Shown one piece after another: positions 1 to 64,000 of a stretch of DNA of 64,000 bases. A model generated the notes under the pieces. It was given only the letters and a program-made list of their open reading frames with translations. It was not told where the DNA came from and did not search any database. The DNA is from a virus. The stretch lies in IMG/VR virus record IMGVR_UViG_3300044695_004134, positions 1 through 64,000 of that record, one strand, 5' to 3'. Position 1 is the first letter of the stretch. Each line of letters begins with the position of its first letter. Made by a program: the position numbers and the translations under genes.

Positions 1-9
1 AAGTTTCAT
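1..9 (-). CDS. Probable 5' end of prohead protease gp21 (MKL..., truncated by window edge)
   Basis: ATG AAA CTT overlaps the gp68 stop (ATGA). T4-like gene order puts gp21 here. Only 3 codons are visible. Confidence 0.4.
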
Positions 10-416
10 TTTATTCCCATTGCCTTTCGTTTTCTTAACGATATTTTTCTTTTCCGTAAGATTTGATTCTTCTTACTTCTAAGTTTAATTTTAGCCCTAC
101 GTGCCCCCATCTTACGATGGCGGCGTTCTTGTGAAGACATTCTTACGACTTTGCCTCCACGTATTGTATAACCAGGCACAGATGAGAATTTTTTCCTTCT
201 CTGTACTTTGCCAGCACGTATACGTATACGTACTAACTTTGTTCTACCCATCTTCTGAACGTTAGCTTCAGTTAGACCTAACTTTTCAGATTCTTCTACA
301 ACTATTCGTTGTTTAATTATTTCTAATTTTTGTTCGAATAGTTCTTTAATTCTTTCGTCTATTAACTTTCTGGCTTCGGTTAGGTCACCAGAAAGAAAAC
401 ATTCAACAAGTGACAT
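6..416 (-). CDS. gp68: Prohead core protein, gp68-like
   Basis: 136 aa with an acidic N-half and very basic C-half ending RKRKISLRKRKAMGIK, like the T4 gp68 C-terminus; downstream of portal. Confidence 0.75.
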   Translation of the reverse strand: MSLVECFLSGDLTEARKLIDERIKELFEQKLEIIKQRIVVEESEKLGLTEANVQKMGRTKLVRIRIRAGKVQRRKKFSSVPGYTIRGGKVVRMSSQERRHRKMGARRAKIKLRSKKNQILRKRKISLRKRKAMGIK

Positions 417-949
417 TATGGTCTCAAGCCAAAATTGCCGTAGTTGAATGCCGCAGGGTCATTGAATTGACCACGTTGATAATATGCATTGTCTTTACGT
501 AGTTCTAAAATAATAGTGTAGCTATCTCCATTACCCATACCACGTGTAGTAATACCGATGTTACCGTTTGAACCTGCCGCACCTGCTGTTGGATTTGGAA
601 TTGTAATCCAATTACCAGCACCATCATACTCACCATTCGAATTCAAATAGAATATAGTATTTGATGCTGTTGCAGACCAAAACAATTCCACATCTGTATT
701 AGAAGTGCCTGGAGTATCGTACCACATTCTGTTTACAGATAAACCGTAATATGGAAGTGTTGTGTTTGCAGAACCACCCTGTGTGTTAGCTACAAGAAAA
801 CCATTGGTAGCCAATGCGCCAGACAGTGAGTTAGCTGTAATTCTTGATGTGTTAGATTCTTGACCTGTGCCATCAAATCTAGCTGTCAATTTAATAACAA
901 CGTGTTGTGTATCATCTTTTAATACGTTAATTCCAAATACGTTTGCCAT
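416..949 (-). CDS. Hypothetical head-module protein
   Basis: 177 aa G/N/T-rich ORF coupled to gp68 by a TAATG overlap. Confidence 0.7.
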   Translation of the reverse strand: MANVFGINVLKDDTQHVVIKLTARFDGTGQESNTSRITANSLSGALATNGFLVANTQGGSANTTLPYYGLSVNRMWYDTPGTSNTDVELFWSATASNTIFYLNSNGEYDGAGNWITIPNPTAGAAGSNGNIGITTRGMGNGDSYTIILELRKDNAYYQRGQFNDPAAFNYGNFGLRP

Positions 950-951
950 TT

Positions 952-1659
952 TTATTCCTTAGAAAACTTTGCGATAGTTTGAAAATGTTTTGCCGAGGCT
1001 TCCAACATATCCAGCATCTTCGCTTTATTAGCCTCATTAATTTTTTTGTGTAACTCCATCATCTGTTTTGCCATTTGAGGAGTTATCTCCGATGTTGAAC
1101 CATCCATGTGTTCTACAACAATGGATTTCTTGTCTTCATTTACCTGTTTAATCTTATCAAAAACAGTTTCTTCATTAGCAGACCATTGCATATCTTCATA
1201 CGGAACAGTAACATACTTGTTAATTTTATCTACGTAATAAAGAGCAACACGTTGACCATTTGGAAATTGGCGTACAGATTTTCTACGCATAATTAAAACG
1301 GCAGGTGGATCCAGTTCACGTGTTTGAGAAGTTTTACCTTCCATAACCGGAGTTGAAGTTGCCACTAAAGCACGGTTGTTTTTTAACTTCGAAAGAACAG
1401 GATCGTGAGCATTTATTTCATGTCCGGCCGCATGTAATCTCTGAACATCATTAAGTTGTTCCATGATTGGAGCAAGATATTCTGGATGATGTGCGTGAAA
1501 CATAATATGTGCCGCATAGTCACCGAGGTCAACGGTACCACGTTTCTGAATATCTAAATGATGGTGTAATTCTGTCGGCGACAGCACACCATCTCCATTT
1601 TCATCTGGAGAACTTTCTTCTATAACTTCTCGCTGAAGAAAATCTTTTAGACTTTTCAT
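952..1659 (-). CDS. Putative internal head/core protein with EF-hand-like motif
   Basis: N-terminus MKSLKDFLQREVIEE resembles T4 capsid-targeting leaders; DENGDGVLSPTE fits the EF-hand loop consensus. Confidence 0.55.
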   Translation of the reverse strand: MKSLKDFLQREVIEESSPDENGDGVLSPTELHHHLDIQKRGTVDLGDYAAHIMFHAHHPEYLAPIMEQLNDVQRLHAAGHEINAHDPVLSKLKNNRALVATSTPVMEGKTSQTRELDPPAVLIMRRKSVRQFPNGQRVALYYVDKINKYVTVPYEDMQWSANEETVFDKIKQVNEDKKSIVVEHMDGSTSEITPQMAKQMMELHKKINEANKAKMLDMLEASAKHFQTIAKFSKE

Positions 1660-1835
1660 TATTCCGTTTCTGTTTCAGGTTGATATTGTGCAATTAAATT
1701 TTGTGCCAATTGTTGTTTACGTTGTTCAATCGCATCAAAGATTTTATCATTGATTTCATTATACAAAGCATCACGCATTTTTACTGCATCATCTTGAAAT
1801 GCATAATCAACTACCGTTTTAAGATTATCATTCAT
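1659..1835 (-). CDS. Small prohead core protein, gp67-like position
   Basis: Short acidic helical ORF right after portal. GGAG upstream of ATG 1835 favours this start over 1847. Confidence 0.55.
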   Translation of the reverse strand: MNDNLKTVVDYAFQDDAVKMRDALYNEINDKIFDAIEQRKQQLAQNLIAQYQPETETE

Positions 1836-1858
1836 ATTCTTCTCCATTAATAATTAAA

Positions 1859-1866
1859 TATTTATA
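1859..1866 (-). promoter_or_regulatory. T4-type late promoter TATAAATA
   Basis: Exact match on the minus strand, overlapping the portal stop and upstream of the core genes. Confidence 0.75.
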
Positions 1867-3556
1867 ACACTCTTTGAAGCATACGCATCGTTGGAGTGTA
1901 ATCATTGTTTAGGCTTAAATCGCCTTTAGGTGTTTGTGCATTATCTTGTGGTGATGGATTTGGAGCAGGCACTGGTGCACCGCCTCCACCGCCAGCACCT
2001 GCGGCGCCAGCACCATCAGGATTCATCAACTCTTGTTGTCCTTGCTGTGCAATTTGCATTGGATCCATAATTAGACCGGCAGCTTTTTCTTTATCAATTT
2101 GTTTTTGCATCTCTTTAATGTCATCGTCAGATAGACGTAGAACATTACGTTGAATCCATTCCATAGAATAGTAGCGACCAACATATGGATCAACTGAACC
2201 GAGAAGTGATAGACGCTCACGTACCAATTCTGCTTCTTTTAATTCGGCAAAGTTATTGTCTTTTAAGAAATCGAAATAAATGTTTTCTTTAAAGTCATCA
2301 AACTCATCTGATGTGCAAATACCCTTTAGTACACACTGTACACGGAGTGCTTGTGAAAATATCTCTGAAAACTTTTGGCGTTGACGATCCACAAACTTAC
2401 CGAACTTAACTTCGTCACGTGATATTTCGCCAACACGACCTAATGAGAAGCCTGAACTTTCTGGATTCAAACGTGAAACTGGAACGTTGAGTGACTTGTA
2501 TAGTTTCTTTTCGAAATACTTAACGTCTTCTAATTCACCTAAGTTCTGTCCACCAGGTAAAGTGGTAATCTCTGTACCTTTACCGCCTTCACGGCGAGGG
2601 AGCCAGAAGTCTTCCATCATTGAAAGATGTTTACGGTCATCACGTACTTCACCTGTCTGTGCATCATACACCAACTTGTTTTTATACTTGACCATAATAT
2701 CACGGAGATACTGCTCTGCTTTCAACTTTGGTAGATTACCTACGTCAATGTAGAAGATTCTACGTTCAGGCGCACGTGAGATACGATAGATAACAGTTGC
2801 ATCTTCAATCATTCGCAACTGGTTTAATGGTTTAATGGCTTTATGTAAGTACGATAACACAACAGCACGGCGGGAGTCCATCAAACCGGAGTTGATATTA
2901 ATGATTGCATCTTTAGCGATACGAACACCAACTGGTCCGTAGCTTGAAGATGTTCCCGAAACTACCTTATCATTATAGATGTAGTATTCGTTGACAGTCT
3001 GCACAACATCAACTGATGTTCCCGTGTCTTTATCTTTTTTGATTTCACGTATCTTACGTATCTTACGTGGATCAATATATCTGAGTGCTTTAATACCGTC
3101 TTGTGGACTTTTATCATCGAGAATGATGTGATAAAAAAGTCTTCCGTCAATATAGAATCTACGGAAAGTATCGGTAGACATGTTTTGGTAATTTAACAAT
3201 CTAAGAACAACACCGAATTCTTCTTCGATTGCTTTTTTAATTTTCTCAGGTTGCTTCAAATCGTCCATGATAATACGAACAGATTTTCCGTCATCGTTCT
3301 GTACAATTGCTTCATTGACAATATCATCAACCGCAGATTCAATCTCTGGTTGCATTGCCATTTCACGATATCGGGAAATCAACTCGACTTCGTTTTTTGC
3401 TGTGCCATCTAAATCAACATATGTGCCGTAATAAGCGGCTGACGAAATGGTTAAAGCACCATCTTCATTAGAAGGTGGAGCAAAGGTTTTCTCCGACTGC
3501 TGTTCAAGGTCAGCCTTTTGTCTGGAGATTTGGAAACCGAAAAGATTTAGTGCCAT
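1862..3556 (-). CDS. gp20: Portal vertex protein
   Basis: Hallmark motifs YRISRAPERRIFYIDVGNLPK and EDFWLPRREGGKGTEITTLPGG. Confidence 0.97.
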   Translation of the reverse strand: MALNLFGFQISRQKADLEQQSEKTFAPPSNEDGALTISSAAYYGTYVDLDGTAKNEVELISRYREMAMQPEIESAVDDIVNEAIVQNDDGKSVRIIMDDLKQPEKIKKAIEEEFGVVLRLLNYQNMSTDTFRRFYIDGRLFYHIILDDKSPQDGIKALRYIDPRKIRKIREIKKDKDTGTSVDVVQTVNEYYIYNDKVVSGTSSSYGPVGVRIAKDAIININSGLMDSRRAVVLSYLHKAIKPLNQLRMIEDATVIYRISRAPERRIFYIDVGNLPKLKAEQYLRDIMVKYKNKLVYDAQTGEVRDDRKHLSMMEDFWLPRREGGKGTEITTLPGGQNLGELEDVKYFEKKLYKSLNVPVSRLNPESSGFSLGRVGEISRDEVKFGKFVDRQRQKFSEIFSQALRVQCVLKGICTSDEFDDFKENIYFDFLKDNNFAELKEAELVRERLSLLGSVDPYVGRYYSMEWIQRNVLRLSDDDIKEMQKQIDKEKAAGLIMDPMQIAQQGQQELMNPDGAGAAGAGGGGGAPVPAPNPSPQDNAQTPKGDLSLNNDYTPTMRMLQRVL

Positions 3557-3584
3557 ATTAGTTTATTTCCAATTCAAGTAAACA

Positions 3585-3607
3585 TAAAGGGGGGAATTAA
3601 TCCCCCA
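3585..3607 (-). terminator. Probable intrinsic terminator after tail tube gene
   Basis: Minus strand GGGGGA-TTAAT-TCCCCC hairpin followed by CTTTATGTTT. Confidence 0.6.
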
Positions 3608-3612
3608 TATAA

Positions 3613-4155
3613 TTAGGAAGTAGAGTCGGATTCCCACCACTGATATGCTAGGGTTGCTGTAAATTCTTCGATAGCATCATTAGAGCCCCAATCCAAATCA
3701 ATTGGTGACAAATCGACTGGGAATATTCCAACAAATTTATATGTCTTCAAAATATTACCAGCTTTGTCGAATTGGTCAACCTTAGCGTCAACTGAATAGC
3801 CTGTTGGACTACCAGCAGTTGCATTACGCAAGTTACCACCATGAGAATTAATACCATTCATCCATGATTCGAATGCTCTACGCACTTTGAAGTTTTCATC
3901 ATTGATGATTGTGATTGTCCAGTCAGCAAAGTTTCTGTTTCCAGCAAACTTCAACTCACGACCAAAGTAATATAGTGGAACAGTACCAACAGTTGAACCT
4001 GGCAATTGTGCAGTCTTGCAAAGGAATGTTAGTGCTTGTCCAGAATTCACTGGGTCGATAGTGAAGGTTGGAAAAGTCATTGTGACTTGGAACAGGTTAG
4101 GGCGGGCACCATCTCCGATGAGATTTGCACGAAACTCTGTTACGTTAAAAGCCAT
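3613..4155 (-). CDS. gp19: Tail tube protein
   Basis: GARPNLF, CKTAQLPGST, FAGNRNFADWTITIINDE motifs; follows sheath. Confidence 0.95.
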   Translation of the reverse strand: MAFNVTEFRANLIGDGARPNLFQVTMTFPTFTIDPVNSGQALTFLCKTAQLPGSTVGTVPLYYFGRELKFAGNRNFADWTITIINDENFKVRRAFESWMNGINSHGGNLRNATAGSPTGYSVDAKVDQFDKAGNILKTYKFVGIFPVDLSPIDLDWGSNDAIEEFTATLAYQWWESDSTS

Positions 4156-4181
4156 TATTGTCTCCTATTTCTTATTATTTA

Positions 4182-5939
4182 TTACACAGAGCCAACGATT
4201 TCATTGAAACTTACACCGGTGCGTACAGCAACAAAGTTCAACTGAATGTAGTTGATAGAACGTGCAGGCTTGATGTAAATGTCACCAATGAATTTGTTAG
4301 AATCTATGACTTCAGGTGTATTATTTGTGGTATCGCAAACAACACGGTAGTCATAAATGCCACGGCGACCTTTAACGTCACGTAGGAATGGCTCAACTAA
4401 AGCAATAAATTGGGCACGGGTAAACTCATCATTCAATTCGAATAGAGAATACTTAGATGCTGATGCAATTGCTTTTTCTAACACAATGAACAATCTACGA
4501 ACATTAATACGGCTGAATGCAGATGGTTGTGTTATCAAAGTCTTGTCGCCATACAACATTGTACCTTGACCAGGGAAAGAAACAACTGGGTTAACACCAA
4601 CTGAATAAATGGCATCACGTTGTGCTTGTGTTGGATTCCATGCCAATTTAACAACGTTTTTAATTGCACCACGACTTACGCCTGCTGGTGAGAACCAAGG
4701 ATCACGTGTTTGGTCTGTACGAACACATAGTCCAGCAATATCACCGTTCAATGGAATCCAACGGTACACATTATTATACTTGTCGAATTGGTATTTCCAA
4801 CCAGAATCCGCAACAGCATATGTTGAAGCACGTGCCAATGTTGTAATCCAAGTGGTAACAGAAGTTTCAGGAGTTGCGCCGCCAACAATACCAGATTGTG
4901 GTGGAGACAAGAACGTTATACAATCTTTACGTGCGGCAGCAATAGAATCGATTGTATATTGTTGCACCGTGGCAACGGCTGTAATAGGACTGCTGGTGTT
5001 TGAAGACACACCTGCGTCACCAGTAATTATTAATGAAATATCAACAACGTCTGGGTTTGTGAACTCACCGTAAGCGGTTGTGTAATCTGCTGTTGTCAAA
5101 GGTAAGTTTGTACCGGCTCCAAGTGAAACTGTTGAACCTACGTTATTTGCGGCCATAAAGCAACCACCAAATTGTGTATTGGCAGTTTGACCCCATGTAT
5201 CAGATGTGTTTGCTGAATCAACTGGACCTAATGCATAAATGTACTTTGATTGGTCACGTAGAACTTGTCTGTAATAAGAAGTTGAACCGTCATCACCTGT
5301 TGAATCCGATGCTTTTGATAGGTATGGGAACACTTCAAGAACGGTACCCTTAGCGCCTTGGCTAAACAAACCATCTTCATCAACAACAACTAAGTGGAAC
5401 TGGTCATTTGCACCACCAGAAGTGGCAACATATGATGAAGTATTTGGTGCCGCAGGGAAATATGATTTGTATGTCCAAGATGTGAACGTTGAACCTGTTG
5501 CATTTGCATTTGCGGTGTTAGAATCCCAAACAGAAACCTTTAATGAGTTTCCTAAAGCACCAGGATAACGAGCAACAAATGATTGTGTATTATAATCTGT
5601 AATATATGCTGTATCATATACATCAACATTGTTAATTGTCAAAAGATTGTTCGTATTTGAAGAAGCATTTCTAGAATTGCTGTTGGCCGCACGAACAACT
5701 TGTAGATTGTTTCCATAAGCTAAAAAGTTAGCCGCTGAAAAGAATGAAGTTGCAGTGTTGCCGTCTGGATGACCAAACTTGTTAACTAAATCTGTTTCGT
5801 GTGATACGAGTGTTCTTCGTCCTACTGGTCCCCATTGGAATGGTCCAGCGAATGCACCGGCTGTAGTAGATACCGCAGGAACAACTGTTGTTAAGTCGAC
5901 CTCGGATACACTTACGCCTGGAGAAATTTGAAACGCCAT
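4182..5939 (-). CDS. gp18: Tail sheath protein
   Basis: SPGVSVSEVD, FQWGP, PWFSPAG, RINVRRLF, YIKPARSINYIQLNF. Confidence 0.97.
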   Translation of the reverse strand: MAFQISPGVSVSEVDLTTVVPAVSTTAGAFAGPFQWGPVGRRTLVSHETDLVNKFGHPDGNTATSFFSAANFLAYGNNLQVVRAANSNSRNASSNTNNLLTINNVDVYDTAYITDYNTQSFVARYPGALGNSLKVSVWDSNTANANATGSTFTSWTYKSYFPAAPNTSSYVATSGGANDQFHLVVVDEDGLFSQGAKGTVLEVFPYLSKASDSTGDDGSTSYYRQVLRDQSKYIYALGPVDSANTSDTWGQTANTQFGGCFMAANNVGSTVSLGAGTNLPLTTADYTTAYGEFTNPDVVDISLIITGDAGVSSNTSSPITAVATVQQYTIDSIAAARKDCITFLSPPQSGIVGGATPETSVTTWITTLARASTYAVADSGWKYQFDKYNNVYRWIPLNGDIAGLCVRTDQTRDPWFSPAGVSRGAIKNVVKLAWNPTQAQRDAIYSVGVNPVVSFPGQGTMLYGDKTLITQPSAFSRINVRRLFIVLEKAIASASKYSLFELNDEFTRAQFIALVEPFLRDVKGRRGIYDYRVVCDTTNNTPEVIDSNKFIGDIYIKPARSINYIQLNFVAVRTGVSFNEIVGSV

Positions 5940-5988
5940 TTTACTCTCCTTGTTTTATAATGTTATTTGGCAGTAATAACCTATAATA

Positions 5989-5996
5989 TATTTATG
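5989..5996 (-). promoter_or_regulatory. Late promoter variant CATAAATA
   Basis: 7/8 match in the intergenic region upstream of gp18. Confidence 0.55.
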
Positions 5997-6013
5997 AATT
6001 GATGGTTTTATAG

Positions 6014-7684
6014 TTAACCCATAAAGAAGCTAGAAGAAATTTTATCCTCATCTTCTCTTGTCATCCAAACATCACCACCTTCTATGATGTAATTTTTATC
6101 AGTACCATCATCAAAAATACCAAAAGATGGCATTTCTTCGTCTGATTGATTTAACATTTCCAACTGCATCTGCTTTCTCAAATCATGGTTGACAATCTCT
6201 TTGAAGTATTGTTGTGTTGTCATCCATGCAAACATGACCAGAGTCATTACAATATCATCATTCGCACCTTCTTCTGCCTTAAAACTATTGAGTGATGACA
6301 CAAAAGTTGTTAGCTGAGAGATGGTATCAAAATCGTTAATAATTAATTTGTCATTTTCTATCAAAGTCTTAAGGTTGGAACAACCAATTCTCTTGACTTG
6401 TGGTGACATTTTCAACCCAAGCTGAATGCCACGACCAAAACCTGTACCCATTGCTTGTGCTTTTTTGTTACCAGTTTCAATCTTTACTACGTTTTCATAT
6501 TCAAGGTCCTGATGTAAAGTATCAGCAATCTGTGGTGTGTTATTTATCTCTATTAAAACGTATGCATCGTTGAATAGTTTAGCTGTATTGTAAATGACGG
6601 TTGGGAATAGAACAGGAGAAATCGATGAAGAATTGTACTTTGCTACTTGACGGTATGGTATTGAAGACACATCAAATACTGTGAAACTGGATGCATCCAA
6701 GTTTCTGCCTTCCGCTGGATCGACCGTCATTGCATAGATGTGGTCAGCAGAACGTTCTTCATCACCTTTAATTGGATACTCATAAATGTCAAGCATCTCA
6801 TGTTTGGCAATTGGTTCTTTATATACCAACTGTGCAAGTTTGGAACCAGAGATAAGTGTGTTTGTGGAACCCAAGAACTCACATTCAAACTCTTGTCTGA
6901 ATTGTTCTTCTGATGTGTTCTTGATTGTTTCTTCTTTCCACTTTTCATCACGACCTGGAACCATAGACCAGTGAATCTCGAAAGTTTTGTAGCCGTTCTT
7001 TTTACCAATAGCATCCATCCAGAGTTTGTAGAATAGATTCATGCCGTTAGGAGTAGATACAATAATAATCTTTGTAGTCTTACCAGATGAGATAACAGGG
7101 TAAACAGAGTTGAAGAACTCATTGGCAATGTTGGCTGGAACGAACGCAAATTCGTCCAAGAATACTACGTTGAAAGAACCTCCACGAACAGCAGAACTGG
7201 ATGTGGATGCCGCAATAATCTTTGAGCCGTTTTCTAGTTCAACGTTACCTTTGTTCCATGTCACAACACCTTGTTGTAGCCATATGGGAAGATTTTCATA
7301 TGCTAACTGATACTTGGCAAGAATGTCACGTGCCAATGAACCTTTGTTGGCAAGAACGGCAATGTTTTGTGAATCTGAAAAGAGTGTGAGCCAAAGAAGA
7401 TATGCAACTGAGGTGGTAGTTTTACCAACCTGACGAGGACATTTTGTAATTGAAAATCGGTTCTCATGGTATGTTTGAATCATTTCCTTTTGGAAATCCC
7501 ACATACGAAACGGCATCAGACCTTCATCAACGTTAACGATCTTAATGTATTTCATTGCAAAATACACCGGATCTTTAGAACACTTTATGTATTCGTCAAC
7601 TTCTTCTTGTGTGTAAGGGTGTTCTACACCAACTTTCTTAAGAAGTGGATTGTCACGATAAGACGTTTTACTGTTAAGAATCAT
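6014..7684 (-). CDS. gp17: Terminase large subunit
   Basis: Walker A PRQVGKTT, Walker B VVFLDEFAF, STPNG coupling motif, C-terminal DDIVM nuclease motif. Confidence 0.97.
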   Translation of the reverse strand: MILNSKTSYRDNPLLKKVGVEHPYTQEEVDEYIKCSKDPVYFAMKYIKIVNVDEGLMPFRMWDFQKEMIQTYHENRFSITKCPRQVGKTTTSVAYLLWLTLFSDSQNIAVLANKGSLARDILAKYQLAYENLPIWLQQGVVTWNKGNVELENGSKIIAASTSSSAVRGGSFNVVFLDEFAFVPANIANEFFNSVYPVISSGKTTKIIIVSTPNGMNLFYKLWMDAIGKKNGYKTFEIHWSMVPGRDEKWKEETIKNTSEEQFRQEFECEFLGSTNTLISGSKLAQLVYKEPIAKHEMLDIYEYPIKGDEERSADHIYAMTVDPAEGRNLDASSFTVFDVSSIPYRQVAKYNSSSISPVLFPTVIYNTAKLFNDAYVLIEINNTPQIADTLHQDLEYENVVKIETGNKKAQAMGTGFGRGIQLGLKMSPQVKRIGCSNLKTLIENDKLIINDFDTISQLTTFVSSLNSFKAEEGANDDIVMTLVMFAWMTTQQYFKEIVNHDLRKQMQLEMLNQSDEEMPSFGIFDDGTDKNYIIEGGDVWMTREDEDKISSSFFMG

Positions 7685-8096
7685 TTCGGTTTTTTAACAA
7701 CTTTGATAACTCTGAAGTTGATCCTACAAAAATAGCCTTGTCAACATTTACACCAGAATCACTTTTCTTGATGTTCTTTAGTTCCCTAATGGTCTTCTGC
7801 ATCGCCATTAATTTTTCATTTGCTTCTGCTGTATTCTTAATGAGAGTAGCAACAACTTCAAATGCACGTGGGTGTTCTGTCTCTGATGCAATAGCAAGGA
7901 GATGGTCAATTGCTTGATTACCTTTTACAACCAACTCTTTAAGTGTTTGTCTCGATTCTTGATAATCATCATCGAGGTCACCATCAAGGTTTTTGGTAAC
8001 TTGTGATTCTATTTTTGCGGGTAAGTGTTCGGTTTTTTCGATGGTCTTTGGTACCACATCAAATATTTCACTCATACTGTTTTCAAATTTGGACAT
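7674..8096 (-). CDS. gp16: Terminase small subunit
   Basis: HPRAFEV and FVGSTSEL motifs; overlaps the gp17 start. Confidence 0.9.
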   Translation of the reverse strand: MSKFENSMSEIFDVVPKTIEKTEHLPAKIESQVTKNLDGDLDDDYQESRQTLKELVVKGNQAIDHLLAIASETEHPRAFEVVATLIKNTAEANEKLMAMQKTIRELKNIKKSDSGVNVDKAIFVGSTSELSKLLKNRNDS

Positions 8097-8113
8097 TTTT
8101 TGGTGTATTGTAC

Positions 8114-9112
8114 TTAAACAATATTGGGGAATTCTGTTATTTGTGTGGTATATGTATAGTTGTTAGGCATTACAACATTAAGTGGATTAGGTTCTATCTC
8201 CACTCTAACCGTATTAATTGGTGTGGCCACAAAAGATGATGGTACCCAAGTTGTGTTTGTTGTATAACCTTTGACACCGGTGCCAGTTACAAAGTGTCCG
8301 TTCAAATCTGTTAATTCTAGTTTACGTGTGGTGCTATACCAAGAACGTACTTTTGCTGTTGCAGTTGCAGTTTCATAAGAGTAACCTTGGTATACAATTT
8401 CATCAAGTTGATAATTACCAAACCCACCAGCAGACATTGTGGCCGTTACTGTATTGTATTTTAATTTGTTATCATCAAGTATGTTTGTGATTGCTGTTCT
8501 GACTATTTTAGGTTCTCTAATTGCACCGTACAGGTAACCTTTTACAGTGAACGTTAGCGTCCAGATAACATTTCGAACTTTCGAATTATAATCACCCTCA
8601 TAATCAACTTCATTCGTAACACCTTTTAGTATAATAGGTAACTGTTTAATGATACCCATTTCAGGAACTAAATTAACACTTACAGTGTAATCGGGTGTAA
8701 AGTATGGAAGAATCTTTTCCATAAGTTGCGCGCCATCTTCGATGTTTCGGACATATGCAAAGAGTGAGAATTCAAAATCAAATGGAACTGGATTATAAAC
8801 CGCCAGTGTAGATCCAGATTGACCAGAGTGTGCTGTTGTCTTCATGTTGGTGTTTAACTTACGAGAAGGATCATAAGTCATATTTGTCATTTCAAACGAC
8901 ATAATAGGTAACGTGATCTGTACTTTTTTGTCCAACTCTGGATCGCCGTCTAAACGTGAAACGTATTTCTCTTTTCCACCATACACAATTGGAACAAGAA
9001 AATTCTCCTGCTCTACTCCGTTATCATCATACCTTGATAATTTAATTTCATTGAAAAGATTACCAAAAGCGATAACAACTTTTCTAATTGTTCTATGATA
9101 TGCGTAACTCAT
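8114..9112 (-). CDS. gp15: Tail sheath stabiliser/completion protein
   Basis: FGNLFNEI, VPIVYG, LPIMSFE, ILPYFTP motifs; gene order. Confidence 0.9.
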   Translation of the reverse strand: MSYAYHRTIRKVVIAFGNLFNEIKLSRYDDNGVEQENFLVPIVYGGKEKYVSRLDGDPELDKKVQITLPIMSFEMTNMTYDPSRKLNTNMKTTAHSGQSGSTLAVYNPVPFDFEFSLFAYVRNIEDGAQLMEKILPYFTPDYTVSVNLVPEMGIIKQLPIILKGVTNEVDYEGDYNSKVRNVIWTLTFTVKGYLYGAIREPKIVRTAITNILDDNKLKYNTVTATMSAGGFGNYQLDEIVYQGYSYETATATAKVRSWYSTTRKLELTDLNGHFVTGTGVKGYTTNTTWVPSSFVATPINTVRVEIEPNPLNVVMPNNYTYTTQITEFPNIV

Positions 9113-9984
9113 GTTGGTGTACCGAATGGATTAATTTCAGATAAGTCAACAAAGTCTGTTGCCTCTGTCTGTATGAGTTTATTATCATACATTTCACGAG
9201 ATTGTGGGTCTAAGAGAGTGTCTGGTGTTGATGAGATAGTAAATGTTGCATTACTATTTGCACCTCGCATTATTGAGTTATTTGCAAAAGTTCCAAGTAT
9301 GTCGGTGATTTTCAACACACCGTCTGGTCTATTCCAGTATACAACTGTTCCCACATTGTTTGCTGAATTATTTGCACGCACTCTTTCACCAACAATGAAG
9401 TTATTTGAGTTTACATTTGCTGACACGTTCAATGTTATATTATAAGCATCTAGATTAACAATATTATCAATATCTGAAATACCAACATCAATTGTTTCTT
9501 GTGAGTATTTGAATTTCTCAAGTTCGAGTTTATAAAAATATGGATACTTATTACCTAAAACATAGAATGCTTCAGAGTAATTGACGTATTTGATTTCATA
9601 CATCTCACCAGATTGTGATAAGAATGGAATGTAAATCAAATCACCTTCTCTGGGTCTTTGATATGTCTGTGGTACCCAACGTGAAAAAGAACGTTTTGAA
9701 ACAATCACAGACATATTGTTGCGGATTTCTAAACCAAATTTAGAAAAGAACTCACGTTCACCTTCATAACCATCTACGTTTGTAATGTATAATTCTAACG
9801 GATATGATGCATCAAATCTTTTTAATGGATCTTCACCGTAAATTAAATCTCTCGCAGACTCATTAGTATTTGGAATGTAATAGCAATCCACACCATTAAT
9901 TTTAATGGTTTCAATCATCAAGTCTTCCATGAGCCTTTGTTCCGGACTACTTCCGAAATTATTAAAATATAAATTGGTCGCCAT
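9109..9984 (-). CDS. gp14: Neck protein
   Basis: GVDCYYIP, SKFGLEI, RPREGDLIY, C-terminal NPFG. Confidence 0.92.
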   Translation of the reverse strand: MATNLYFNNFGSSPEQRLMEDLMIETIKINGVDCYYIPNTNESARDLIYGEDPLKRFDASYPLELYITNVDGYEGEREFFSKFGLEIRNNMSVIVSKRSFSRWVPQTYQRPREGDLIYIPFLSQSGEMYEIKYVNYSEAFYVLGNKYPYFYKLELEKFKYSQETIDVGISDIDNIVNLDAYNITLNVSANVNSNNFIVGERVRANNSANNVGTVVYWNRPDGVLKITDILGTFANNSIMRGANSNATFTISSTPDTLLDPQSREMYDNKLIQTEATDFVDLSEINPFGTPT

Positions 9985-9985
9985 G

Positions 9986-10762
9986 TTAGTTCAAATAAAA
10001 ATCTACCGGCAATTCGTACTTGCTGGACATTTCTTCTTCCAACGCTTTAATTTCTTCCGTTGCTTCATCAAAAATTACTTGCCCGTTTAAAACAACTCCA
10101 CCTGGAAGTTGAACACCCGCAAACTTTTTAAGATTAGTTCCCCAATTTTTCTTAATGAGTGCTGTGGCATATTCTTTGAGCCAACGGTCATTCCAGACCG
10201 ATGCGTATTGAGCAGAGTCAATCATTGCATACGATTCAGCAATCACCACATCACCTGCTTTCACGGCTGAACCCCATCCCCAATCACAAAACAGTTTGTT
10301 CATGTGTCGTTGATAACGAATTGGCACTTCACCTGTGAACAATAACTCAAGTGAACGGAGATGTTGCATCGTCAACGTATAGTTAACATAAGATGCCGAT
10401 GTAAAATCATACAGTTCATTCAGACGGAGTTGATAACGTAGGTCAAACATGTTGTTTGTGTTAACCGAGTCTGAAATTGGAAAGACACGTGTGACACCAA
10501 CAATCGTTACCGCATTATTACCAGCATCTCTTGTGACACTCGGTGACATATTGATATACTTGTTTGAAATATCAGTTGCGTCTAATTGCTTGATGTAGTA
10601 TACCTTTTGAAGCGCATCAAAATGGTAGTCTTGCCAGTACTGGAACGCATCATCGATTCGGTCTTCTATTTGATCGTCATCAAGGTTGATTTCGATAGTT
10701 GGAAAACCGAGTCTGCGGAGGCAGTATTCTTTAAATGTTTGTCTATTGGTAACCGAAGGCAT
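9986..10762 (-). CDS. gp13: Neck protein (head-tail adaptor)
   Basis: YCLRRLGFPTIEIN, WLKEYATALIK, LPGGVVLNG. Confidence 0.93.
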   Translation of the reverse strand: MPSVTNRQTFKEYCLRRLGFPTIEINLDDDQIEDRIDDAFQYWQDYHFDALQKVYYIKQLDATDISNKYINMSPSVTRDAGNNAVTIVGVTRVFPISDSVNTNNMFDLRYQLRLNELYDFTSASYVNYTLTMQHLRSLELLFTGEVPIRYQRHMNKLFCDWGWGSAVKAGDVVIAESYAMIDSAQYASVWNDRWLKEYATALIKKNWGTNLKKFAGVQLPGGVVLNGQVIFDEATEEIKALEEEMSSKYELPVDFYLN

Positions 10763-10785
10763 TAAAATTTCTCCTTATTATAAGG

Positions 10786-10793
10786 TATTTATT
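10786..10793 (-). promoter_or_regulatory. Late promoter variant AATAAATA
   Basis: 7/8 match just upstream of the gp13 RBS (AAGGAG). Confidence 0.5.
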
Positions 10794-10813
10794 GCCCAAT
10801 TACCTTATATAAA

Positions 10814-11005
10814 TCAGTTAATTACTTTGCTGGACAATGGACCTGGTGGCATGGTTGAACTTGGTTGACCCAATTGCTTTTGTGCCTGTTGTTGTACTAA
10901 ATTAAAGGTTTCTAGGGCAACATCAATTGGTAGTTTTGCTATACCATTAAGTACGATGTTGAGGTGTGGAATAGTCAATTCAATTGTTACTTTTTGTTCG
11001 TTCAT
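10814..11005 (-). CDS. Small hypothetical protein
   Basis: 63 aa ORF with AGGA RBS, co-oriented with neighbours. Confidence 0.65.
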   Translation of the reverse strand: MNEQKVTIELTIPHLNIVLNGIAKLPIDVALETFNLVQQQAQKQLGQPSSTMPPGPLSSKVIN

Positions 11006-11022
11006 AATTTTCCTATAAATTT

Positions 11023-11310
11023 CTATGTGGATAGTTGTTGTTGTATATTTGTTTTCATATATGAATCTTGTTCTTCTGTGACCCTATTTTGTATCCAAGA
11101 AACAATAGTTTCATCTGTCACTTCGTCAAATGGTATAAAATTACCAGTTAATTCATTTGTTGAAAACGTTGATGTTCCATATACACTACCGGTTTGTCCG
11201 GATTCATTTGTACCCACTAACGCCCAATAAACCTGAACGAGAGCATTTTCAAAACCATTTTCATTGATTTTCTTTTTTGTGTTTATTTTGTAGTTGTATG
11301 TAATAGACAT
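11023..11310 (-). CDS. Hypothetical protein, possibly tail-fibre associated
   Basis: Start reassigned to MSITYNY (11310), which follows a late promoter and GAGAG RBS; FIPFDEVTDETIVSWI motif. Confidence 0.65.
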   Translation of the reverse strand: MSITYNYKINTKKKINENGFENALVQVYWALVGTNESGQTGSVYGTSTFSTNELTGNFIPFDEVTDETIVSWIQNRVTEEQDSYMKTNIQQQLST

Positions 11311-11336
11311 TATTCTCTCATTTCCCGATTCTTGTA

Positions 11337-11344
11337 TATTTATA
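11337..11344 (-). promoter_or_regulatory. T4-type late promoter TATAAATA
   Basis: Exact match overlapping the permease stop codon. Confidence 0.7.
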
Positions 11345-12377
11345 GGAAGGTGAATAGACCAGCCACTAAAAGCATTGATGCTCCCCAAGTTCCTAATGCT
11401 TTATAGTATGTAGCCAATGGAGTTCCAAAGTATCTATTTCCAACGGCAACACATTTGTGTGTTGGACTTACTAGATATCCAACATAATCAACAGCAAAGA
11501 ACCATAAGAAATATTCTACTCCAAAAACCTGTGCGGTTAATACGGCAAATGCTATGTATTTTCCGCTACTACCCATCAGAAAACTGGCAACAAAACCGAT
11601 TGCACTGATCGTTGCCATACCCACAAATGTTGTTGGATCAATAACCGAACCTGTCAACCATGCTTTGAACATATCTTCTTGTGATTTGAAATAGTTGCCT
11701 AGAATGATAGCAACCGCCACGGTAAGAACAACTTGCCAGTTAATATAGTTAAAAATCTTTTTGTAATCCCAGGTTTGAGTAATCAAACAATAATATAATG
11801 CAAGCAATCCAAAGATTTCAAAGACATTATTTTTTCCACCCATATAAATGTATACACCTATTGCGGTAAAGAAAGGTAAAACGTTCCGAAGAACTGCTGA
11901 AATTTTAAAGTCACCGGTGCGGTCGATGTGTATATCTTCTTCTTTAACTGTGAAAAAAATGTAACCTGCAATGAATGCAAGTGATACTGCAAGAAGTGGC
12001 CAAACCATTGACATCCATGCGGCATAAGTTAAACCAAATGCGGCAATTGGTAAAATGACTGTCTTTTCTAATGGGCTCCAAAGATAATAATGGTGGTTGC
12101 CAAGGTAGTCCACGATACCCATTTTTTCTCTACCGTGATTGTGTGAATGATTTGAACACATCGTGTCTAATACACCAGCACTGACTGTAACTCGACCCTC
12201 GATTGGTAAAATTCCACCAATTGCTGACACCAATGCAACCATTATACGATTGCTTTTAACAGTATCTTGAATATATGCAAACGCACTAGCGAAAAGATTT
12301 TGTTCTTTTGCAATACCAGCCGTAATCATAATGAATACCAACATCCACAAATATTCTAAACCTTTCAATAAAAACAT
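11340..12377 (-). CDS. Polytopic membrane protein, DUF401/ion-transporter-superfamily-like permease
   Basis: 345 aa with roughly 10 hydrophobic segments; GILPIEGR and SPTHKC...RYF resemble DUF401-type motifs. Confidence 0.6.
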   Translation of the reverse strand: MFLLKGLEYLWMLVFIMITAGIAKEQNLFASAFAYIQDTVKSNRIMVALVSAIGGILPIEGRVTVSAGVLDTMCSNHSHNHGREKMGIVDYLGNHHYYLWSPLEKTVILPIAAFGLTYAAWMSMVWPLLAVSLAFIAGYIFFTVKEEDIHIDRTGDFKISAVLRNVLPFFTAIGVYIYMGGKNNVFEIFGLLALYYCLITQTWDYKKIFNYINWQVVLTVAVAIILGNYFKSQEDMFKAWLTGSVIDPTTFVGMATISAIGFVASFLMGSSGKYIAFAVLTAQVFGVEYFLWFFAVDYVGYLVSPTHKCVAVGNRYFGTPLATYYKALGTWGASMLLVAGLFTFL

Positions 12378-12378
12378 T

Positions 12379-14007
12379 TTATCTCCTAATAATTACAATA
12401 TACAGTCCATTCCACCATTGGTCTGGATCTTCTATTTCATTTAGAATTAGTTTCTCATAAATTACTTCTAAACCTGCTTCTTTGATACCTTCTTTTGCTC
12501 CAGAAACTACTCCGTCAAAGTTTGCATCATCAAAAATCAATATGGATTCATCTATAAATTTATCTGAAAAATACCTAACTGCGGCACTTGTCATCTCATG
12601 TGAGTGTTCAGCGTCATAGAAAAACATATCAATGTACTCTATTTGTTTTTTATCGACCTGTAAAAAATGGCTGTCGAAAAGTCTAACGGTATTATCATTT
12701 TTAAACTGTCTAACATTATCTATGAATGTTTGCTTTGACGTTTTTATGTTTGTTGTTCCGTTTGATGCCTGTGTTTCACTTTTCCAATAATCTACCGCAT
12801 ATGCTTTGAGTGAATTTCCATCCAAAGTACTACAGAAAGTACCACCATTTAAAACACCAATTTCTAGATATGACGTTGATATTTTACCTAATTGATTCAA
12901 TAATTGTCTGGTTCGGTTTGCAGTTATACCTTCTACTGTTCGGTTCAATTTAACATTTACCGAATCGACTAATATGTTTGCTACAGCTTCAACTTTTTTG
13001 TTGTTTGTATTGCCTTTGGCATGCCAAACCTTATCACAGTAGTTACAATCCCAACAATCAAACTTGCATGTTTTTATCTTATTGCGCCAGATATCAATTG
13101 GCTTATTTTCAAGACCGGTTTCTTTCAAATAGTCGTCAAATGTATCAAATAAAACCTCATCGTTATTTGCAAAACGTTTGATGATGTTCATAGTTTCAAA
13201 CATTCTGTCGGTGCTTTCTCGACCATGCATTTTGATTACGTCTACATACTGTAGCAATTCAATCCAGTCTTCTCTCCAAGGTGGAAAGTTTGCCGTTTTT
13301 AATGCGATTGCTTTGTCGTGTGTGTCCCATTGTGGACAACTGACTCTACTAATTGGGTCATTGAAATATTGTGGTCCAGTTCTTGTGTTGTTGAACTGAA
13401 AGTGTTCATCCATTACTGGACAACCACCTAAACAACCTTCATTAGCAAGAAGTGAAATTTTTATATTGTATTTTTCTTTTACTTTTTTAATTTCACCAAG
13501 TCTTACTTGATCCCTCATCAAATCTCGGTCTAGGTTTACGTAATCAAAACCAGCTTCTGCCAAATTTGCAACATCTCTGGCTTCACTTACATTCCGAAGA
13601 ATAGTATTCTTTACAAACAAGTCTGGAAATTCTGATTTAATTTGACCAGTTTTCATCCAATGTGTATGTGGTAAAGTGCAGGTTTTGATTCCAGACTCAT
13701 ACAATGGTCTAAAATTTTTAATCCAAATGTCCAGATTTTTTTGGTCTGGCCGCACTTCAATGTTGTTAAAAGTTGCAGATACTGGAATACCAGTTTCTCT
13801 TTGGACATGGAGTGCGGTTTGAATGGCAAATAAATTATCTTCTGTTTGTATGAAGATATCACCCATAGCATCCTGAAGAAACGGTGCAATCCTGCAAGTA
13901 AAGTATATGTCGTATATGTAATCTTTATACGTTTTACAAAACTCTAAGAATTCCTTGAACTGTTCCTCATTCAGCTTGGGATTGAGGGGTATACTAAATA
14001 TTTTCAC
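12379..14007 (-). CDS. U32-family (peptidase U32/UbiU-like) Fe-S domain fused to class I SAM methyltransferase
   Basis: LDRD, NEGCLGGCP, SRVSC, KMHGRE (compare U32 KIEGR) and CKFDCWDCNYC; C-terminal YLEIGVLNGGT...FYDAEH...IFDD (Methyltransf_24-like). Likely GTG start at 14007. Confidence 0.7.
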   Translation of the reverse strand: MKIFSIPLNPKLNEEQFKEFLEFCKTYKDYIYDIYFTCRIAPFLQDAMGDIFIQTEDNLFAIQTALHVQRETGIPVSATFNNIEVRPDQKNLDIWIKNFRPLYESGIKTCTLPHTHWMKTGQIKSEFPDLFVKNTILRNVSEARDVANLAEAGFDYVNLDRDLMRDQVRLGEIKKVKEKYNIKISLLANEGCLGGCPVMDEHFQFNNTRTGPQYFNDPISRVSCPQWDTHDKAIALKTANFPPWREDWIELLQYVDVIKMHGRESTDRMFETMNIIKRFANNDEVLFDTFDDYLKETGLENKPIDIWRNKIKTCKFDCWDCNYCDKVWHAKGNTNNKKVEAVANILVDSVNVKLNRTVEGITANRTRQLLNQLGKISTSYLEIGVLNGGTFCSTLDGNSLKAYAVDYWKSETQASNGTTNIKTSKQTFIDNVRQFKNDNTVRLFDSHFLQVDKKQIEYIDMFFYDAEHSHEMTSAAVRYFSDKFIDESILIFDDANFDGVVSGAKEGIKEAGLEVIYEKLILNEIEDPDQWWNGLYIVIIRR

Positions 14008-14707
14008 CTTGATTTTTATTTTCAATTTTAAGTTGTTGTTTAACTACATCATCAATATAATTCATGTCACCAGGTTTATTTTGGGACAATTCTAGTTCTT
14101 CGAGGGCTTTCTTTTCTAACACACCAATACCTCTATTTAAAACCGTATTGTATTTTAATGCGGCCTTAATGGTTTCTTCTTGGTCGTGAAGTGGCATCAT
14201 TGCAATAGAATCTAAATTACCTTGTCCGATTCTACCTTGAGACATTAAATCCATTGCGGCTTGTTTGGCCATTCTGGTGACCCAATAATTGCGTTCTTCA
14301 ACTTCATCGTGCTTCTCATAGCTTTTCAAATCATCAACAGTTGGAACAATATCTTTAATTATTTTAGCAAAATTGTCCAACTCTTCCATACATACTTTGT
14401 ATTTTCTTTCATAAACATTCAGATCATAATTGAATTGGTCTAACTCAATAAGTAATAATTCTTTCTTTAGTTCATCTGTTTCATTTTCAATATCTCGATT
14501 GACTATCTTGATTTGAGTGTTAGTTTTCCATACGTTTCTTTCAATTTGTCTTTTTGCTGCCAATCTGGTTTCTATTTCCAGTAATGCTTGTCTAACTCTC
14601 CTATAATTTGTTACTTGTGAGTTTACAACAAAGTATCTCGACTGAAAATCTGACATTGCCCATGAGCCATAATTTTCAACAATTTCATAAATCTGATTAT
14701 TTTCCAT
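13994..14707 (-). CDS. Hypothetical coiled-coil protein
   Basis: 237 aa charged helical ORF coupled to both neighbours. Confidence 0.75.
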   Translation of the reverse strand: MENNQIYEIVENYGSWAMSDFQSRYFVVNSQVTNYRRVRQALLEIETRLAAKRQIERNVWKTNTQIKIVNRDIENETDELKKELLLIELDQFNYDLNVYERKYKVCMEELDNFAKIIKDIVPTVDDLKSYEKHDEVEERNYWVTRMAKQAAMDLMSQGRIGQGNLDSIAMMPLHDQEETIKAALKYNTVLNRGIGVLEKKALEELELSQNKPGDMNYIDDVVKQQLKIENKNQGENI

Positions 14708-14708
14708 A

Positions 14709-15260
14709 TTAAAATCCTAAAATAAAATGCATCTTACCTTTTCTTGAATCTGTAGTTTCATCCCACATAAACAATTCTCTCAACTGTGTTCTGGTCATTT
14801 CTATACCCAATAATTCTTCCTTTTTATATGCAATTTCTCTAACTGTTGTGCAAGATTCAATTGCATTTAAAATTTCTTGTTCACCATCTCTGCTATCTCT
14901 TGCGTCAAATATTTCTTGAACATTCAACCTGAACACACGCTTTAATAAACTAACCGTTGCGGCTTCTGTTTCTGGTGTGTGGTAAACTTTTGTTTTTCTT
15001 TTACCTTGTGCGAGTTGATCTGCATCTGGCTCCAAGCCTTCAACATCGGAATATGCAGACCTATATCCTCTAACTTCACCATAAAATTTCCAGGCAACTG
15101 TACCCTCAATTTCTGGTATTTCTTCGTGTGTTACACCGTCAAACGGATTAGTTTCCAACACTTCATCACTCACACTATATATCTGAAAACCACTCATTGA
15201 TGTTACTTGTGAAATTCCTTGTGGAATATTTCTCTTAAAATTTGCTAAAAAATATCTCAT
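14709..15260 (-). CDS. Hypothetical protein
   Basis: 183 aa ORF with GAGG RBS, inside the cassette. Confidence 0.75.
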   Translation of the reverse strand: MRYFLANFKRNIPQGISQVTSMSGFQIYSVSDEVLETNPFDGVTHEEIPEIEGTVAWKFYGEVRGYRSAYSDVEGLEPDADQLAQGKRKTKVYHTPETEAATVSLLKRVFRLNVQEIFDARDSRDGEQEILNAIESCTTVREIAYKKEELLGIEMTRTQLRELFMWDETTDSRKGKMHFILGF

Positions 15261-15270
15261 GTGTTTGTCC

Positions 15271-16299
15271 TCAAACTGATGCTGATGCCATTGCGGCAGA
15301 ACTTATCCCATCATGCCCTTTTGGTTGTGCTGTTGACCCTAGTACAGTATATGTATCCGTACCGTGGGTCACTTTATATGTGTTGTTGTTTTGTGCGCCA
15401 TTATATTCACCTAAACAATAACCCCAATTTTGTCCTGTTTCATAATTTTCTTCACCAGAATTGTTAAAACTTAAATCAGTTCTAATATTTGAACCAGTTG
15501 TATCATTTATTTTATATGCACTTGCAGTTGTATTACCACCGTTTTTAACATAAGCATAACCTTCTTTTGTTTTCAGTGCTTTACCCCAGCCATCAGTACC
15601 AACTGTTAGTCCAGCAGAACTCCATGTTTCTGTAGCAAATTCTATTTTATGGTTGCGGCTTCCGTTATAAGACTGTTTTACCCAACCGTAATATTGACCA
15701 TACCATGCACAGACGAAATCCCCTGGAGTGCCGGCTGAACCACCTTGACCTGTTGCATACATAACTTCTGTTACCAAATTATGTTTATCTATGTTTGTTG
15801 CAGTTCCTAATATCCATGCTAATGATAAATTCGCATTTATTATTACACCAGCATCACCATAACTGTCGTAAGATTGTTTAGTGTCCCAAGCAGAATCGTG
15901 GGTTCTACCAGATTCTGTAACCATATTGTATGACGAAGTATATGTTCCTGTTCCAGGCCATGATTCTGAGGTTGCATATATGTATTGATAATAATCATTA
16001 TAACTTCCATCAACATATGCGGCATTTCTATCTATCGAATCACCTAAATTTGTTGTCGTATCTGTTGCATGTATAGTTTTATTGGTGTTCTTCCATGGGC
16101 TTGTATCTTTATAACCACCTACCACATATCCTTTGTAATATATTGTTCTGTATTTAAAAGGATTTGCTGAGAATGGATTTGATGTTTGTGTGTCACCGTA
16201 AACAGTCCATGAACTATTAGAATCATAAATGTAAAGTACACCATTATCTGACACATAAGTGTTACCAACTGATGGTGACGAAGGGAAGTCGAAAGCCAT
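15271..16299 (-). CDS. Kelch-like beta-propeller protein (paralog B)
   Basis: Start MAFDFPSSP at 16299 (TAATG overlap); repeated GY..GG/...T(D/E)T blades; clear paralog of 16299..17348. Confidence 0.6.
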   Translation of the reverse strand: MAFDFPSSPSVGNTYVSDNGVLYIYDSNSSWTVYGDTQTSNPFSANPFKYRTIYYKGYVVGGYKDTSPWKNTNKTIHATDTTTNLGDSIDRNAAYVDGSYNDYYQYIYATSESWPGTGTYTSSYNMVTESGRTHDSAWDTKQSYDSYGDAGVIINANLSLAWILGTATNIDKHNLVTEVMYATGQGGSAGTPGDFVCAWYGQYYGWVKQSYNGSRNHKIEFATETWSSAGLTVGTDGWGKALKTKEGYAYVKNGGNTTASAYKINDTTGSNIRTDLSFNNSGEENYETGQNWGYCLGEYNGAQNNNTYKVTHGTDTYTVLGSTAQPKGHDGISSAAMASASV

Positions 16300-17348
16300 T
16301 ATACACCACCCAATAAGAATGCTGAGGCTGTGCCGCAACATCCTGAACTCATTCCATCATGTCCTTTTGGTTGTGTGTCTGAGCCCATAGCTGTTGAAGT
16401 ATCAGTTAGATAATTTATTTTTTGTGTATTGTTTGTTTGATTACCATTGTAAGAACCCAAACTATAACCGTGATTTTGGCCAATCTGGTGATTTTCTTCA
16501 CCGCATGTATCAGGTCTGGCTACTGTTGTTATAGCAGTTGTACCTGGAACAAAATCATTCCATTTATTATAAGTTGCAGAACCACCGTAAGAACCTGTTG
16601 CACAATAACCATAACCCATTTTAGTTGATAACCCTTTAGGTTGTCCGTCTGATCCCGAACTCCATGTACCAGAAATCCATGTTTCTGTAGCAAATTCTAT
16701 ATATGCGGCGGTGCTATTAACTGCAATCCATCCTCTAAACTGGCCATGCAGTGTAGCTATACCACCAGCTGTACCACCAGCTGATGCAGGATTGGCTCCT
16801 ACAGAACCTGCATTGTACATTGTTTCTGTTACATAGTTATGTTTATCTGTTGCTGTAGAACCTCCGGCAGTTATATAACCAACGGTTAACGATCCGTTCA
16901 TCAATACGTCAGTATCACCTCTAGTTGTTTTTGTGTTCCATATAGAATTGTGAGTTCTTCCTGAATCTGTTGACATATTAACAGATGATGTGTGTGTTGA
17001 AGAGCCATTTACTGCACCGGACATTCCATAAACATAATGATAATAGTCACTAAAGCCACCGCCAATATAAGAAGCATTATAGTCAACCATGTCTCCAAGA
17101 TTAGTAGTCACATCAGTTGAGTGCTGAGTTTTGTTTACGTTTCTCCAAGGTGAACCACTTTTATATCCAGCTGAAACATATCCTCTTGTGTATATTGTTC
17201 TATATCTAAAAGAATCCGTAAAAGGGTTTGATGGTTGTGTGTCACCCTTTGTGGTCCAAGATGCACTTGTGTCGTACAGATAGATGTAACCTGTTGGTGC
17301 AACGAATTGCGTTCCTGTTGTTGGTGAAGTTGGAAAAATAAAAGCCAT
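16299..17348 (-). CDS. Kelch-like beta-propeller protein (paralog A)
   Basis: Shares F(K/R)YRTIY, GYKxxSPW, GRTH, IEFATETW, GEEN and QPKGHDG with paralog B. Confidence 0.6.
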   Translation of the reverse strand: MAFIFPTSPTTGTQFVAPTGYIYLYDTSASWTTKGDTQPSNPFTDSFRYRTIYTRGYVSAGYKSGSPWRNVNKTQHSTDVTTNLGDMVDYNASYIGGGFSDYYHYVYGMSGAVNGSSTHTSSVNMSTDSGRTHNSIWNTKTTRGDTDVLMNGSLTVGYITAGGSTATDKHNYVTETMYNAGSVGANPASAGGTAGGIATLHGQFRGWIAVNSTAAYIEFATETWISGTWSSGSDGQPKGLSTKMGYGYCATGSYGGSATYNKWNDFVPGTTAITTVARPDTCGEENHQIGQNHGYSLGSYNGNQTNNTQKINYLTDTSTAMGSDTQPKGHDGMSSGCCGTASAFLLGGV

Positions 17349-17379
17349 TTTAGTACTTTGTGTTACTTACCATATAGAA

Positions 17380-17387
17380 TATTTATT
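17380..17387 (-). promoter_or_regulatory. Late promoter variant AATAAATA
   Basis: 7/8 match in the intergenic gap heading the six-gene cassette. Confidence 0.5.
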
Positions 17388-17397
17388 GCTGTATATC

Positions 17398-20300
17398 TTA
17401 TACATCTATCAATTTAGAAATAAGAGATTCGAGCATAGCTACTCTAGCACGAAGGTCTACAACCTCTTTGGCAAGTTCTACGGACGAAGCCAGAGCGGCA
17501 TTACCATATGAAACAGATAAAGTTTTCATATCATCATTTGCAGTCAGTATAGCTTCTGGTAATAATTCCTGTAATGACTGTGCTGATACACCAACTTGTG
17601 TTAAATCTTTTTCATCAATACGTTCATATATACCGACTTTAACTTGCGCCAATCGAGTGACATAGTTTACTGGCATATTACGCCAATTTTTCTTCAGTCT
17701 TTCGTCCGAAAATGACGTTACGCTTCCGGCCGCAGTCATGTTTCCGGACATGTCAAGCACCCAGCGGTTAGCTGACGCCGACCAACCACCAATACGAAGT
17801 ACGTTATCAGAATCCAGACCCATGTTGACAGCAAAAGCGCCGCTTCTATGGAATGACATAAACGCAGAATTACCGCCTGTTGCATATGCTTGGAGTGGTG
17901 GAGAACTTAAACTTCCTGATGTTCCACCTAAGTTAGACTGGAAATATGTTTCGGTAGTAACTGTGCTACCAAAACCTGGTCCAATTGGTCCAATTGGTCC
18001 GATTGGTCCAATGGGTCCTTGACCACCACCTGGTCCAATGGGTCCAATTGGTCCGATTGGTCCAATGGGTCCTTGACCACCACCTGGTCCAATGGGTCCA
18101 ATGGGTCCTTGTGGTCCTGTTGGTCCTCTGGGTCCGATAGGTCCAATAGGTCCGATAGGTCCAATAGGTCCGATAGGTCCAATGGGTCCTTGTGGTCCAA
18201 TTGGTCCGATAGGTCCAATAGGTCCGATAGGTCCAATGGGTCCTTGTGGTCCAATTGGTCCGATAGGTCCGATTGGGCCAGCAGGACCACCAGGTCCTTG
18301 ATTACCAATTGGTCCGATAGGTCCGATTGGGCCAGCAGGACCACCAGGTCCTTGATTACCAATTGGTCCGATTGGGCCAGCAGGACCACCAGGTCCTTGA
18401 TTACCAATTGGTCCGATAGGTCCGATTGGGCCAGCAGGACCACCAGGTCCTTGATTACCAATTGGTCCGATAGGTCCAATAGGTCCTTGTGGTCCAATCA
18501 GCCCGCTGTTTGGACCTGTCCATGCTCCAGATGAATTGATAACTTGACCGTATCCCTCAATTCCTAATGAACCTACACTTGTCGTGCCTGTTACTGTAAG
18601 TGTGCTGTTTGCGGTAACTGGTCCAGTGATTACGCCACCTGCTTTTGAAAAGTAAAGCGTAAAATCTGGAATTGGGAAAGCATCAACCCATTGTGAACTG
18701 GTTCCATCATAGTATCGTATTTTCAGTTTACCTGTGTCTGATTCCCACCAGAAATCACCAGGAGTAAAAATTGAAGGTGCTGTATCACTAATAGTAATAG
18801 TGGGAATATTTCTCCACGCTTGCCATGTGCCGGAAGATTTTCCTCTTACAGCAATACCACCTGTACGGAAGTCACCATAAATTTCATGGTACCAATCAGT
18901 GCTGTAACCTGCAACATATAATCCACCATCTGATTGTGAACCAACTGAACCACCTAGGCCATAGGATGATGGGATATTAGAATTTACATATCCAACAGCA
19001 TTAAGTGAAGTGGGGCTACTTGCGTCTAATGGGTTGCTAGAAATTGCAGAAGTGAAGTTTGGTGCAACTGCTCCAATTGGTCCAATAGGTCCAATTGGTC
19101 CAATTGGTCCTTGTGGTCCAGTATTACCGATAGGTCCAATTGGCCCGATAGGTCCTTGTGGCCCGATAGGTCCGATTGGTCCAATTGGTCCGATTGGACC
19201 CTGTGGTCCGATAGGTCCAATAGGTCCAATTGGTCCGATTGGACCCTGTGGTCCGATAGGTCCAATAGGTCCAATTGGTCCGATTGGACCCTGTGGTCCT
19301 GTTGGTCCAATAGGTCCGATTGGCCCGATAGGTCCTTGTGGTCCAATGGGTCCAATAGGACCGATGGGTCCGATTGGACCCTGTGGTCCTGTATTACCAA
19401 TGGGTCCGATAGGTCCTTGATTTCCGATTGGACCAATAGGTCCGATGGGTCCTTGTGGTCCAGTTGGTCCAGTATTACCGATTGGACCAATAGGTCCTTG
19501 ATTTCCGATTGGACCAATAGGTCCTTGTGGTCCGATTGGACCGATGGGTCCTTGTGGTCCGATTGGACCGATGGGTCCAGTATTACCGATTGGTCCGATA
19601 GGTCCTTGATTTCCGATTGGTCCCTGTGGTCCAGTAGGACCCAATGGTCCAATTGGGCCGATAGGTCCTTGATTACCAATCGGTCCTTGATTACCAATGG
19701 GTCCAATTGGTCCCTGTGGTCCTGTATTACCGATTGGTCCGATAGGTCCTTGTGGTCCGATTGGTCCAATTGGGCCGATAGGTCCTTGATTACCAATCGG
19801 TCCGATAGGTCCTTGTGGACCAGTTACACCTTGATTACCAATTGGACCAATTGGGCCGATAGGTCCGATAGGTCCTTGTGGTCCAGAAACTCCTTGATTA
19901 CCAATCGGTCCGATGGGTCCTTGTGGTCCAGTTACGCCTTGATTACCAATCGGTCCGATAGGTCCTTGCGGACCGGTTGGACCCTGATTACCAATTGGTC
20001 CAATGGGCCCGATAGGTCCAATGGGTCCCTGTGGTCCAGTGTTGCCGATAGGACCCTGTGGTCCAGTATTACCAATAGGTCCCTGTGGACCAATTGGACC
20101 CTGTGGTCCAGTTGGTCCAGTATCACCGATTGGTCCGATAGGTCCTTGTGGACCAATCACGCCTTGATTACCAATGGGTCCAATTGGTCCCTGTGGTCCA
20201 GTTACGCCTTGATTACCAATAGGTCCAATTGGTCCCTGTGGTCCTGTTGGACCTGGTGAACCTACTGCACCTGATATATTAACATCCCAATTGCTGTATG

Positions 20301-20964
20301 TACCTGAACCAGAAAAACCAACTGTTAAGAATTCTATAAAACCATTTGACGATTCGTAGTGTGTTACATCAGCATCTTGGTATAATGAAACAGTGTTAGC
20401 AATACGAAAAATTTGACCTATCGAATATGCAAGCCCAGTTCCAATAATAATACTTCGTGTATTTCCGTCACCAACTATCGTGTATGAAGTGCTACTTGTC
20501 GTGCGATATCTATCACCAACTGGACCTTGTGGGCCAGTTGCTCCAGTAGGACCTTGTGGTCCTGTTGGACCTGGAGTTAATGAAATGTTATTGGCGTAAT
20601 CAAATGATGCTTGTGCAGTAATATTTGCACTATTGGCACGACTGAAAGCCGCATTAATAATTGGCGATAGTGTTTCACCAATAATAATTTTATCGTTTGA
20701 TGAATAACCAGTAAGTGTAATGCCATTGGTACTTTCGAACGATAGAATGTCTGTTGCTGATGTGGGTACTAAGAGAGTACCATTCACATTCACCGACTCA
20801 AAAACATCCTGTAGGCGGATCGTTTTGATTTGATCCGACTCATTCTTATAATAGATAATACCATCATTGTAATTGATGGCCAATTCACCATAATTTAAAC
20901 CATTCGCATCAGGAACAATACCTGTTACGCCTGATTTTTTAATTTGAATTACTGTATTTGTCAT
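17398..20964 (-). CDS. Collagen-like tail fibre with C-terminal S74 intramolecular chaperone
   Basis: Long Gly-X-Y runs (GPI/GPQ/GNQ) and an SDERLKK autocleavage motif near the C-terminus. Confidence 0.88.
17977..18495. repeat. 9-bp-period collagen repeat array (distal block, fibre 1)
   Basis: ggtcc(a/g)at(t/a/g) units with 45-54 bp higher-order duplications encoding [12 protein letters not shown]. Confidence 0.9.
19066..20262. repeat. 9-bp-period collagen repeat array (main block, fibre 1)
   Basis: About 1.2 kb of uninterrupted Gly-X-Y codons. Confidence 0.92.
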
Positions 20965-21503
20965 TAGAAGCTACCGGCGTCCTCAGTTATTATTGTTTCT
21001 TTGAATGGAATTTTTTTGACACCTTTTTTAGACTCGATTTCATTTTTCAAATTTCGGGCAAGCTCAGTTGTCAAAGATTCAATAATTTTTATCTTTTCGT
21101 TTAATTCAGATTCAAAAGTTTTAGTCTTCTCATCCATTTGAGATTCAAGTTCATTAATTTTTGTGACCAAATTCTCATTATGTTTTCTTGATTTAACTAA
21201 TTCATTTTTAAAAGTATCAATGTGTTCCGAATTCTTTTTGAGTTCACTTGATTCTGAAACGACTATATCTTTTTGTTTCCTCATTTCACCTAATTGGTGT
21301 TTGAGTGAATCAATTTCATTTTGTTTTATAGAAAGTTCTTCTTTATTTTTATTTTCAAAATGTCTTAAACTTTCGGACGCAACATGCAAATCTTCTTCTG
21401 CAATTTTTTTCTGGGTTTGCAGAACAAGATTTTTATGTATAGATTCGGTGACTGTTGCAGATAATAATTCAATATATGAGGCAACAAATTTTTCTTGGTT
21501 CAT
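20964..21503 (-). CDS. Coiled-coil hypothetical protein
   Basis: 179 aa K/E-rich heptads; ends EDAGSF. Confidence 0.75.
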
Positions 21504-21530
21504 ACTATATCTCCATCAATTATTTGGTAT

Positions 21531-23264
21531 TTAGAATGTGCCTCCATCAAGCCCACCAAATTTAACACCGTCTGTTCGATATTGTAAAACTTGCCCTGCT
21601 GTTGGTGTGTTTGTTACTCCGAATGCACCTGTTCCATTACCAAATAATACAGCGTTTGCTGTAACTGTTTGTAATCCAGTGCCACCAAAAGCCACAGGTA
21701 ATCCAAAACCTGCACCTAAAACTTTTGTGTTGTTTATATATACTGATGAAACATTGGCTGCACCGGAAACATCAAGCGTATAGTTTGTGTTTGCACCAGA
21801 AGATTTACCAATTGCCCATGTTGGAACACCAGTTAGAGAATCATTTGCTCTTGTAATGAAACCAACGATGTTAGATGTTTCTACTGCGCCAATATGGAAA
21901 TATAGACCACCAATGTTTGCGGAAGAAACGTCTGAAGTACCAGTACCAATCCATAAGTTACCAAAACCTATGCCAGTTTGTCCTGCAACCAACAAATAAC
22001 CATCATTTGGTTTATGAAAGCCATCATAGCTGTATGCGCCGCCAGCCATACCCATATCAATATAGCCGGTTGAATCTGTACCATTGTCGGCTGTTACAAC
22101 ATAGTCAGCAGAACCTTCATTGTTCAAGTTCTGTAAGTTATTTTGCACATATCGATAGCTTGAGCCTGTACCCTGATACATTGTATTAGGTAAAGGTTCA
22201 TATGAGGAATATCCTACGGCCAACGTTGTGTTCGATGCATCGAACCTTAAATAGGTGTTAGCCTCGATTGCATTATTACCACTAACTGAATGTGACAATG
22301 TAACGAAATGTTGATTTTGTATATGCCCGGTTGCATCCGTCATATTGGCATAATATGCTACGTTTGCAACGTTAGCCAGTTGTACGTTCGATGCAACAAG
22401 CAACTGATTCGTAATGATTGTTCCGTTTGCAGTCATTGATGCAACGTTTGAGTGCCCAGATACTTCTAGTACACCAACATGTAAACCATTTGTTACTGAA
22501 CCTGCATTCAGTGTAGTTGTACCCGCAATTGATTGACCGCCGCCAGTGTCAACGATATCATATATTGAACCTGTAGCAGAATCTACTTGCCATTTGTCTG
22601 TAGCTTCGTTCCACTTGATGGCTGCATTATCTGCTGCACCACGATTAACTGTAATGAATGCATCGATAAGTGGAGAACCACTTGCGTTAGCATTCATTAC
22701 AATTTCATTATTATCGACTAATAGTGTCTCTACGTTTGTATATGATGTTGCGCCTTTTACTGTTAAGTTGCCAGACACTACAACGTTTTGTACAAAAGAT
22801 GCTGTATTTTGCGTAAATGTTGCAACAGTTGCATTATTTGCAACAATAATAACTGAACCACCTGCAACTGTGTTACTTGTATTTACGTTAGAGTAACCAA
22901 TAGAACCTATAGTGCCTTCATATATTGTGTTTGATGATAATGCACTTATTCTGGTATCTAAGTAACCCTTATTGACAGCATCCGTAGACTGTGAAGCGCC
23001 ATCAGCAATCGAAACCATCTTAAACGCTGCGTCTCCTGCATTATCACGGCGAACAATAGTGTTACCCGTGTTCGAAGAGGTGGCATTATCAAGTAGATTG
23101 ACATAGTATTTACCACCAATTGTAATTACGGAATTATCCGTATTACCTACGAATAATTTGTCTGATACGTATGAGTATGCTTGTTCACCCGGATTTAATG
23201 TTGTAGGTAAAGAAGTTACGTCTGAACGTAAAATTTGAATGATTGTGTTTGTTGCGCCTGCCAT
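21531..23264 (-). CDS. Tail fibre/virion structural protein
   Basis: N-terminal IQILRS...GEQAYSY fibre-anchor-like motif, beta-rich, ends LDGGTF. Confidence 0.7.
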   Translation of the reverse strand: MAGATNTIIQILRSDVTSLPTTLNPGEQAYSYVSDKLFVGNTDNSVITIGGKYYVNLLDNATSSNTGNTIVRRDNAGDAAFKMVSIADGASQSTDAVNKGYLDTRISALSSNTIYEGTIGSIGYSNVNTSNTVAGGSVIIVANNATVATFTQNTASFVQNVVVSGNLTVKGATSYTNVETLLVDNNEIVMNANASGSPLIDAFITVNRGAADNAAIKWNEATDKWQVDSATGSIYDIVDTGGGQSIAGTTTLNAGSVTNGLHVGVLEVSGHSNVASMTANGTIITNQLLVASNVQLANVANVAYYANMTDATGHIQNQHFVTLSHSVSGNNAIEANTYLRFDASNTTLAVGYSSYEPLPNTMYQGTGSSYRYVQNNLQNLNNEGSADYVVTADNGTDSTGYIDMGMAGGAYSYDGFHKPNDGYLLVAGQTGIGFGNLWIGTGTSDVSSANIGGLYFHIGAVETSNIVGFITRANDSLTGVPTWAIGKSSGANTNYTLDVSGAANVSSVYINNTKVLGAGFGLPVAFGGTGLQTVTANAVLFGNGTGAFGVTNTPTAGQVLQYRTDGVKFGGLDGGTF

Positions 23265-23488
23265 TAGAATGTGCCTCCGTTTAATCGTGGTATGTTTTGA
23301 ACCACGAATTTTTGTATTGTACTGTCATAAGTCAAGACAGAGTTATTGTTTGCTGAATTCATAATTTCCACATCTGTAGCATTTGCTATAACAACATCAG
23401 TAGGATTAGGTAAATAATTGAAAGTTTTAACTCTCGGTGCATTTACCGAAGCCAGAGAGACCTTCACTGTATTTATTGTTTGTGACAT
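23264..23488 (-). CDS. Small virion-associated protein
   Basis: 74 aa, coupled to neighbours, ends LNGGTF. Confidence 0.65.
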   Translation of the reverse strand: MSQTINTVKVSLASVNAPRVKTFNYLPNPTDVVIANATDVEIMNSANNNSVLTYDSTIQKFVVQNIPRLNGGTF

Positions 23489-23841
23489 TATAACATTCCA
23501 GGAGTTTTAGTTACCTGAGGAGATACATTCACAATACCCTCTAACACACGAACTCTTGTTTGTGTGTTTGTCAAATATACATCATACACATATCTTCCAG
23601 GATAAATGTTCGCCGTGTTTGCAGAGTCCAATGATATGGTTATAATTCCAAGCAATGGATTATTTCCTGTTGAAACGGTGAATGTTGCGGCCGCATTTGA
23701 AGAATAATATGATTTACGCATCTGTGATGATGCTGTGTATGTGGCAAGGTTAAAAGATTCTCCGGCAACATCATCCAATTCAATGGATGCGTTGAATGAT
23801 GAGCCTTGCTCCAAAAACAGTTCTGAATAACCTGCTGGCAT
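23488..23841 (-). CDS. Small virion structural protein
   Basis: LEQGSSF, QMRKSYYSS, GRYVYDV, RVLEGIVNVSP motifs typical of T4-like fibre modules. Confidence 0.75.
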   Translation of the reverse strand: MPAGYSELFLEQGSSFNASIELDDVAGESFNLATYTASSQMRKSYYSSNAAATFTVSTGNNPLLGIITISLDSANTANIYPGRYVYDVYLTNTQTRVRVLEGIVNVSPQVTKTPGML

Positions 23842-23867
23842 ATCGTTAGTTTCCTTTTAATATGGTA

Positions 23868-23875
23868 TATTTATT
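23868..23875 (-). promoter_or_regulatory. Late promoter variant AATAAATA
   Basis: 7/8 match, intergenic, upstream of 23841. Confidence 0.5.
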
Positions 23876-23898
23876 AACTTCCGGAAATTAACGAATAC

Positions 23899-26800
23899 TT
23901 AGGGTATTTTTTTCTTCAGTTCTTTGACTTCATTCGACAGTTCTTTAACCGCTTCAATGAGAACACCAACTATGTTACCATATGCAACTGACAAATATTC
24001 GGATTCTTTTTCTTTTTGTACAACTTCCGGTAAAACTTTTTGTACTTCTTGTGCGATAACACCAACACCAGGCCTACCTTCACGTTCGAATCTCACTCCT
24101 CTCATATTTTCAATACACAGGAGAGCATTTTCAATAGTTTGAATATTAGTTTTTAATCTTTCATCAGAATAAGCAGTAACGTTGCCTGGAGCAGTTAAGT
24201 CTCCTGTGCTAGGATTGAATGTGAATGCTGTTGCTGTTGTTCTAACACTTGGTGTTTGATTGCTGCCGGCACTTGCAACAAACACTGGGAAAAAAGAAGC
24301 GTCTGTTGTTATTGCAGTGGCATTAATTTCAGTGGAAGGTCCGATTGGCCCAATAGGTCCGATTGGACCGATGGGTCCTTGTGGACCTAGAGGTCCGATA
24401 GGTCCGATTGGTCCAATGGGTCCTTGTGGTCCAATAGGTCCGATAGGTCCTTGTGGTCCAATGGGTCCTTGTGGTCCAATAGGTCCGATGGGTCCTTGTG
24501 GTCCGATTGGTCCGATTGGTCCAATGGGTCCAATGGGTCCTTGTGGTCCGATTGGTCCGATTGGTCCAATGGGTCCAATGGGTCCTTGTGGTCCAATAGG
24601 TCCGATAGGTCCTTGTGGTCCAATAGGTCCAATTGGACCAATGGGTCCAATTGGTCCTTGTGGTCCTGTAGGTCCTGTTGGACCTCTAGGTCCGATTGGT
24701 CCAATGGGTCCAATGGGTCCTTGTGGCCCGATAGGTCCAATTGGTCCAATGGGTCCTTGTGGTCCGATTGGTCCGATAGGTCCTTGCGGCCCGATTGGTC
24801 CGATAGGTCCTTGTGGTCCAATGGGTCCGATTGGTCCAATGGGTCCTTGTGGTCCAATAGGTCCGATAGGTCCTTGTGGCCCGATTGGTCCGATGGGTCC
24901 TTGTGGCCCGATTGGTCCAATAGGCCCGATAGGACCAATGGGTCCTTGTGGTCCAATAGGACCAATGGGTCCAATGGGTCCGATTGGTCCCTGAGGTCCA
25001 ATAGGTCCGATTGGTCCTTGTGGTCCAATGTTACCTGCTCTAGTGAATTGCACCATCACCAAATCGTTGTTAGTAAATGTTCCCACACCAGAAACGTATG
25101 TAAGAACAACAGTTCTAAACCCTGTTGAGTCTGTTACTGTACCTGAAGCAAATACAGCATACTTAGATGTTGGTGAACCGAACACAGAGAGTCTGATGTA
25201 ACCTTTAGTTGCACCGTTTGCTTGACCCCATTCTGTAAGTATGGTGGAAATATCATTGCCATATGTGTCAAGGTTATCAAAGTAACCAGCGGTTGCAGAA
25301 GCAATCGTTCCATTATTCAGTCTGAAGAAACCTGCACCAGGATCTGAAGCTGTGGTTGTTGTTGAATACTGTTGTGCAACACCAAGAACTGCACCGGAGT
25401 TAACAACGTTCGATGAAATTCTGGAATTTACATCCAACCTCATCTGATTAATTCGGTTTGCTGTAGCGGCTTGTGTCGTACTTGTGCTTGTATCAGTGTC
25501 GTTCAACTGAACAATACCAGCGTTGTTTACGTTAGCTGTATATTTTTCAGTAACAATTGTATTGTATGTGTTCGGGTTAGCACCAGAAATCTCACGTATT
25601 TTCCACATGCTATCGGAATTATCAAATCTGATATATGCATTTGGTGAGAAAGCTGGACCAATCGTACTTGTTCCAAGAGTTGTTGTAAGTGTTCCTGCTG
25701 AAACAGCAACTGTAACGACAAAAGTAAATGAAGTCGAGTTTACATTTGTTACAGTCCAAGTACCATTCAATTTAGTTTGTTGTGTACCTGTTGCACCTGC
25801 AACTGTTATGGATTGTCCAGTGGCAACTGTGACCGCACCGGCATGGTTACATGTTACAGTTGTAGTTCCATTACCAACAAAGTTTGTTGGTGTTATACCA
25901 TAAGTTGTCGATAACTGTCGTTGTACACCGAATTGTGCGGTTTGTGATGCTGTGATTGGTGTTGCACCGTACAAGTCAAACTCAGATGAGTTGTACACTG
26001 TACCACCATCAATAACAAAGTTACCCTTAACCGTTAAATCTTTGCCAGCAATAATAGAATTGTTTGAAAAAATGTTATCTGCGTTGATAGATGGAGTGTA
26101 AATGTCTGTGTTAGCAGTCAAGAAATTTACATTGATATTATCTACAACAGAAATATATTGTACGTTTGCGCCTATAATATTGGCTGTTCCTCCAACATTT
26201 ACTGTGTTGGCATTCATATGGCTAGTATTGATTACAGAATTTGCTGTAATATAACCAACATTCAACATTGTAGCAATTCTACCGTAACTTGCAACGTTTA
26301 AATTACCACCGTTCAAGTTTGTATTAGCAGTGATTGTACCACTAATCATTGATGTGTTAGCAACCAAACCCGCGGTTACAATCGTACTATTAGCAACCAA
26401 ACCAGCGGTTACAATCGTACTATTAGCAACCAAACCAGCGGTTACAATCGTACTATTAGCAACCAAACCAGCGGTTACAATCGTACTATTAGCAACCAAA
26501 CCAGCGGTTATCACTCCAGTATTAGCAACAATATTACCAGCTTGTAATCTGGTTGTGAATGCTTCTGTTGTAGTAATATGACTATTGGAATTCAAGGATC
26601 CGGCATATGAAATACCAGACGCATAAGCCTGTGTTGTAGTAATATGACTATTGGAATTCAAGGACCCAGAGATTAATCCAGTGTTAGCAACAATATCATC
26701 GGCTTGTAATCTGGTTGTAAATGTTTCTGTTGTTGTTACATATGAATTAGAATTCATTGACATTACATATGCATTACTAGAAGTATATAATGTGGCGGTG

Positions 26801-28512
26801 TTAACGAAAACGTTAGCCGATAAACTGTTAACATTAGCAGTCAATGAGTATACATTAGATGTGGTAACGTATGAATTAGAATTCAATGACATTACATACG
26901 CATTACTAGATGTATATAATGTGGCGGTGTTAACGAAACTGTTGGCACTCAAGAAATTTGTATTGACACTAGTGTTAGCTACTAGACCAGCAGTTACAAC
27001 CCCTGTATTAGCAACAAGTGCATTTGTTATCACTCCAGTATTTGCTACAATATTACCTGCTTGTAATCTGGTTGTAAATGATTCCGTTGTAGTAACATAA
27101 CTATTTGAATTCAATGACATTGTATACGCATTACTAGATGTATATAATGTGGCGGTGTTAACAAATGAATTAGCACTCAAGAAATTTGTATTGACACTAG
27201 TGTTAGCCACCAAACCGGCGGTTACAATGGTGTTATTAGCAACCAACCCGGCGGTTACAACCCCTGTATTAGCAACAAGTGCATTTGTTATCACTCCAGT
27301 GTTAGCAACAATATTGCCTGCTTGTAATCTGGTTGTAAATGATTCCGTTGTAGTAACATAACTATTTGAATTCAATGACATTACATATGCATTGCTGGAC
27401 GTATATAATGTGGCAGTATTAACAAATGAATTAGCACTCAAGAAGTTTGTATTGACACTAGTGTTAGCCACCAAACCAGCAGTTATCATTCCAGTGTTAG
27501 CAACAATATTACCTGCTTGTAATCTGGATGTAAATGCTTCGGTTGTGGTAACATAACTATTGGAATTCAATGACATTACATATGCATTACTAGAAGTATA
27601 TAATGTGGCGGTGTTAACGAAACTGTTGGCACTTAAAAAGTCTGTATTGACTCTAGTGTTAGCCACCAAACCAGCGGTTACAATCGTACTATTAGCTACT
27701 AGACCAGCAGTTACAATCGTACTATTAGCTACTAGACCAGCGGTTACAACCCCTGTATTAGCTACCAAACCAGCGGTTACAACCCCTGTATTAGCAACAA
27801 TATTATCTGCTTGTAATCTGGATGTAAATGCTTCGGTTGTGGTAACATAACTATTGGAATTCAATGACATTACATACGCATTACTAGATGTATATAATGT
27901 GGCAGTATTAACGTATACATTTGCACTTAGAACATTAACGTTAATTGCGCCCGCAATATTAGCCCAACCAGCATTTACTTCAATGTTTGCTGTTAAGTTC
28001 TGTGTGTATCCAGTTGAAATATACAATAGGGGTGTTTGAATCCATGTATTCGATACGAGATTAGCAATTCTTGTATTACCACCGACAACTAAATTATTTG
28101 CAAGTGTTACATTGCCATTAAACAATGAGTTGTTTGCAACATACAGGCTTGGACCGCCAGCATTGTTCAGCCCTGCACCTACGATTTGAAGATTGGCTAA
28201 GTTTGCAACACCATCAACACGAAGCCCTAGCCCGGTATTGTTAGCAACATAAATGAAACCTGTCGTACTGACAGTCAATCCATTTTGTATTGTCGCCGAA
28301 GAGCCTACACCAGAAACTTGAAATGAACCTTGTATAAGTGCATTATTGGAAACTTGTAAGCCAGTTCCAGGAGAATCAATAAGGAAAGTGCCGGTGTTTT
28401 TGGTGTAGTTGTTCGCACCAATATCATTGGTTTCCGACAACACGTTGTTTGTTGTGGTTACCCAATCACCAAATGTGTTGGCATAATTTAAAGGAATGAT
28501 TTGATTAGCCAT
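23899..28512 (-). CDS. Long tail fibre: Ala-Asn-rich repeats, collagen segment and S74 chaperone
   Basis: N-terminal NTFGDW anchor, nested repeats, (GPI/GPQ)n block, SDERLKTNI motif. Confidence 0.88.
24338..25030. repeat. 9-bp-period collagen repeat array (fibre 2)
   Basis: About 0.7 kb of almost pure GPI/GPQ triplets. Confidence 0.92.
26355..27930. repeat. Nested coding repeats: 33-bp units within ~60-80 aa super-repeats
   Basis: tagcaaccaaaccagcggttacaatcgtactat tandem copies ([11 protein letters not shown]); [13 protein letters not shown] recurs six times. Confidence 0.9.
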
Positions 28513-28732
28513 TGTTGCCCTTGCCTATTAATTGCTTCAGTAGTTCTTTGATATCGGTTACATCGCTTTTCATTGATGTAATTTCCAACTTTATATTATT
28601 TATTTCATCTTTTTGAGACTTAATTATTTTTGATCTATTAAAATACTCTTCTTTGGCACTTCTATCATTATTGATAAGTGCCATAGAATTTGTATCTCTT
28701 AGATAATTAGTGTCGTTAACTTGCACTAACAT
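28505..28732 (-). CDS. Small hypothetical coiled-coil protein
   Basis: 75 aa ORF between the VrlC-like gene and the fibre, overlapping the latter. Confidence 0.7.
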
Positions 28733-28734
28733 TA

Positions 28735-31700
28735 TTAAGCACCTGAAGGTAGAGCAAGAACTCTCAAATCATGTAAAACCGGAGTTCGTGTTGAGTCTGA
28801 TGTTGCTAAAACAATTTTTATCGCAAATTGACTGAATTGATTGTAGGTCAAACCACTTGTGCTTGTATAAGAAATTTTATTATCTGGAATATTATTAGTA
28901 CCAGGTGATGAAACGAATTCTCTCAAATCATCTCTACTCAAAGAGAATGAATTTGATCCTTCTGTTTCTGTCATAATTTTCCAGGTTTGATCTTCAAATT
29001 TCTCAGTATCATTTCTATTTTGTATCTTATAGTAAACAAGAATACTGGAACCAACTGGCTTATATGCTGTGTAATAGACACGAAGGTCACCAGAATCATT
29101 ACCTGGAGTTAAAACAACTTTTTTGGTTATGTATTTTGCTATACCGTTACCACCACTAGAAGACGTTTCACCTTTAACAATTGCGGTTGCAAGTGAACCA
29201 GTACCGTTTGCAGCTATAGTTATTGTTGGTGTTGTTATATAACCAGAACCAGGGATATCAAATATAATCTTATCGACGATATAACCGCCGACTCCATTTG
29301 TTACCAAATTTGCAATAGCATTTGCTTGTTGACCACCAATTGAGGTTGGAGCAGAAATTGTTGCAGACACATTGGCCTTACCGTCACCATCAAGAGTATA
29401 TATAGCTGTTACGCCAGCAGTATTACCGCTTGTCACCAATACATCCGTGTTTGCAAGACTCATATTGTTTATACTATATTGAATACTATACACTGATAAT
29501 CCATCGTCAGACAATACAGGTGAAACATACTTATCATCAGAAGATAATGTAGCAGTAACCACGAAGGACGAGCTAGAGTTTGCATCTAAAACACGTGAAC
29601 CTTTTCCATCATCGAGATAGATATTGTCCGGCATTGCTGTACCAAATTTACCTGGTTGTACATTTCTTGTGGTATCGGCTGCGTAACTTGAGTATAGAGA
29701 AGGTCTATATGTGTAAGACAATTCTGTATCTGTCGGTGAAAAGTCCGTTGTTGTGATATTAAATGCATCAACTTTAAAGTCTTCAGCATACAATGTACCA
29801 TTAATGTTCGATGCTGTATTTGCATTGCTGATGTATTCTAAATCATTAGATACCTTCTTACGTAGAGGTATCTTCTTTGGAACAACATACTGCACAGTAG
29901 GTGTTGCGGCTGTATTAAATACGCAGTTATCAATAATGAACATCAAATTCTTTGTTTGATCTGCTGTCCATGTTATACCGTTTTGTGATTCGAAAAGAGC
30001 ACCAATATACGGCGAACCACCAATTTTTGTAATCACTGTTGGTGTAGAATCTGTTGGTAAGTTCTTTACGGATGATGCTACTGCAATAGAATTTTGTGCA
30101 GCGGTCCAAACAGTATAATCGGCTGAAGTTGTTTGCAGAATGAATGCATACAAGTTACCTGCACGAATGTAAACTGGTGCGTCGAATGTGAACTCTGTGT
30201 ATGTTGAACTGTCCAAATATTGTGGATTCAATGAAACATTAATTTGCTGTGCAGTTTTTGTTACAAGAGAACCGTCAAGTATTTGGCCATTTGGATAACC
30301 ATTTAGTGTGTCAGTAATATAAAGTTTCACTGGAACCGCTGAGGTACCCGTTGGCTTAGTTCTGAAATATACTTTGATCGAACTGATGAACGCACCATTT
30401 GGATATGTTGCTTGATCAATAATAAATGTTTGTGCAATTGGATCAACTGTAAATGTAACAGTATTGATTACTTGATTGAGTCTTTCTTGAGTTGCAGTAA
30501 ACACATTATTTTTAGCCGCAGCTTGTATTGTACCACCAAAGTTTAGTGATGTACTCTTTGTTGCCAAAGAAGAAGCAGTGAAAACACCCTGAGCAAACGT
30601 TGTTGCTGTAGCTGGTGTAGTATCCGTTGCACGGTTATCAATACGTATAGTTTTATCACCAGTTTTAAATGTTCCACCAGGTAACTGCAACAATGCGGTG
30701 AAATTTCCATACTCATCAGTAGAAAGTTTAGGTACTTTCTGTGAAGATGTAGCTTGTGTCATCAAGAATTGCGTACCAACTATAGAATAAGTGCTGTTTG
30801 CAGCGGTAGCTTGCCCACCAGGAGTAGCTTTATTGTTACCTAAAGAAACATTAACTACGTTTGAAAGTGTTGCAACTTTTGTAGAACCAACATAATCACT
30901 AATTGTTGCCGTAAACGTTTCATTGAATGTTTGAAATTCAATGAAATCGAATGGAGTTTGTATGACTCTTGTGAACCAGTTTCCATCCCAATCAAAATCC
31001 CAAACGGTATCTGCTCTGTAACCTGTTTTAGTTACTTGTCTTTGATTAACAGTTGTAATTCTAATTGTAGAACCATTATAATAATCATCCACAGAAGAAG
31101 CCATTGATGAAAGTGTGACTAGATTTGTGCCAGTCTTATATGTTGCACCACCAGGAAGAGTTGAACTTGATCCGGCTGTTGCTGCTGCGACCTGCCCACT
31201 CAATGAAATTTGAGCAGAGCTTGCGCTTGAGTATATTCCATTAGCATTAGGCGTGCCTGTGTATACACCACTCGTACTAAATTTACCTGATATCAATTGA
31301 TTTGTAGGTGAATATGCGCTTTGCGATTTATTGTCAGACGACACATACAATCTTACACTTGTGGAAGATAATTTAGTTACTGAAATAACTCTCGCTGTTG
31401 GTACGAAGGTACCAGATGAAACAAAACCTACAACATCGCCAGCTTCAAATGTTCCGTAGACCTCACTTAATTCAATAACATTAGGATAAATTATGTACTC
31501 GTCTACTTTAGTGCCATCAAAATACACAGACACGGGTGTATTGATTTTCATGCCTTCTGCTCTCAGAATTAAATTCTGCCCGCGAATATATGGCTGAACT
31601 GAAACATCGGTAATAAAATTACCACTCACAGAAGAAACTTTGTCGTAGTTGCCTGTTACTGTTTGTCTTTGTTGATCTTCATATGTGGTTGTGGTTACTT

Positions 31701-34700
31701 GCCTTCCAGACTGTCGTGTGACAGAGTATTCTGTACCAGTTGTTCCCACCCAATCTGTTACTTCCAATGTATTCAGTGTATTACCCTGTCTCCATAGGGT
31801 TGTAGTAGGATCAACAATCAGAATATCTGGCTGTCTTTCATTATCAATCCACATATCCATGGCAGGATTAATATTTAAAACGCCATCTTCAACAACTACA
31901 GCAAAGGGATTTAAACTAACCGCAACACTCGCAAGTTTTTGTGAAACTAAATTTGCTGTTGTGTATGGTAGTGTTATAACGCTTGATGCTCCACCAGTTT
32001 TAGAATGATACTTGTATGAAAGCCCAGCTTCTGCGGCCGCCGAAAGATTACCATAAGCATTCAGTGCATTCAAATTAAACAACGGAGCATTCAACACACG
32101 TTCTGGTGCAGTCATCGTTGTCAAACGTTTGTTTATCTTTGCATAATAATCTTCATTTGAAATATCGGTTACCGAAAACCCAGTGAAGTTGTCAACAAGA
32201 ATACCATTTTTAAAACGGTTTAAACCGTTTGCATCAGGAACTTGCAAGTCAGATGCTTGCTTTTCTAATAAACTTAATGATGTATAGTATTCAATATTGT
32301 TGACACGGGTTTGCAAGTCTGAAATGTCTTGCATTCTCCATCTCTTATGTTGAACTTTTTCAATAGAGATATTAGGTAAATAATTTGTGCTTTGACCCGG
32401 TAGATACGCAGTATATGGATCAAGAGACAATTTAGCCAACAACAAACTACCTTCTGGTTGTGTTGGGAAAACTGGTCTATTTTCTGCTTTACCGCGGATA
32501 AGTTTAAACTTGTTATCTGTCGTTAAAATCAATAAGTCTTTTCTACCCAAGTAGTGACTGTAATCAGTAATAAATGTACTTGAATCAACGGGTAATAATG
32601 CACCACCAGTTGAGGTAACTGAAGTCGAATATCTGAATTCTAATGCTGCTTGTGCATTCACGGCGCTTAATCGATAATCTATACAATCTCTAAGGTTATA
32701 AGTAATACCGGATGTTTTTGCGGTGTATGTACCTATTTCTGCATAATTTTCTGGATTAGATGACACACCACCATCACCTGCACCCAGATAAGAGTTAATG
32801 CTGAAGTAACCGTCACCACCTGCGTGTTGATAGTAGTTTACCAACACAAGTAAATTTCCCTTAGGTGTTGGTGCACCTCTTTTCAAACTAATAGATGCGT
32901 GCCCATAGTATGAATCTGTTTGCCCATTATCTAATATAAAATTCTGTGTTACATCATATGCCAAATTAGAAAGCATAGCATCTATTGCAACAATACTTGG
33001 CGCGCCAGTATCTATAATTTTAACAATGTTTTTAACGTCAGCTATGTATAGTGACTGTGATGATCCAGGTCGTACTTGATTTAGACTCGGAATATAAACT
33101 TGCCCGTGGGTCAAATCAACTTTAATGCCGCCAACATTTGTACCCGTAATGTTTACACCGGTTGTATTTGCTTGAATTAAATTCTTAATTTTTAATGCTA
33201 TAGCTGTTGTGCCAGCATCTGTAATTGCACTTCTAGCTAAGATTGTTCCAGTGAAAGTTGAACCTCCTGCTGTTAAGGTTGCAATTTTTTTCGACACATC
33301 TAATGCGATAGTATTGGTACTAGTAAAATTAATAATTTGCCCGTTATTGAACGAACTTGATCCTTTGTCCGTTACGATAACAACCCAATTATCTTTTGCC
33401 TCTGTCGAGGATTGAGTAGCACTCGCTGAACCTACAAACGTGGCATCAGTGCCAGATAATGAGAACGTTGCGACACCAGATGCAAACGACACACCACGTG
33501 ACATTTTCCAAGATTGATATGTTTCATCATTCAAGTTGTAAACGTATGGATACCCAATATTAAAAATTAACTCAGGTGATGTTGGATTTCCAATAACTGT
33601 TGGTAGTGTGCTAACACCAGAAACTATACCGTCAGTCTTACTTAATGGATCAACACCCGCAAATGTTGCCACTGAAATTCCTGATGATGGAGGTACTGTC
33701 AGCAAATTAAAATTGGCTACATCAAATCTCAAACTAAAATTAGATGAGCTTGTTGGTATGATAGTGAAAGGTGAATCTACTGTAGCAGTTTTTGTTGTGC
33801 CATTATATGAAATAATTTTTCTAACATCACCGGCGGATGTTCCAGAATCAATAGAAATTGTTGCATTTATATATGCATTATCAACTGCACTGAATTTACT
33901 ACCCGTATTATTAAATTCTATAGTAGTTGAAGTTCCCGAAACGGCCGCAGCAGTCAATGTGTTAGCTTTAATATCGGAAATATATGCTTTGTAAATATAT
34001 GTTCTAGTATTTGCATTGTCGGATGCAGATTCAAACTCTAAGCCTCTTAGATATGCTGAACCCGCTTTGGTGGAATTATATGTAGTTGCATTTGTTATAT
34101 CTATAGATGTATTTGTATTGGCTGCATGAAAATCAACTTGAATAACCTTAGTAACATCAAGTACACCAGTAACATCATTAACATACAAATAGTTACCATA
34201 GTCCAGTGTCATATTATTGTTATTAATAAGTTCAGTTTCTCTCGCTCTCGATGTTTCAAGTGTGCTGTCGAGAGAAGATTCGACACGATAGCCTTTTACA
34301 TATGCTACACCGGCACCGATATTAAGTTTATATGTGGTAGAATTCTCGGTGTTTGCAGTTGGTGTTATCTTAAAATCATTGACAATAAAATCACCATTTG
34401 TATCATAAGTTCTTTTTGCAAAGTAGTCGTTGATAACTCCGTAGACTGTGCCATCAACCAGACGTTGAATAACACCTCCAGTAATTCTTGTCAATTCAAT
34501 AAAATTACTATCAGCACCAGTAGTAATGTCTTTAGTATCTAACGTCAATGTGATTGTATAGCGGTCTGCTCCTGGTGCCTGGTAGTTTGTAGCACCTACA
34601 GCAGGATCTAAAAGATTTGGATCAGTTACGTAATCAGAAACAAACTCAGAGATAGATAACCCGATACGTTTAGTTGGTGTGTTACCAAACTTTTGTACAA

Positions 34701-35301
34701 TAATGGTTTGAGGTTGTACAGAAACAAAGTTACCAATTGAATAACGAGAATATGTTCCATCATCATTTTGAACATCAGAGAATGAATAACCATTCACGAT
34801 ATAAAAAACACCTTCTGAAATAGAAGCTGTTGTAGCCAAGCCAGTAAAGTTAGTTGCAACAATTTGTGCAATAGATGATGTGCTTGAAGAGTATACTAGA
34901 TCACCTGCCGAAAATTGATTGCCTGACAAATATGTAACAATCAATGTTGGTGCATCAACTGATGTAGCTTCTTCTGTAGCAATAACTTTAGCAAAAATGG
35001 TGCCCGTGGCGTCCACGATTACCTGATTTAAAAAATCTGATGCAACAATGTCGTTATCATTATATGTTGTATTAAGTTTCAAATAAATTGCGTTTGTATT
35101 AACAGTAACCTGCCCGCCAGTGACAGGTGTATTCTGTTTAAAAATATGGTCGGCGAATTTAGTGATCTGATCTTGTAGAATCGTTTGCGATTGCGTCAGT
35201 TCTCTAGCCTGCACTGCGCGACCAGGTCTAAACAAAATTCTATGATAGTTGTTATTTGGGTCGAAATCGTCAAAGTATGGATCGACATTGAAATTAAGCA
35301 T
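28735..35301 (-). CDS. Large baseplate/virion structural protein, VrlC/DUF4815-like
   Basis: N-terminus NVDPYFDDFD...ILFRPGRAVQARELTQSQ; APGADRY; RFKNGILVDNF; DPIAQTF. Confidence 0.85.
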   Translation of the reverse strand: MLNFNVDPYFDDFDPNNNYHRILFRPGRAVQARELTQSQTILQDQITKFADHIFKQNTPVTGGQVTVNTNAIYLKLNTTYNDNDIVASDFLNQVIVDATGTIFAKVIATEEATSVDAPTLIVTYLSGNQFSAGDLVYSSSTSSIAQIVATNFTGLATTASISEGVFYIVNGYSFSDVQNDDGTYSRYSIGNFVSVQPQTIIVQKFGNTPTKRIGLSISEFVSDYVTDPNLLDPAVGATNYQAPGADRYTITLTLDTKDITTGADSNFIELTRITGGVIQRLVDGTVYGVINDYFAKRTYDTNGDFIVNDFKITPTANTENSTTYKLNIGAGVAYVKGYRVESSLDSTLETSRARETELINNNNMTLDYGNYLYVNDVTGVLDVTKVIQVDFHAANTNTSIDITNATTYNSTKAGSAYLRGLEFESASDNANTRTYIYKAYISDIKANTLTAAAVSGTSTTIEFNNTGSKFSAVDNAYINATISIDSGTSAGDVRKIISYNGTTKTATVDSPFTIIPTSSSNFSLRFDVANFNLLTVPPSSGISVATFAGVDPLSKTDGIVSGVSTLPTVIGNPTSPELIFNIGYPYVYNLNDETYQSWKMSRGVSFASGVATFSLSGTDATFVGSASATQSSTEAKDNWVVIVTDKGSSSFNNGQIINFTSTNTIALDVSKKIATLTAGGSTFTGTILARSAITDAGTTAIALKIKNLIQANTTGVNITGTNVGGIKVDLTHGQVYIPSLNQVRPGSSQSLYIADVKNIVKIIDTGAPSIVAIDAMLSNLAYDVTQNFILDNGQTDSYYGHASISLKRGAPTPKGNLLVLVNYYQHAGGDGYFSINSYLGAGDGGVSSNPENYAEIGTYTAKTSGITYNLRDCIDYRLSAVNAQAALEFRYSTSVTSTGGALLPVDSSTFITDYSHYLGRKDLLILTTDNKFKLIRGKAENRPVFPTQPEGSLLLAKLSLDPYTAYLPGQSTNYLPNISIEKVQHKRWRMQDISDLQTRVNNIEYYTSLSLLEKQASDLQVPDANGLNRFKNGILVDNFTGFSVTDISNEDYYAKINKRLTTMTAPERVLNAPLFNLNALNAYGNLSAAAEAGLSYKYHSKTGGASSVITLPYTTANLVSQKLASVAVSLNPFAVVVEDGVLNINPAMDMWIDNERQPDILIVDPTTTLWRQGNTLNTLEVTDWVGTTGTEYSVTRQSGRQVTTTTYEDQQRQTVTGNYDKVSSVSGNFITDVSVQPYIRGQNLILRAEGMKINTPVSVYFDGTKVDEYIIYPNVIELSEVYGTFEAGDVVGFVSSGTFVPTARVISVTKLSSTSVRLYVSSDNKSQSAYSPTNQLISGKFSTSGVYTGTPNANGIYSSASSAQISLSGQVAAATAGSSSTLPGGATYKTGTNLVTLSSMASSVDDYYNGSTIRITTVNQRQVTKTGYRADTVWDFDWDGNWFTRVIQTPFDFIEFQTFNETFTATISDYVGSTKVATLSNVVNVSLGNNKATPGGQATAANSTYSIVGTQFLMTQATSSQKVPKLSTDEYGNFTALLQLPGGTFKTGDKTIRIDNRATDTTPATATTFAQGVFTASSLATKSTSLNFGGTIQAAAKNNVFTATQERLNQVINTVTFTVDPIAQTFIIDQATYPNGAFISSIKVYFRTKPTGTSAVPVKLYITDTLNGYPNGQILDGSLVTKTAQQINVSLNPQYLDSSTYTEFTFDAPVYIRAGNLYAFILQTTSADYTVWTAAQNSIAVASSVKNLPTDSTPTVITKIGGSPYIGALFESQNGITWTADQTKNLMFIIDNCVFNTAATPTVQYVVPKKIPLRKKVSNDLEYISNANTASNINGTLYAEDFKVDAFNITTTDFSPTDTELSYTYRPSLYSSYAADTTRNVQPGKFGTAMPDNIYLDDGKGSRVLDANSSSSFVVTATLSSDDKYVSPVLSDDGLSVYSIQYSINNMSLANTDVLVTSGNTAGVTAIYTLDGDGKANVSATISAPTSIGGQQANAIANLVTNGVGGYIVDKIIFDIPGSGYITTPTITIAANGTGSLATAIVKGETSSSGGNGIAKYITKKVVLTPGNDSGDLRVYYTAYKPVGSSILVYYKIQNRNDTEKFEDQTWKIMTETEGSNSFSLSRDDLREFVSSPGTNNIPDNKISYTSTSGLTYNQFSQFAIKIVLATSDSTRTPVLHDLRVLALPSGA

Positions 35302-35310
35302 TTTTTTCCT

Positions 35311-36687
35311 TTAGTATCCTAGAACCAGTTTAAAAATTTCAGAACCATCTGCGTTTCTTTGCACAGGCTCTCTGTTTTCTAAGTAGGTTAAATATCCGGA
35401 GAATGTTATGAAATCTGGTGGTGTTTGTTGCAATACAACTCTCGATGTGCCTGATGTGACACCATATAAAACTGCACTATTGTTTGCATTCCCGAGTGTA
35501 TTTATTAACCTTACCGTATTGGTTGGAGAATTATAACTCAAAACTGTAGCAGTAAATGTTGCAGACGCTAACAAACCATTAGGTGATTGATACACCGTTT
35601 CATCTGGTGTGTACGCACCGAAACCTTGAGACACTCCGAAGTTGGTCGTTGCACTATATATGTCTGCACTAGCTCTTTGTATGGTTGTACCAACACGGGC
35701 CAGTGGATTCACAAGCAATCCGATCTGTCTAAAATCTATATCTGTTGGTAAATTTCCATTTTCATCTCTATTGAAACGAGCAGTCAACATAATATGCTTT
35801 GCTCCCAATTCAGTTGCAGGATTGTATCCGTGCCCGCCAATCGGTGACGTTGGAGCAATAGCAGTGGCGTTTGATCCGGTTGCAGATGTGATTGTTACAC
35901 TTGAATAAGAATAATTTGACCCTGTGTTTGCTACTACAATATCGTTGATTGAGCCGGCAACAACAACAGCATTTGCAGATGCGAATTGCCCATCACCAGT
36001 AATGGTCACTGTGATGGGTGAAGTTGCTGGATCATAACCGCTTCCGCCGTTTGTTACATTAATAACATCAATACTACCATAGCCAGAAAAAGTTGAAACA
36101 GGATTCGGCACAGTTGTTGATATGGGAATAGGCATCCATGCATCATCCATAAACTTCAGTTTACTGCCGGAAGTTATAGTGTACATATATTTCCACTTAT
36201 AATCGTCAGCGCCTTGAAATATTTGATTCGCATTAAAATTTCCAGGCTCAAAGAATGGTTCTGTGCTTACTACACCACCAGAATTGTTCCATAGGCACTT
36301 GAATACTTGATCGAAACGATTCTTGACATAAAATCTTCTTAATATTGTTCCGTTTGGTTCAAGTGCAAACATATCAATATCATCTCTATAGTAGTCATAC
36401 ACTTGGCCAGAAGCCCAATCAATTCTCTCTATCACAGGAGACATATCTGAGGAAGTAATTCTCTTAGCAACAAAAATATTCTTGAAAGTTTCTTTCAAAT
36501 TCTTTTGATCTTCCGTTGGTGCTGGCGGAATAGTATCGACTGGCCATGCCTTCACACGTGAGAGAAAACAATATAAGCTACCAAAAAGTTCCCCTGTCGT
36601 TGAAATTGTTGCAGTGGGTGAATAATAAACCGTCGAGGCTTGATAATAACCATTATTATTTGTTAGAATACCTGTGTTTGCTGACAT
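35311..36687 (-). CDS. gp8: Baseplate wedge subunit
   Basis: VFKCLWN, DDYKWKYMYT, GGHG...ELGA, FRQIGLLVNP, YLENR. Confidence 0.88.
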   Translation of the reverse strand: MSANTGILTNNNGYYQASTVYYSPTATISTTGELFGSLYCFLSRVKAWPVDTIPPAPTEDQKNLKETFKNIFVAKRITSSDMSPVIERIDWASGQVYDYYRDDIDMFALEPNGTILRRFYVKNRFDQVFKCLWNNSGGVVSTEPFFEPGNFNANQIFQGADDYKWKYMYTITSGSKLKFMDDAWMPIPISTTVPNPVSTFSGYGSIDVINVTNGGSGYDPATSPITVTITGDGQFASANAVVVAGSINDIVVANTGSNYSYSSVTITSATGSNATAIAPTSPIGGHGYNPATELGAKHIMLTARFNRDENGNLPTDIDFRQIGLLVNPLARVGTTIQRASADIYSATTNFGVSQGFGAYTPDETVYQSPNGLLASATFTATVLSYNSPTNTVRLINTLGNANNSAVLYGVTSGTSRVVLQQTPPDFITFSGYLTYLENREPVQRNADGSEIFKLVLGY

Positions 36688-36699
36688 TATATAATCCTA

Positions 36700-37977
36700 T
36701 TAAGTGCCCACAACCTGAACAAGAACGTTCGCAGTATCTGTTCCGAAACACATATACTTTGCAACGATTGTTGATGTTGATGGGTGTGCGAACGTAGTTG
36801 AGTTTGTTGTTGAGTTGAGTGCTGAACAACCGTGTGTGAAAGTTCTGTTTGACCCCGAAGTATTTGTCATCCAAAGTTCCACTTGTTTACCTGGAACAAA
36901 GTTTGAGAAAGACACTGCATAATCGGCTGCAACGTTGGCACGAAGAACGGCATTGTTTGCAAAGTCAATTGTGATTGCAGTTTGTGCGGCCTCAAAAAGA
37001 CGAGGTGCATAAACAAAACCTTTTTCGGGGTAAACATAACCGTCAAAGTGTACAGCATCACCATTAAAAGATGCAATTTCTTGAACTGTATTTGTACCAG
37101 TTCGAATGTTATAGAACTTAATCATTGAGCCACGTGCAGAGTCTGTATAGTTCTCTGTAGCAAGAATATCAATACGTGCAACACCAAGTGGTGCAAAACC
37201 TGTTGTACCCCATCCGTTACCGGCCATTCGCATCAACACATCATTGTTCTGTGTTGCTGTTGGTGAAGCTACTGTACCACGTCCAGAACGTCCAGCAACT
37301 AGGCTATAAGCTGAACCATCTGTACTAAATGAATCATATATGATGCGAGCAGGTGTATTTGGCCTACCAGTAACATGTATCATTGTTCCAGATTGAGAAA
37401 GTGGTTGTACAGTTGCTGTTGCTTTGATGGTGAGTGCCGCTTCTGTTGCACCAAACGTAGAGTTTGCCAATACGAATGTACCATTAACGAAGCCATCACC
37501 TGAGATGTAAAAATCACCAGTAGTTGCAACACCATTTGTATTTGCAAGTAGTGTAGCAACGTTAGCCGATATTCTTGTGTTGATCACAGAGTTGGCTGAT
37601 GTTGCATTGGATGTAATCTCACCACGTAAAGTAGCCACGTTAGCGGAGATGTTGGTATTGATAACCGAATTAGCACTTACTGCATTAGCAGTAATCTCAC
37701 CACGCAAGGTGGCTACGTTAGCAGAGATGTTGGTATTGATAACCGAGTTGGCTGATGCAGCATTAGCGGAAATTCTTGTATTGATCACAGAGTTAGCCGA
37801 TGCCGCATTAGCCGTTATTCTTGTATTGATATCTGAATAGATTCCATCCGTGAGTGTCGCGTATGTAAACTTACCAGTAACGTCTGTTGGAATATCAACA
37901 CCTACGAATATGGTATTTTCTGGGTCCACATCAAGCGTGTTAATTTCCGGTAATTCTGTGATTTTTACTGTTGACAT
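36700..37977 (-). CDS. Virion structural/fibre-like protein
   Basis: VKITELP N-terminus, short ANSVINT repeats, beta-rich C-terminus. Confidence 0.7.
   Translation of the reverse strand: MSTVKITELPEINTLDVDPENTIFVGVDIPTDVTGKFTYATLTDGIYSDINTRITANAASANSVINTRISANAASANSVINTNISANVATLRGEITANAVSANSVINTNISANVATLRGEITSNATSANSVINTRISANVATLLANTNGVATTGDFYISGDGFVNGTFVLANSTFGATEAALTIKATATVQPLSQSGTMIHVTGRPNTPARIIYDSFSTDGSAYSLVAGRSGRGTVASPTATQNNDVLMRMAGNGWGTTGFAPLGVARIDILATENYTDSARGSMIKFYNIRTGTNTVQEIASFNGDAVHFDGYVYPEKGFVYAPRLFEAAQTAITIDFANNAVLRANVAADYAVSFSNFVPGKQVELWMTNTSGSNRTFTHGCSALNSTTNSTTFAHPSTSTIVAKYMCFGTDTANVLVQVVGT
37555..37830. repeat. Coding repeats ANSVINT(R/N)ISAN
   Basis: Four copies visible in the translation, two extended by VATLRGEIT. 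Confidence 0.8.
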
Positions 37978-37980
37978 TTT

Positions 37981-40947
37981 TTATCCTAAAATAAGTTCTC
38001 TGTTGTCTTGTGTTACAATGTTAAATCCATCTTGTGTTAACAATTGTGGATAAAAAACTGTACCTAATGAATTAAAGAACTGTACATTTGATGTTGCTAA
38101 AGTTCTTCCTATTGAAATATTGGCCGAGTTGGAACTAAATGGTATGGTTGTGTTAGCAAAAATAACATTGTTTGCATAACTAACAAAAGTTACCGTGCCA
38201 TGGAACGTGCTTGCACCATCCACAACTCTAATTCTATCTCCAATGAATACAATATCACGCATCTTGTTTGCTGTGTTACTGTATTGCCCATTGTTTATAA
38301 CATCATATTGATTTGTCACCGACAATATATTTATTCTATTGTTGGAAGTGAGTACGTTTGCTGTTGCAACGTTCGCAAATGATAAGTATACATTGTCACG
38401 AATGACTGCTGTATTACTTATATTATTTACAGATATAATTTCTGAGTATACGTTTGGACCATTGTTCTGTATCAAAGATATGATTGAACCGGGTAAAGCA
38501 ATATCTTCAATGTCAGCACCAACAAGAGAATCAAATTTAATAATGTTGTTGCTCGGTCTTTCAAAGTTGGAGTACATTGAAGCAGTTGAACCCGCATCAC
38601 CTGTATAAAAACCAAGTGTGTGTGTATTTGCTTGATGAGTTTCTCTGTGAACATTAATTTCTTCTTGAGATTTCAAAGCATTCGTTGTAACAACTTTTGT
38701 TCCAGATGGATGTAGAAGTTTAAACAATACTTCTTTGTATGCATCAAAAGATTTTTGTACAGTAAGATTATACGTAAAGTTATTGAAATCTTGGCTCTCT
38801 AAAACTTGGTTTGAACTTGCGAAGCCATCATCGTTTAGATATTGACCAGTACCGATAATGAGACCATTTAAAAATCTTGCCGTTGCTTGCGCTGCACCAT
38901 TACCATATGTCCTGATGCCGTTTCTAAAGATATCTTCGTCAGTTTCTGTATCTTTTACATTATAAGTTGTATCTAAATCCAAATATAAGTTAGCACCAAT
39001 AGCCCTATCTGTAGATTTCAATTGCAAATTAATTCCAGAAATTTTAGTATTAGATGTATAGTTATATACTCTCAATAAATATTTTGAATTTGCTGCAACG
39101 GCATCTGATTGTAACAATGTAACAGAGTCAACAAACGCTCTGAACACCGATGTGTTTACGTTTGCACCTTGATAAATTAAATCACCACTTCTAATAACAT
39201 CTGATGGTGAAACATTCGTTATCACTAAATCTCTAACCTTCAAAGAAATATTGGGTGCAGAAATATAATCTTCACCGAAATTTTCAATAACAAAAGATGT
39301 GATAGCACCAATACCACGTTCGTCTGCTATAGGAAGTAATTCTGCACCAGCACCTAGAACTGTGTTCACACGAAGTTGTGCGCCTGAACCACCTGAAGTC
39401 TGCACAGTAAGTGTCGGTAAATTTGTCTGTTTATAACCTAACCCATTTTGTGGATATGTTGTAACCTCATTTGCATTGTTCGAATAAGTATATTCTGTGG
39501 ATATAATCGAACCTGTCGCATTCACTTTTACATTTGCGGAAGCTCCAACACCACCTGCGGAGTTAGTGAATTGAATAATATCACCGTCAGCATATCCTAT
39601 TCCTGGTGTAACAATTTGAATTGGTCCCAACATACCCAAAGAAGGTAATATCCCTTTGATTTTCAAACTCTCTGTTGTCTGTGGGTCTGTTGTGTCATAT
39701 AAAGAAAGCGCAGAGACTGAGGGTAATGTACGATAACCACCGCCGCCATTATTTAAAATAACCGATGATATTGGATATGTGGAAAAACCAACAAAGGTAA
39801 AAGCATTAGCCAAAGAACAAACAGAATTTGCTGAATTGTTTGCTGGAAAAAATGGATAGGCGACTGCATCAATTCTTGTCGTAGAGAATAATGAAGTGCT
39901 CATGAAGTTTTGTGGTACAAATGCCACATTAATTTCACCGGCAGGGTCAACAGAACCTACGTTTGCAATTGCACCTGAGCCGCCGCCACCGGTGATACGT
40001 ATAAAAGTGTTTGGATCTGGCCTATATCCATATGACCCGTTTATAACAGTAATGTCACGTAATGAACCAGAAGTTGTTTCCAATACGAATGCACTTGCAC
40101 CAATACCATTCGCAGAATTTAAACCACCGTAGAAAATTACTGGGTCTCCGGAATATGTTGGTGTTCTTCCTTTGTACAGTTGACCTCTTCTCTGTGAGTT
40201 AACGTTAACAGCAGAAATAGAACCAAGAAGTTTAGCTCGCAGTGGTGTTGCACCCACAGTATTCGAAGAAACTACTTCAGAATCTTTAAAATATAGAATT
40301 TGATTATTATTATCTACTACGACAACATCTTCACCCGAAATGAAAAGTCTTTCAAGGTTTTCAATATAAACTTCTGTTCTATTTCCTACTGCAATACTTT
40401 TTTCAACTGTCGCAATTGATTTGGAAGTTTCACCAAAAACTCTATAATTACTTATTGATAACCACTGTTCATCATTCGTAGCAAGACGCAGGCTTTTGGT
40501 TACATACCATTTACCATCAGATGCTTTAAAGATTACATCACGTGTCAAGAAAATTTCAGCATCTGAATTATATAATGCACGAAATAAAAATTGATAAGAT
40601 GCTGGTGTACCTTTAGTAGAATATAATTCTTTGGCTATTCTAATCAATTTACTTTTGTCACTCAGCGCATCGGCTGGAAAATTAGGTAAAAACTGATTTA
40701 CATAGTAATCAATAAACTTGTTGAATGATTCGCCTTGTTCAACAAAATTTACATCTTGGTAGTTTTGTAGATTTTGTGTACCATAAATGACACCATCTTT
40801 TTGAGAACCAGAACCTTGTTGTTCCATCCATTCATAGTATGCTTGTATGAATGAAACGAAAGTTTTATAGTTATCATCAGACCTGATAAATTCAGGTAGC
40901 TGATACGGTACTTTTAATGAAGTTTTTTTGGCGAAATCCGTGGTCAT
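37981..40947 (-). CDS. gp7: Baseplate wedge initiator, gp7-like
   Basis: QLPEFIR...FIQAYYEWME, YSTKGT, ASDGKW, LLHPSG; lies between gp6 and gp8. Confidence 0.75.
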   Translation of the reverse strand: MTTDFAKKTSLKVPYQLPEFIRSDDNYKTFVSFIQAYYEWMEQQGSGSQKDGVIYGTQNLQNYQDVNFVEQGESFNKFIDYYVNQFLPNFPADALSDKSKLIRIAKELYSTKGTPASYQFLFRALYNSDAEIFLTRDVIFKASDGKWYVTKSLRLATNDEQWLSISNYRVFGETSKSIATVEKSIAVGNRTEVYIENLERLFISGEDVVVVDNNNQILYFKDSEVVSSNTVGATPLRAKLLGSISAVNVNSQRRGQLYKGRTPTYSGDPVIFYGGLNSANGIGASAFVLETTSGSLRDITVINGSYGYRPDPNTFIRITGGGGSGAIANVGSVDPAGEINVAFVPQNFMSTSLFSTTRIDAVAYPFFPANNSANSVCSLANAFTFVGFSTYPISSVILNNGGGGYRTLPSVSALSLYDTTDPQTTESLKIKGILPSLGMLGPIQIVTPGIGYADGDIIQFTNSAGGVGASANVKVNATGSIISTEYTYSNNANEVTTYPQNGLGYKQTNLPTLTVQTSGGSGAQLRVNTVLGAGAELLPIADERGIGAITSFVIENFGEDYISAPNISLKVRDLVITNVSPSDVIRSGDLIYQGANVNTSVFRAFVDSVTLLQSDAVAANSKYLLRVYNYTSNTKISGINLQLKSTDRAIGANLYLDLDTTYNVKDTETDEDIFRNGIRTYGNGAAQATARFLNGLIIGTGQYLNDDGFASSNQVLESQDFNNFTYNLTVQKSFDAYKEVLFKLLHPSGTKVVTTNALKSQEEINVHRETHQANTHTLGFYTGDAGSTASMYSNFERPSNNIIKFDSLVGADIEDIALPGSIISLIQNNGPNVYSEIISVNNISNTAVIRDNVYLSFANVATANVLTSNNRINILSVTNQYDVINNGQYSNTANKMRDIVFIGDRIRVVDGASTFHGTVTFVSYANNVIFANTTIPFSSNSANISIGRTLATSNVQFFNSLGTVFYPQLLTQDGFNIVTQDNRELILG

Positions 40948-43016
40948 TGTTGTATGCTAACTGTTACTGTGATTGCTTCTGGATCAAATATATCTACTGC
41001 AATAATTTTATTATATGTGGAAGATATAATTGTCGAGTCTGGCACAACCGAAATGGTGAATCTACCAAGGTCATTATTTACTTGTAACGGTGCAAAATCT
41101 GTCAGTGTTACTAATCCCGTTAGATAATTAATTGTACCAGCATTTGGATTTAAAATTGTTTTCACATTATTTAGGTAATAATATGATCTAATTACGCCTT
41201 CAGAACCTTCTAAAACGGGAGTAGCAAATGCTAATGCACCGGAGTTATCACCCTCTTGCGGAGTAATAGTAACGATTGCTTCTGTATAATTAAAACCTGG
41301 GTTTGTAACCACTATGCTGTTGACACGCCCGGAAGCAAGAACCGCGAATGCTGATGCATCTTTACCGTCACCAGTAATAGTTACTCTTGGTACTTTTGTG
41401 TAACCAAAACCTGGATTGCTTACATTAATTGTTGCTATACCACCCGTAGTTGTTGGGACCTCTTCAAAGAATATTCCCGACCTTATAGAACTAATTGATG
41501 TTACATCTACTTGTGAGAAATCTGGAGAAGATGATAGCCCAGCGTTAAAGTAATTTCTTTTTAATTTTACACCAAAATCAAGCAAATATGTTGCTCTTGC
41601 ATTTAATGTGGGATAAAATTTCTTCTGTAATCTTACTGTAGATTCGTTTGTAATGATCGAAGGGTTTGCAGTTTGAACACTTGAAATTAAATCTGGTAGT
41701 TTGAACACCGAATTGAATGTGTTCAAAGAAGATGCAGTAAAGTTGTTGATAGCACCAACAACTGCGTTTTGTATTTGATTACCTGTCAGAGTTGTCTTTT
41801 TGTTATCATATAATACTTTTGTATCAATTTTCAAATAAGTATAATCAGGATCAACAATTGTTGGCGTCACAGTCAATACAGAAATTGGTTTGATAACTTC
41901 AGTGATTAATTTTTGTTTCTGCGCTGGTGTTAACGTGAAACCGCCTGCTGGTTTGACTGCACAGAAAATTTGCCCGTAAACTGGTGGATCATTTTCTTCT
42001 CCACCCCATACTGATACTGAATCTATAGGTAAATTTGTTGAATTATTTTGAATTAGATATATGTAATCTTCTTTTGTTACAGCGCGCCCTTGTGCTGCGT
42101 ATGCTTTAGGTGCAGTGTATTTAATAGAAGCAATAGATTCTTTCTCTGAACCTTGTGTTGCTGAAACAATAGAAGTGATTACTGTGTTTGAAAAACCGCC
42201 AATACTAGACATGGAAGTAAAAGAGTTGGCACCAAAAGCTAATGTGCCTGATGTAGTAATGTATGTTAGGTTGATAATGTTTCCATTGACAAGAGATTTT
42301 CCAATGATGCCATCACCGAAATATATGTTGTACTTACCGTTCATTCCTTCTTCTAAAAAGTATACTTTACTAGTTGGTTTTAGATCAATATAGTTTGTTG
42401 AAAGATTATAAGTTTCTGATGCAGAGTTTGAAGATGATTCTTGTACGTTAACGATAAGTGTAGATGTGTCGATATCAGAGTCTGGTATTTCAAATATTTG
42501 TTTTGGATTTGTTGCAGTGTTGTATGCAAAGTTATAAGATGCTGCTATACCCTGTGAGATAATAATGTCGTTAAATGTTGCAGTATTTGAAGTTACATTT
42601 ACTGTTGATGCGTCTGTCGTAAGGAATGTATAGTTTACTTCATCGATTGCTTCTGATATAAAGGGTGCAAATTTTGGAAGTGTGAGTGTAGATGTTGATA
42701 CGTTGTTTACTGTAATTCTTACTGTAGCTTTTGGTGCAACTGCTGATTTTGGAATATAGTTTAACAATTTAGCGTGAGATACCACAGAACTCCTTTGGAT
42801 TGCAGAGTCCAAGAACATCTCATTTGCTACCATGTTTAAATAGTATGCATTGTATTGTGTGTTGTATGCCAACAGGTCAACAAGCACAGAAAGTGCTGAA
42901 CCATCAAAGTTATAGTCTTTGAGTGTGTCTTGTTGTGATAAAAATGATTTTAAACTTGCTTTGATACCACCAAAGTCAAGGTCTGTGATTTGTAAGCCTG
43001 AATTAGCTGATGCCAA
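40944..43016 (-). CDS. gp6: Baseplate wedge subunit
   Basis: LDFGGIK, DYNFDGS, LAYNT, EMFLDSA, FGDGIIG, QGRAVTKEDY, VWGGE. Confidence 0.95.
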   Translation of the reverse strand: MASANSGLQITDLDFGGIKASLKSFLSQQDTLKDYNFDGSALSVLVDLLAYNTQYNAYYLNMVANEMFLDSAIQRSSVVSHAKLLNYIPKSAVAPKATVRITVNNVSTSTLTLPKFAPFISEAIDEVNYTFLTTDASTVNVTSNTATFNDIIISQGIAASYNFAYNTATNPKQIFEIPDSDIDTSTLIVNVQESSSNSASETYNLSTNYIDLKPTSKVYFLEEGMNGKYNIYFGDGIIGKSLVNGNIINLTYITTSGTLAFGANSFTSMSSIGGFSNTVITSIVSATQGSEKESIASIKYTAPKAYAAQGRAVTKEDYIYLIQNNSTNLPIDSVSVWGGEENDPPVYGQIFCAVKPAGGFTLTPAQKQKLITEVIKPISVLTVTPTIVDPDYTYLKIDTKVLYDNKKTTLTGNQIQNAVVGAINNFTASSLNTFNSVFKLPDLISSVQTANPSIITNESTVRLQKKFYPTLNARATYLLDFGVKLKRNYFNAGLSSSPDFSQVDVTSISSIRSGIFFEEVPTTTGGIATINVSNPGFGYTKVPRVTITGDGKDASAFAVLASGRVNSIVVTNPGFNYTEAIVTITPQEGDNSGALAFATPVLEGSEGVIRSYYYLNNVKTILNPNAGTINYLTGLVTLTDFAPLQVNNDLGRFTISVVPDSTIISSTYNKIIAVDIFDPEAITVTVSIQQ

Positions 43017-43665
43017 AATTATTCTCCTTTAAGAAGTTACATGTCCATTGTTTATGATGTTTAGCTTTGCCGTGGGAAACAAGGGACATAGCTCCTTGAT
43101 TTAAATTATGAATTCTACAAAATTCCGAAAGGTTTTTTACATAATATACGACACCTGTAGGGTCGATGATTGAAAGTGAATTCATCCTTTGTAAATTTGA
43201 TTTCGACATGAATTTTTTGTTTTTATTCCATGCTACCTGATTTGTAGTTTTATTTTTATTCCATGGAGTGTGTCCGAGTTTGGCCAAACTCATTTTTGCT
43301 TTAGACTTATCGCTCATTTTTTGGCCAGAATTGCCTTTAGATTTTGAAACCACACTTAAAAGTTTTTTGGTTTTTTCTGTATGTTTGTATCCTGAAACTC
43401 CATCTCCACCATCCGTTTTATTCAACAAAATTCCAGCACTCTTATCTTTTCTACCATACCATGATATATATCTGCGCTCTAGTGCTAATGCTCCTACTTC
43501 ACTTAAATTTTTTTCTAAAAAAACTATTTTATTTCTATCCTTGGGAACTGAGATTCCACAATGTTTTTGTACACACCTTTTCCCTTGTCCTTTACCTATG
43601 TAATAAGGTAAGTTATTACTTTTTCGTAAATACGCATACACATAAAACTCGTCAGTGGATGGCAT
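43003..43665 (-). CDS. Free-standing GIY-YIG (Seg-like) homing endonuclease with NUMOD-type repeats
   Basis: FYVYAYLR...YYIGKG...R, LNKTDGGDG, HTEKTKKLLS and PWNK motifs; overlaps gp25 and gp6. Confidence 0.8.
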   Translation of the reverse strand: MPSTDEFYVYAYLRKSNNLPYYIGKGQGKRCVQKHCGISVPKDRNKIVFLEKNLSEVGALALERRYISWYGRKDKSAGILLNKTDGGDGVSGYKHTEKTKKLLSVVSKSKGNSGQKMSDKSKAKMSLAKLGHTPWNKNKTTNQVAWNKNKKFMSKSNLQRMNSLSIIDPTGVVYYVKNLSEFCRIHNLNQGAMSLVSHGKAKHHKQWTCNFLKENNFGIS

Positions 43666-44060
43666 CAGCGTGTTCTCTCAAGAATTAAATTGATTGCTGT
43701 GGGTTGAACGTTATTTCCAATAAAAAACTCTATTCCAACACTGTAAGCATTGTTATCTACCTGTTCATCGATGGCGACCTGCACCAATCTAACCCTCGGT
43801 TCATGGTTATTCAAAGTAGTTTCTATTTCATTTTTTAAATCTTGTGCAGTTAAGAAATCAATTGATTCGAATAACAACTGTTCGATTCTACTACCAATAT
43901 TTGGCTGGAAGGGTCTCTCATAGTTCTTGGTTAACAAAAGATAACGCACGGAACGTATGACAGCCATTTCATCATAACTCAAGGCGATATCATTTCTACC
44001 AGGAGTTCTAGTAAAATTGAAATCTATATCTGAATATAATTTTTTAAGTGTTTGTACCAT
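43665..44060 (-). CDS. gp25: Baseplate wedge subunit
   Basis: YSDIDF, ERPFQPNIGS, EPRV. Confidence 0.92.
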   Translation of the reverse strand: MVQTLKKLYSDIDFNFTRTPGRNDIALSYDEMAVIRSVRYLLLTKNYERPFQPNIGSRIEQLLFESIDFLTAQDLKNEIETTLNNHEPRVRLVQVAIDEQVDNNAYSVGIEFFIGNNVQPTAINLILERTR

Positions 44061-44065
44061 TTTAT

Positions 44066-44073
44066 TATTTATC
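44066..44073 (-). promoter_or_regulatory. Late promoter variant GATAAATA
   Basis: 7/8 match 5 nt before the gp25 ATG. Confidence 0.45.
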
Positions 44074-44149
44074 GTAGGAGTAAAATGACTTTTTCAAAAC
44101 CAAGAACTTGCGCTAAAAAATTCTAGGGCCGGAACGAAATTTTCGAATT

Positions 44150-45016
44150 TTAGGAAGTATTAGTGTTCGCAGTATTAGATGAAAGTTTTTGCTTGTATTC
44201 GTCTGTACCTATGAGATTGGTAACAAGATACAGTTGTGTATTTCCAACATTTTCCAAATTATCAACCTTATTAGAGTCTTCCAGTAATATTAAGCCTTGT
44301 TGATAAAAGTTCCAATCATGGAGTCTTCGTGTGCTTAACATTCCACTAGCAGTTTGTAAGTGGGAAATTATCGAATTGGCTTGTGTAGTGGTTATGTTTG
44401 ATGCCAAATTTCCAGTACCATCCAAATAAATTGAAGAATTTAGTGTTGGATAATCAGCAGTAATAATCACGGTATTTGCGGCAATATCATCTCCCATGAA
44501 TAAACTTGTCATACTTCCCAGCAACGGAGTCGAATCTTGAATACCATCAGTGTTATTCAATAACATCAACAAGTTTTGACCCACCTGCACAGCGGTATCA
44601 TAGTCCGGGTATTCGATCACAGGAGAACCGTCTTCTGGAACGGTAGATTCAGCTTTTGTCACACCAGCGACATTTGATGTGTGTTGATTGAATAGGGGGA
44701 TTTCTGATAAAAGTGTGTTTACTGATGATTGCAGACCTGCCCCATTAGCTGTATCATATGAAACAATCGTCAGCATTAGGTTGTATAGGTTCTGTGTACT
44801 CGATTGGAGTTCATTACACACATTCAAAACTGGATTCTTGTAGTAATTTGTTGCAATGATTGTGCCATTGGCCAAGTCATCTTTTTGCCATGTCTCAAGA
44901 GATATGGGTTGTGTGTTTAGAAAGTTTTTTGTATCTTGACTCAAGTAAATTGCATCACCAAATTTACCTGTATCAAAACTAAAACTCAATCTATTAAATA
45001 CGTTTGCTCCTGCCAT
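44150..45016 (-). CDS. Hypothetical baseplate-module protein
   Basis: 288 aa N/T/S-rich ORF with GGAG RBS between gp5 and gp25. Confidence 0.75.
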   Translation of the reverse strand: MAGANVFNRLSFSFDTGKFGDAIYLSQDTKNFLNTQPISLETWQKDDLANGTIIATNYYKNPVLNVCNELQSSTQNLYNLMLTIVSYDTANGAGLQSSVNTLLSEIPLFNQHTSNVAGVTKAESTVPEDGSPVIEYPDYDTAVQVGQNLLMLLNNTDGIQDSTPLLGSMTSLFMGDDIAANTVIITADYPTLNSSIYLDGTGNLASNITTTQANSIISHLQTASGMLSTRRLHDWNFYQQGLILLEDSNKVDNLENVGNTQLYLVTNLIGTDEYKQKLSSNTANTNTS

Positions 45017-45034
45017 TCAAATCTCCATTATTAA

Positions 45035-45811
45035 TTATAACATTTTACGCAAAGGTGTGGAAGTTGGACCCTTTGGTGCTTTATGTATATGTGAATTGTA
45101 TTGCATTCGCATAGTCATCATTGTACCCAAAGTATCTCTCACCATAGCACCCTGTGTGAGTGGTGTCCAAAGACTTACTGCTCCAAATATTGGTCCAAGA
45201 GTATCGATACCAAGATTTGAACTTAATTTCATGCCGGCTGTTACATTTTCAACCGCTGAAACTGATTGTTTCGAAATGATTGAGCCTGAAACATTTAAAT
45301 CACTCTGTATATTGACAGCTTCAGCGGCTCTTAATGTGATTACACCCGTTGCGGTACCAGCAAAAAGTGAAATATCTCCACCTGATGTGATTTCAACCTT
45401 ATCTGTCGAATTTACTTTTGTTTTACCATTCACTTGTTGATATGAATCACCTTCGACTTTACTGTATGCGTCACCTAGTACATGTACAACAGAGTCTCCG
45501 TTTATCGTAATGTTGCAGATACCCTTAATGAGAACATTATTATCATTTGCTATGATTTCATACTTATCACCTAAAATCTTAACGATTTGTTGACCGTTTG
45601 CTTGTATTTCGGTGAATGTGCCAGTTCTATGTTGAATACGCACTCTTTCATATTCTGGTGTGTCATCAAGTTCGATAAAGTGCCCAGACTCCGTACCAAT
45701 TACTTTATTCAGTGGAGGAGAAGCATTCCAATCTGATGGAGGTTCATTCCATGAATAGTCATCAGGCTTTGTGTCCAGAATTTGTTGGTCTAGTTGTGCT
45801 TGTGTTGCCAT
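45035..45811 (-). CDS. gp5: Baseplate spike, gp5 C-terminal beta-helix part
   Basis: TESGHFIELDDTP, RIQHRTGTFTEI, beta-helix repeats, terminal HIH motif. Confidence 0.85.
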   Translation of the reverse strand: MATQAQLDQQILDTKPDDYSWNEPPSDWNASPPLNKVIGTESGHFIELDDTPEYERVRIQHRTGTFTEIQANGQQIVKILGDKYEIIANDNNVLIKGICNITINGDSVVHVLGDAYSKVEGDSYQQVNGKTKVNSTDKVEITSGGDISLFAGTATGVITLRAAEAVNIQSDLNVSGSIISKQSVSAVENVTAGMKLSSNLGIDTLGPIFGAVSLWTPLTQGAMVRDTLGTMMTMRMQYNSHIHKAPKGPTSTPLRKML

Positions 45812-45813
45812 AA

Positions 45814-46845
45814 TTAAATTCTTCCTGAATAAGAGTTCGGATTCAAAGTTGTTTCTGCCGTAGATACTAAGGTGGAGGCACTGGCGATTGTTGTTGTTGT
45901 ATTAGCTATAGTTTTTGTAACATCCGAAATTAACCCAGTTCCCTCTGTTATAAGTTCTGAGAAAGCACTGGTTGTCGTATCTATGGCGGAAGTGAACACA
46001 CCAGCCAAAGCGGCATATAAACTAGCTAAACAATCGCTAAATTGTTGGAGTAATCTGGCGGGTAGGCTTAAAAACCAAGCAATCGTTCGTTGCACCTTTG
46101 CTATAAATTCTGCTATCACTTTTAAAACATTATTAATAAAGTCTAGTAATTCGTTAATTGTTCTTAAAATTCCACGTAAAACTTTAATAGCCGCTACTAT
46201 TCCCGTTGTTAATGGTGATGCGGCTGCACCAGCCGTGAGGGCTTCAATTCCATTTCGTATTGCTTGAAATATTGTGGAATTTTTTAACGCCTCAACTGCC
46301 GCCTGGTATTTTATTACACCTGGAATATCACAAACGTGTGCCCGTGAATTATCCGACTTTTCAATTCCTGTACCCTTATATGCATTCGATGGTGCAGGAG
46401 CGGTTGACTCTCCTACACGTACCGGTTTCATTGCAGGAGTGTCAGTATATACAACAGGTTTTATAGCATCAGTTTCTTTTACGTCTGAATTTGTAAATTT
46501 TGCTTTTGCATAGAAACCTTTCCCTGCAACAGCATCAACATCTTGTTGTGGTATAGCAGGAAATACACCCAGCATTGCTGGCGCTTGTGATGATAGGCCA
46601 TCCATAAAGAAGCCAAAAACATAATCACCTTCCATTGGTGTGGAAAATGTTCTTGAATCGTTAACTGGATATAGTGGTGTTGCCCAAGGTAATTCGGCTG
46701 TTGGAATTTCTTGTAAGTTATCTGTGTGTGAACCAAAAATTCTAACCTTACAACGACCAACATTTAATGGATCAACACGGTCTTCAACGACACCAATCCA
46801 CCAAACGAAATCATCGTGACCAATTCTATTTTTAAAATCTGACAT
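45814..46845 (-). CDS. gp5: Baseplate hub, gp5 N-terminal OB-fold part
   Basis: WWIGVVEDRVDP, GRCKVRIFG, LPWA, VFGFFMDG; helical C-half, no lysozyme motif seen. Confidence 0.88.
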   Translation of the reverse strand: MSDFKNRIGHDDFVWWIGVVEDRVDPLNVGRCKVRIFGSHTDNLQEIPTAELPWATPLYPVNDSRTFSTPMEGDYVFGFFMDGLSSQAPAMLGVFPAIPQQDVDAVAGKGFYAKAKFTNSDVKETDAIKPVVYTDTPAMKPVRVGESTAPAPSNAYKGTGIEKSDNSRAHVCDIPGVIKYQAAVEALKNSTIFQAIRNGIEALTAGAAASPLTTGIVAAIKVLRGILRTINELLDFINNVLKVIAEFIAKVQRTIAWFLSLPARLLQQFSDCLASLYAALAGVFTSAIDTTTSAFSELITEGTGLISDVTKTIANTTTTIASASTLVSTAETTLNPNSYSGRI

Positions 46846-48272
46846 TATACATCACCCTTTATTGCTTTCTCCATGTCACCAGAATTTGTATAAGTGTTCA
46901 CTGATGCTCCGTAACTATCTTTTACAACTTCTAGTATAGATTCATATTTACCAAGATGGTCTATAATATGTCTAACAGCCGTAATCATGTATTTTCCAGA
47001 ATTTATCGGATCAATTTCTCCAACATAATTTCCAGATCCATCAGCACTTCTTTTGGATGGTAAAATTATTTGAATTATCATTCCAACAGTTAAATTTGGA
47101 TCGCCAGAAACGGATAATCTTATTCTCGAATAATGAGAAAGTGAAAGTTGTGCTGTTCGATTTGGCACATAATTTTCCACTCTTACATCATTTGCCACAT
47201 TCCAAGGTTCATCACTGATACCTATTGACTTCTTTTGATTGGCATTTGAAGTCAATACCTTTAAAACCGCATCATAATTTTCATTTGCGGTTTTGCCTAA
47301 CCTATTTTTAAGTTGTGGTATTATTGGACTATTATTTAAATTTTTAGATTTGTTAAAATACTTTAAGTAATCAAATACTGTGTCTCTATGGGTTCTTGTC
47401 AACGGATCGATAGTAATTACTCTATTAGCAAATGCACCGGTTACAGTACCATATAAACTATCAAATGTATCTAAGAAAACGTATGATTTAATACCAACGA
47501 TATCTCTGCCGAGTTCTCCTGTGTTTTGTAATTTGCCTAAATTTCTAGGAATATATGCATATCTTGTGTATGCATTTTGTGTAAATAAATTTTGCAATGA
47601 ATAAAAATTAAAACCTTCTGAATTTTCAAAGAATAGAAAATCTGCACCGTCTTTACCGACAGGTTTTGCATAACTTGCAAGCCAATTTATAGCCTCAATT
47701 GGTTTCTTATATGGTATTACAAAATCATATAGCCCATCAGTCTCCTGCATTCTAATATATTTTTTATCAATTTTCAATTTATTAGAAAGTATGTCATAAA
47801 TCATGTCTGAGATTTTTTTTCCAGAATATGATTTACTTATTTTAGTTTGTTCCGAAAGTAAAAGTTCTTCTGAACAAAAATGTAATGTGTATGTTTCTGT
47901 TGAATTATTGTTCAAGATTCTTTCAGACACTCTGTAAATTCTAAAATATTTTTCAGTCACAAATTGTTCTGATACTTTTGTGGACTTTTTAAATTTAAGT
48001 TTTAAATAATCGAATCCCGTCATTGCAAGTCTATCAATCATACTAATCGAATCTGTAATTAAAACATTACCACTCAATACACCTTTAAAAATATCTTCAT
48101 AAAAAGATACTTCTAGGAACATGTTTTTAAGATTTGTTTTACCGGATGATGTAATCAAATATATTTCATCAAGACTGAACTGGTCGGCTAAAACTAAACC
48201 AGCAGTTTGCACAGTTTCCTGTGGCTTAGAAGCAATAATAGACGATCCACCAGCAACTTCAATTTTATTCAT
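46845..48272 (-). CDS. Baseplate hub protein, gp27/gpD-like
   Basis: FYEDIF, FLFFEN, GDPNLTVG, SGKYMITAVRH; between gp53 and gp5. Confidence 0.65.
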   Translation of the reverse strand: MNKIEVAGGSSIIASKPQETVQTAGLVLADQFSLDEIYLITSSGKTNLKNMFLEVSFYEDIFKGVLSGNVLITDSISMIDRLAMTGFDYLKLKFKKSTKVSEQFVTEKYFRIYRVSERILNNNSTETYTLHFCSEELLLSEQTKISKSYSGKKISDMIYDILSNKLKIDKKYIRMQETDGLYDFVIPYKKPIEAINWLASYAKPVGKDGADFLFFENSEGFNFYSLQNLFTQNAYTRYAYIPRNLGKLQNTGELGRDIVGIKSYVFLDTFDSLYGTVTGAFANRVITIDPLTRTHRDTVFDYLKYFNKSKNLNNSPIIPQLKNRLGKTANENYDAVLKVLTSNANQKKSIGISDEPWNVANDVRVENYVPNRTAQLSLSHYSRIRLSVSGDPNLTVGMIIQIILPSKRSADGSGNYVGEIDPINSGKYMITAVRHIIDHLGKYESILEVVKDSYGASVNTYTNSGDMEKAIKGDV

Positions 48273-48922
48273 TATTCAACTCTCATTAGAAGTTTAAGTT
48301 GTTCTTCCATTTCACTAACGTAAAATTCATTCAACAATTTTATTTGTCTTTTAGATTCATTCAAATCTTCTTCATAATCATATATTGTTACAATATTTTT
48401 TGTTGTTGATACAATACATTGTGTTCCGTTTGCAACTGGAGGGTACGGTATATCATATGTTACTGTAGATTCTGAAAGTGTATTATAATCACTTTGTGTT
48501 ATTGAAACTTCTTTTATTGTTTCTGTTCCAGTGTAAATTTCAGTTGTTGTTATGATTTTTTTATATTCATAAACTGTTGTGTTCGTATATTCGAACGGAG
48601 TTTGGCCAGCATCGGCCGCTTCGGTAGCATATTTTAAATCTAAATATTTCAAGAAAGAAGCGTATGGCATTGGCCATTCCCAAATTGGATCTAAAATTTG
48701 ATTTGAGAATAAAACTATCCAATATTTAAATGGATCGCCATAATATTTGTCTGCAACGATTTCTGGTGTATCACCCTCCTGTATTGCATATTCATAAAAT
48801 TGCATTGGATTGTTTATCAATTCCTGAACCAGTGCGGCTCTAGCCAAAAGATTGGTCATCAATATTGGATAACCATTTTGGTCCGGAGTAACTATTTTAG
48901 GTAATATGTCGAAATAATACAT
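48272..48922 (-). CDS. gp53: Baseplate wedge protein
   Basis: GDTPEIVADKYYG...WIVL LysM-like motif; YEEDLNESKRQIKLL. Confidence 0.88.
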   Translation of the reverse strand: MYYFDILPKIVTPDQNGYPILMTNLLARAALVQELINNPMQFYEYAIQEGDTPEIVADKYYGDPFKYWIVLFSNQILDPIWEWPMPYASFLKYLDLKYATEAADAGQTPFEYTNTTVYEYKKIITTTEIYTGTETIKEVSITQSDYNTLSESTVTYDIPYPPVANGTQCIVSTTKNIVTIYDYEEDLNESKRQIKLLNEFYVSEMEEQLKLLMRVE

Positions 48923-49929
48923 TAGAAACCTTCCCCAATTCTATTTTTATCGACAATGACAGTTTCTGTGAATTGTAGAGTCATTCTTATTTGCACAGGT
49001 GAGCCGTCATTAAATGTTGCCCATCCGTTTGGCCCATAATCTACTGATATATTTTCTAAAACACTACGACCTATTTTGTGTACGTATGGGTTTGCTTTTC
49101 CTTTGTATAAGAACTCTATGTCGAAAGGATAAGGAACATCAACAAATAAAGATTCCGCAAAACCGAAAGAACCTCTTTTGATTTCAGGTGCGGCCGCAAA
49201 TTTAAATGTCTTGATGATTTTATTTACTGTTTCTGTTTCTTCTTTACTGTAAGGAGTAAACAAGAAGTCAAATTGAAAAGACCTGAAATTTACTTGTTGA
49301 AATAAAACTTGTAACTGCGGATTAAATGCTTGACCCAATGCTCTTAGCGCAAGCGGCTGTAAATTTCCCTCCAGACCAAATTTTTCACCTAAACGTCTTG
49401 CGGCCTCAGCCCTTAAATATGGATCGTTAGCTACATTATTTCCAAACTTCTCAACAGAATCCCCTCTATTCTTAACTAAATCTACCAATGATGTACCCGC
49501 TTGTGCAAGAAAAAATGGTCTACCCAACGTTGAAGTAAGTTGAGTTTCAGTGCTATAATTTGTCGAATATTGTACATTCACTGTATCCGGAATGTACAAT
49601 GAAATCGTTGCATGTTGTATCCTTTGAACATCGGACGCAACCAATTCATTAATTGCATCTTTTCCCTGTTGAAAAGCTCCCGTAAAATTGCCGTTTGCGG
49701 AAGACTGTAATATACCAACGGCTTTTGATGCTGTTGCTGGCGGAGCATTTGGATCCGGCTTCATGCTTCTAAATCTAATTACGTGACTTCTTGTTGGATC
49801 TGTGCCCAAATTTCTTGGATATCTATATGTTCCAAATTCATACTTATTTCCATACAGCAACTGAAGAGGACCGTTGATGATACCTGGTACTGAAATACCT
49901 GCTATTGAGGTTGGGATAGATATTGGCAT
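48922..49929 (-). CDS. gp48: Baseplate tail-tube cap
   Basis: LYIPD, NPQLQVLF, RSFQFDFLFTP, LQFTE. Confidence 0.85.
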   Translation of the reverse strand: MPISIPTSIAGISVPGIINGPLQLLYGNKYEFGTYRYPRNLGTDPTRSHVIRFRSMKPDPNAPPATASKAVGILQSSANGNFTGAFQQGKDAINELVASDVQRIQHATISLYIPDTVNVQYSTNYSTETQLTSTLGRPFFLAQAGTSLVDLVKNRGDSVEKFGNNVANDPYLRAEAARRLGEKFGLEGNLQPLALRALGQAFNPQLQVLFQQVNFRSFQFDFLFTPYSKEETETVNKIIKTFKFAAAPEIKRGSFGFAESLFVDVPYPFDIEFLYKGKANPYVHKIGRSVLENISVDYGPNGWATFNDGSPVQIRMTLQFTETVIVDKNRIGEGF

Positions 49930-49962
49930 GGTTTTTTTGTTATTTTAGAAAGGTAATATACA

Positions 49963-49970
49963 TATTTATA
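49963..49970 (-). promoter_or_regulatory. T4-type late promoter TATAAATA for the baseplate operon
   Basis: Exact match at the divergent gp48/gp4 junction. Confidence 0.75.
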
Positions 49971-50407
49971 TGGCATACAGTGGAAGATTTACACCTCGGA
50001 ACCCACAAAAGTATCGTGGAGACCCAAAAAATATCATTTATCGTTCGACATGGGAGTGCCGAGTGATGAACTGGCTCGACTCGAATGATACCATTATCGA
50101 ATGGGGTTCTGAGGAGTTCTCTATACCATATAAATCTCCGGTAGATAACCGTGTTCACCGTTATTTTCCTGATTTTTACGTGAAAGTTAAGCAAAAAGAT
50201 GATACAATCCGAGTGATGATTATCGAAGTAAAACCAGCAAAACAGACTAAACCGCCTGAGAAAAAGAAGAAAGTCACGAAACAATACATCCAAGAAGTGG
50301 TCACTTGGGGTATCAATGAAGCAAAATGGAAAGCCGCAACCGAGTTCTGTCTGGACCGTGGATGGGCTTTCAAAGTATTAACAGAGTATGATTTAGGATT
50401 AAAATGA
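49970..50407 (+). CDS. gp4: Head completion nuclease-like protein
   Basis: KYRGDP, YRSTWE, HRYFPDF, IEVKP, NEAKWKAA. Confidence 0.93.
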   Translation: MAYSGRFTPRNPQKYRGDPKNIIYRSTWECRVMNWLDSNDTIIEWGSEEFSIPYKSPVDNRVHRYFPDFYVKVKQKDDTIRVMIIEVKPAKQTKPPEKKKKVTKQYIQEVVTWGINEAKWKAATEFCLDRGWAFKVLTEYDLGLK

Positions 50408-52167
50408 TTAGATTACATGTGTTGTCGGTTCCACATACGGCATCGACAAAAGAGTATACGGTTTGTGCGTTTACTCAAAAAGTGATTAACTTTTGTAAAA
50501 TGTACAAAGACATGGGAATGCATGTCATTCATTATGGACGTGATGATTCCGATGTTATCTGTGATGAACATGTCACCGTCACAACACGTGCATTGAATGA
50601 GAAGGTTTACGGTATATATGACTGGAAGAATCAAGGCCTGAAATACAATCAAGAAGATGAAGTTTTCAAAACGTTTAATGACAATTGTATCGTAGAGATT
50701 GAGAAACGCAAACAGCCGCACGATATTATTCTATGTTTCTTTGGGCTGGCGCAGAAACCAGTTTGTGATGCACACTCAGATTTGATTTGTGTTGAACCTT
50801 CTATCGGTTATCCGTCCTCATTCGCACCATACAAAGTATACGAATCATATGCGGTGATGCATGGTCTCCAAGGTCCGGACAAAGTTGCAACCGCTGAATA
50901 TAAGTTCTATGATGTTGCAATTCCATCAGGCTTCGACTTGACTGAGTTTGAATTTACAGAAAAGAAAGAAGATTATTTCTTGATGTGTGGTCGCATGGTC
51001 TGGTCAAAAGGTGTTGACATTGCGGCTCAAGTGTGTGAACAACTTGGTGTAAAGTTGGTCTTGGCTGGCACCAGTTTTGGTCCGAATGACTGTAATCTTG
51101 GTGATACATGGCCTGCTCACGTTGAATATGTTGGTTATGCAGACGTAGAGAAACGTAAGAAACTTATGGCTGGCGCTAAAGGTCTATTCTGCCCAACAAT
51201 CTACAATGAGCCGTTTGGTTACGTAGCAATCGAGGCTATGCTTTCTGGAACACCTGTCATCACAGTCGATTGGGGTGCATTCACAGAAACAGTGCAACAC
51301 GGAGTTACAGGCTTCCGTTGCCGCACGTTTGAACAGTTTGTTTGGGCGGCAAAGAACATTGATACTATCTCACCACAAGCATGTCGTGAATGGGCTGAGA
51401 AGAACTATAATTTTAAAAAGATTGGTTCAATGTACAAAGAGTATTTCGAATCAATTATTAATTTGTCTAAGGGTAGTGGTTGGTATACAAAAAATGATGA
51501 ACGGAGAGAGTTGGAGTGGCTCACCAAGACGCAACCAACACAACCCAAGACGTTCAAAGAGATTCTAAATCAATACAATAGAATCAAAGATTGCAAAGTG
51601 CGTTTTCTACAGATTGGTGCCATGGACGGTGTGAAGCATGATGATTTGTATCCGTATGTAATGAGTTACGATTGGACTGGCGTTTTAGTTGAACCTCTAC
51701 CAGACATGTTTGAAAAGTTGGTTGAAAATTACACACTCAAAGATGGCTTAAAGTTTGAAAACTCCGCTATTGCTAACTCCGAAATCGTCACAATTCATAG
51801 AGTCCCGTCAGAATTGATTGGAACCGAAGATGTTCCTGATTGGGCTGAAGGCTGTTCAACGATGGTACCAAAGACACATATCCAAGATATTGTTTCCCAC
51901 ATGGTCGAACAGGAAGTCAGAGGTATCACCATCTCAAAACTGTATGAAAAATATGGCAGCCATTTTGACTTTATTCAGGTTGATACAGAAGGATATGACT
52001 ATGAGATATTCTTTCAGTTACTTGAGAATGGATTTACAGCAGAATTGCTAAAGATTGAGATTGCACACATCACTTATACAAAAGCAGTGTGGATGCGTTG
52101 GAAACTAGAACAGTCTGGTTATAAAACTTTCATTGACGGATATGACTTAATAGCCTACCAGTTCTAG
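50404..52167 (+). CDS. GT-B (GT4-like) glycosyltransferase fused to FkbM-type methyltransferase
   Basis: GRMVWSKG and EPFGYVAIEAMLSGTPVI; C-terminal QIGAMDG...VEP...QVDTEGYD. Confidence 0.85.
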   Translation: MIRLHVLSVPHTASTKEYTVCAFTQKVINFCKMYKDMGMHVIHYGRDDSDVICDEHVTVTTRALNEKVYGIYDWKNQGLKYNQEDEVFKTFNDNCIVEIEKRKQPHDIILCFFGLAQKPVCDAHSDLICVEPSIGYPSSFAPYKVYESYAVMHGLQGPDKVATAEYKFYDVAIPSGFDLTEFEFTEKKEDYFLMCGRMVWSKGVDIAAQVCEQLGVKLVLAGTSFGPNDCNLGDTWPAHVEYVGYADVEKRKKLMAGAKGLFCPTIYNEPFGYVAIEAMLSGTPVITVDWGAFTETVQHGVTGFRCRTFEQFVWAAKNIDTISPQACREWAEKNYNFKKIGSMYKEYFESIINLSKGSGWYTKNDERRELEWLTKTQPTQPKTFKEILNQYNRIKDCKVRFLQIGAMDGVKHDDLYPYVMSYDWTGVLVEPLPDMFEKLVENYTLKDGLKFENSAIANSEIVTIHRVPSELIGTEDVPDWAEGCSTMVPKTHIQDIVSHMVEQEVRGITISKLYEKYGSHFDFIQVDTEGYDYEIFFQLLENGFTAELLKIEIAHITYTKAVWMRWKLEQSGYKTFIDGYDLIAYQF

Positions 52168-52175
52168 TATAAATA
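52168..52175 (+). promoter_or_regulatory. T4-type late promoter TATAAATA
   Basis: Exact match 4 nt before the gp2 ATG. Confidence 0.75.
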
Positions 52176-52179
52176 CTGG

Positions 52180-52782
52180 ATGGCTTCAACACTTACACAA
52201 CTTACACAACAAAGAACGGCTCTGGAACAAGAATTCTTGTCCAGAAAGTCTGTCACATGGTTACAAAACCAGATGAGGGACCTTAAATCTCCAATCAAAT
52301 TGGCAAAAGAAATAGCCAAAGAAAAGTCTAGACAGACTGGTCAATTTCAGATGGGTGGTCTTTACCACTTCTTCTACGACCCAATAACAAAGGGTGATTT
52401 ACCGTATTATGACATATTTCCTTTGGTGATACCACTTAAACGTGATGCTGAAGGATTCATAGGTCTGAACATGCATTATTTACCTCCAAGGTATCGTGCT
52501 GTGTTCATGGACAAACTCATGAATTTTGCTATTACAAATGAAAATGATGAACCTAAACGCCTTCGTATAACCTATGATATTCTAACTGCATCGAAGAATT
52601 TCAAAGAGTTTAGGCCGTGTTTGAAGCGTTATCTGAATAGTCAGATTAAATCTAAAATTCTGACGATTCAACCACCAGAGTGGGAGACTGCACTCTTTCT
52701 TCCCACTGCCGTTTTCAAAGGCGCACCGATTTCTAAAGTATATGCTGAATCGGTTGCCAAAGCACAAAGTAGGGTATACTAA
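52180..52782 (+). CDS. gp2: DNA end protector protein
   Basis: LPYYDIFPLV, GLNMHYLPP, PCLKRYL. Confidence 0.9.
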   Translation: MASTLTQLTQQRTALEQEFLSRKSVTWLQNQMRDLKSPIKLAKEIAKEKSRQTGQFQMGGLYHFFYDPITKGDLPYYDIFPLVIPLKRDAEGFIGLNMHYLPPRYRAVFMDKLMNFAITNENDEPKRLRITYDILTASKNFKEFRPCLKRYLNSQIKSKILTIQPPEWETALFLPTAVFKGAPISKVYAESVAKAQSRVY

Positions 52783-53450
52783 TGGCAGGCTCAATAGCAG
52801 ATTTTAAAGCAAGTTTTAATACAGACTTAGCAAGACCAAGTAGGTTTGACGTAAACATTCCAATCCCAATTGGTCTTCTACCATACAGAGAAATCGGAAG
52901 AACACTGAGTATGCGTTGTGAAAATGCAGAACTCCCTGGACGTTCAATCTCCACAACATCAATGAAAATTTACGGTGTTGAGGAGAAGTTTCCATATCAA
53001 ACAACATACAGTGATATCAGCTTGACCTTTATTGTTGGTGATGATATGGCGGAAAAGAAATTCTTTGATGCATGGTTAAACTGGATCAATCCAACAATCA
53101 ACTACAACCTAAAATACAAAGCAGACTATGCAGTTCCACTCACAGTGAATCAATATGATGTAAAGAATGAACTGTCATATTCTATTACAATGCTCGATAC
53201 ATTTCCAATTGCAGTGAATCAACTTGACTTAGATTGGTCGTCAGATGGACACCACAAACTTACTGTAACATTTGCATACACAAGCTGGAGAAATAATTCT
53301 CTTGAAGCACTTGGAATGGAATTGTTGGAAACTACTATTGCGAATTCATTATTTCCTTCGCAGATACAAACCGAGTCTTTACTAGGTAGAGACTTAGTTC
53401 AACAGCCGTTTGAAACACGACAACAATTTGAAGATAGACTTACACCTTAA
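52782..53450 (+). CDS. gp54: Baseplate-tail tube initiator (gp54/gp19-like fold)
   Basis: LARPSRFDV, CENAELPG, FFDAW, LTVTFAY. Confidence 0.7.
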   Translation: MAGSIADFKASFNTDLARPSRFDVNIPIPIGLLPYREIGRTLSMRCENAELPGRSISTTSMKIYGVEEKFPYQTTYSDISLTFIVGDDMAEKKFFDAWLNWINPTINYNLKYKADYAVPLTVNQYDVKNELSYSITMLDTFPIAVNQLDLDWSSDGHHKLTVTFAYTSWRNNSLEALGMELLETTIANSLFPSQIQTESLLGRDLVQQPFETRQQFEDRLTP

Positions 53451-53466
53451 AATGGAGATATAAATT

Positions 53467-54192
53467 ATGGCTTTACCAAAAATCGACACACCGATTTATG
53501 ACTTGGAGTTACCATTATCAAAAAAGAAGATTCGCTTTCGTCCTTTCCTTGTGAAAGAGCAAAAGAATCTTCTGATGGCAATGGAATCTGGAGAAAGAGA
53601 ATCAATTGAACAAAATGTAAAACAGGTTCTAAACAACTGTACAGTTACAGAGGGTATTGATATCGAGAAACTTCCTGTTATCGATATTGAATTTTACTTT
53701 TTGCAACTCCGTGCGAGGTCTGTCGGTGAAGTTGTCGAAAACAAATACCGTTGTGATAACACAGTTGATGAAAAAGTTTGCGGTAACATCATGGAAACTT
53801 CACTGAACTTACTGGACATTAAAGTCTCAGGTGTTGTAGAGGGTAATGATGTTATACAACTCAATGAAACAATTTCGATTAAACTAAAATATCCAGAGTT
53901 TTCTATATTGGGTAAATTATCCAATCTAACAAGCGTTTCTGATATCGCATTTGAAATGATTGCTGAGTCTGTTGAATACATCTATGATGGTGATCAGTTT
54001 TATTATGCAAAAGAAGTTGAAACAAAAGAAATTGTTGAATTCATTGAGTCTCTGAATCAACAGCAGTTCTCCAAGATTGAAGACTTCTTTGCAAATCTTC
54101 CGAAGATTGAAAAGAAAATTGAAATGAAGTGTTCACGTTGCGGCTTTGAACACACTCTTGACGTTGAAGGACTGGAAAGTTTTTTCGGCTAA
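53467..54192 (+). CDS. gp26: Baseplate hub assembly chaperone
   Basis: MALPKI, RPFLVKEQK, LRARSVGE, CxxC, ends GLESFFG. Confidence 0.9.
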   Translation: MALPKIDTPIYDLELPLSKKKIRFRPFLVKEQKNLLMAMESGERESIEQNVKQVLNNCTVTEGIDIEKLPVIDIEFYFLQLRARSVGEVVENKYRCDNTVDEKVCGNIMETSLNLLDIKVSGVVEGNDVIQLNETISIKLKYPEFSILGKLSNLTSVSDIAFEMIAESVEYIYDGDQFYYAKEVETKEIVEFIESLNQQQFSKIEDFFANLPKIEKKIEMKCSRCGFEHTLDVEGLESFFG

Positions 54193-54242
54193 CATTTGGT
54201 CATGATAACTTGAGAAATTACTATAAAACTAATTTCTCATTA

Positions 54243-54386
54243 ATGCAACATCACAAATACAGTCTCACGGAACTTGAGAATATGATACCGTGGGAACGTG
54301 ATGTATATGTCGGTATGCTTATACAATATATTGAGGAAGAAAACCAGAAGATTAAACAGAAGATAAACGAGAGAAAGATTAGATGA
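54243..54386 (+). CDS. gp51: Baseplate hub assembly catalyst (missing from ORF track); frame is open back to 54180
   Basis: MQHHKYSLTELENMIPWERDVYVGML..., the typical gp51 motif; ATGA overlap with the next gene. Confidence 0.85.
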   Translation: MQHHKYSLTELENMIPWERDVYVGMLIQYIEEENQKIKQKINERKIR

Positions 54387-56320
54387 ACTACTACGATGCC
54401 GCCAGAATAAGAAAAAAAGGCTTCGCAAATTTAATGACCGATAGACTGACCTCTGGTCAGGGTATTGTCTCATCTCTCCGTGGAACTATGTCAGATAGGT
54501 CAATGGCCAAATCCATGGCCATGAAAGAGAGATTCGATCCAATGAATATCGCCAAGTTCCTCACTGGCGGTAGTAATCTAGCACCTGCAATCGTTGGTCG
54601 CCTAATGGGTAGAAGTAAACAAGACATTCGATACTTCACCGGCAAGAAACAATATGAAACTGGAAGTCATCGCCCAAACTACTATGAGAAGTTCAATTCA
54701 GGTATGGGTGGTGGTCGATCTGGAAAGGCCACCGAAATATTAGAAAAAATTGTGTCCTTTATGCAAGATTCCAGGGAAAAGGACTTAGAGGAACAAGATA
54801 CATTCGATTCATATAATGAAATGAATGAATACATGAAAGAAGATAATCACAAAGAAGTGATGAATGTATTCAGGGATGCAATAAAAAAACAACGTAAAGC
54901 CATGAAAGACATGGCTAAAGAAGCCAAGAAACGACAGGCACAAGAGGGCACTGGAGTTCCAACGGCACCGGCACCAAGACCGGCTCCTGCACCTGCTCCA
55001 GCACCTGCTCCAGCACCAGCGCCTGCTCCAGCACCTGCTCCAGCACCAAGACCGGCTCCTGCACCCGCCAAAGATGCGGCCGATAAAGCAGCCAAAGATG
55101 CTACCGAAAAGGCAGCCAAAGATAGGTTAGCTAAAGATGCGGCCGATAAAGCAGCCAAAGATGCTACCGAAAAGGCAGCCAAAGATAGGTTAGCTAAAGA
55201 TGCGGCCGATAAAGCGGCCAAAGAAGCTGCCGATAAAGCGGCCAAAGATAGGTTAGCTAAAGATGCGGCCGATAAAGCGGCCAAAGAAGCTGCCGATAAA
55301 GCGGCCAAAGATAGGTTAGCTAAAGATGCGGCCGATAAAGCGGCCAAAGAAAGGTTAGCCAAAGAAGCTGCTGATGCTAAAAGAATTAAAGATGCGGCTG
55401 ATGCTAAAAAGGCCGCAGACACGGCAAAAAAACAAGAAGCTGCACCAGCAGCACCCACAGCTACTCCAGCGCCACCGGTTGTCACACCAAAGCCCCCTAT
55501 TGTTAAGCCTGCAATAACTGAAGCCGCTAAAACTGCGGCTAAAGCGGCCGCTATTATTGGTGCCGGTGGATTATTGATGCCTGGAGCAGAAGCAGCCACA
55601 GCAATTGATAAAGCATCTAGACAAGTTGGTGTTGATAAAGCAATCATGTATGCAATTGCAAAGCAAGAAAGTGCTTTTAATCCTGATGCGGCCGCCAAAA
55701 CGAGCAGCGCCAAAGGACTTTATCAGTTTATTAAGGGCACTTGGTCCGATATGGTCAAAAGATATGGAGGCAAATATCCAATACTAAAAGAACGTGGACC
55801 TGAAGATGCGGAAGCAAACGCTATAGCAGGTGCATTGTACATTAAAGAAAATTCTGATTTTTTAAAAAAAGCAAAAATACCAATAAATGCTACAACAATA
55901 TATTCAGCCCATTTTTTGGGTCCGGGTGGAGCAAGAACTCTTTTTTCTGCAAGTCCTGATACAGATGCAACAAAATTGATGCCTATAGCGGCCGCAGCGA
56001 ACGAATTTATCTTTTATAAAACAGAAGGTAGAAAAATTCTGAAGGATCAACCAAAAACTGTCTCACAAGTTATTGAAACACTTTTTCAGAAAGTTGGCCA
56101 ATATCAAGAGAAGTATTCACAGGTCTTAAATGCATCCAATATTGGAGCACAATTGGCCGAAACCTCTCAACAAAATGCAGACATGAAAAAGGGTGCTGCC
56201 AACCAATCGGGTGCTACAACATCACCAATTATTATACAAAACAACACTACAAATAAACAAAAAACTATACAACCACCTTCAGCACCATTGGGTGAATTAA
56301 ATCCGAGAATAGGAAACTAA
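54383..56320 (+). CDS. Tape-measure-like/ejected protein with lytic transglycosylase (SLT) domain
   Basis: AIAKQESAFNP...AKGLYQF SLT motif, PA linker and AKDAADK helical repeats. Confidence 0.72.
   Translation: MNYYDAARIRKKGFANLMTDRLTSGQGIVSSLRGTMSDRSMAKSMAMKERFDPMNIAKFLTGGSNLAPAIVGRLMGRSKQDIRYFTGKKQYETGSHRPNYYEKFNSGMGGGRSGKATEILEKIVSFMQDSREKDLEEQDTFDSYNEMNEYMKEDNHKEVMNVFRDAIKKQRKAMKDMAKEAKKRQAQEGTGVPTAPAPRPAPAPAPAPAPAPAPAPAPAPAPRPAPAPAKDAADKAAKDATEKAAKDRLAKDAADKAAKDATEKAAKDRLAKDAADKAAKEAADKAAKDRLAKDAADKAAKEAADKAAKDRLAKDAADKAAKERLAKEAADAKRIKDAADAKKAADTAKKQEAAPAAPTATPAPPVVTPKPPIVKPAITEAAKTAAKAAAIIGAGGLLMPGAEAATAIDKASRQVGVDKAIMYAIAKQESAFNPDAAAKTSSAKGLYQFIKGTWSDMVKRYGGKYPILKERGPEDAEANAIAGALYIKENSDFLKKAKIPINATTIYSAHFLGPGGARTLFSASPDTDATKLMPIAAAANEFIFYKTEGRKILKDQPKTVSQVIETLFQKVGQYQEKYSQVLNASNIGAQLAETSQQNADMKKGAANQSGATTSPIIIQNNTTNKQKTIQPPSAPLGELNPRIGN
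54960..55400 (+). repeat. (Pro-Ala)n tract followed by 63-bp tandem repeats
   Basis: aagatgc recurs at 55071, 55134, 55197, 55260 and 55323 (21-aa unit). Confidence 0.9.
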
Positions 56321-56321
56321 A

Positions 56322-57794
56322 ATGGATTACAGAGTAGCAAGCAACATTAGAAGTAAATCTCTTTCATCTATGATGACTGATAATATAACATCAGGTAAAG
56401 GCATTGGCTCCTCACTCTCTGGTGCAATATCATCAAAGTTCAAGGCAAGCGCAACTGGTATCAAAGAGAAATTTGATCCAATGAATATTGCAAAGTTTAT
56501 GACAGGTGGTAGTAGACTTGCACCTGCAATTCTCGGTAGACTTACAGGACGTAAACAGTCTGATATTAATTACTTTGCTGGTGATAAGAACAAGAGGTCT
56601 GGTTATACACAAATGCCATCATCAATGTCTACACCGGGTGGAGGGCTAGGCGGTTCTGCTGTTGAAGTATTGAACAGAATGTTAGCCTTTATGCAGAGTT
56701 CCCGTGAAGATGATATGAAAAGAAAAGATACCGCCAAACAATTTACCGAAGAACAAAAAGTTGAAGAACAACGCAGACACAATGAGTTCTTAAAAGTATT
56801 AAAAGAATATACTTCTTTGGGTAGTACAACAACATTGGTTAGCAAAAAAGAAGAAGAAGATGGTGGAGGTTTATTTGATTTATTTAAAAATTCAAAAAAA
56901 CTATTGTCTCTTGCGAGACTTTTAGTGCCGTTTTTAATTAATCCAATTACTCTTACTGTAGGTGCAGTTTTAGCCGCAGCATACGGATTACAAAAAGTAG
57001 CAGACTTTATTCCAAATGCTAGAATACTTACACCATTACAGGCTCAGGCAGCATTGGGTGGTTCTCAGCGTGACATTGATAAAGAAGGTGGATATGATTT
57101 TCTTGTTAAAAGAATAACAGAAGGTCCAGAAGAGGCACAAAAAGCATTAGATGATTTTGCAGAAGGTAAATTATCATACAAAGAATTACAAAACCTTGGC
57201 GGAGAAAGTAAACTTAAAGAAATTGCCTCACAAAAAGGTCTTAAAGTTCCACCACGAACAGAAACACAGTTACCTCCTGTTCCACCTAGACCCGACACAA
57301 CAGGAGGAAAAAATCAAGGCAGAGCTAGAAATTGGGATAGAGAGTTCGGTAAAACTCATAATCCAGATGGTACACCAAAAGTCACAACAACGGCTAAGCC
57401 TTTACTCTCTGGTGTAGAAGAATCTACCGCCGAAGCCGGCCGGGGCACTGCTGCTTTAGATGATTACAGAGCAAGGCAATTAGAACAGGAAACTGGAGGC
57501 AAAGCGGCTTTTGGTGTGAAACCTATGGGTATAAAGAGTATACCAATACCTGAAACTGTAACACCGGTTCCAGCAGCACCTGTTTCAAATAGAATGAATG
57601 AAGCGGTAGATGAAAATCAAAATTTGAATTTGCAAAGTTACGATTCTGGTTCATCTGGCTCTGCTGCACCAATTATTTCATCATCATCAAGTTCTGTTGA
57701 TTTGCCTGACAGGCCTATTCCTGCTACCGCAACAGTAAGAGATACGACACCGATACTTGCACATGTGATGCAGGGTTATATGTCGCCAGTATAA
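56322..57794 (+). CDS. Paralogous tape-measure-like protein
   Basis: N-terminal ~130 aa similar to the previous gene (KE(R/K)FDPMNIAKFxTGGSxLAPAIxGRL); one hydrophobic stretch. Confidence 0.6.
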   Translation: MDYRVASNIRSKSLSSMMTDNITSGKGIGSSLSGAISSKFKASATGIKEKFDPMNIAKFMTGGSRLAPAILGRLTGRKQSDINYFAGDKNKRSGYTQMPSSMSTPGGGLGGSAVEVLNRMLAFMQSSREDDMKRKDTAKQFTEEQKVEEQRRHNEFLKVLKEYTSLGSTTTLVSKKEEEDGGGLFDLFKNSKKLLSLARLLVPFLINPITLTVGAVLAAAYGLQKVADFIPNARILTPLQAQAALGGSQRDIDKEGGYDFLVKRITEGPEEAQKALDDFAEGKLSYKELQNLGGESKLKEIASQKGLKVPPRTETQLPPVPPRPDTTGGKNQGRARNWDREFGKTHNPDGTPKVTTTAKPLLSGVEESTAEAGRGTAALDDYRARQLEQETGGKAAFGVKPMGIKSIPIPETVTPVPAAPVSNRMNEAVDENQNLNLQSYDSGSSGSAAPIISSSSSSVDLPDRPIPATATVRDTTPILAHVMQGYMSPV

Positions 57795-57818
57795 AAAAAG
57801 CCCGCACACGGCGGGCTT
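57793..57818 (-). terminator. Intrinsic terminator after gp32
   Basis: AAGCCCGC/GCGGGCTT stem with a T7 tract on the minus strand, between convergent genes. Confidence 0.85.
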
Positions 57819-57841
57819 CAAACCTATCGAATTGGATAGGT

Positions 57842-58717
57842 TTATTCTTCGGCTAGCTTAGAGAAATAAGCCAAATCATCATCATCTTCGGCAATACCGG
57901 CATCCGCCATCACTGGCTTACGTGGCATTGCTTTAGCTTGTTCAACTGTAGTCTTAGCAACTACTGGTGAACCATCAAGGCCGAGAACCTTGTCTAGACG
58001 AGCCTTCAACTCATCATAAGACTTAAAGTTTTCTGGCAACAGAAACTCTTTGAGTGAGTATTCTTTCTTCCAGATAGCTTCTAGCTTTGCATCGTCATTC
58101 AACAATGCAGATGGTGACTCAAATTCAGACTTATCATAGTTCTGATAACCCTCAACTTTACGAATCTTGAGTTTGAAGTTTGCACCTTCCCACATATCAA
58201 ATGGGTTGAGTGGCTTCTCATCTTCGAAAGCAGGATTCATTGCTTCGTTAATCTTATCAAAGATTTTCTTACCAAACTTATAAAGAAACACTTTACCTTG
58301 ATTCTGAGGATTCTTAGAATCTTCAACAACGTAGATGTTTGCAATGTAAGACAGACGGCGCTTTTGTTTACGTGCAACTTCCTTGTTTGCTTCGATGCCA
58401 GAGTTCCACAACTGAGAGTTGTATTCAGAAACTGGATCTTTTTGATTCAAGGTTGTAAGAGAGTTTTCAATGTACCAGCCACCAGGACCCTGGAAACCGT
58501 GATTGAATACTTTTACCCACGGGAGTGCATCATCACCATCAACCGATGGCTGAGGCAAGAAACGAATAACTGCATAACCATTGCCGACTTTATCGACTTC
58601 TGGTTTCCAGAAATTGTCATCTTTGGTGGGAGTTTCGGCTGAATTGAGTTTTTCAATAGCCTTGGCGAGTTTGTCTAGGTTACTAGAACTGCTCTTGAGA
58701 TTTGCGAATGAAGACAT
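57842..58717 (-). CDS. gp32: Single-stranded DNA-binding protein
   Basis: GNGYAVIRFLP, HGFQGPGGWYIENS, KFGKKIFDKI, GANFKLKI, acidic tail. Confidence 0.96.
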   Translation of the reverse strand: MSSFANLKSSSSNLDKLAKAIEKLNSAETPTKDDNFWKPEVDKVGNGYAVIRFLPQPSVDGDDALPWVKVFNHGFQGPGGWYIENSLTTLNQKDPVSEYNSQLWNSGIEANKEVARKQKRRLSYIANIYVVEDSKNPQNQGKVFLYKFGKKIFDKINEAMNPAFEDEKPLNPFDMWEGANFKLKIRKVEGYQNYDKSEFESPSALLNDDAKLEAIWKKEYSLKEFLLPENFKSYDELKARLDKVLGLDGSPVVAKTTVEQAKAMPRKPVMADAGIAEDDDDLAYFSKLAEE

Positions 58718-58798
58718 ATTATTTTCCTTGTATAACGTTGTATTAAATGTATGTTGTTTTATCCACAGAATTCATAATGTATGAAGTATATAGGTAAA

Positions 58799-59281
58799 TC
58801 AAACGTACATCTTGAGAATTGCGATGGTAGATTTGGCATCTCTGTGATGAATACCAATACCACCGGCTTTGTTCCAATCATCGATAACAGATTTAGTGTC
58901 ATCAATGATTATGGAATTTGGTGTAGCATACTTGTACTTGTGTCTTTTACCCGGCACAAAGTTTTGTGTATATGCAATATTGTGTGTGTCTAACCACGTA
59001 GCTTTCTGTGGTGCAATCATAGCATGAAATTCTTCACGTGCAGTTGAGGACAGAATCTCTTTTGGAGTACCTAGCGTGTCCAAAAAGTTGAGCAATTCAC
59101 GTGCATCATCCATGAGATCCAATTTGGCGAAACAGTCTTCATGAATGAAGGTTTCAAAAAGACCATAGAATTCTTTTCGGTCACGTGTGTCCTCTGGATA
59201 TAGTTTGAATCGTGCTTTGTATGCTTTGTTGAAGTCGGCAATTACGCCATCCATATCAACATAAATTTTATCGATTGTCAT
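58799..59281 (-). CDS. HAD-family 5'(3')-deoxyribonucleotidase-like protein
   Basis: DMDGVIADF motif I and IIDD motif IV. Confidence 0.82.
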   Translation of the reverse strand: MTIDKIYVDMDGVIADFNKAYKARFKLYPEDTRDRKEFYGLFETFIHEDCFAKLDLMDDARELLNFLDTLGTPKEILSSTAREEFHAMIAPQKATWLDTHNIAYTQNFVPGKRHKYKYATPNSIIIDDTKSVIDDWNKAGGIGIHHRDAKSTIAILKMYV

Positions 59282-59889
59282 ACTGTTTTCATGATATTTA
59301 AGTTTTTCTTTAAGACTGTGAGCATCTTGGGTTTGTCAAAGTTTAGAAATGGTTTGTACTTCTCACAACTCTTTACGAATTCTGGAAAGATAATGTCATC
59401 TTCAATTTTTTTCACCCACATCGGCAAAAAGTTTAACAACTCATTTAAGATAATTAAAGTCTCTTTAGTGGTGTTTCCTTGCATATAAAGATTATACAAC
59501 AAGGGGTACTGCCCGTCAACCACTTTCAGTAATTCTTCCGGATTGTTTACCGAATCAAATAGTCTGTGGAGGTCCTGTTCAAACACATAGGAAAGGGACT
59601 GTTGAGTTTTTTGCCACACCTTGTACTCAGATTCGGCATCCTCAGACAGGAGATCACCCACCCATATCTTCGGATTCACTAGCATATTGGAGACAAAGAA
59701 ACCAAAGAGTTCATCCCGCTTGTATTTTCTGGATAGTTTGTAAAATTGAAACTTATCCTTACGGAGCATGAATTGTTCTTTGGTTACATTTGTCTTACCA
59801 GAATACTTCACATAATCATATTTTGAAGTGAAATGCAGTTTCAATGCATGAAACATTGCATACGCTTCAAACCCACCGGCTTCATTCAT
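59278..59889 (-). CDS. gp59: Helicase loader
   Basis: LKLHFTSKYDYVKYSGK, RKDKFQF, ETLIIL, KYKPF. Confidence 0.9.
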   Translation of the reverse strand: MNEAGGFEAYAMFHALKLHFTSKYDYVKYSGKTNVTKEQFMLRKDKFQFYKLSRKYKRDELFGFFVSNMLVNPKIWVGDLLSEDAESEYKVWQKTQQSLSYVFEQDLHRLFDSVNNPEELLKVVDGQYPLLYNLYMQGNTTKETLIILNELLNFLPMWVKKIEDDIIFPEFVKSCEKYKPFLNFDKPKMLTVLKKNLNIMKTV

Positions 59890-60107
59890 ATGAACAACTT
59901 ATTCACTTTCTTAATCATATTTGCGGCTTGTGCTTCATCAGAAATTTTAGATTTCAGCGGTGTAGTAAGGAGTGTTGCCGCAATCTCTACTTCAAATCCG
60001 GTCTCCTGGCAATGAAGAAGTACCGCATCCATATAGCCAATTCTCTTAACCTTTACGATTTCTTCGATGATGGCCGAGAAATTACGTTGCTCCTCTTTCG
60101 TTGGCAT
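59886..60107 (-). CDS. gp33: Late transcription co-activator
   Basis: YMDAVLLHC...LKSKISDEA; upstream of gp59. Confidence 0.85.
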   Translation of the reverse strand: MPTKEEQRNFSAIIEEIVKVKRIGYMDAVLLHCQETGFEVEIAATLLTTPLKSKISDEAQAANMIKKVNKLFI

Positions 60108-60322
60108 TATTTTTTACCCATCGAATATGCAATGCAAACCGCATTTGTGTTTGTTTCATACGCACACTTCACCGAGATCGGATCAATTCCTTTTTGAATA
60201 GCCGATTCAATGTTCTTTGCCATGTTGTTTCGATCATTGATATTGTAAATTGTAAAAGCGGCAATAGAAGAACATATCGCTACTGTGATACAAATGATTA
60301 CTGTGATAACTTCTTTATTCAT
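60107..60322 (-). CDS. Small membrane-anchored hypothetical protein
   Basis: Start MNKEV after AAAGGAG; one N-terminal hydrophobic helix and two distal Cys. Confidence 0.65.
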   Translation of the reverse strand: MNKEVITVIICITVAICSSIAAFTIYNINDRNNMAKNIESAIQKGIDPISVKCAYETNTNAVCIAYSMGKK

Positions 60323-60323
60323 C

Positions 60324-60878
60324 TTAGATGACTCCTTTGTTTCTGTCAATTTTGTCTTTGTTGCTTCTGTAAAAGATGTGTCTTCCAATTTGCTCTATCC
60401 TTTTTAAATTCCATTGAGGATTCACGTAGTCTGCATGGTAATATGTTGCACCATTTGTAACGTCTTCATAACGCTCAAAATTCACAACCATATTGACAGC
60501 TAACTGTTGAATCTCATTATACAATGAAGTGCTTCTAATTGTCAAGCGATTATTGGTATGTTTTCTTTCACAATACCAAGAGAACTGACAAACACTACCG
60601 GTTTTTTGATAAACTACTCCGCAAATGTCATCAGCATAGTTGCCAGACATGACTCTATTGAAGGTGACAAAAGCAACAGCTTTCTTACCTTTGAGAGGTT
60701 CATTTGCGGCTTCAAAATAGATATTATCAGCTAGGCAAGTTATTTGTTTCTGTGTCTCCTTATCTAAGGAATGGAAACTTGCCTTGAATGGTAAATTATA
60801 TAAATTTATATTTACCATCGACAGTGATATAATGACTGCGGAAAATATCATGCTTAAAAGTATTGGTTTACTTTTCAT
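60324..60878 (-). CDS. Cell wall hydrolase, SleB/Hydrolase_2 family
   Basis: CLADNIYFEA, ICGVVYQ, QFSW, GATYYHADYVNPQW, IGRHIFY; N-terminal hydrophobic anchor. Confidence 0.9.
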   Translation of the reverse strand: MKSKPILLSMIFSAVIISLSMVNINLYNLPFKASFHSLDKETQKQITCLADNIYFEAANEPLKGKKAVAFVTFNRVMSGNYADDICGVVYQKTGSVCQFSWYCERKHTNNRLTIRSTSLYNEIQQLAVNMVVNFERYEDVTNGATYYHADYVNPQWNLKRIEQIGRHIFYRSNKDKIDRNKGVI

Positions 60879-60889
60879 GTTTTTTCCTT

Positions 60890-60897
60890 TATAAATA
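60890..60897 (+). promoter_or_regulatory. T4-type late promoter TATAAATA
   Basis: Exact match upstream of the endonuclease gene. Confidence 0.7.
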
Positions 60898-60954
60898 GGT
60901 GTGGATCACGAGATTGCAGTCTCTATCCACTCTAACATGAAAGACCATGCCAGC

Positions 60955-61419
60955 ATGAAAATTAACACATCTTTTTATGTTTACGCATATCTCCGAGACA
61001 ACGGAACTCCATATTACATAGGTAAAGGTTCTGGAAAAAGGATATACAGTAAACACAACATAAAATTACCAAAAGACGTATCTAAAATAATATTCGTAGA
61101 GAAGAATTTGACAGAAATTGGAGCTTTTGCCATCGAACGTAGTTTAATACGTTGGTATGGAAGAAAGGATAACAATACTGGCATATTAAGAAATCTAACG
61201 AACGGCGGAGAAGGTGGTTCAGGTGCAATACGAACTTCGGAACACCGAAAACTTATTAGTAATGCTATGCTTGGAAATTCCAGAGCAAAGGGTCATAAAA
61301 GACCAGGAACGAAACCTGAACTAAACAAACATAAAATTTATATGAGTTGTTTACATTGCAATAAACAATTTAACATTGGTAATTTTACCAAACATATAAA
61401 TTCACTAAAAGCCGGATGA
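60955..61419 (+). CDS. Free-standing GIY-YIG homing endonuclease
   Basis: FYVYAYLR...YYIGKG, WYGRKD...LRNLTNGGEG, C-terminal CLHC...H; paralog of 43003..43665. Start uncertain (60901, 60937 or 60955). Confidence 0.8.
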   Translation: MKINTSFYVYAYLRDNGTPYYIGKGSGKRIYSKHNIKLPKDVSKIIFVEKNLTEIGAFAIERSLIRWYGRKDNNTGILRNLTNGGEGGSGAIRTSEHRKLISNAMLGNSRAKGHKRPGTKPELNKHKIYMSCLHCNKQFNIGNFTKHINSLKAG

Positions 61420-61441
61420 TTGGATAATAAGGACATCCGGC
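61407..61441 (-). terminator. 3' hairpin/terminator of the tmRNA transcript
   Basis: GCCGGATG...CATCCGGC stem followed by TTTT on the minus strand. Confidence 0.6.
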
Positions 61442-61714
61442 AAAACCTCAGCTTAGCCTCAAGCGGCTAGGCGATATTCACTGTCGTTTGCAGTTACTTT
61501 GATTTAGTTTTTACACCTACTCTGGTGAGTTGTCCACTTCTGTACTTGTTGCCCTGTCGAATAGCTGAGTACACCCCCATCAAAAGCACTTCCCGATTTA
61601 CATTCCCCCGAATACATCATTTCTGGTTCGGCTAATACGCAAATGCTTTTGGTGGAGGTGGGGGGATTTGCACCCCCGTCCAGAACACTTTTCTAGTTGC
61701 TTCATACAACCATA
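61411..61714 (-). ncRNA. ssrA: Circularly permuted (two-piece) tmRNA
   Basis: Acceptor piece ending GGGGG-TGCAAAT-CCCCC-CACCTCC-ACCA (3' end 61650) precedes the coding piece starting GGGGGTG (61578). The 7-bp acceptor stem has G3:U. Tag ANDSEYRLAA* at 61491-61459. Outer ends approximate. Confidence 0.92.
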
Positions 61715-61720
61715 GCCCCT

Positions 61721-61749
61721 ATTATAGAGGTTTTTTATTTAGGTGTCAA
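61721..61749 (-). promoter_or_regulatory. Consensus sigma70 promoter for tmRNA
   Basis: TTGACA (61749-61744), 17 nt spacer, TATAAT (61726-61721). Confidence 0.9.
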
Positions 61750-61766
61750 GCGTTTTTGTGGTAAAT

Positions 61767-62435
61767 TTACTGTGTAAGTGCTGTCATATACTGAAATTCT
61801 GTCAGTTGTATCAGATCACCTAGGCTACCTTCAGGCATCAAATTGAATGATAAACTTCGCCTTATTTTTCCAGGCTCACCTTTAGGCACAAAGTGTGGCA
61901 AGTGGGATGGAAATAAAACTAATCTACCTTTTTGAGCAGGAATTATAGCATGTTGTGCTGAAAATTCTGTGTTAATATCGACCCTTCGCTTTGGAATTAG
62001 TTGACATACAGCGTTCACACCTGGATGCTTTTCAAAAACTATAGATTGATCTTCATCATACACATCATCAAAATACAAAACACCAGAAATAAAACTGTTC
62101 GGATGTGTATGTGTTCTATGTTCTCTATCCGAAGGTTTTTGATTGATCCATGACAAAACATCAACCATTCCTTTGATATCGTAGCCCATGACTTGGTTGA
62201 CAAGCGTATTACTATTGACGAGAATCGTATTTCGAACGTTTTTCAACTCAGGCATTCTGAGCACCTGTTTATTGTCAGACAAATTCGACCACATCTCACT
62301 GTTGGATTCACCATTCAGAAATTTTTCAGTGAAGGCTGGTGTTACATGTGTGGAAATAAGTGCGGTCTGTTCTGTTGTGGTTAGACTTATATCTTGAACA
62401 AAAATTGCTGTTGGAAAAATAGGAATGACTTGCAT
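61767..62435 (-). CDS. Putative 2OG-Fe(II) oxygenase (TIGR02466-like)
   Basis: HTHPNSFISGVLY, LVLFPSHLPH, RRSLSFN. Confidence 0.82.
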   Translation of the reverse strand: MQVIPIFPTAIFVQDISLTTTEQTALISTHVTPAFTEKFLNGESNSEMWSNLSDNKQVLRMPELKNVRNTILVNSNTLVNQVMGYDIKGMVDVLSWINQKPSDREHRTHTHPNSFISGVLYFDDVYDEDQSIVFEKHPGVNAVCQLIPKRRVDINTEFSAQHAIIPAQKGRLVLFPSHLPHFVPKGEPGKIRRSLSFNLMPEGSLGDLIQLTEFQYMTALTQ

Positions 62436-63112
62436 TATATGGCGTCTCCATAATTAAAAAATGTTAATTCATTTTGAGAACCGACAGAGTATCTAGGAAC
62501 TACATTGAATGCTAACGAATATCTATTTGAGTTAGTTCTGTTCGTTTCTACCATGTGTTTCAGATAAGATGGAAATAATACCAACTCACCTTGTCTTATA
62601 TCCAATAAAATAGATTCCACAGCAAAAGTTGACTCCGATTTACTTTCTCTCGGTAAAGAAATCGTATTTTGTTTTGCCGCCACTACACCAGGATCACCAA
62701 AAATTATTGGACATTTTTCAACGTTCGCATCAAAGTAGAAAACACCGGAAATGAAGGAATTTGGATGTATGTGTGGAACGTGTTCTTCGCCTGGTGATTT
62801 GATTGATATCCAAGATAACACATCAATATATTCGGGTGCATTATAACCTAAGACCGTATTACCAACAATTTTACAATTGTCGAGTATAAACTTACGTAAA
62901 TCCGCACATTCGGGTTTACGTAACACTTTAACATCATCTGAATGTGAGCCATATAGTTTTTTTACAGGAGCAATTTGCCGAAGTGTTTTGGGGTCAGTAA
63001 AGTTTGATTTAATTGTTTGTGTTCTCAAGAAATTTTGCAGCTTAACATCATCTTTGTATTTGAAAACACAAACGGGTATAGGAAACAATGCATGTACAGT
63101 AAATTCACTCAT
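62435..63112 (-). CDS. Putative 2OG-Fe(II) oxygenase (TIGR02466-like), paralog
   Basis: HIHPNSFISGVFY, LVLFPSYLKH, RYSLAFN; start reassigned to MSEF. Confidence 0.82.
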   Translation of the reverse strand: MSEFTVHALFPIPVCVFKYKDDVKLQNFLRTQTIKSNFTDPKTLRQIAPVKKLYGSHSDDVKVLRKPECADLRKFILDNCKIVGNTVLGYNAPEYIDVLSWISIKSPGEEHVPHIHPNSFISGVFYFDANVEKCPIIFGDPGVVAAKQNTISLPRESKSESTFAVESILLDIRQGELVLFPSYLKHMVETNRTNSNRYSLAFNVVPRYSVGSQNELTFFNYGDAI

Positions 63113-63113
63113 A

Positions 63114-63692
63114 TCAAAATGCCCATGAAACAAAAGACCAACGTTCACCCTCAGTTACGGTTGTGACTTCATGTGTATACATGAAGGTTGCTGGAAAAAT
63201 TAAAATATCACCAGCCCGAACTTGTATTTTCATATTATCAAACATAATAAATTCTCCTCCGGAATAGTTGTCATTCAAAACACCCACTATGCTAAGAGTC
63301 GGTCTACCAACACCTTTTTCAAAAAGTGATGAAATAGCATCATTGTGCTTAGCCATGTTTGAACCTGGTGTGTATCGATTTATTCTTGGATGGCTCATGT
63401 GTGCATACACGCCTCCCGTTACACCAATTTTATTGTGGTATGAAATTATAGCATTGTTTATAGCATCTATCAATATTTGAGCAGTTTCATCATCAACACC
63501 CTTTACCGACAATTCAGCTTCATCTCTACTATGTTGTTTTAATTTTCCAGTTTCCACATCTGTTGTGGTCCAACTGTGTTGTGACCAGGTATCATCCAGT
63601 TTCTGATTTTCGCTGATTATTTTCTGACAAATTTCGTCATCTAAAAATCCTCGGGCCACATAAATATAGTCAGTTAAATATGGTAAGTTCAT
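63114..63692 (-). CDS. Prolyl-4-hydroxylase-like 2OG-Fe(II) oxygenase
   Basis: HND facial-triad motif, LNDNYSGGE, HEVTTVTEGERWSFVSW. Confidence 0.85.
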   Translation of the reverse strand: MNLPYLTDYIYVARGFLDDEICQKIISENQKLDDTWSQHSWTTTDVETGKLKQHSRDEAELSVKGVDDETAQILIDAINNAIISYHNKIGVTGGVYAHMSHPRINRYTPGSNMAKHNDAISSLFEKGVGRPTLSIVGVLNDNYSGGEFIMFDNMKIQVRAGDILIFPATFMYTHEVTTVTEGERWSFVSWAF

Positions 63693-63719
63693 CAATTATC
63701 TCCTCTTCAAAATAAGAAT

Positions 63720-63735
63720 TATAAATACATAAATA
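63720..63735 (+). promoter_or_regulatory. Tandem late promoters TATAAATA + CATAAATA
   Basis: Exact match plus an adjacent 7/8 match upstream of a plus-strand ORF. Confidence 0.65.
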
Positions 63736-63761
63736 TATGTATAACAACATGGAAGTGCAAA

Positions 63762-64000
63762 ATGTCATCAATACTAAAAACGGATAAAGTTTCAGTAACC
63801 AACCCTCTATCATACACAAATGCACCATCGACTCCTGCGGTTTCAGGCACGATTGATATAGAGACTCAAAGTACGATGAGTGCGATTAACAAGAATCAAT
63901 TTTTCGGCAGCAGAATTAGGACTAGAATCTCCAGTGGAATAACTAGCAATGCGGCGCCAGCCGGCGCCAATTGGGCAAGAGGTACGGCAAATGGTGTTTC
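63762..64000 (+). CDS. Partial late hypothetical protein (MSSILKTDKVSV...), runs off window
   Basis: Open frame from ATG 63762 to the window end, after the late promoters. Confidence 0.6.
   Translation, partial: MSSILKTDKVSVTNPLSYTNAPSTPAVSGTIDIETQSTMSAINKNQFFGSRIRTRISSGITSNAAPAGANWARGTANGV

Follow-up and report, generated by a model that had tools for sequence, protein, structure and literature searches.

A conserved phage cassette linking Kelch-type propellers to a U32-like barrel-methyltransferase enzyme in a freshwater T4-like cyanophage

The freshwater T4-like cyanophage analyzed here carries a gene cassette that is found again, kept together, in hundreds of phages and represents a conserved, horizontally mobile, late-expressed phage unit. 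Its fixed core comprises one to three Kelch propellers, the protein p237, a small partner (p183 in this phage) and a two-domain enzyme, p548, and the most likely activity of the cassette is a modification in which hydroxylation is followed by methylation. Our best guess, which we put forward tentatively, is that p548 modifies the Kelch proteins. We found no characterized module matching the cassette and, in the accessible literature, no description of it apart from gene-cluster numbering.

Results

The analyzed stretch of 64,000 nucleotides (the window) contains six co-directional ORFs on the minus strand (11340-17348) that overlap or lie no more than 10 nt apart, as an earlier note on this DNA had reported. 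Immediately upstream of them is a gene for a collagen-like protein of 1188 aa. Kelch A (16299-17348, minus strand; 349 aa) is followed by its paralogue Kelch B (15271-16341, minus strand), for which the ATG at 16299 is probably the true start (giving 342 aa), since the alignment sets MAFDFPSSP of Kelch B at the N-terminus of the Kelch family; the Kelch A stop and this start overlap by 1 nt. Kelch B is separated by 10 nt from the small helper gene p183 (14709-15260, minus strand; 183 aa), which lies 1 nt from p237 (13994-14707, minus strand; 237 aa). The p548 gene (12379-14025, minus strand; 548 aa) overlaps p237 by 14 or 32 nt, according to which of its two possible starts is used (GTG at 14007 or TTG at 14025), and a further 1-nt gap leads to the DUF401 gene (11340-12377, minus strand; 345 aa), encoding a multi-pass membrane protein of the ion-transporter superfamily type.

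The cassette had been placed between two late-promoter-like motifs, a claim that proved weaker than the gene layout. The upstream motif AATAAATA (17380-17387, minus strand; ATAAATA at 17380-17386) does lie in the 49-nt gap ahead of Kelch A, but it is not conserved: ATAAATA occurs within 100 nt upstream of the first Kelch gene in only 3 of 52 related loci (in two relatives, L004 and L075, about 30 nt before the ATG), the other 49 lack it, and in most of the 52 the cassette directly abuts the preceding fibre gene. The second motif, TATAAATA (11337-11344, minus strand), overlaps the DUF401 stop codon and precedes a further small gene, whose ATG is near 11309, but showed no enrichment within the window, its count being at chance level (6 observed vs 5.5 expected). 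Late expression itself is supported by published transcriptomics, in which the P-HM2 orthologues PHM2_098-101 all fall into late expression clusters (PMC5082946, supplement). Moreover, RNA-library contigs, one of them 99.5% identical, span the cassette and run across three of its gene boundaries, with DNA carry-over being possible in this library.

Linkage of the core genes is near absolute. Among viral loci seeded with Kelch, p237 and the enzyme followed downstream in the same order in 53/53, and all 40 enzyme-seeded loci of another clade contained Kelch, p237, barrel and methyltransferase, with p237 adjoining the Kelch genes in every locus of both sets. In GenBank, Kelch and the enzyme each turned up in 123 cyanophage records, which break down identically by organism, the enzyme occurring additionally in three Ralstonia records. 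The Ralstonia jumbo phage RP12 carries the row of Kelch-like ORF142, ORF141, p237-like ORF140, barrel-only ORF139 and DUF401 ORF138, with the methyltransferase domain absent. For the four core genes, the objection that homologues might occur without conserved linkage was not borne out, and the view of the cassette as a self-contained, conserved multi-gene unit stands. The enzyme is fused in the window, whereas in the L244 clade barrel and methyltransferase are encoded by separate adjacent genes. Insertions into the cassette in other phage clades comprise a radical SAM or 2OG-Fe(II) oxygenase genes, and in a complete Dehalogenimonas chromosome cellular homologues at two of three loci neighbour B12-radical-SAM enzymes that carry a fused PqqD peptide-recognition domain.

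The transporter-like nature of the last gene product was upheld by Pfam (DUF401, 35.4 bits vs a cut-off of 24), and the RP12 orthologue also matches CitMHS; its fixed membership was not. DUF401 adjoins in 42 of the 53 Kelch-seeded and 38 of the 40 enzyme-seeded loci, but in GenBank we found it in only 12 phage records, including 9 of the 123 cyanophage records; its distance from the enzyme is 58 kb in S-CAM4 and about 185 kb in one record of 245 kb. Hence, DUF401 is an accessory member of the cassette, a frequent add-on. The L244 clade has an extra gene between methyltransferase and DUF401, with a weak match to the outer-membrane-barrel family Phenol_MetA_deg (E 0.0022, below the Pfam cut-off).

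Both Kelch proteins are six-bladed Kelch-type beta-propellers (Z 30) and, being 51% identical, are paralogues, in agreement with the earlier assignment. The AF2 model of Kelch A (PHROG 1417; pLDDT 82.8) aligned 272 residues with the KLHL17 Kelch domain (VIA Z 30.3, rmsd 2.5), while a Pfam search with Kelch A returned no match. The propeller (residues 50-344) is preceded by a short N-terminal P-x-S-P...Y-x-Y-D...W segment, a motif common to both proteins. Of the two motifs proposed as conserved, GEEN holds (E284 invariant; G283, E285 and N286 nearly so), but the histidine of GHDG is not conserved. A C-terminal GxSSG is conserved in the family; in the AF2 model it lies within the confidently modelled region beside the closing strand and not in a free tail, which counts against reading the Kelch proteins as substrates.

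The N-terminal domain of p548 (13006-14025, minus strand) is a Cys-rich (beta/alpha)8 barrel. The best solved match of its AF2 model was the U32 peptidase Mk0906 (5d88; Z 15.9, rmsd 3.6, 226 of 247 residues aligned over residues 5-275, Foldseek E 7.7e-7), ahead of MTHFR (Z 13.6). Profile-profile alignment set the barrel in register with U32 strands 2-6, with LDR opposite the U32 LAREL motif, and hhalign against canonical U32 gave a probability of 65.7% over 135 columns. The U32 likeness is thus one of fold; sequence-level membership was rejected, as the Pfam U32 model (PF01136) gave no match at E up to 10, whereas canonical U32 genes of other genomes reach 170-300 bits. The barrel family comprises 619 clusters and has no Pfam model. 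Its invariant residues are N87, E196, C198, C202, H208, C230, K265, R269, C320, C324, C327 and C330, the seven cysteines being retained across 24-50% identity. As in the U32 superfamily, conserved cysteines follow late barrel strands, but the pattern in p548 (E-x-C-x3-C...C plus an extra C-x3-C-x2-C-x2-C cluster) differs from canonical U32, and the C-terminal U32 beta-barrel domain was not identified in p548. We consider the barrel very divergent and probably iron-sulfur-bearing. The U32 superfamily includes the O2-independent hydroxylation factors UbiU/UbiV, TrhP and RlhA; since the p548 barrel is not a sequence-level U32 member and its cysteine spacing differs, its putative hydroxylase chemistry is only an analogy.

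The C-terminal domain of p548 (12379-12969, minus strand) is a class I, cation-dependent-type SAM O-methyltransferase, and the proposed fusion to the barrel was confirmed (Pfam Methyltransf_24, 35.4 bits vs a cut-off of 26.3). Structurally it matched Rv0187-type O-methyltransferases (VIA Z 16.5) and TrmR (15.6), the latter being also the sole PDB match by sequence profile (E 0.007). The invariant LEIGxxxG, D412, D471 and D499-D500-A-N502 fall opposite the TrmR motifs for metal and SAM in the alignment.

The helical, coiled-coil protein p237 (PHROG 1409) has invariant polar residues at Q40, E44, R48, E109, E138, W142, R145, Q149, G158, G163 and N164, and no relatives were found in PDB or Pfam. 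The p183 protein (PHROG 1604, E 1.5e-12) is poorly conserved, tblastn detecting it in the closer relatives alone (22/53 loci), and is weakly similar to the gene that takes its place in other clades; it is a fast-evolving small partner of the core.

Discussion

Both functions offered in the earlier note, a receptor-binding tip plus its maturation enzymes and a pathway of substrate import and modification, stay at the level of candidates. We propose that the barrel domain would oxidize a phenol-type group of its substrate, probably by hydroxylation, by analogy with UbiU/UbiV and TrhP, and that the fused catechol-type methyltransferase would then O-methylate the new hydroxyl. The co-inherited Kelch proteins would be the most probable substrates or the reaction platform and may be fibre-associated adhesins, with p237 and p183 as candidate adaptors or chaperones. 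A U32-type domain is paired with a class I O-methyltransferase, following the same two steps, in TrhP1/TrhP2 with TrmR (B. subtilis yrrMNO) and in UbiU/UbiV with UbiG, in which UbiU/UbiV hydroxylate ubiquinone precursors and UbiG methylates; unlike these, the phage pair is one polypeptide or adjacent genes strictly tied to Kelch and p237, and we found no sign of tRNA or quinone involvement of p548. The cassette also resembles RiPP or protein-maturation clusters in its tandem candidate substrates, Fe-S-type enzyme, methyltransferase and transporter, and in the variable radical SAM/2OG oxygenase tailoring; these insertions and the PqqD-fused B12-radical-SAM, maturase-like neighbours of the cellular homologues provide context for protein modification. 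However, the candidate substrates are folded 350-aa propellers instead of short peptides, and neither a leader peptide nor a recognition element was identified in the cassette. Furthermore, an oxygen-sensitive iron-sulfur enzyme is unexpected within an oxygen-producing host.

The membrane transporter and the weak outer-membrane-barrel match are more in keeping with a small-molecule pathway than with protein maturation. The main rival, somewhat less probable in our view than Kelch modification, is that DUF401, with an outer-membrane channel in some clades, imports or exports a phenolic or quinone-like compound whose ring would be hydroxylated by the U32-like domain and methylated by its fused partner, the Kelch proteins and p237 being binding or accessory proteins. 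The frequent adjacency of the transporter, also in RP12, argues for it, as do the best structural matches of the methyltransferase, namely catechol-, caffeoyl-CoA- and sugar-type enzymes, and the location of cellular homologues beside reductive dehalogenases (L087, L094, L091), a small-molecule-type O-methyltransferase (L101), DAHP synthase (L097) and a URO-D-like methyltransferase (L108). Dehalococcoidia genomes abound in rdhA genes, so some dehalogenase adjacency may be due to chance. Consistent with a small-molecule role, the phiRP31 virion proteome contained both flanking gene products but none from the cassette (PMC5468394, Table S3), which leaves a virion location of Kelch unsupported in that phage, although the sensitivity was low because excised gel bands were used. 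Conversely, DUF401 is dispensable and may lie far away, the outer-membrane match is below cut-off, the strict partners of the enzyme are Kelch and p237, and one to three tandem, diverging Kelch paralogues would be unusual for a metabolic enzyme. We regard it as unlikely that p548 acts on nucleic acids, as a phage counterpart of the pathway formed by TrhP plus TrmR (tRNA U34 to ho5U to mo5U) or through RlhA-type rRNA hydroxylation, which late in infection would retune decoding to suit the AT-rich phage genome. To our knowledge, TrhP1/TrhP2 with TrmR in Bacillus subtilis is the sole characterized case in which a U32 hydroxylase works with a methyltransferase of COMT type, and TrmR stands out in the profile search; yet the barrel is not canonical U32, many methyltransferases match as well as TrmR, no RNA-binding domain was found, RP12 dispenses with the methyltransferase, and the Kelch/p237 linkage, fibre-region location and late timing would be left unexplained.

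Slightly less likely again is that p548 modifies the neighbouring collagen-like tail-fibre proteins instead of Kelch, as in predicted dioxygenase-collagen pairs of bacteria and phages; Iyer et al. (2010; PMC2938197) predicted that co-encoded proteins of the collagen-like and tail-collar kinds are hydroxylated. Besides the gene upstream in the window, the collagen-like ORF143 directly precedes the RP12 row, and the phiRP31 orthologue of that protein, ORF140, is present in the virion. Nevertheless, a collagen-like ORF lies directly upstream of Kelch in only 4 of 57 related loci (within 6 kb in 19), and Gly-X-Y repeats offer a catechol-type O-methyltransferase no obvious target. Strongly disfavoured, and the least probable reading, is that the genes are neighbours solely because the fibre region is an insertion hot spot. 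Other genes are inserted among cassette members in S-ShM2, L034 and L244, and the p183/p237 order varies between clades; against this stand the invariable co-occurrence in both locus sets, the identical phyletic distribution in GenBank, the overlapping start and stop codons and the retention of the block in an unrelated Ralstonia jumbo phage.

That none of these are T4 core genes, as the earlier note held, agrees with Sullivan et al. (2010), who catalogued the non-core clusters T4-GC351-354 of marine cyanomyoviruses as hypothetical proteins. The clusters hold the orthologues of Kelch ("sericin 1 precursor-like"), of the small helper, of p237 and of p548, contiguous in P-HM2 beside tail fibre and gp13. 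Sullivan et al. (2005) described a group of three P-SSM4 genes, orf32, orf35 and orf36, of which, judged by position, we take orf32 ("prion-like") and orf35 ("archaeal protease") as putative Kelch and p548 orthologues. The window virus differs from its marine relatives in its freshwater origin, in p548 (42-44% identity), in its two Kelch copies and in the adjacent DUF401.

Organization and Linkage of the Cassette

The virus from which the window derives (166 kb, 99% complete) is, by gene content and DNA matches, a T4-like cyanomyovirus, and since near-identical DNA occurs in lake-water metagenomes of more than 10 studies, it is a freshwater phage. Minus-strand open reading frames fill 11340-17348 as the packed six-gene block described in the earlier note, with three junctions spaced by 10, 1 and 1 nt and the other two overlapping by 1 and 14-32 nt; in order of transcription they encode the propellers Kelch A and Kelch B, the small helper p183, the coiled-coil helper p237, the 548-aa enzyme p548 and a DUF401 protein. 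The cassette is carried by more than 400 viral contigs, and most of the 80 fetched with p548 as seed hold, in this order, Kelch (one to three copies), p237, the small gene, p548 and DUF401. Neighborhood co-occurrence, proposed earlier as a check, bore out the linkage of the core: p237 and p548 accompany the Kelch family in all 53 loci with enough flank (DUF401 in 42/53), and among 40 such loci seeded with the stand-alone barrel clade, Kelch, p237, barrel and methyltransferase are found in every one, with DUF401 in 38. Seeded with DUF401 itself, only 15 of 27 loci with enough flank have p548 within 8 kb. Among GenBank phages, Kelch and p548 are each present in 123 cyanophage records, the breakdown by organism being the same for both, and p548 in 3 further Ralstonia records; DUF401 is present in only 12 records, lying 58 kb from p548 in S-CAM4, and on one large viral contig the two genes are ~185 kb apart. 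In rearranged blocks (loci L064 and L081), p237 remains with the Kelch genes. Hence, the co-occurrence counts and the scatter of DUF401 define a core of Kelch, p237, small helper, barrel and methyltransferase, to which DUF401 is a common accessory. The earlier reading of the last gene as a permease stands insofar as it encodes a DUF401 membrane protein, but not as an integral part of the system.

The barrel and the methyltransferase are fused in p548 and adjacent separate genes in the stand-alone barrel clade, a fused-or-split pairing that links the two activities. Further enzyme genes were observed within related blocks: in the split-enzyme clade (locus L244), a radical SAM gene (6000-7001) immediately precedes the barrel gene, and a 293-aa gene with a weak match to Phenol_MetA_deg, an outer-membrane barrel, precedes DUF401 (8759-9640). 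Several cyanophage clades have tandem 2OG-Fe(II) oxygenase genes within the block or beside it: two lie between p548 and DUF401 in locus L034 (11619-13535), and several between p237 and p548 in phage S-ShM2 (locus L001, 13090-15766).

The late-promoter-like motif noted for the block is present in the window, with AATAAATA inside the 49-nt gap ahead of the first gene, but it is not kept across relatives: of 52 related loci, 49 have no ATAAATA in the 100 nt before their first Kelch gene, and with the motif in just three, a conserved dedicated late promoter was rejected. Because the first Kelch gene also directly follows the preceding fiber gene in most of these loci, the cassette as a rule belongs to a longer late operon, and the separate promoter that it has in the window is a local feature. 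Similarly, the motif said to close the block, TATAAATA, does overlap the last stop codon, but its frequency in the window equals chance. Scans for sigma-70-like promoters and terminators also gave chance-level results. A small gene follows the cassette (11023-11388, minus strand); its probable start is an ATG near 11309, right behind TATAAATA, and it is without a family assignment.

Late expression, as predicted earlier, is documented for the orthologues in phage P-HM2: PHM2_098 to PHM2_101, corresponding to Kelch, small helper, p237 and p548, all fall into "Late" clusters of the infection transcriptome (Thompson et al., 2016; PMC5082946, supplementary file 3). Moreover, one metatranscriptome library contains contigs, mostly 93-99% and in one case 99.5% identical to the window, over p548, p237 and both Kelch genes. 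These contigs span the Kelch A/B, p183/p237 and p237/p548 junctions; as contigs they do not prove a single transcript, and DNA may have been carried over. The parts of the cassette that they leave uncovered are not thereby indicated as absent.

Predicted Structures of the Cassette Proteins

The twin propellers noted from the sequence were confirmed as paralogues, with 51% identity between Kelch A and Kelch B. Modeling with AlphaFold2 from 32 relatives (pLDDT 82.8) gave a six-bladed propeller with four-stranded blades that superposes on the Kelch domains of KLHL17, KLHL12 and Keap1 (Z 30.3, 29.5 and 29.2, respectively; 267-272 residues aligned, rmsd 2.4-2.5), and neither protein matched any Pfam family, Kelch repeat models included, at E up to 0.1. 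Viral structural neighbors of the model include the "sericin 1-like" proteins of cyanophages as well as one of 292 aa from Ralstonia phage RP12. The alignment of the family places conserved residues mainly in the last two blades (K243, G283-E-E-N286, G290-Q291, Y300, Q304 and G332-x-S-S), among them the GEEN motif recognized earlier. The N-terminal Kelch motif does not recur in other open reading frames of the window, so that no common fiber-docking module emerged. The predicted complex of Kelch A with p237 scored 0.00 against a mark of 0.32, a result that weighs neither way.

The N-terminal domain of p548 is modeled as an eight-stranded (beta/alpha)8 barrel. Its earlier description as a U32-like enzyme holds at the level of fold but not of sequence family. 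Compared with 48,161 PDB representatives, residues 5-275 matched best the U32 protein Mk0906 (5d88; Z 15.9, rmsd 3.6, 226/247 aligned), followed among TIM barrels by MTHFR (Z 13.6). Peptidase_U32 (PF01136) was absent from p548 at E up to 0.1 and, at E up to 10, from all 166 kb of the genome translated in six frames; of 14 control genomes, 10 gave a match to the family, 8 of them above the curated cut-off, and canonical U32 genes elsewhere score 170-306 bits. An hhalign comparison of the barrel family (27 sequences) with six canonical U32 proteins gave a probability of 65.7% (E 5.8e-5, 135 columns), the alignment ending before the Cys motifs. In U32 proteins, four cysteines hold a 4Fe-4S cluster and hydroxylation is prephenate-dependent. 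Unlike the four conserved cysteines of canonical members (RlhA, TrhP, UbiU and UbiV), those of p548 are differently spaced: seven are invariant (C198, C202, C230, C320, C324, C327 and C330), in loops modeled with low pLDDT, and the invariants across 24-50% identity comprise N87, E196, C198, C202, H208, C230, K265 and R269 together with C-x3-C-x2-C-x2-C. The barrel family forms 619 clusters at 50% identity; of 10 sampled, none carries a Pfam domain.

The fused SAM methyltransferase was confirmed as Methyltransf_24 at residues 387-500 (E 2.1e-8; 35.4 bits, cut-off 26.3). The fold of residues ~353-548 is closest to 5x7f (Z 16.5), MeT1 (6g7d, 16.3), 4oa5 (15.9) and TrmR (5zw3, 15.6), so that by sequence model and predicted fold the C-terminal domain is of the cation-dependent class I O-methyltransferase type (COMT/CCoAOMT/TrmR). 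Invariant in 21 sequences are Y386-L-E-x-G390...G394, D412, D471 and D499-D500-A-N502, and an HMM alignment puts D471 and D499/D500 on the IDAAK and TDN motifs of TrmR, which we take to be metal ligands.

Both helpers match only PHROGs with no assigned function. The p237 protein is helical, and a number of its polar residues are invariant; Pfam and NCBIfam gave no match, a PDB profile search found no relative (best, ribosomal protein L10 at E 0.13, a chance match), and in the ESM Atlas p237 matched viral hypothetical clusters only, with all structure matches at TM < 0.5. The DUF401 product reaches 35.4 bits against Pfam DUF401 (cut-off 24, residues 13-328) and 49.9 bits against TIGR00529 (cut-off 378), and thus is a distant member rather than the equivalog. 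No PDB relative was found by sequence, and the papers retrieved for the family all concerned other DUF numbers that share its prefix.

Relatives in Jumbo Phages and Cellular Genomes

In Ralstonia jumbo phage RP12, a collagen-like ORF143 is followed by Kelch ORF142 (profile E 1e-7 to the Kelch family, structural TM 0.72), ORF141, the p237 homologue ORF140, a barrel-only ORF139 (41% identical) and the DUF401 protein ORF138 (37%). The virion proteome of phiRP31, a gel-band study of limited sensitivity, detected the products of both flanking genes and none of the five cassette products (PMC5468394, Table S3).

Scanning prokaryotes at one genome per species gave ~25 cellular loci of the barrel family, mostly in MAGs of Dehalococcoidia and other anaerobes, some of them probably binned phage contigs; neither DUF401 nor p237 nor the phage Kelch family lay close to any of these loci. 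A complete Dehalogenimonas chromosome carries three barrel paralogues (L087, L094 and L097; ~410 aa) without a methyltransferase, of which two lie behind reductive dehalogenase genes and one ahead of DAHP synthase, while two adjoin B12-radical-SAM proteins fused to a PqqD peptide-recognition domain. Other cellular loci neighbor an O-methyltransferase, a URO-D-like protein or an NHL propeller. Judged by gene neighborhood, these contexts point to anaerobic redox chemistry on peptides or aromatic compounds, without favoring either, and the bacterial family could have a role in organohalide-respiration islands or in peptide maturation. Three loci from MAGs labeled Pelagibacterales, Nitrososphaerales and Chloroflexota (L088, L105 and L107) combine the barrel gene with T4-like neck genes homologous to window genes at 8114-10762 and are probably phage contigs binned into MAGs.

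Possible Functions of the Cassette

T4-like cyanophages are among the most abundant viruses of lakes and oceans. The cassette is present in 123 deposited cyanophage genomes, yet all its genes lack a known function. They were numbered T4-GC351-354 and listed as hypothetical in 2010, when a catalogue of 16 cyanophage genomes had no more than about five or six carriers (Sullivan, 2010). A trio of P-SSM4 genes, orf32 ("prion-like"), orf35 ("archaeal protease") and orf36, had been remarked on in 2005; from their position, we infer orthology of orf32 with Kelch and of orf35 with p548. We found no paper that gives the cassette genes a function, and no virion proteomics for a cassette-bearing cyanophage, the phages with proteomes (S-SM1, Syn9 and S-PM2) not being among the identifiable carriers. 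New here are the counts of linkage in both directions, the clade with a split enzyme and an inserted radical SAM gene, the recognition of DUF401 as an accessory and the Dehalogenimonas contexts, as well as the bringing of published late-expression and virion data to the cassette.

The architecture of p548 fits the two known U32-based pairs that hydroxylate and then O-methylate, UbiU/UbiV with UbiG and TrhP with TrmR. Cation-dependent O-methyltransferases typically act on a hydroxyl adjoining a second oxygen, which makes a route from phenol through catechol to methoxyphenol chemically coherent; such a route might have tyrosine side chains or a small aromatic compound as its substrate. Our preference, a tentative one, is that the Kelch proteins are the target or platform of the enzyme, because they are its strictly co-inherited partners, because they occur as tandem diverging copies and because extra tailoring enzymes come and go as in maturation clusters. 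Were the propellers modified, phages would be seen to use new chemistry in making or adjusting the parts with which they recognize hosts. Rather unlikely in its full form is a virus-encoded protein-maturation system in which the U32-fold Fe-S enzyme would hydroxylate tyrosine or another Kelch residue independently of O2 and the fused catechol-type methyltransferase would cap it, so that a phage adhesin would bear residues of the DOPA or methoxy-tyrosine type; p237 would be the substrate adaptor. If true, abundant cyanophages and plant-pathogen jumbo phages would share post-translational modification machinery of a new class.

A small-molecule pathway, which would add a new kind to the metabolic pathways that phages encode, is a doubtful but serious competitor of the Kelch reading: the cassette includes a transporter (DUF401), the split clade has a weak outer-membrane-protein match, cellular relatives lie in dehalogenase contexts, and the cassette products escaped detection in the phiRP31 virion. 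RNA modification along the TrhP-TrmR pathway, which makes ho5U and mo5U in tRNA, seems improbable, as the barrel fails the U32 sequence model and the Pfam scan of p548 shows no RNA-binding domain. A neighborhood formed by chance we hold to be exceedingly improbable. The question is open to experiment, as cultured carriers exist (P-HM2, P-SSM4, Syn19, S-ShM2 and phiRP12/RP31). There is only a slim chance that the enzyme modifies collagen-like fibers; collagen linkage as a general rule was discarded, a collagen-like open reading frame standing immediately upstream in only 4 of 57 loci.

The window itself contains two very long collagen-like genes on the minus strand (17398-20964 and 23899-28524) whose longest Gly-X-Y runs count 134 and 78 triplets. 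In them the G+C climbs locally to 0.46-0.50, their antisense open reading frames also read as Gly-X-Y (18965-19420 and 24260-24994, plus strand), and the repeat array appears in metagenome contigs with many length variants and internal joints. Elsewhere in the window, ARAGORN called an asterisk-flagged tmRNA-like gene (61368-61742, minus strand), which may be either a true tmRNA-like element of the phage or a spurious call; its predicted tag peptide is ANDSEYRLAA.

What the first reader, a model, noticed from the sequence alone, without database searches (positions are those of the whole stretch)
61411..61749. Phage-encoded circularly permuted two-piece tmRNA with a perfect host-type promoter
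Seen: on the minus strand a TTGACA-17-TATAAT promoter is followed first by the tmRNA 3' part (T-arm, CACCTCC-ACCA). Next comes a 71-nt spacer whose ends pair (AAAAGCATTT/AAGTGCTTTT), then the 5' part (GGGGGTG...ATTCGAC), the resume context TAACT-GCA and the tag ANDSEYRLAA*. The acceptor stem carries the G3:U alanine determinant and the T-loop is non-canonical (UGCAAAU). Established: permuted tmRNAs occur in Alphaproteobacteria, some Betaproteobacteria and marine picocyanobacteria, and C-terminal LAA is a ClpXP degron. Inference: the phage supplies its own compact ribosome-rescue RNA early in infection, perhaps against host anti-translation defences, and it hints at a proteobacterial host.
Basis: partly seen in the sequence, partly recalled or inferred. 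Interest (0 to 1): 0.82.

Follow-up and report, generated by a model that had tools for sequence, protein, structure and literature searches.

The report
Two-piece tmRNA gene in lake phage
A 166-kb T4-like lake-water phage carries an intact gene for the ribosome-rescue RNA (tmRNA) in the swapped-order "two-piece" form. The call is correct, but the kind is already published for phages, and this copy is one member of a large, long-resident phage gene family.

Summary
ARAGORN calls a permuted tmRNA with tag ANDSEYRLAA*. Rfam beta_tmRNA scores 104.1 bits (cut-off 84) and tmRNA_permuted 106.6 (cut-off 47). The alpha and cyano models fall below their cut-offs.

The record is a 99%-complete T4-like virus from lake water, with no SmpB, ArfB, integrase or psbA. 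The perfect TTGACA-17-TATAAT promoter is real. It is one of 7 perfect and 38 near-perfect sites, 34 of them on the same strand, so it belongs to the phage's own early-promoter class.

More than 140 IMG/VR contigs carry homologues. Most sit in the same slot (ssrA, hydrolase, gp33, gp59, gp32). They show strong covariation: 23 of 40 consensus pairs have compensatory changes. Their tags are intact (AND...LAA).

The "odd" UGC T-loop is half of a compensated tertiary pair. G55 goes with loss of the D-loop GG in 27 of 29 distinct sequences; U55 goes with GG in 56 of 56.

The phage genes lie outside the two sampled bacterial beta-type clades. The same type occurs in Stenotrophomonas phages, and sister phage copies score as alpha-type. 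The subtype is therefore a weak guide to the host.

Phage two-piece tmRNAs are published (Buchholz 2022), and this scan has noted them in at least 715 genomes. Verdict: real, probably functional, a new member of a known kind.

The parts
61721..61749 (-). Sigma70-type promoter: -35 TTGACA (61749-61744), 17-nt gap, -10 TATAAT (61726-61721). The predicted start is near 61713.
   Evidence: sequence; 12/12 match; one of 7 perfect sites in the genome, all on the minus strand, against 0.1 expected. The start site is inferred.
61650..61713 (-). Acceptor piece, about 64 nt. It holds the 5' strands of the inter-piece helices P2a (61711-61707) and P2b (61687-61681), the T arm (stem 61677-61673 / 61665-61661, loop UGCAAAU 61672-61666), the acceptor 3' strand (61660-61654) and an encoded ACCA (61653-61650).
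   Evidence: Rfam alignments. Covariation in P2a, P2b and the T stem. The 5' end is inferred from the promoter; the 3' end is inferred from the CCA.
61579..61649 (-). Intervening spacer of 71 nt, presumably removed on maturation. It is a three-tier hairpin whose closing stem, plus CA/UG and A/U pairs, extends the acceptor stem. It contains no conserved ORF.
   Evidence: Fold of -34.5 kcal/mol, z=-2.6. The closing stem covaries in 54 phage genes. The inner hairpin CCGAA/UUCGG changes to CUGAA/UUCAG and to CCGCA/UGCGG in relatives. The spacer occurs only once in the genome.
61407..61578 (-). Coding piece, about 172 nt. It holds the acceptor 5' strand GGGGGUG (61578-61572, with G3.U), the D-loop analogue UACUCAGCUA (61571-61562), UUCGAC (61561-61556), the P2b 3' strand (61556-61550), the P2a 3' strand (61532-61528), a hairpin at the PK1 position (61527-61514), the tag ORF and the 3' hairpin.
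   Evidence: The 5' end is inferred as the RNase P site before G61578.
61459..61491 (-). Tag reading frame: resume codon GCA, then ANDSEYRLAA, then stop TGA. U and A stand at positions -5 and -4 before the resume codon.
   Evidence: ARAGORN. Homologous tags of the form AND...(L/M/V)AA occur in 127 viral genes.
61407..61441 (-). 3' hairpin GCCGGAUG / CAUCCGGC with a 15-nt loop UCCUUAUUAUCCAAU, followed by UUUU. It is a family-typical helix and probably doubles as the terminator.
   Evidence: It aligns to the conserved-loop helix of RF01850. Related loops CCUUAUUAYCCAA and CCUCGUAACAGAAU occur across the phage family. The terminator role is inferred; the simple scan did not call it because the loop exceeds 8 nt.
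57842..60878 (-). Conserved downstream neighbourhood: cell-wall hydrolase (60324-60878), gp33 late-transcription coactivator (59886-60107), gp59 helicase loader (59278-59889), a 5'-3' deoxyribonucleotidase-family gene (PHROG 2643; called dNMPase in the text; 58799-59281) and gp32 (57842-58717).
   Evidence: PHROGs and Pfam PF07486 and PF16805. The synteny is shared by 91, 76 and 57 of 117 viral loci for the hydrolase, gp59 and gp32, and by phage Melnitz.

Best explanation
This is a functional phage ssrA gene of the circularly permuted, beta-type design. It is a long-term resident of a clade of T4-like (Kyanoviridae-like) lake phages.

Proposed mechanism; every step below is inferred from sequence:
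1. Host RNA polymerase transcribes a precursor of about 300 nt from a phage early promoter.
2. The precursor folds so that the acceptor stem continues into the spacer's closing stem.
3. Host RNase P cuts before G61578. Host nucleases trim to the encoded CCA at 61650. The 71-nt spacer hairpin is lost.
4. The acceptor piece (about 64 nt) and the coding piece (about 172 nt) stay joined by the acceptor stem and helices P2a and P2b.
5. Host AlaRS charges the RNA through G3.U70. Host SmpB and EF-Tu deliver it to stalled ribosomes, since the phage has no SmpB.
6. Translation resumes at GCA. It adds (A)ANDSEYRLAA, a ClpXP/SspB-type degron.

The likely benefit is to keep ribosomes free while the phage degrades host mRNA, or while host nucleases cut mRNAs or tRNAs.
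For: Shown by tools:
- Identity: ARAGORN calls a permuted gene. RF01850 scores 104.1 bits against a cut-off of 84, and RF04321 scores 106.6 against 47. The alpha model gives 34.8 and the cyano model 27, both below cut-off.
- Phage origin: a 166-kb virus record, 99% complete by CheckV. gp32, gp59 and gp33 flank the gene. There are 30 tRNA genes.
- Selection on structure: 54 diverse phage homologues give 40 consensus pairs, 23 with compensatory changes. This copy keeps 38 of 40, against a family mean of 38.3.
- Tertiary covariation: U55 goes with a D-loop GG in 56 of 56 sequences and G55 with no GG in 27 of 29 (p=4e-20). Each state needs about 10 changes on the tree.
- Tags: 127 viral tags are all in frame and of the AND...(L/M/V)AA type.
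- Synteny: the slot is conserved in most homologous loci.
- Promoter: it belongs to the phage's early-promoter class.
- Population stability: the exact sequence, spacer included, recurs with 0 differences in independent lake metagenomes.

From my own knowledge: G3.U70 is the AlaRS identity element. AANDxxY binds SspB and C-terminal LAA is recognised by ClpX.
Against: - There are no RNA data. Processing, charging and tagging are all inferred.
- The phage has no SmpB, so it depends on a host factor from an unknown host.
- This copy sits on a long branch. Its D-loop analogue of 10 nt is unique among 85 distinct sequences. It has a plain hairpin where many relatives have a larger pseudoknot-like insert. 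It scores lower than several relatives, 104 bits against up to 156.
- The viral comparison set was collected with a pattern that fixed ACCA, GGGGGTG and TTCGACAGGG. Invariance at those positions is therefore not evidence.
Confidence: 0.85

Rival explanations
1. Recent capture of the host's own ssrA. On this view the gene was taken lately from a betaproteobacterial host, so its subtype names the host lineage.
For: - The beta model is the only subtype model above its cut-off.
- A low-GC bacterial subtype (L171, L177, L178; genomes of 1.7-2.3 Mb) shares the ACCA-AAAG...CUUUUGAU-GGGG junction and an encoded CCA.
- The habitat is lake water.
Against: - In the tree the bacterial genes form two supported clades (0.99 each). 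The phage genes form a separate deep radiation. The nearest bacterial gene lies at patristic distance 1.66, against 0.39 for the nearest phage gene.
- The phage gene scores 104 bits; sampled bacterial genes with a full-length match score 160-331.
- The slot is syntenic in phages whose backbones are only 65-77% identical.
- The same type occurs in Stenotrophomonas phages.
- Phage genes with the same tRNA-like domain score as alpha-type.
Confidence: 0.08
2. A hijacking or decoy RNA rather than a rescue helper. It would titrate host SmpB, or replace the host tag so that tagged proteins meet a different fate. A precedent is the tRNA-like-domain-only tmRNA of mycobacteriophage DS6A.
For: - The phage brings no SmpB of its own.
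- A DS6A-like molecule is reported to inhibit tmRNA (PMC4131195).
- The tag differs from the commoner ...ALAA by an Arg (RLAA).
Against: - The full tag frame, with resume context, stop codon and LAA end, is conserved across the family. A pure decoy would not need it.
- The tag keeps the positions that bind SspB and ClpX in E. coli (my own knowledge).
Confidence: 0.05
3. A non-functional remnant: a decaying pseudogene, an attP-type ssrA fragment of a temperate element, or bacterial DNA mis-assembled into a viral contig.
For: ssrA is a common integration site, and prophages often carry fragments of it (PMC9004378 text).
Against: - The gene is complete, with a promoter and a 3' hairpin.
- It keeps 38 of 40 consensus pairs.
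- The phage has no integrase.
- The flanks are T4-like on both sides.
- The same arrangement occurs in more than 100 viral contigs and in independent metagenomes.
Confidence: 0.02

Closest known systems
Bacterial beta-type two-piece tmRNA (Rfam RF01850; Sharkady & Williams 2004, as cited in PMC9004378)
   Same: - The same permuted order, and a promoter placed directly before the acceptor piece.
- P2 helices, a GGGGGUG/CACCUCC acceptor stem with G3.U, and a spacer whose ends pair.
- A 3' hairpin with a CCUUnUUAnCCAA-like loop and an AND...LAA tag.
   Different: - It scores far lower: 104 bits, against 160-331 for sampled bacterial genes with a full-length match.
- The spacer is 71 nt, against 24-42 nt.
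- CCA is encoded, whereas 9 of 12 bacterial genes have ACCU or ACCC.
- The elbow carries G55 with A18.
- No terminal GC-rich hairpin follows the 3' hairpin.
- It lies outside both sampled bacterial clades.
ssrA of OM43 phage Melnitz and the pelagimyophages (Buchholz et al. 2022, PMC9004378)
   Same: - A T4-like (Kyanoviridae) phage with the same slot: ssrA, gp33, gp59, gp32.
- A sigma70-type promoter and an encoded ACCA.
- A stem-closed spacer with a UGAU-GGGG junction, and a non-canonical T-loop.
   Different: - Melnitz scores as alpha-type (106.7 bits; beta only 25).
- Its spacer is 142 nt.
- A glutamine riboswitch follows its gene, and none is found here.
- It is marine rather than from lake water.
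tmRNA of the Stenotrophomonas phages of genus Menderavirus (Marzo, Moby, Mendera, IME-SM1)
   Same: - It is also permuted and beta-type by Rfam (94.6 bits).
- BLAST identity is 79% over the acceptor piece.
- These phages are listed as 'Permuted' in Table S1 of PMC9004378.
   Different: - It belongs to an unrelated phage group.
- It lies inside a tRNA cluster.
- Its acceptor strand is GGGGAUG, its T-loop is the canonical UUCGAUU, and its tag is VAANDDSYTVRIAA.
One-piece phage tmRNAs (mycobacteriophage Bxz1 group, Bacillus phage G) and the tRNA-like-domain-only RNA of DS6A (PMC4131195)
   Same: A phage-borne ssrA without a phage SmpB, presumed to support or manipulate trans-translation.
   Different: They have the standard gene order or lack a tag, and their hosts are Gram-positive.

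Membership tests
tmRNA (ssrA) | A tRNA-like domain: a 7-bp acceptor stem, a T arm and a 3' CCA | tested here: met
   The T stem covaries in the family.
tmRNA (ssrA) | The alanine identity pair G3.U70 and discriminator A | tested here: met
   GGGGGUG pairs with CACCUCC, followed by A61653.
tmRNA (ssrA) | An internal tag frame that starts at an Ala resume codon and ends in a hydrophobic degron plus a stop codon | tested here: met
   GCA...TGA at 61491-61459 reads ANDSEYRLAA*. The frame is conserved in 127 relatives.
tmRNA (ssrA) | A covariance-model score above the curated cut-off | tested here: met
   RF01850 scores 104.1 against 84. RF04321 scores 106.6 against 47.
tmRNA (ssrA) | Alanylation, SmpB binding and tagging of stalled peptides | not testable with these tools
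   These need biochemistry or genetics. No RNA run was listed.
Circularly permuted (two-piece) tmRNA | The 3' (acceptor/T-arm) part is encoded upstream of the 5' (coding) part, with an intervening segment between them | tested here: met
   ARAGORN flags the gene tmRNA*. The order is shown.
Circularly permuted (two-piece) tmRNA | The precursor is cleaved into two RNAs held together by base pairing | not testable with these tools
   The inter-piece helices P2a and P2b and the spacer stem covary. No RNA ends are available, because laid only DNA contigs.
Beta-type permuted tmRNA (RF01850) | It matches the beta model better than the alpha and cyano models and exceeds the cut-off | tested here: met
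   104.1 bits against 34.8 and 27.
Beta-type permuted tmRNA (RF01850) | It groups with betaproteobacterial genes in a phylogeny | tested here: not met
   The 12 bacterial genes in the tree form their own clades and the phage genes lie outside them. The bacterial sample is small and the tree is short, so this result is indicative only.
Phage-encoded gene | It lies in a complete viral genome between phage genes | tested here: met
   CheckV gives 99%. T4-like genes flank it. The phage has no integrase.

The most novel reading that the evidence does not exclude
The permuted tmRNAs of T4-like aquatic phages may be a self-standing phage lineage rather than repeated host captures. They are kept in one genomic slot. 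They appear to be built from exchangeable modules: the tRNA-like domain, the stem-closed spacer and the mRNA-like domain. The spacer would be a selected structured RNA or cargo slot. The A18.G55 elbow variant would be an adaptive alternative, for example one that escapes a host T-loop-directed enzyme. If so, Rfam's alpha and beta subtypes of phage tmRNAs say little about hosts. Host-switch arguments based on those subtypes would then need revisiting.
Probability: 0.3. Interest if true: 0.55.

Novelty: new member of a known kind. Interest (0 to 1): 0.3.

Why it matters
As a single gene it is ordinary. Phage-borne two-piece tmRNAs are published, and this scan has noted them many times.

Its value is as a well-documented example from lake water. 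It shows three things:
- These genes are under structural selection, including a compensated tertiary pair.
- They are inherited in a fixed slot of T4-like phages.
- Their Rfam subtype should not be used by itself to infer the host or a host switch.

The family's tRNA-like core is 20-180 times deeper than this phage's flanks in lake metagenomes. Phage-supplied trans-translation may therefore be a common feature of lake viral infections.

Tried and rejected
- Expression evidence: no RNA holder was listed. The four runs laid were DNA contigs only, so they say nothing about RNA ends or processing.
largely repeated, because both centres lie in the same family.
- UGC T-loop in bacteria: one scan of 185,579 species' genomes for the UGC T-loop with this acceptor stem gave 16 hits and no beta-type gene. 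The hits were Elusimicrobia, a few MAG contigs, and the native alpha-type gene of Rhodobacter capsulatus. The T-loop is therefore not disqualifying, but it gave no lead to the host.
- Other phage genes looked for in this genome and not found: SmpB, ArfB/RF-1 domain, tyrosine integrase and psbA.
- A nested gene in the spacer: rejected. The spacer is 71 nt. The only ATG-started frame runs into the mature RNA, has no Shine-Dalgarno sequence, and is not conserved in spacer relatives.
- A second copy of the spacer in the genome: none found.
- One superfamily joining the Melnitz gene and this gene: unresolved. The Melnitz coding piece scores 49.9 bits on the lake-phage profile and 22.2 on the bacterial-beta profile, while Rfam puts it firmly in the alpha type.
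- BLAST of the Melnitz ssrA against cultured phages found only the Melnitz strains.
- The original paper on the beta lineage (PMC516066) is not held.
- No claim in this report rests on the unpublished genome G425, which gave only a sub-threshold match.

Full report
**What is there**

On the minus strand of 61749-61407 lies a complete, circularly permuted tmRNA gene. Read from the sequence, it runs in this order:
- A perfect sigma70-type promoter: TTGACA at 61749-61744, a 17-nt gap, TATAAT at 61726-61721.
- An acceptor piece with a T arm (GGGGG-UGCAAAU-CCCCC), the acceptor 3' strand CACCUCC and an encoded ACCA that ends at 61650.
- A 71-nt spacer (61649-61579).
- The acceptor 5' strand GGGGGUG (61578-61572), which gives G3.U70, followed by a D-loop analogue and UUCGAC.
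- Two helices that tie the pieces together, and a small hairpin at the position where tmRNAs have pseudoknot 1.
- The resume codon GCA at 61491 and the frame ANDSEYRLAA-TGA, which ends at 61459.
- A hairpin with a conserved loop, followed by UUUU (61441-61407).

ARAGORN calls a permuted tmRNA with this tag. Rfam gives beta_tmRNA 104.1 bits (cut-off 84, E=1e-30) and tmRNA_permuted 106.6 bits (cut-off 47). Scored separately, the alpha model reaches 34.8 bits (cut-off 50) and the cyano model 27 bits (cut-off 70).

**Is it really in a phage?**

Yes.
- The window is part of a 166,193-bp virus record that CheckV rates 99% complete.
- The flanks are T4-like. Two 2OG-Fe(II) oxygenase genes lie upstream. 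Downstream lie a cell-wall hydrolase, the gp33 late-transcription coactivator, gp59, a deoxyribonucleotidase-family gene (called dNMPase below) and gp32.
- gp32 is about 60% identical to those of marine cyanomyophages.
- The genome has 30 tRNA genes. It has no psbA, integrase, SmpB or ArfB-type factor.
- The stretch is held by lake-water metagenomes from about 22 studies.

**The promoter**

It is real but not special to this gene.
- The genome has 7 perfect TTGACA-N16-18-TATAAT sites, all on the minus strand, where shuffles give 0.1.
- It has 38 sites with at most one mismatch, 34 of them on the minus strand.

This is the pattern of T4-type early promoters read by unmodified host polymerase. 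Early transcription of the tmRNA is a reasonable inference. The label "host-type" is not needed.

**A large phage family**

It found 24 more with shorter spacers.
- ARAGORN finds 127 permuted tmRNAs in these contigs. All have in-frame tags of the type AND...(L/M/V)AA.
- Of 17 diverse loci scored with Rfam, all pass tmRNA_permuted. Twelve score best as beta-type (86-156 bits). Four score best as alpha-type (L011, L106, L119, L064). L016 passed no subtype model. L106 is followed by a glutamine riboswitch.
- Caveat: the pattern fixed ACCA, GGGGGTG and TTCGACAGGG. Invariance at those positions is therefore not evidence.

**Selection on structure**

- In an alignment of 54 sequences chosen to be under 88% identical, RNAalifold recovers 40 pairs. 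Of these, 23 show compensatory double changes.
- The covarying pairs include the inter-piece helices P2a (61711-61707 / 61532-61528) and P2b (61687-61681 / 61556-61550), and the T stem.
- They also include the 11-bp closing stem of the spacer. With CA/UG and A/U pairs, that stem extends the acceptor stem into one long precursor helix. In this phage the fold is -34.5 kcal/mol with z=-2.6.
- The window's copy keeps 38 of the 40 pairs, against a family mean of 38.3. It departs from only four well-conserved columns, one of which is TAA to TGA at the stop codon.

**The odd T-loop**

- UGC... T-loops (G at position 55) occur in 47 of 123 phage copies.
- Among 85 distinct sequences, U55 always goes with a GG in the D-loop analogue (56 of 56). 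G55 goes with AG and no GG in 27 of 29 (Fisher p=4e-20).
- Each state needs about 10 changes on the tree, and the two switch together, across several spacer families.
- I read this as a compensated tertiary pair, G18.Psi55 replaced by A18.G55. It argues for a working tRNA-like elbow.
- The same T-loop occurs in the native alpha-type tmRNA of Rhodobacter capsulatus.
- Caveat: in a permuted gene the T-loop and D-loop flank the spacer, so linkage contributes to the association.

**Origin and host**

- They were rare in an even sample of the order (3 of 121). They were frequent in one high-GC family (12 of 31). They were found in 3 of 41 sampled genomes of a second family; those three have small, low-GC genomes.
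- In a spacer-stripped tree the bacterial genes form two clades with 0.99 support each. The phage genes form a separate, deep radiation. This gene sits on a long branch beside L030.
- Bacterial spacers are 24-42 nt, and 9 of the 12 bacterial genes do not encode the final A of CCA.
- Of 117 viral loci, 91 carry the downstream hydrolase, 76 carry gp59 and 57 carry gp32. Only 2 have a tRNA gene within 500 nt. Their backbones are only 65-77% identical to this phage.
- The cultured Stenotrophomonas phages (Menderavirus) carry a beta-type permuted tmRNA as well (94.6 bits). Their host genus lies outside the groups reported to have two-piece tmRNA (PMC9004378).

Together this favours long residence and spread among phages over a recent capture. 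It also makes the subtype a weak pointer to the host. The tag, read with the charged alanine as AANDSEYRLAA, resembles the E. coli tag at the positions known to bind SspB and ClpX (my own knowledge). That loosely fits a beta- or gammaproteobacterial host.

**Relation to the closest published case**

Phage Melnitz (MZ577097) has its ssrA in the same slot: ssrA, gp33, gp59, thyX, gp32. It shares several architectural details. It scores as alpha-type, however (106.7 bits; beta 25). Its paper already reports that 53 of 133 unique phage tmRNAs are two-piece. Its Table S1 lists permuted genes in phages of Stenotrophomonas, Bordetella, Citrobacter, Synechococcus, Caulobacter and Pelagibacter. The 2025 tmRNA database counts 79 phage sequences. 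This scan itself holds 851 notes on such genes in at least 715 genomes. The kind is therefore known.

**Side observations on the spacer**

- Spacers fall into discrete families that are shared by genes whose mature parts differ. This spacer is 97% identical to L057's and 94% to L068's, while the mature parts are 61-69% identical.
- Across all pairs, 25 of the 228 with at least 85% spacer identity have mature parts under 70% identical.
- Within its family the spacer keeps a three-tier hairpin with compensatory changes, and it has no conserved ORF.
- In four lake metagenomes the tRNA-like core is 20-180 times deeper than the flanks. Contigs diverge exactly at the spacer edges. The exact window sequence recurs with no differences.
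- This agrees with earlier scan notes that call the spacer a swappable slot. Here the slot is small and holds no gene.

**Verdict**

This is a genuine, probably functional, phage-encoded beta-type two-piece tmRNA. Its mechanism is inferred by homology and depends on host SmpB, AlaRS and RNase P. Processing, charging and tagging remain untested. It is a new member of a known kind and of modest interest.

Noticed in passing
window 61579-61649; L057, L068, L048, L055, L098 and other loci of alignment A1: The excised spacer falls into discrete, well-conserved sequence families. These are shared between tmRNA genes whose mature parts are only 61-69% identical, in phages whose backbones are 65-77% identical. 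That suggests modular exchange, or independent selection on the spacer. The family this spacer belongs to keeps a three-tier hairpin with compensatory changes.
   Followed up: partly
window 61672-61666 (T-loop) and 61571-61562 (D-loop analogue); 85 distinct viral sequences: There is tertiary covariation in the tRNA-like elbow. U55 goes with a D-loop GG in 56 of 56 sequences. G55 goes with AG and no GG in 27 of 29. Each state needs about 10 changes on the tree. I read this as G18.Psi55 replaced by A18.G55.
   Followed up: yes
L195/L196 (Melnitz MZ577097 45984-50500); L106:966-1340; L011, L119, L064: The slot ssrA, gp33, gp59, gp32 of T4-like aquatic phages holds a beta-type gene here and an alpha-type gene in Melnitz. 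Some IMG/VR genes with the same tRNA-like domain as this one score as alpha-type, and L106 has the glutamine riboswitch directly downstream, as Melnitz does. The Rfam subtype of a phage tmRNA is therefore a poor host marker.
   Followed up: partly
whole phage genome (G000), e.g. 60545-60516, 87323-87296, 94092-94065, 96645-96617, 141215-141188, 147105-147077: The genome has seven perfect sigma70 consensus promoters, all on the minus strand, against 0.1 expected. It has 38 sites with at most one mismatch, 34 on the minus strand. This is a T4-style early-promoter set. The site at 60545-60516 lies inside the hydrolase ORF.
   Followed up: partly
L171, L177, L178 (genomes G460, G534, G535; 1.7-2.3 Mb; locus GC 0.36-0.44): There is a distinct low-GC bacterial subtype of beta-type permuted tmRNA. 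Its 5' strand reads AAGCUGUAUAUCUG..., it encodes CCA, and it has the ACCA-AAAG...CUUUUGAU-GGGG junction. It occurs in only 3 of 41 sampled genomes of a large family. The organisms could not be named with these tools.
   Followed up: partly
L133 (IMGVR_UViG_3300043411_002386, 13.8 kb): This is the only 'viral' contig whose tmRNA groups with the bacterial genes, next to the low-GC bacterial clade. It may be a host fragment or a prophage junction at ssrA rather than a phage gene.
   Followed up: no
window 61646-61688 and 61480-61546 in lake metagenome runs X4, X5, X6, X9: The conserved tmRNA cores reach summed contig depths of 100-1100, while this phage's flanks stand at 4-10. Many contigs branch off at the spacer edges. 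Relatives of this gene are collectively far more abundant in these lakes than this phage is.
   Followed up: partly
L160/L163 (Rhodobacter capsulatus chromosome): The native alpha-type two-piece tmRNA of R. capsulatus (216.9 bits, the only tmRNA hit in that genome) carries the same GGGGG-UGCnAnU-CCCCC T arm and CACCUCC acceptor strand as this phage gene.
   Followed up: partly
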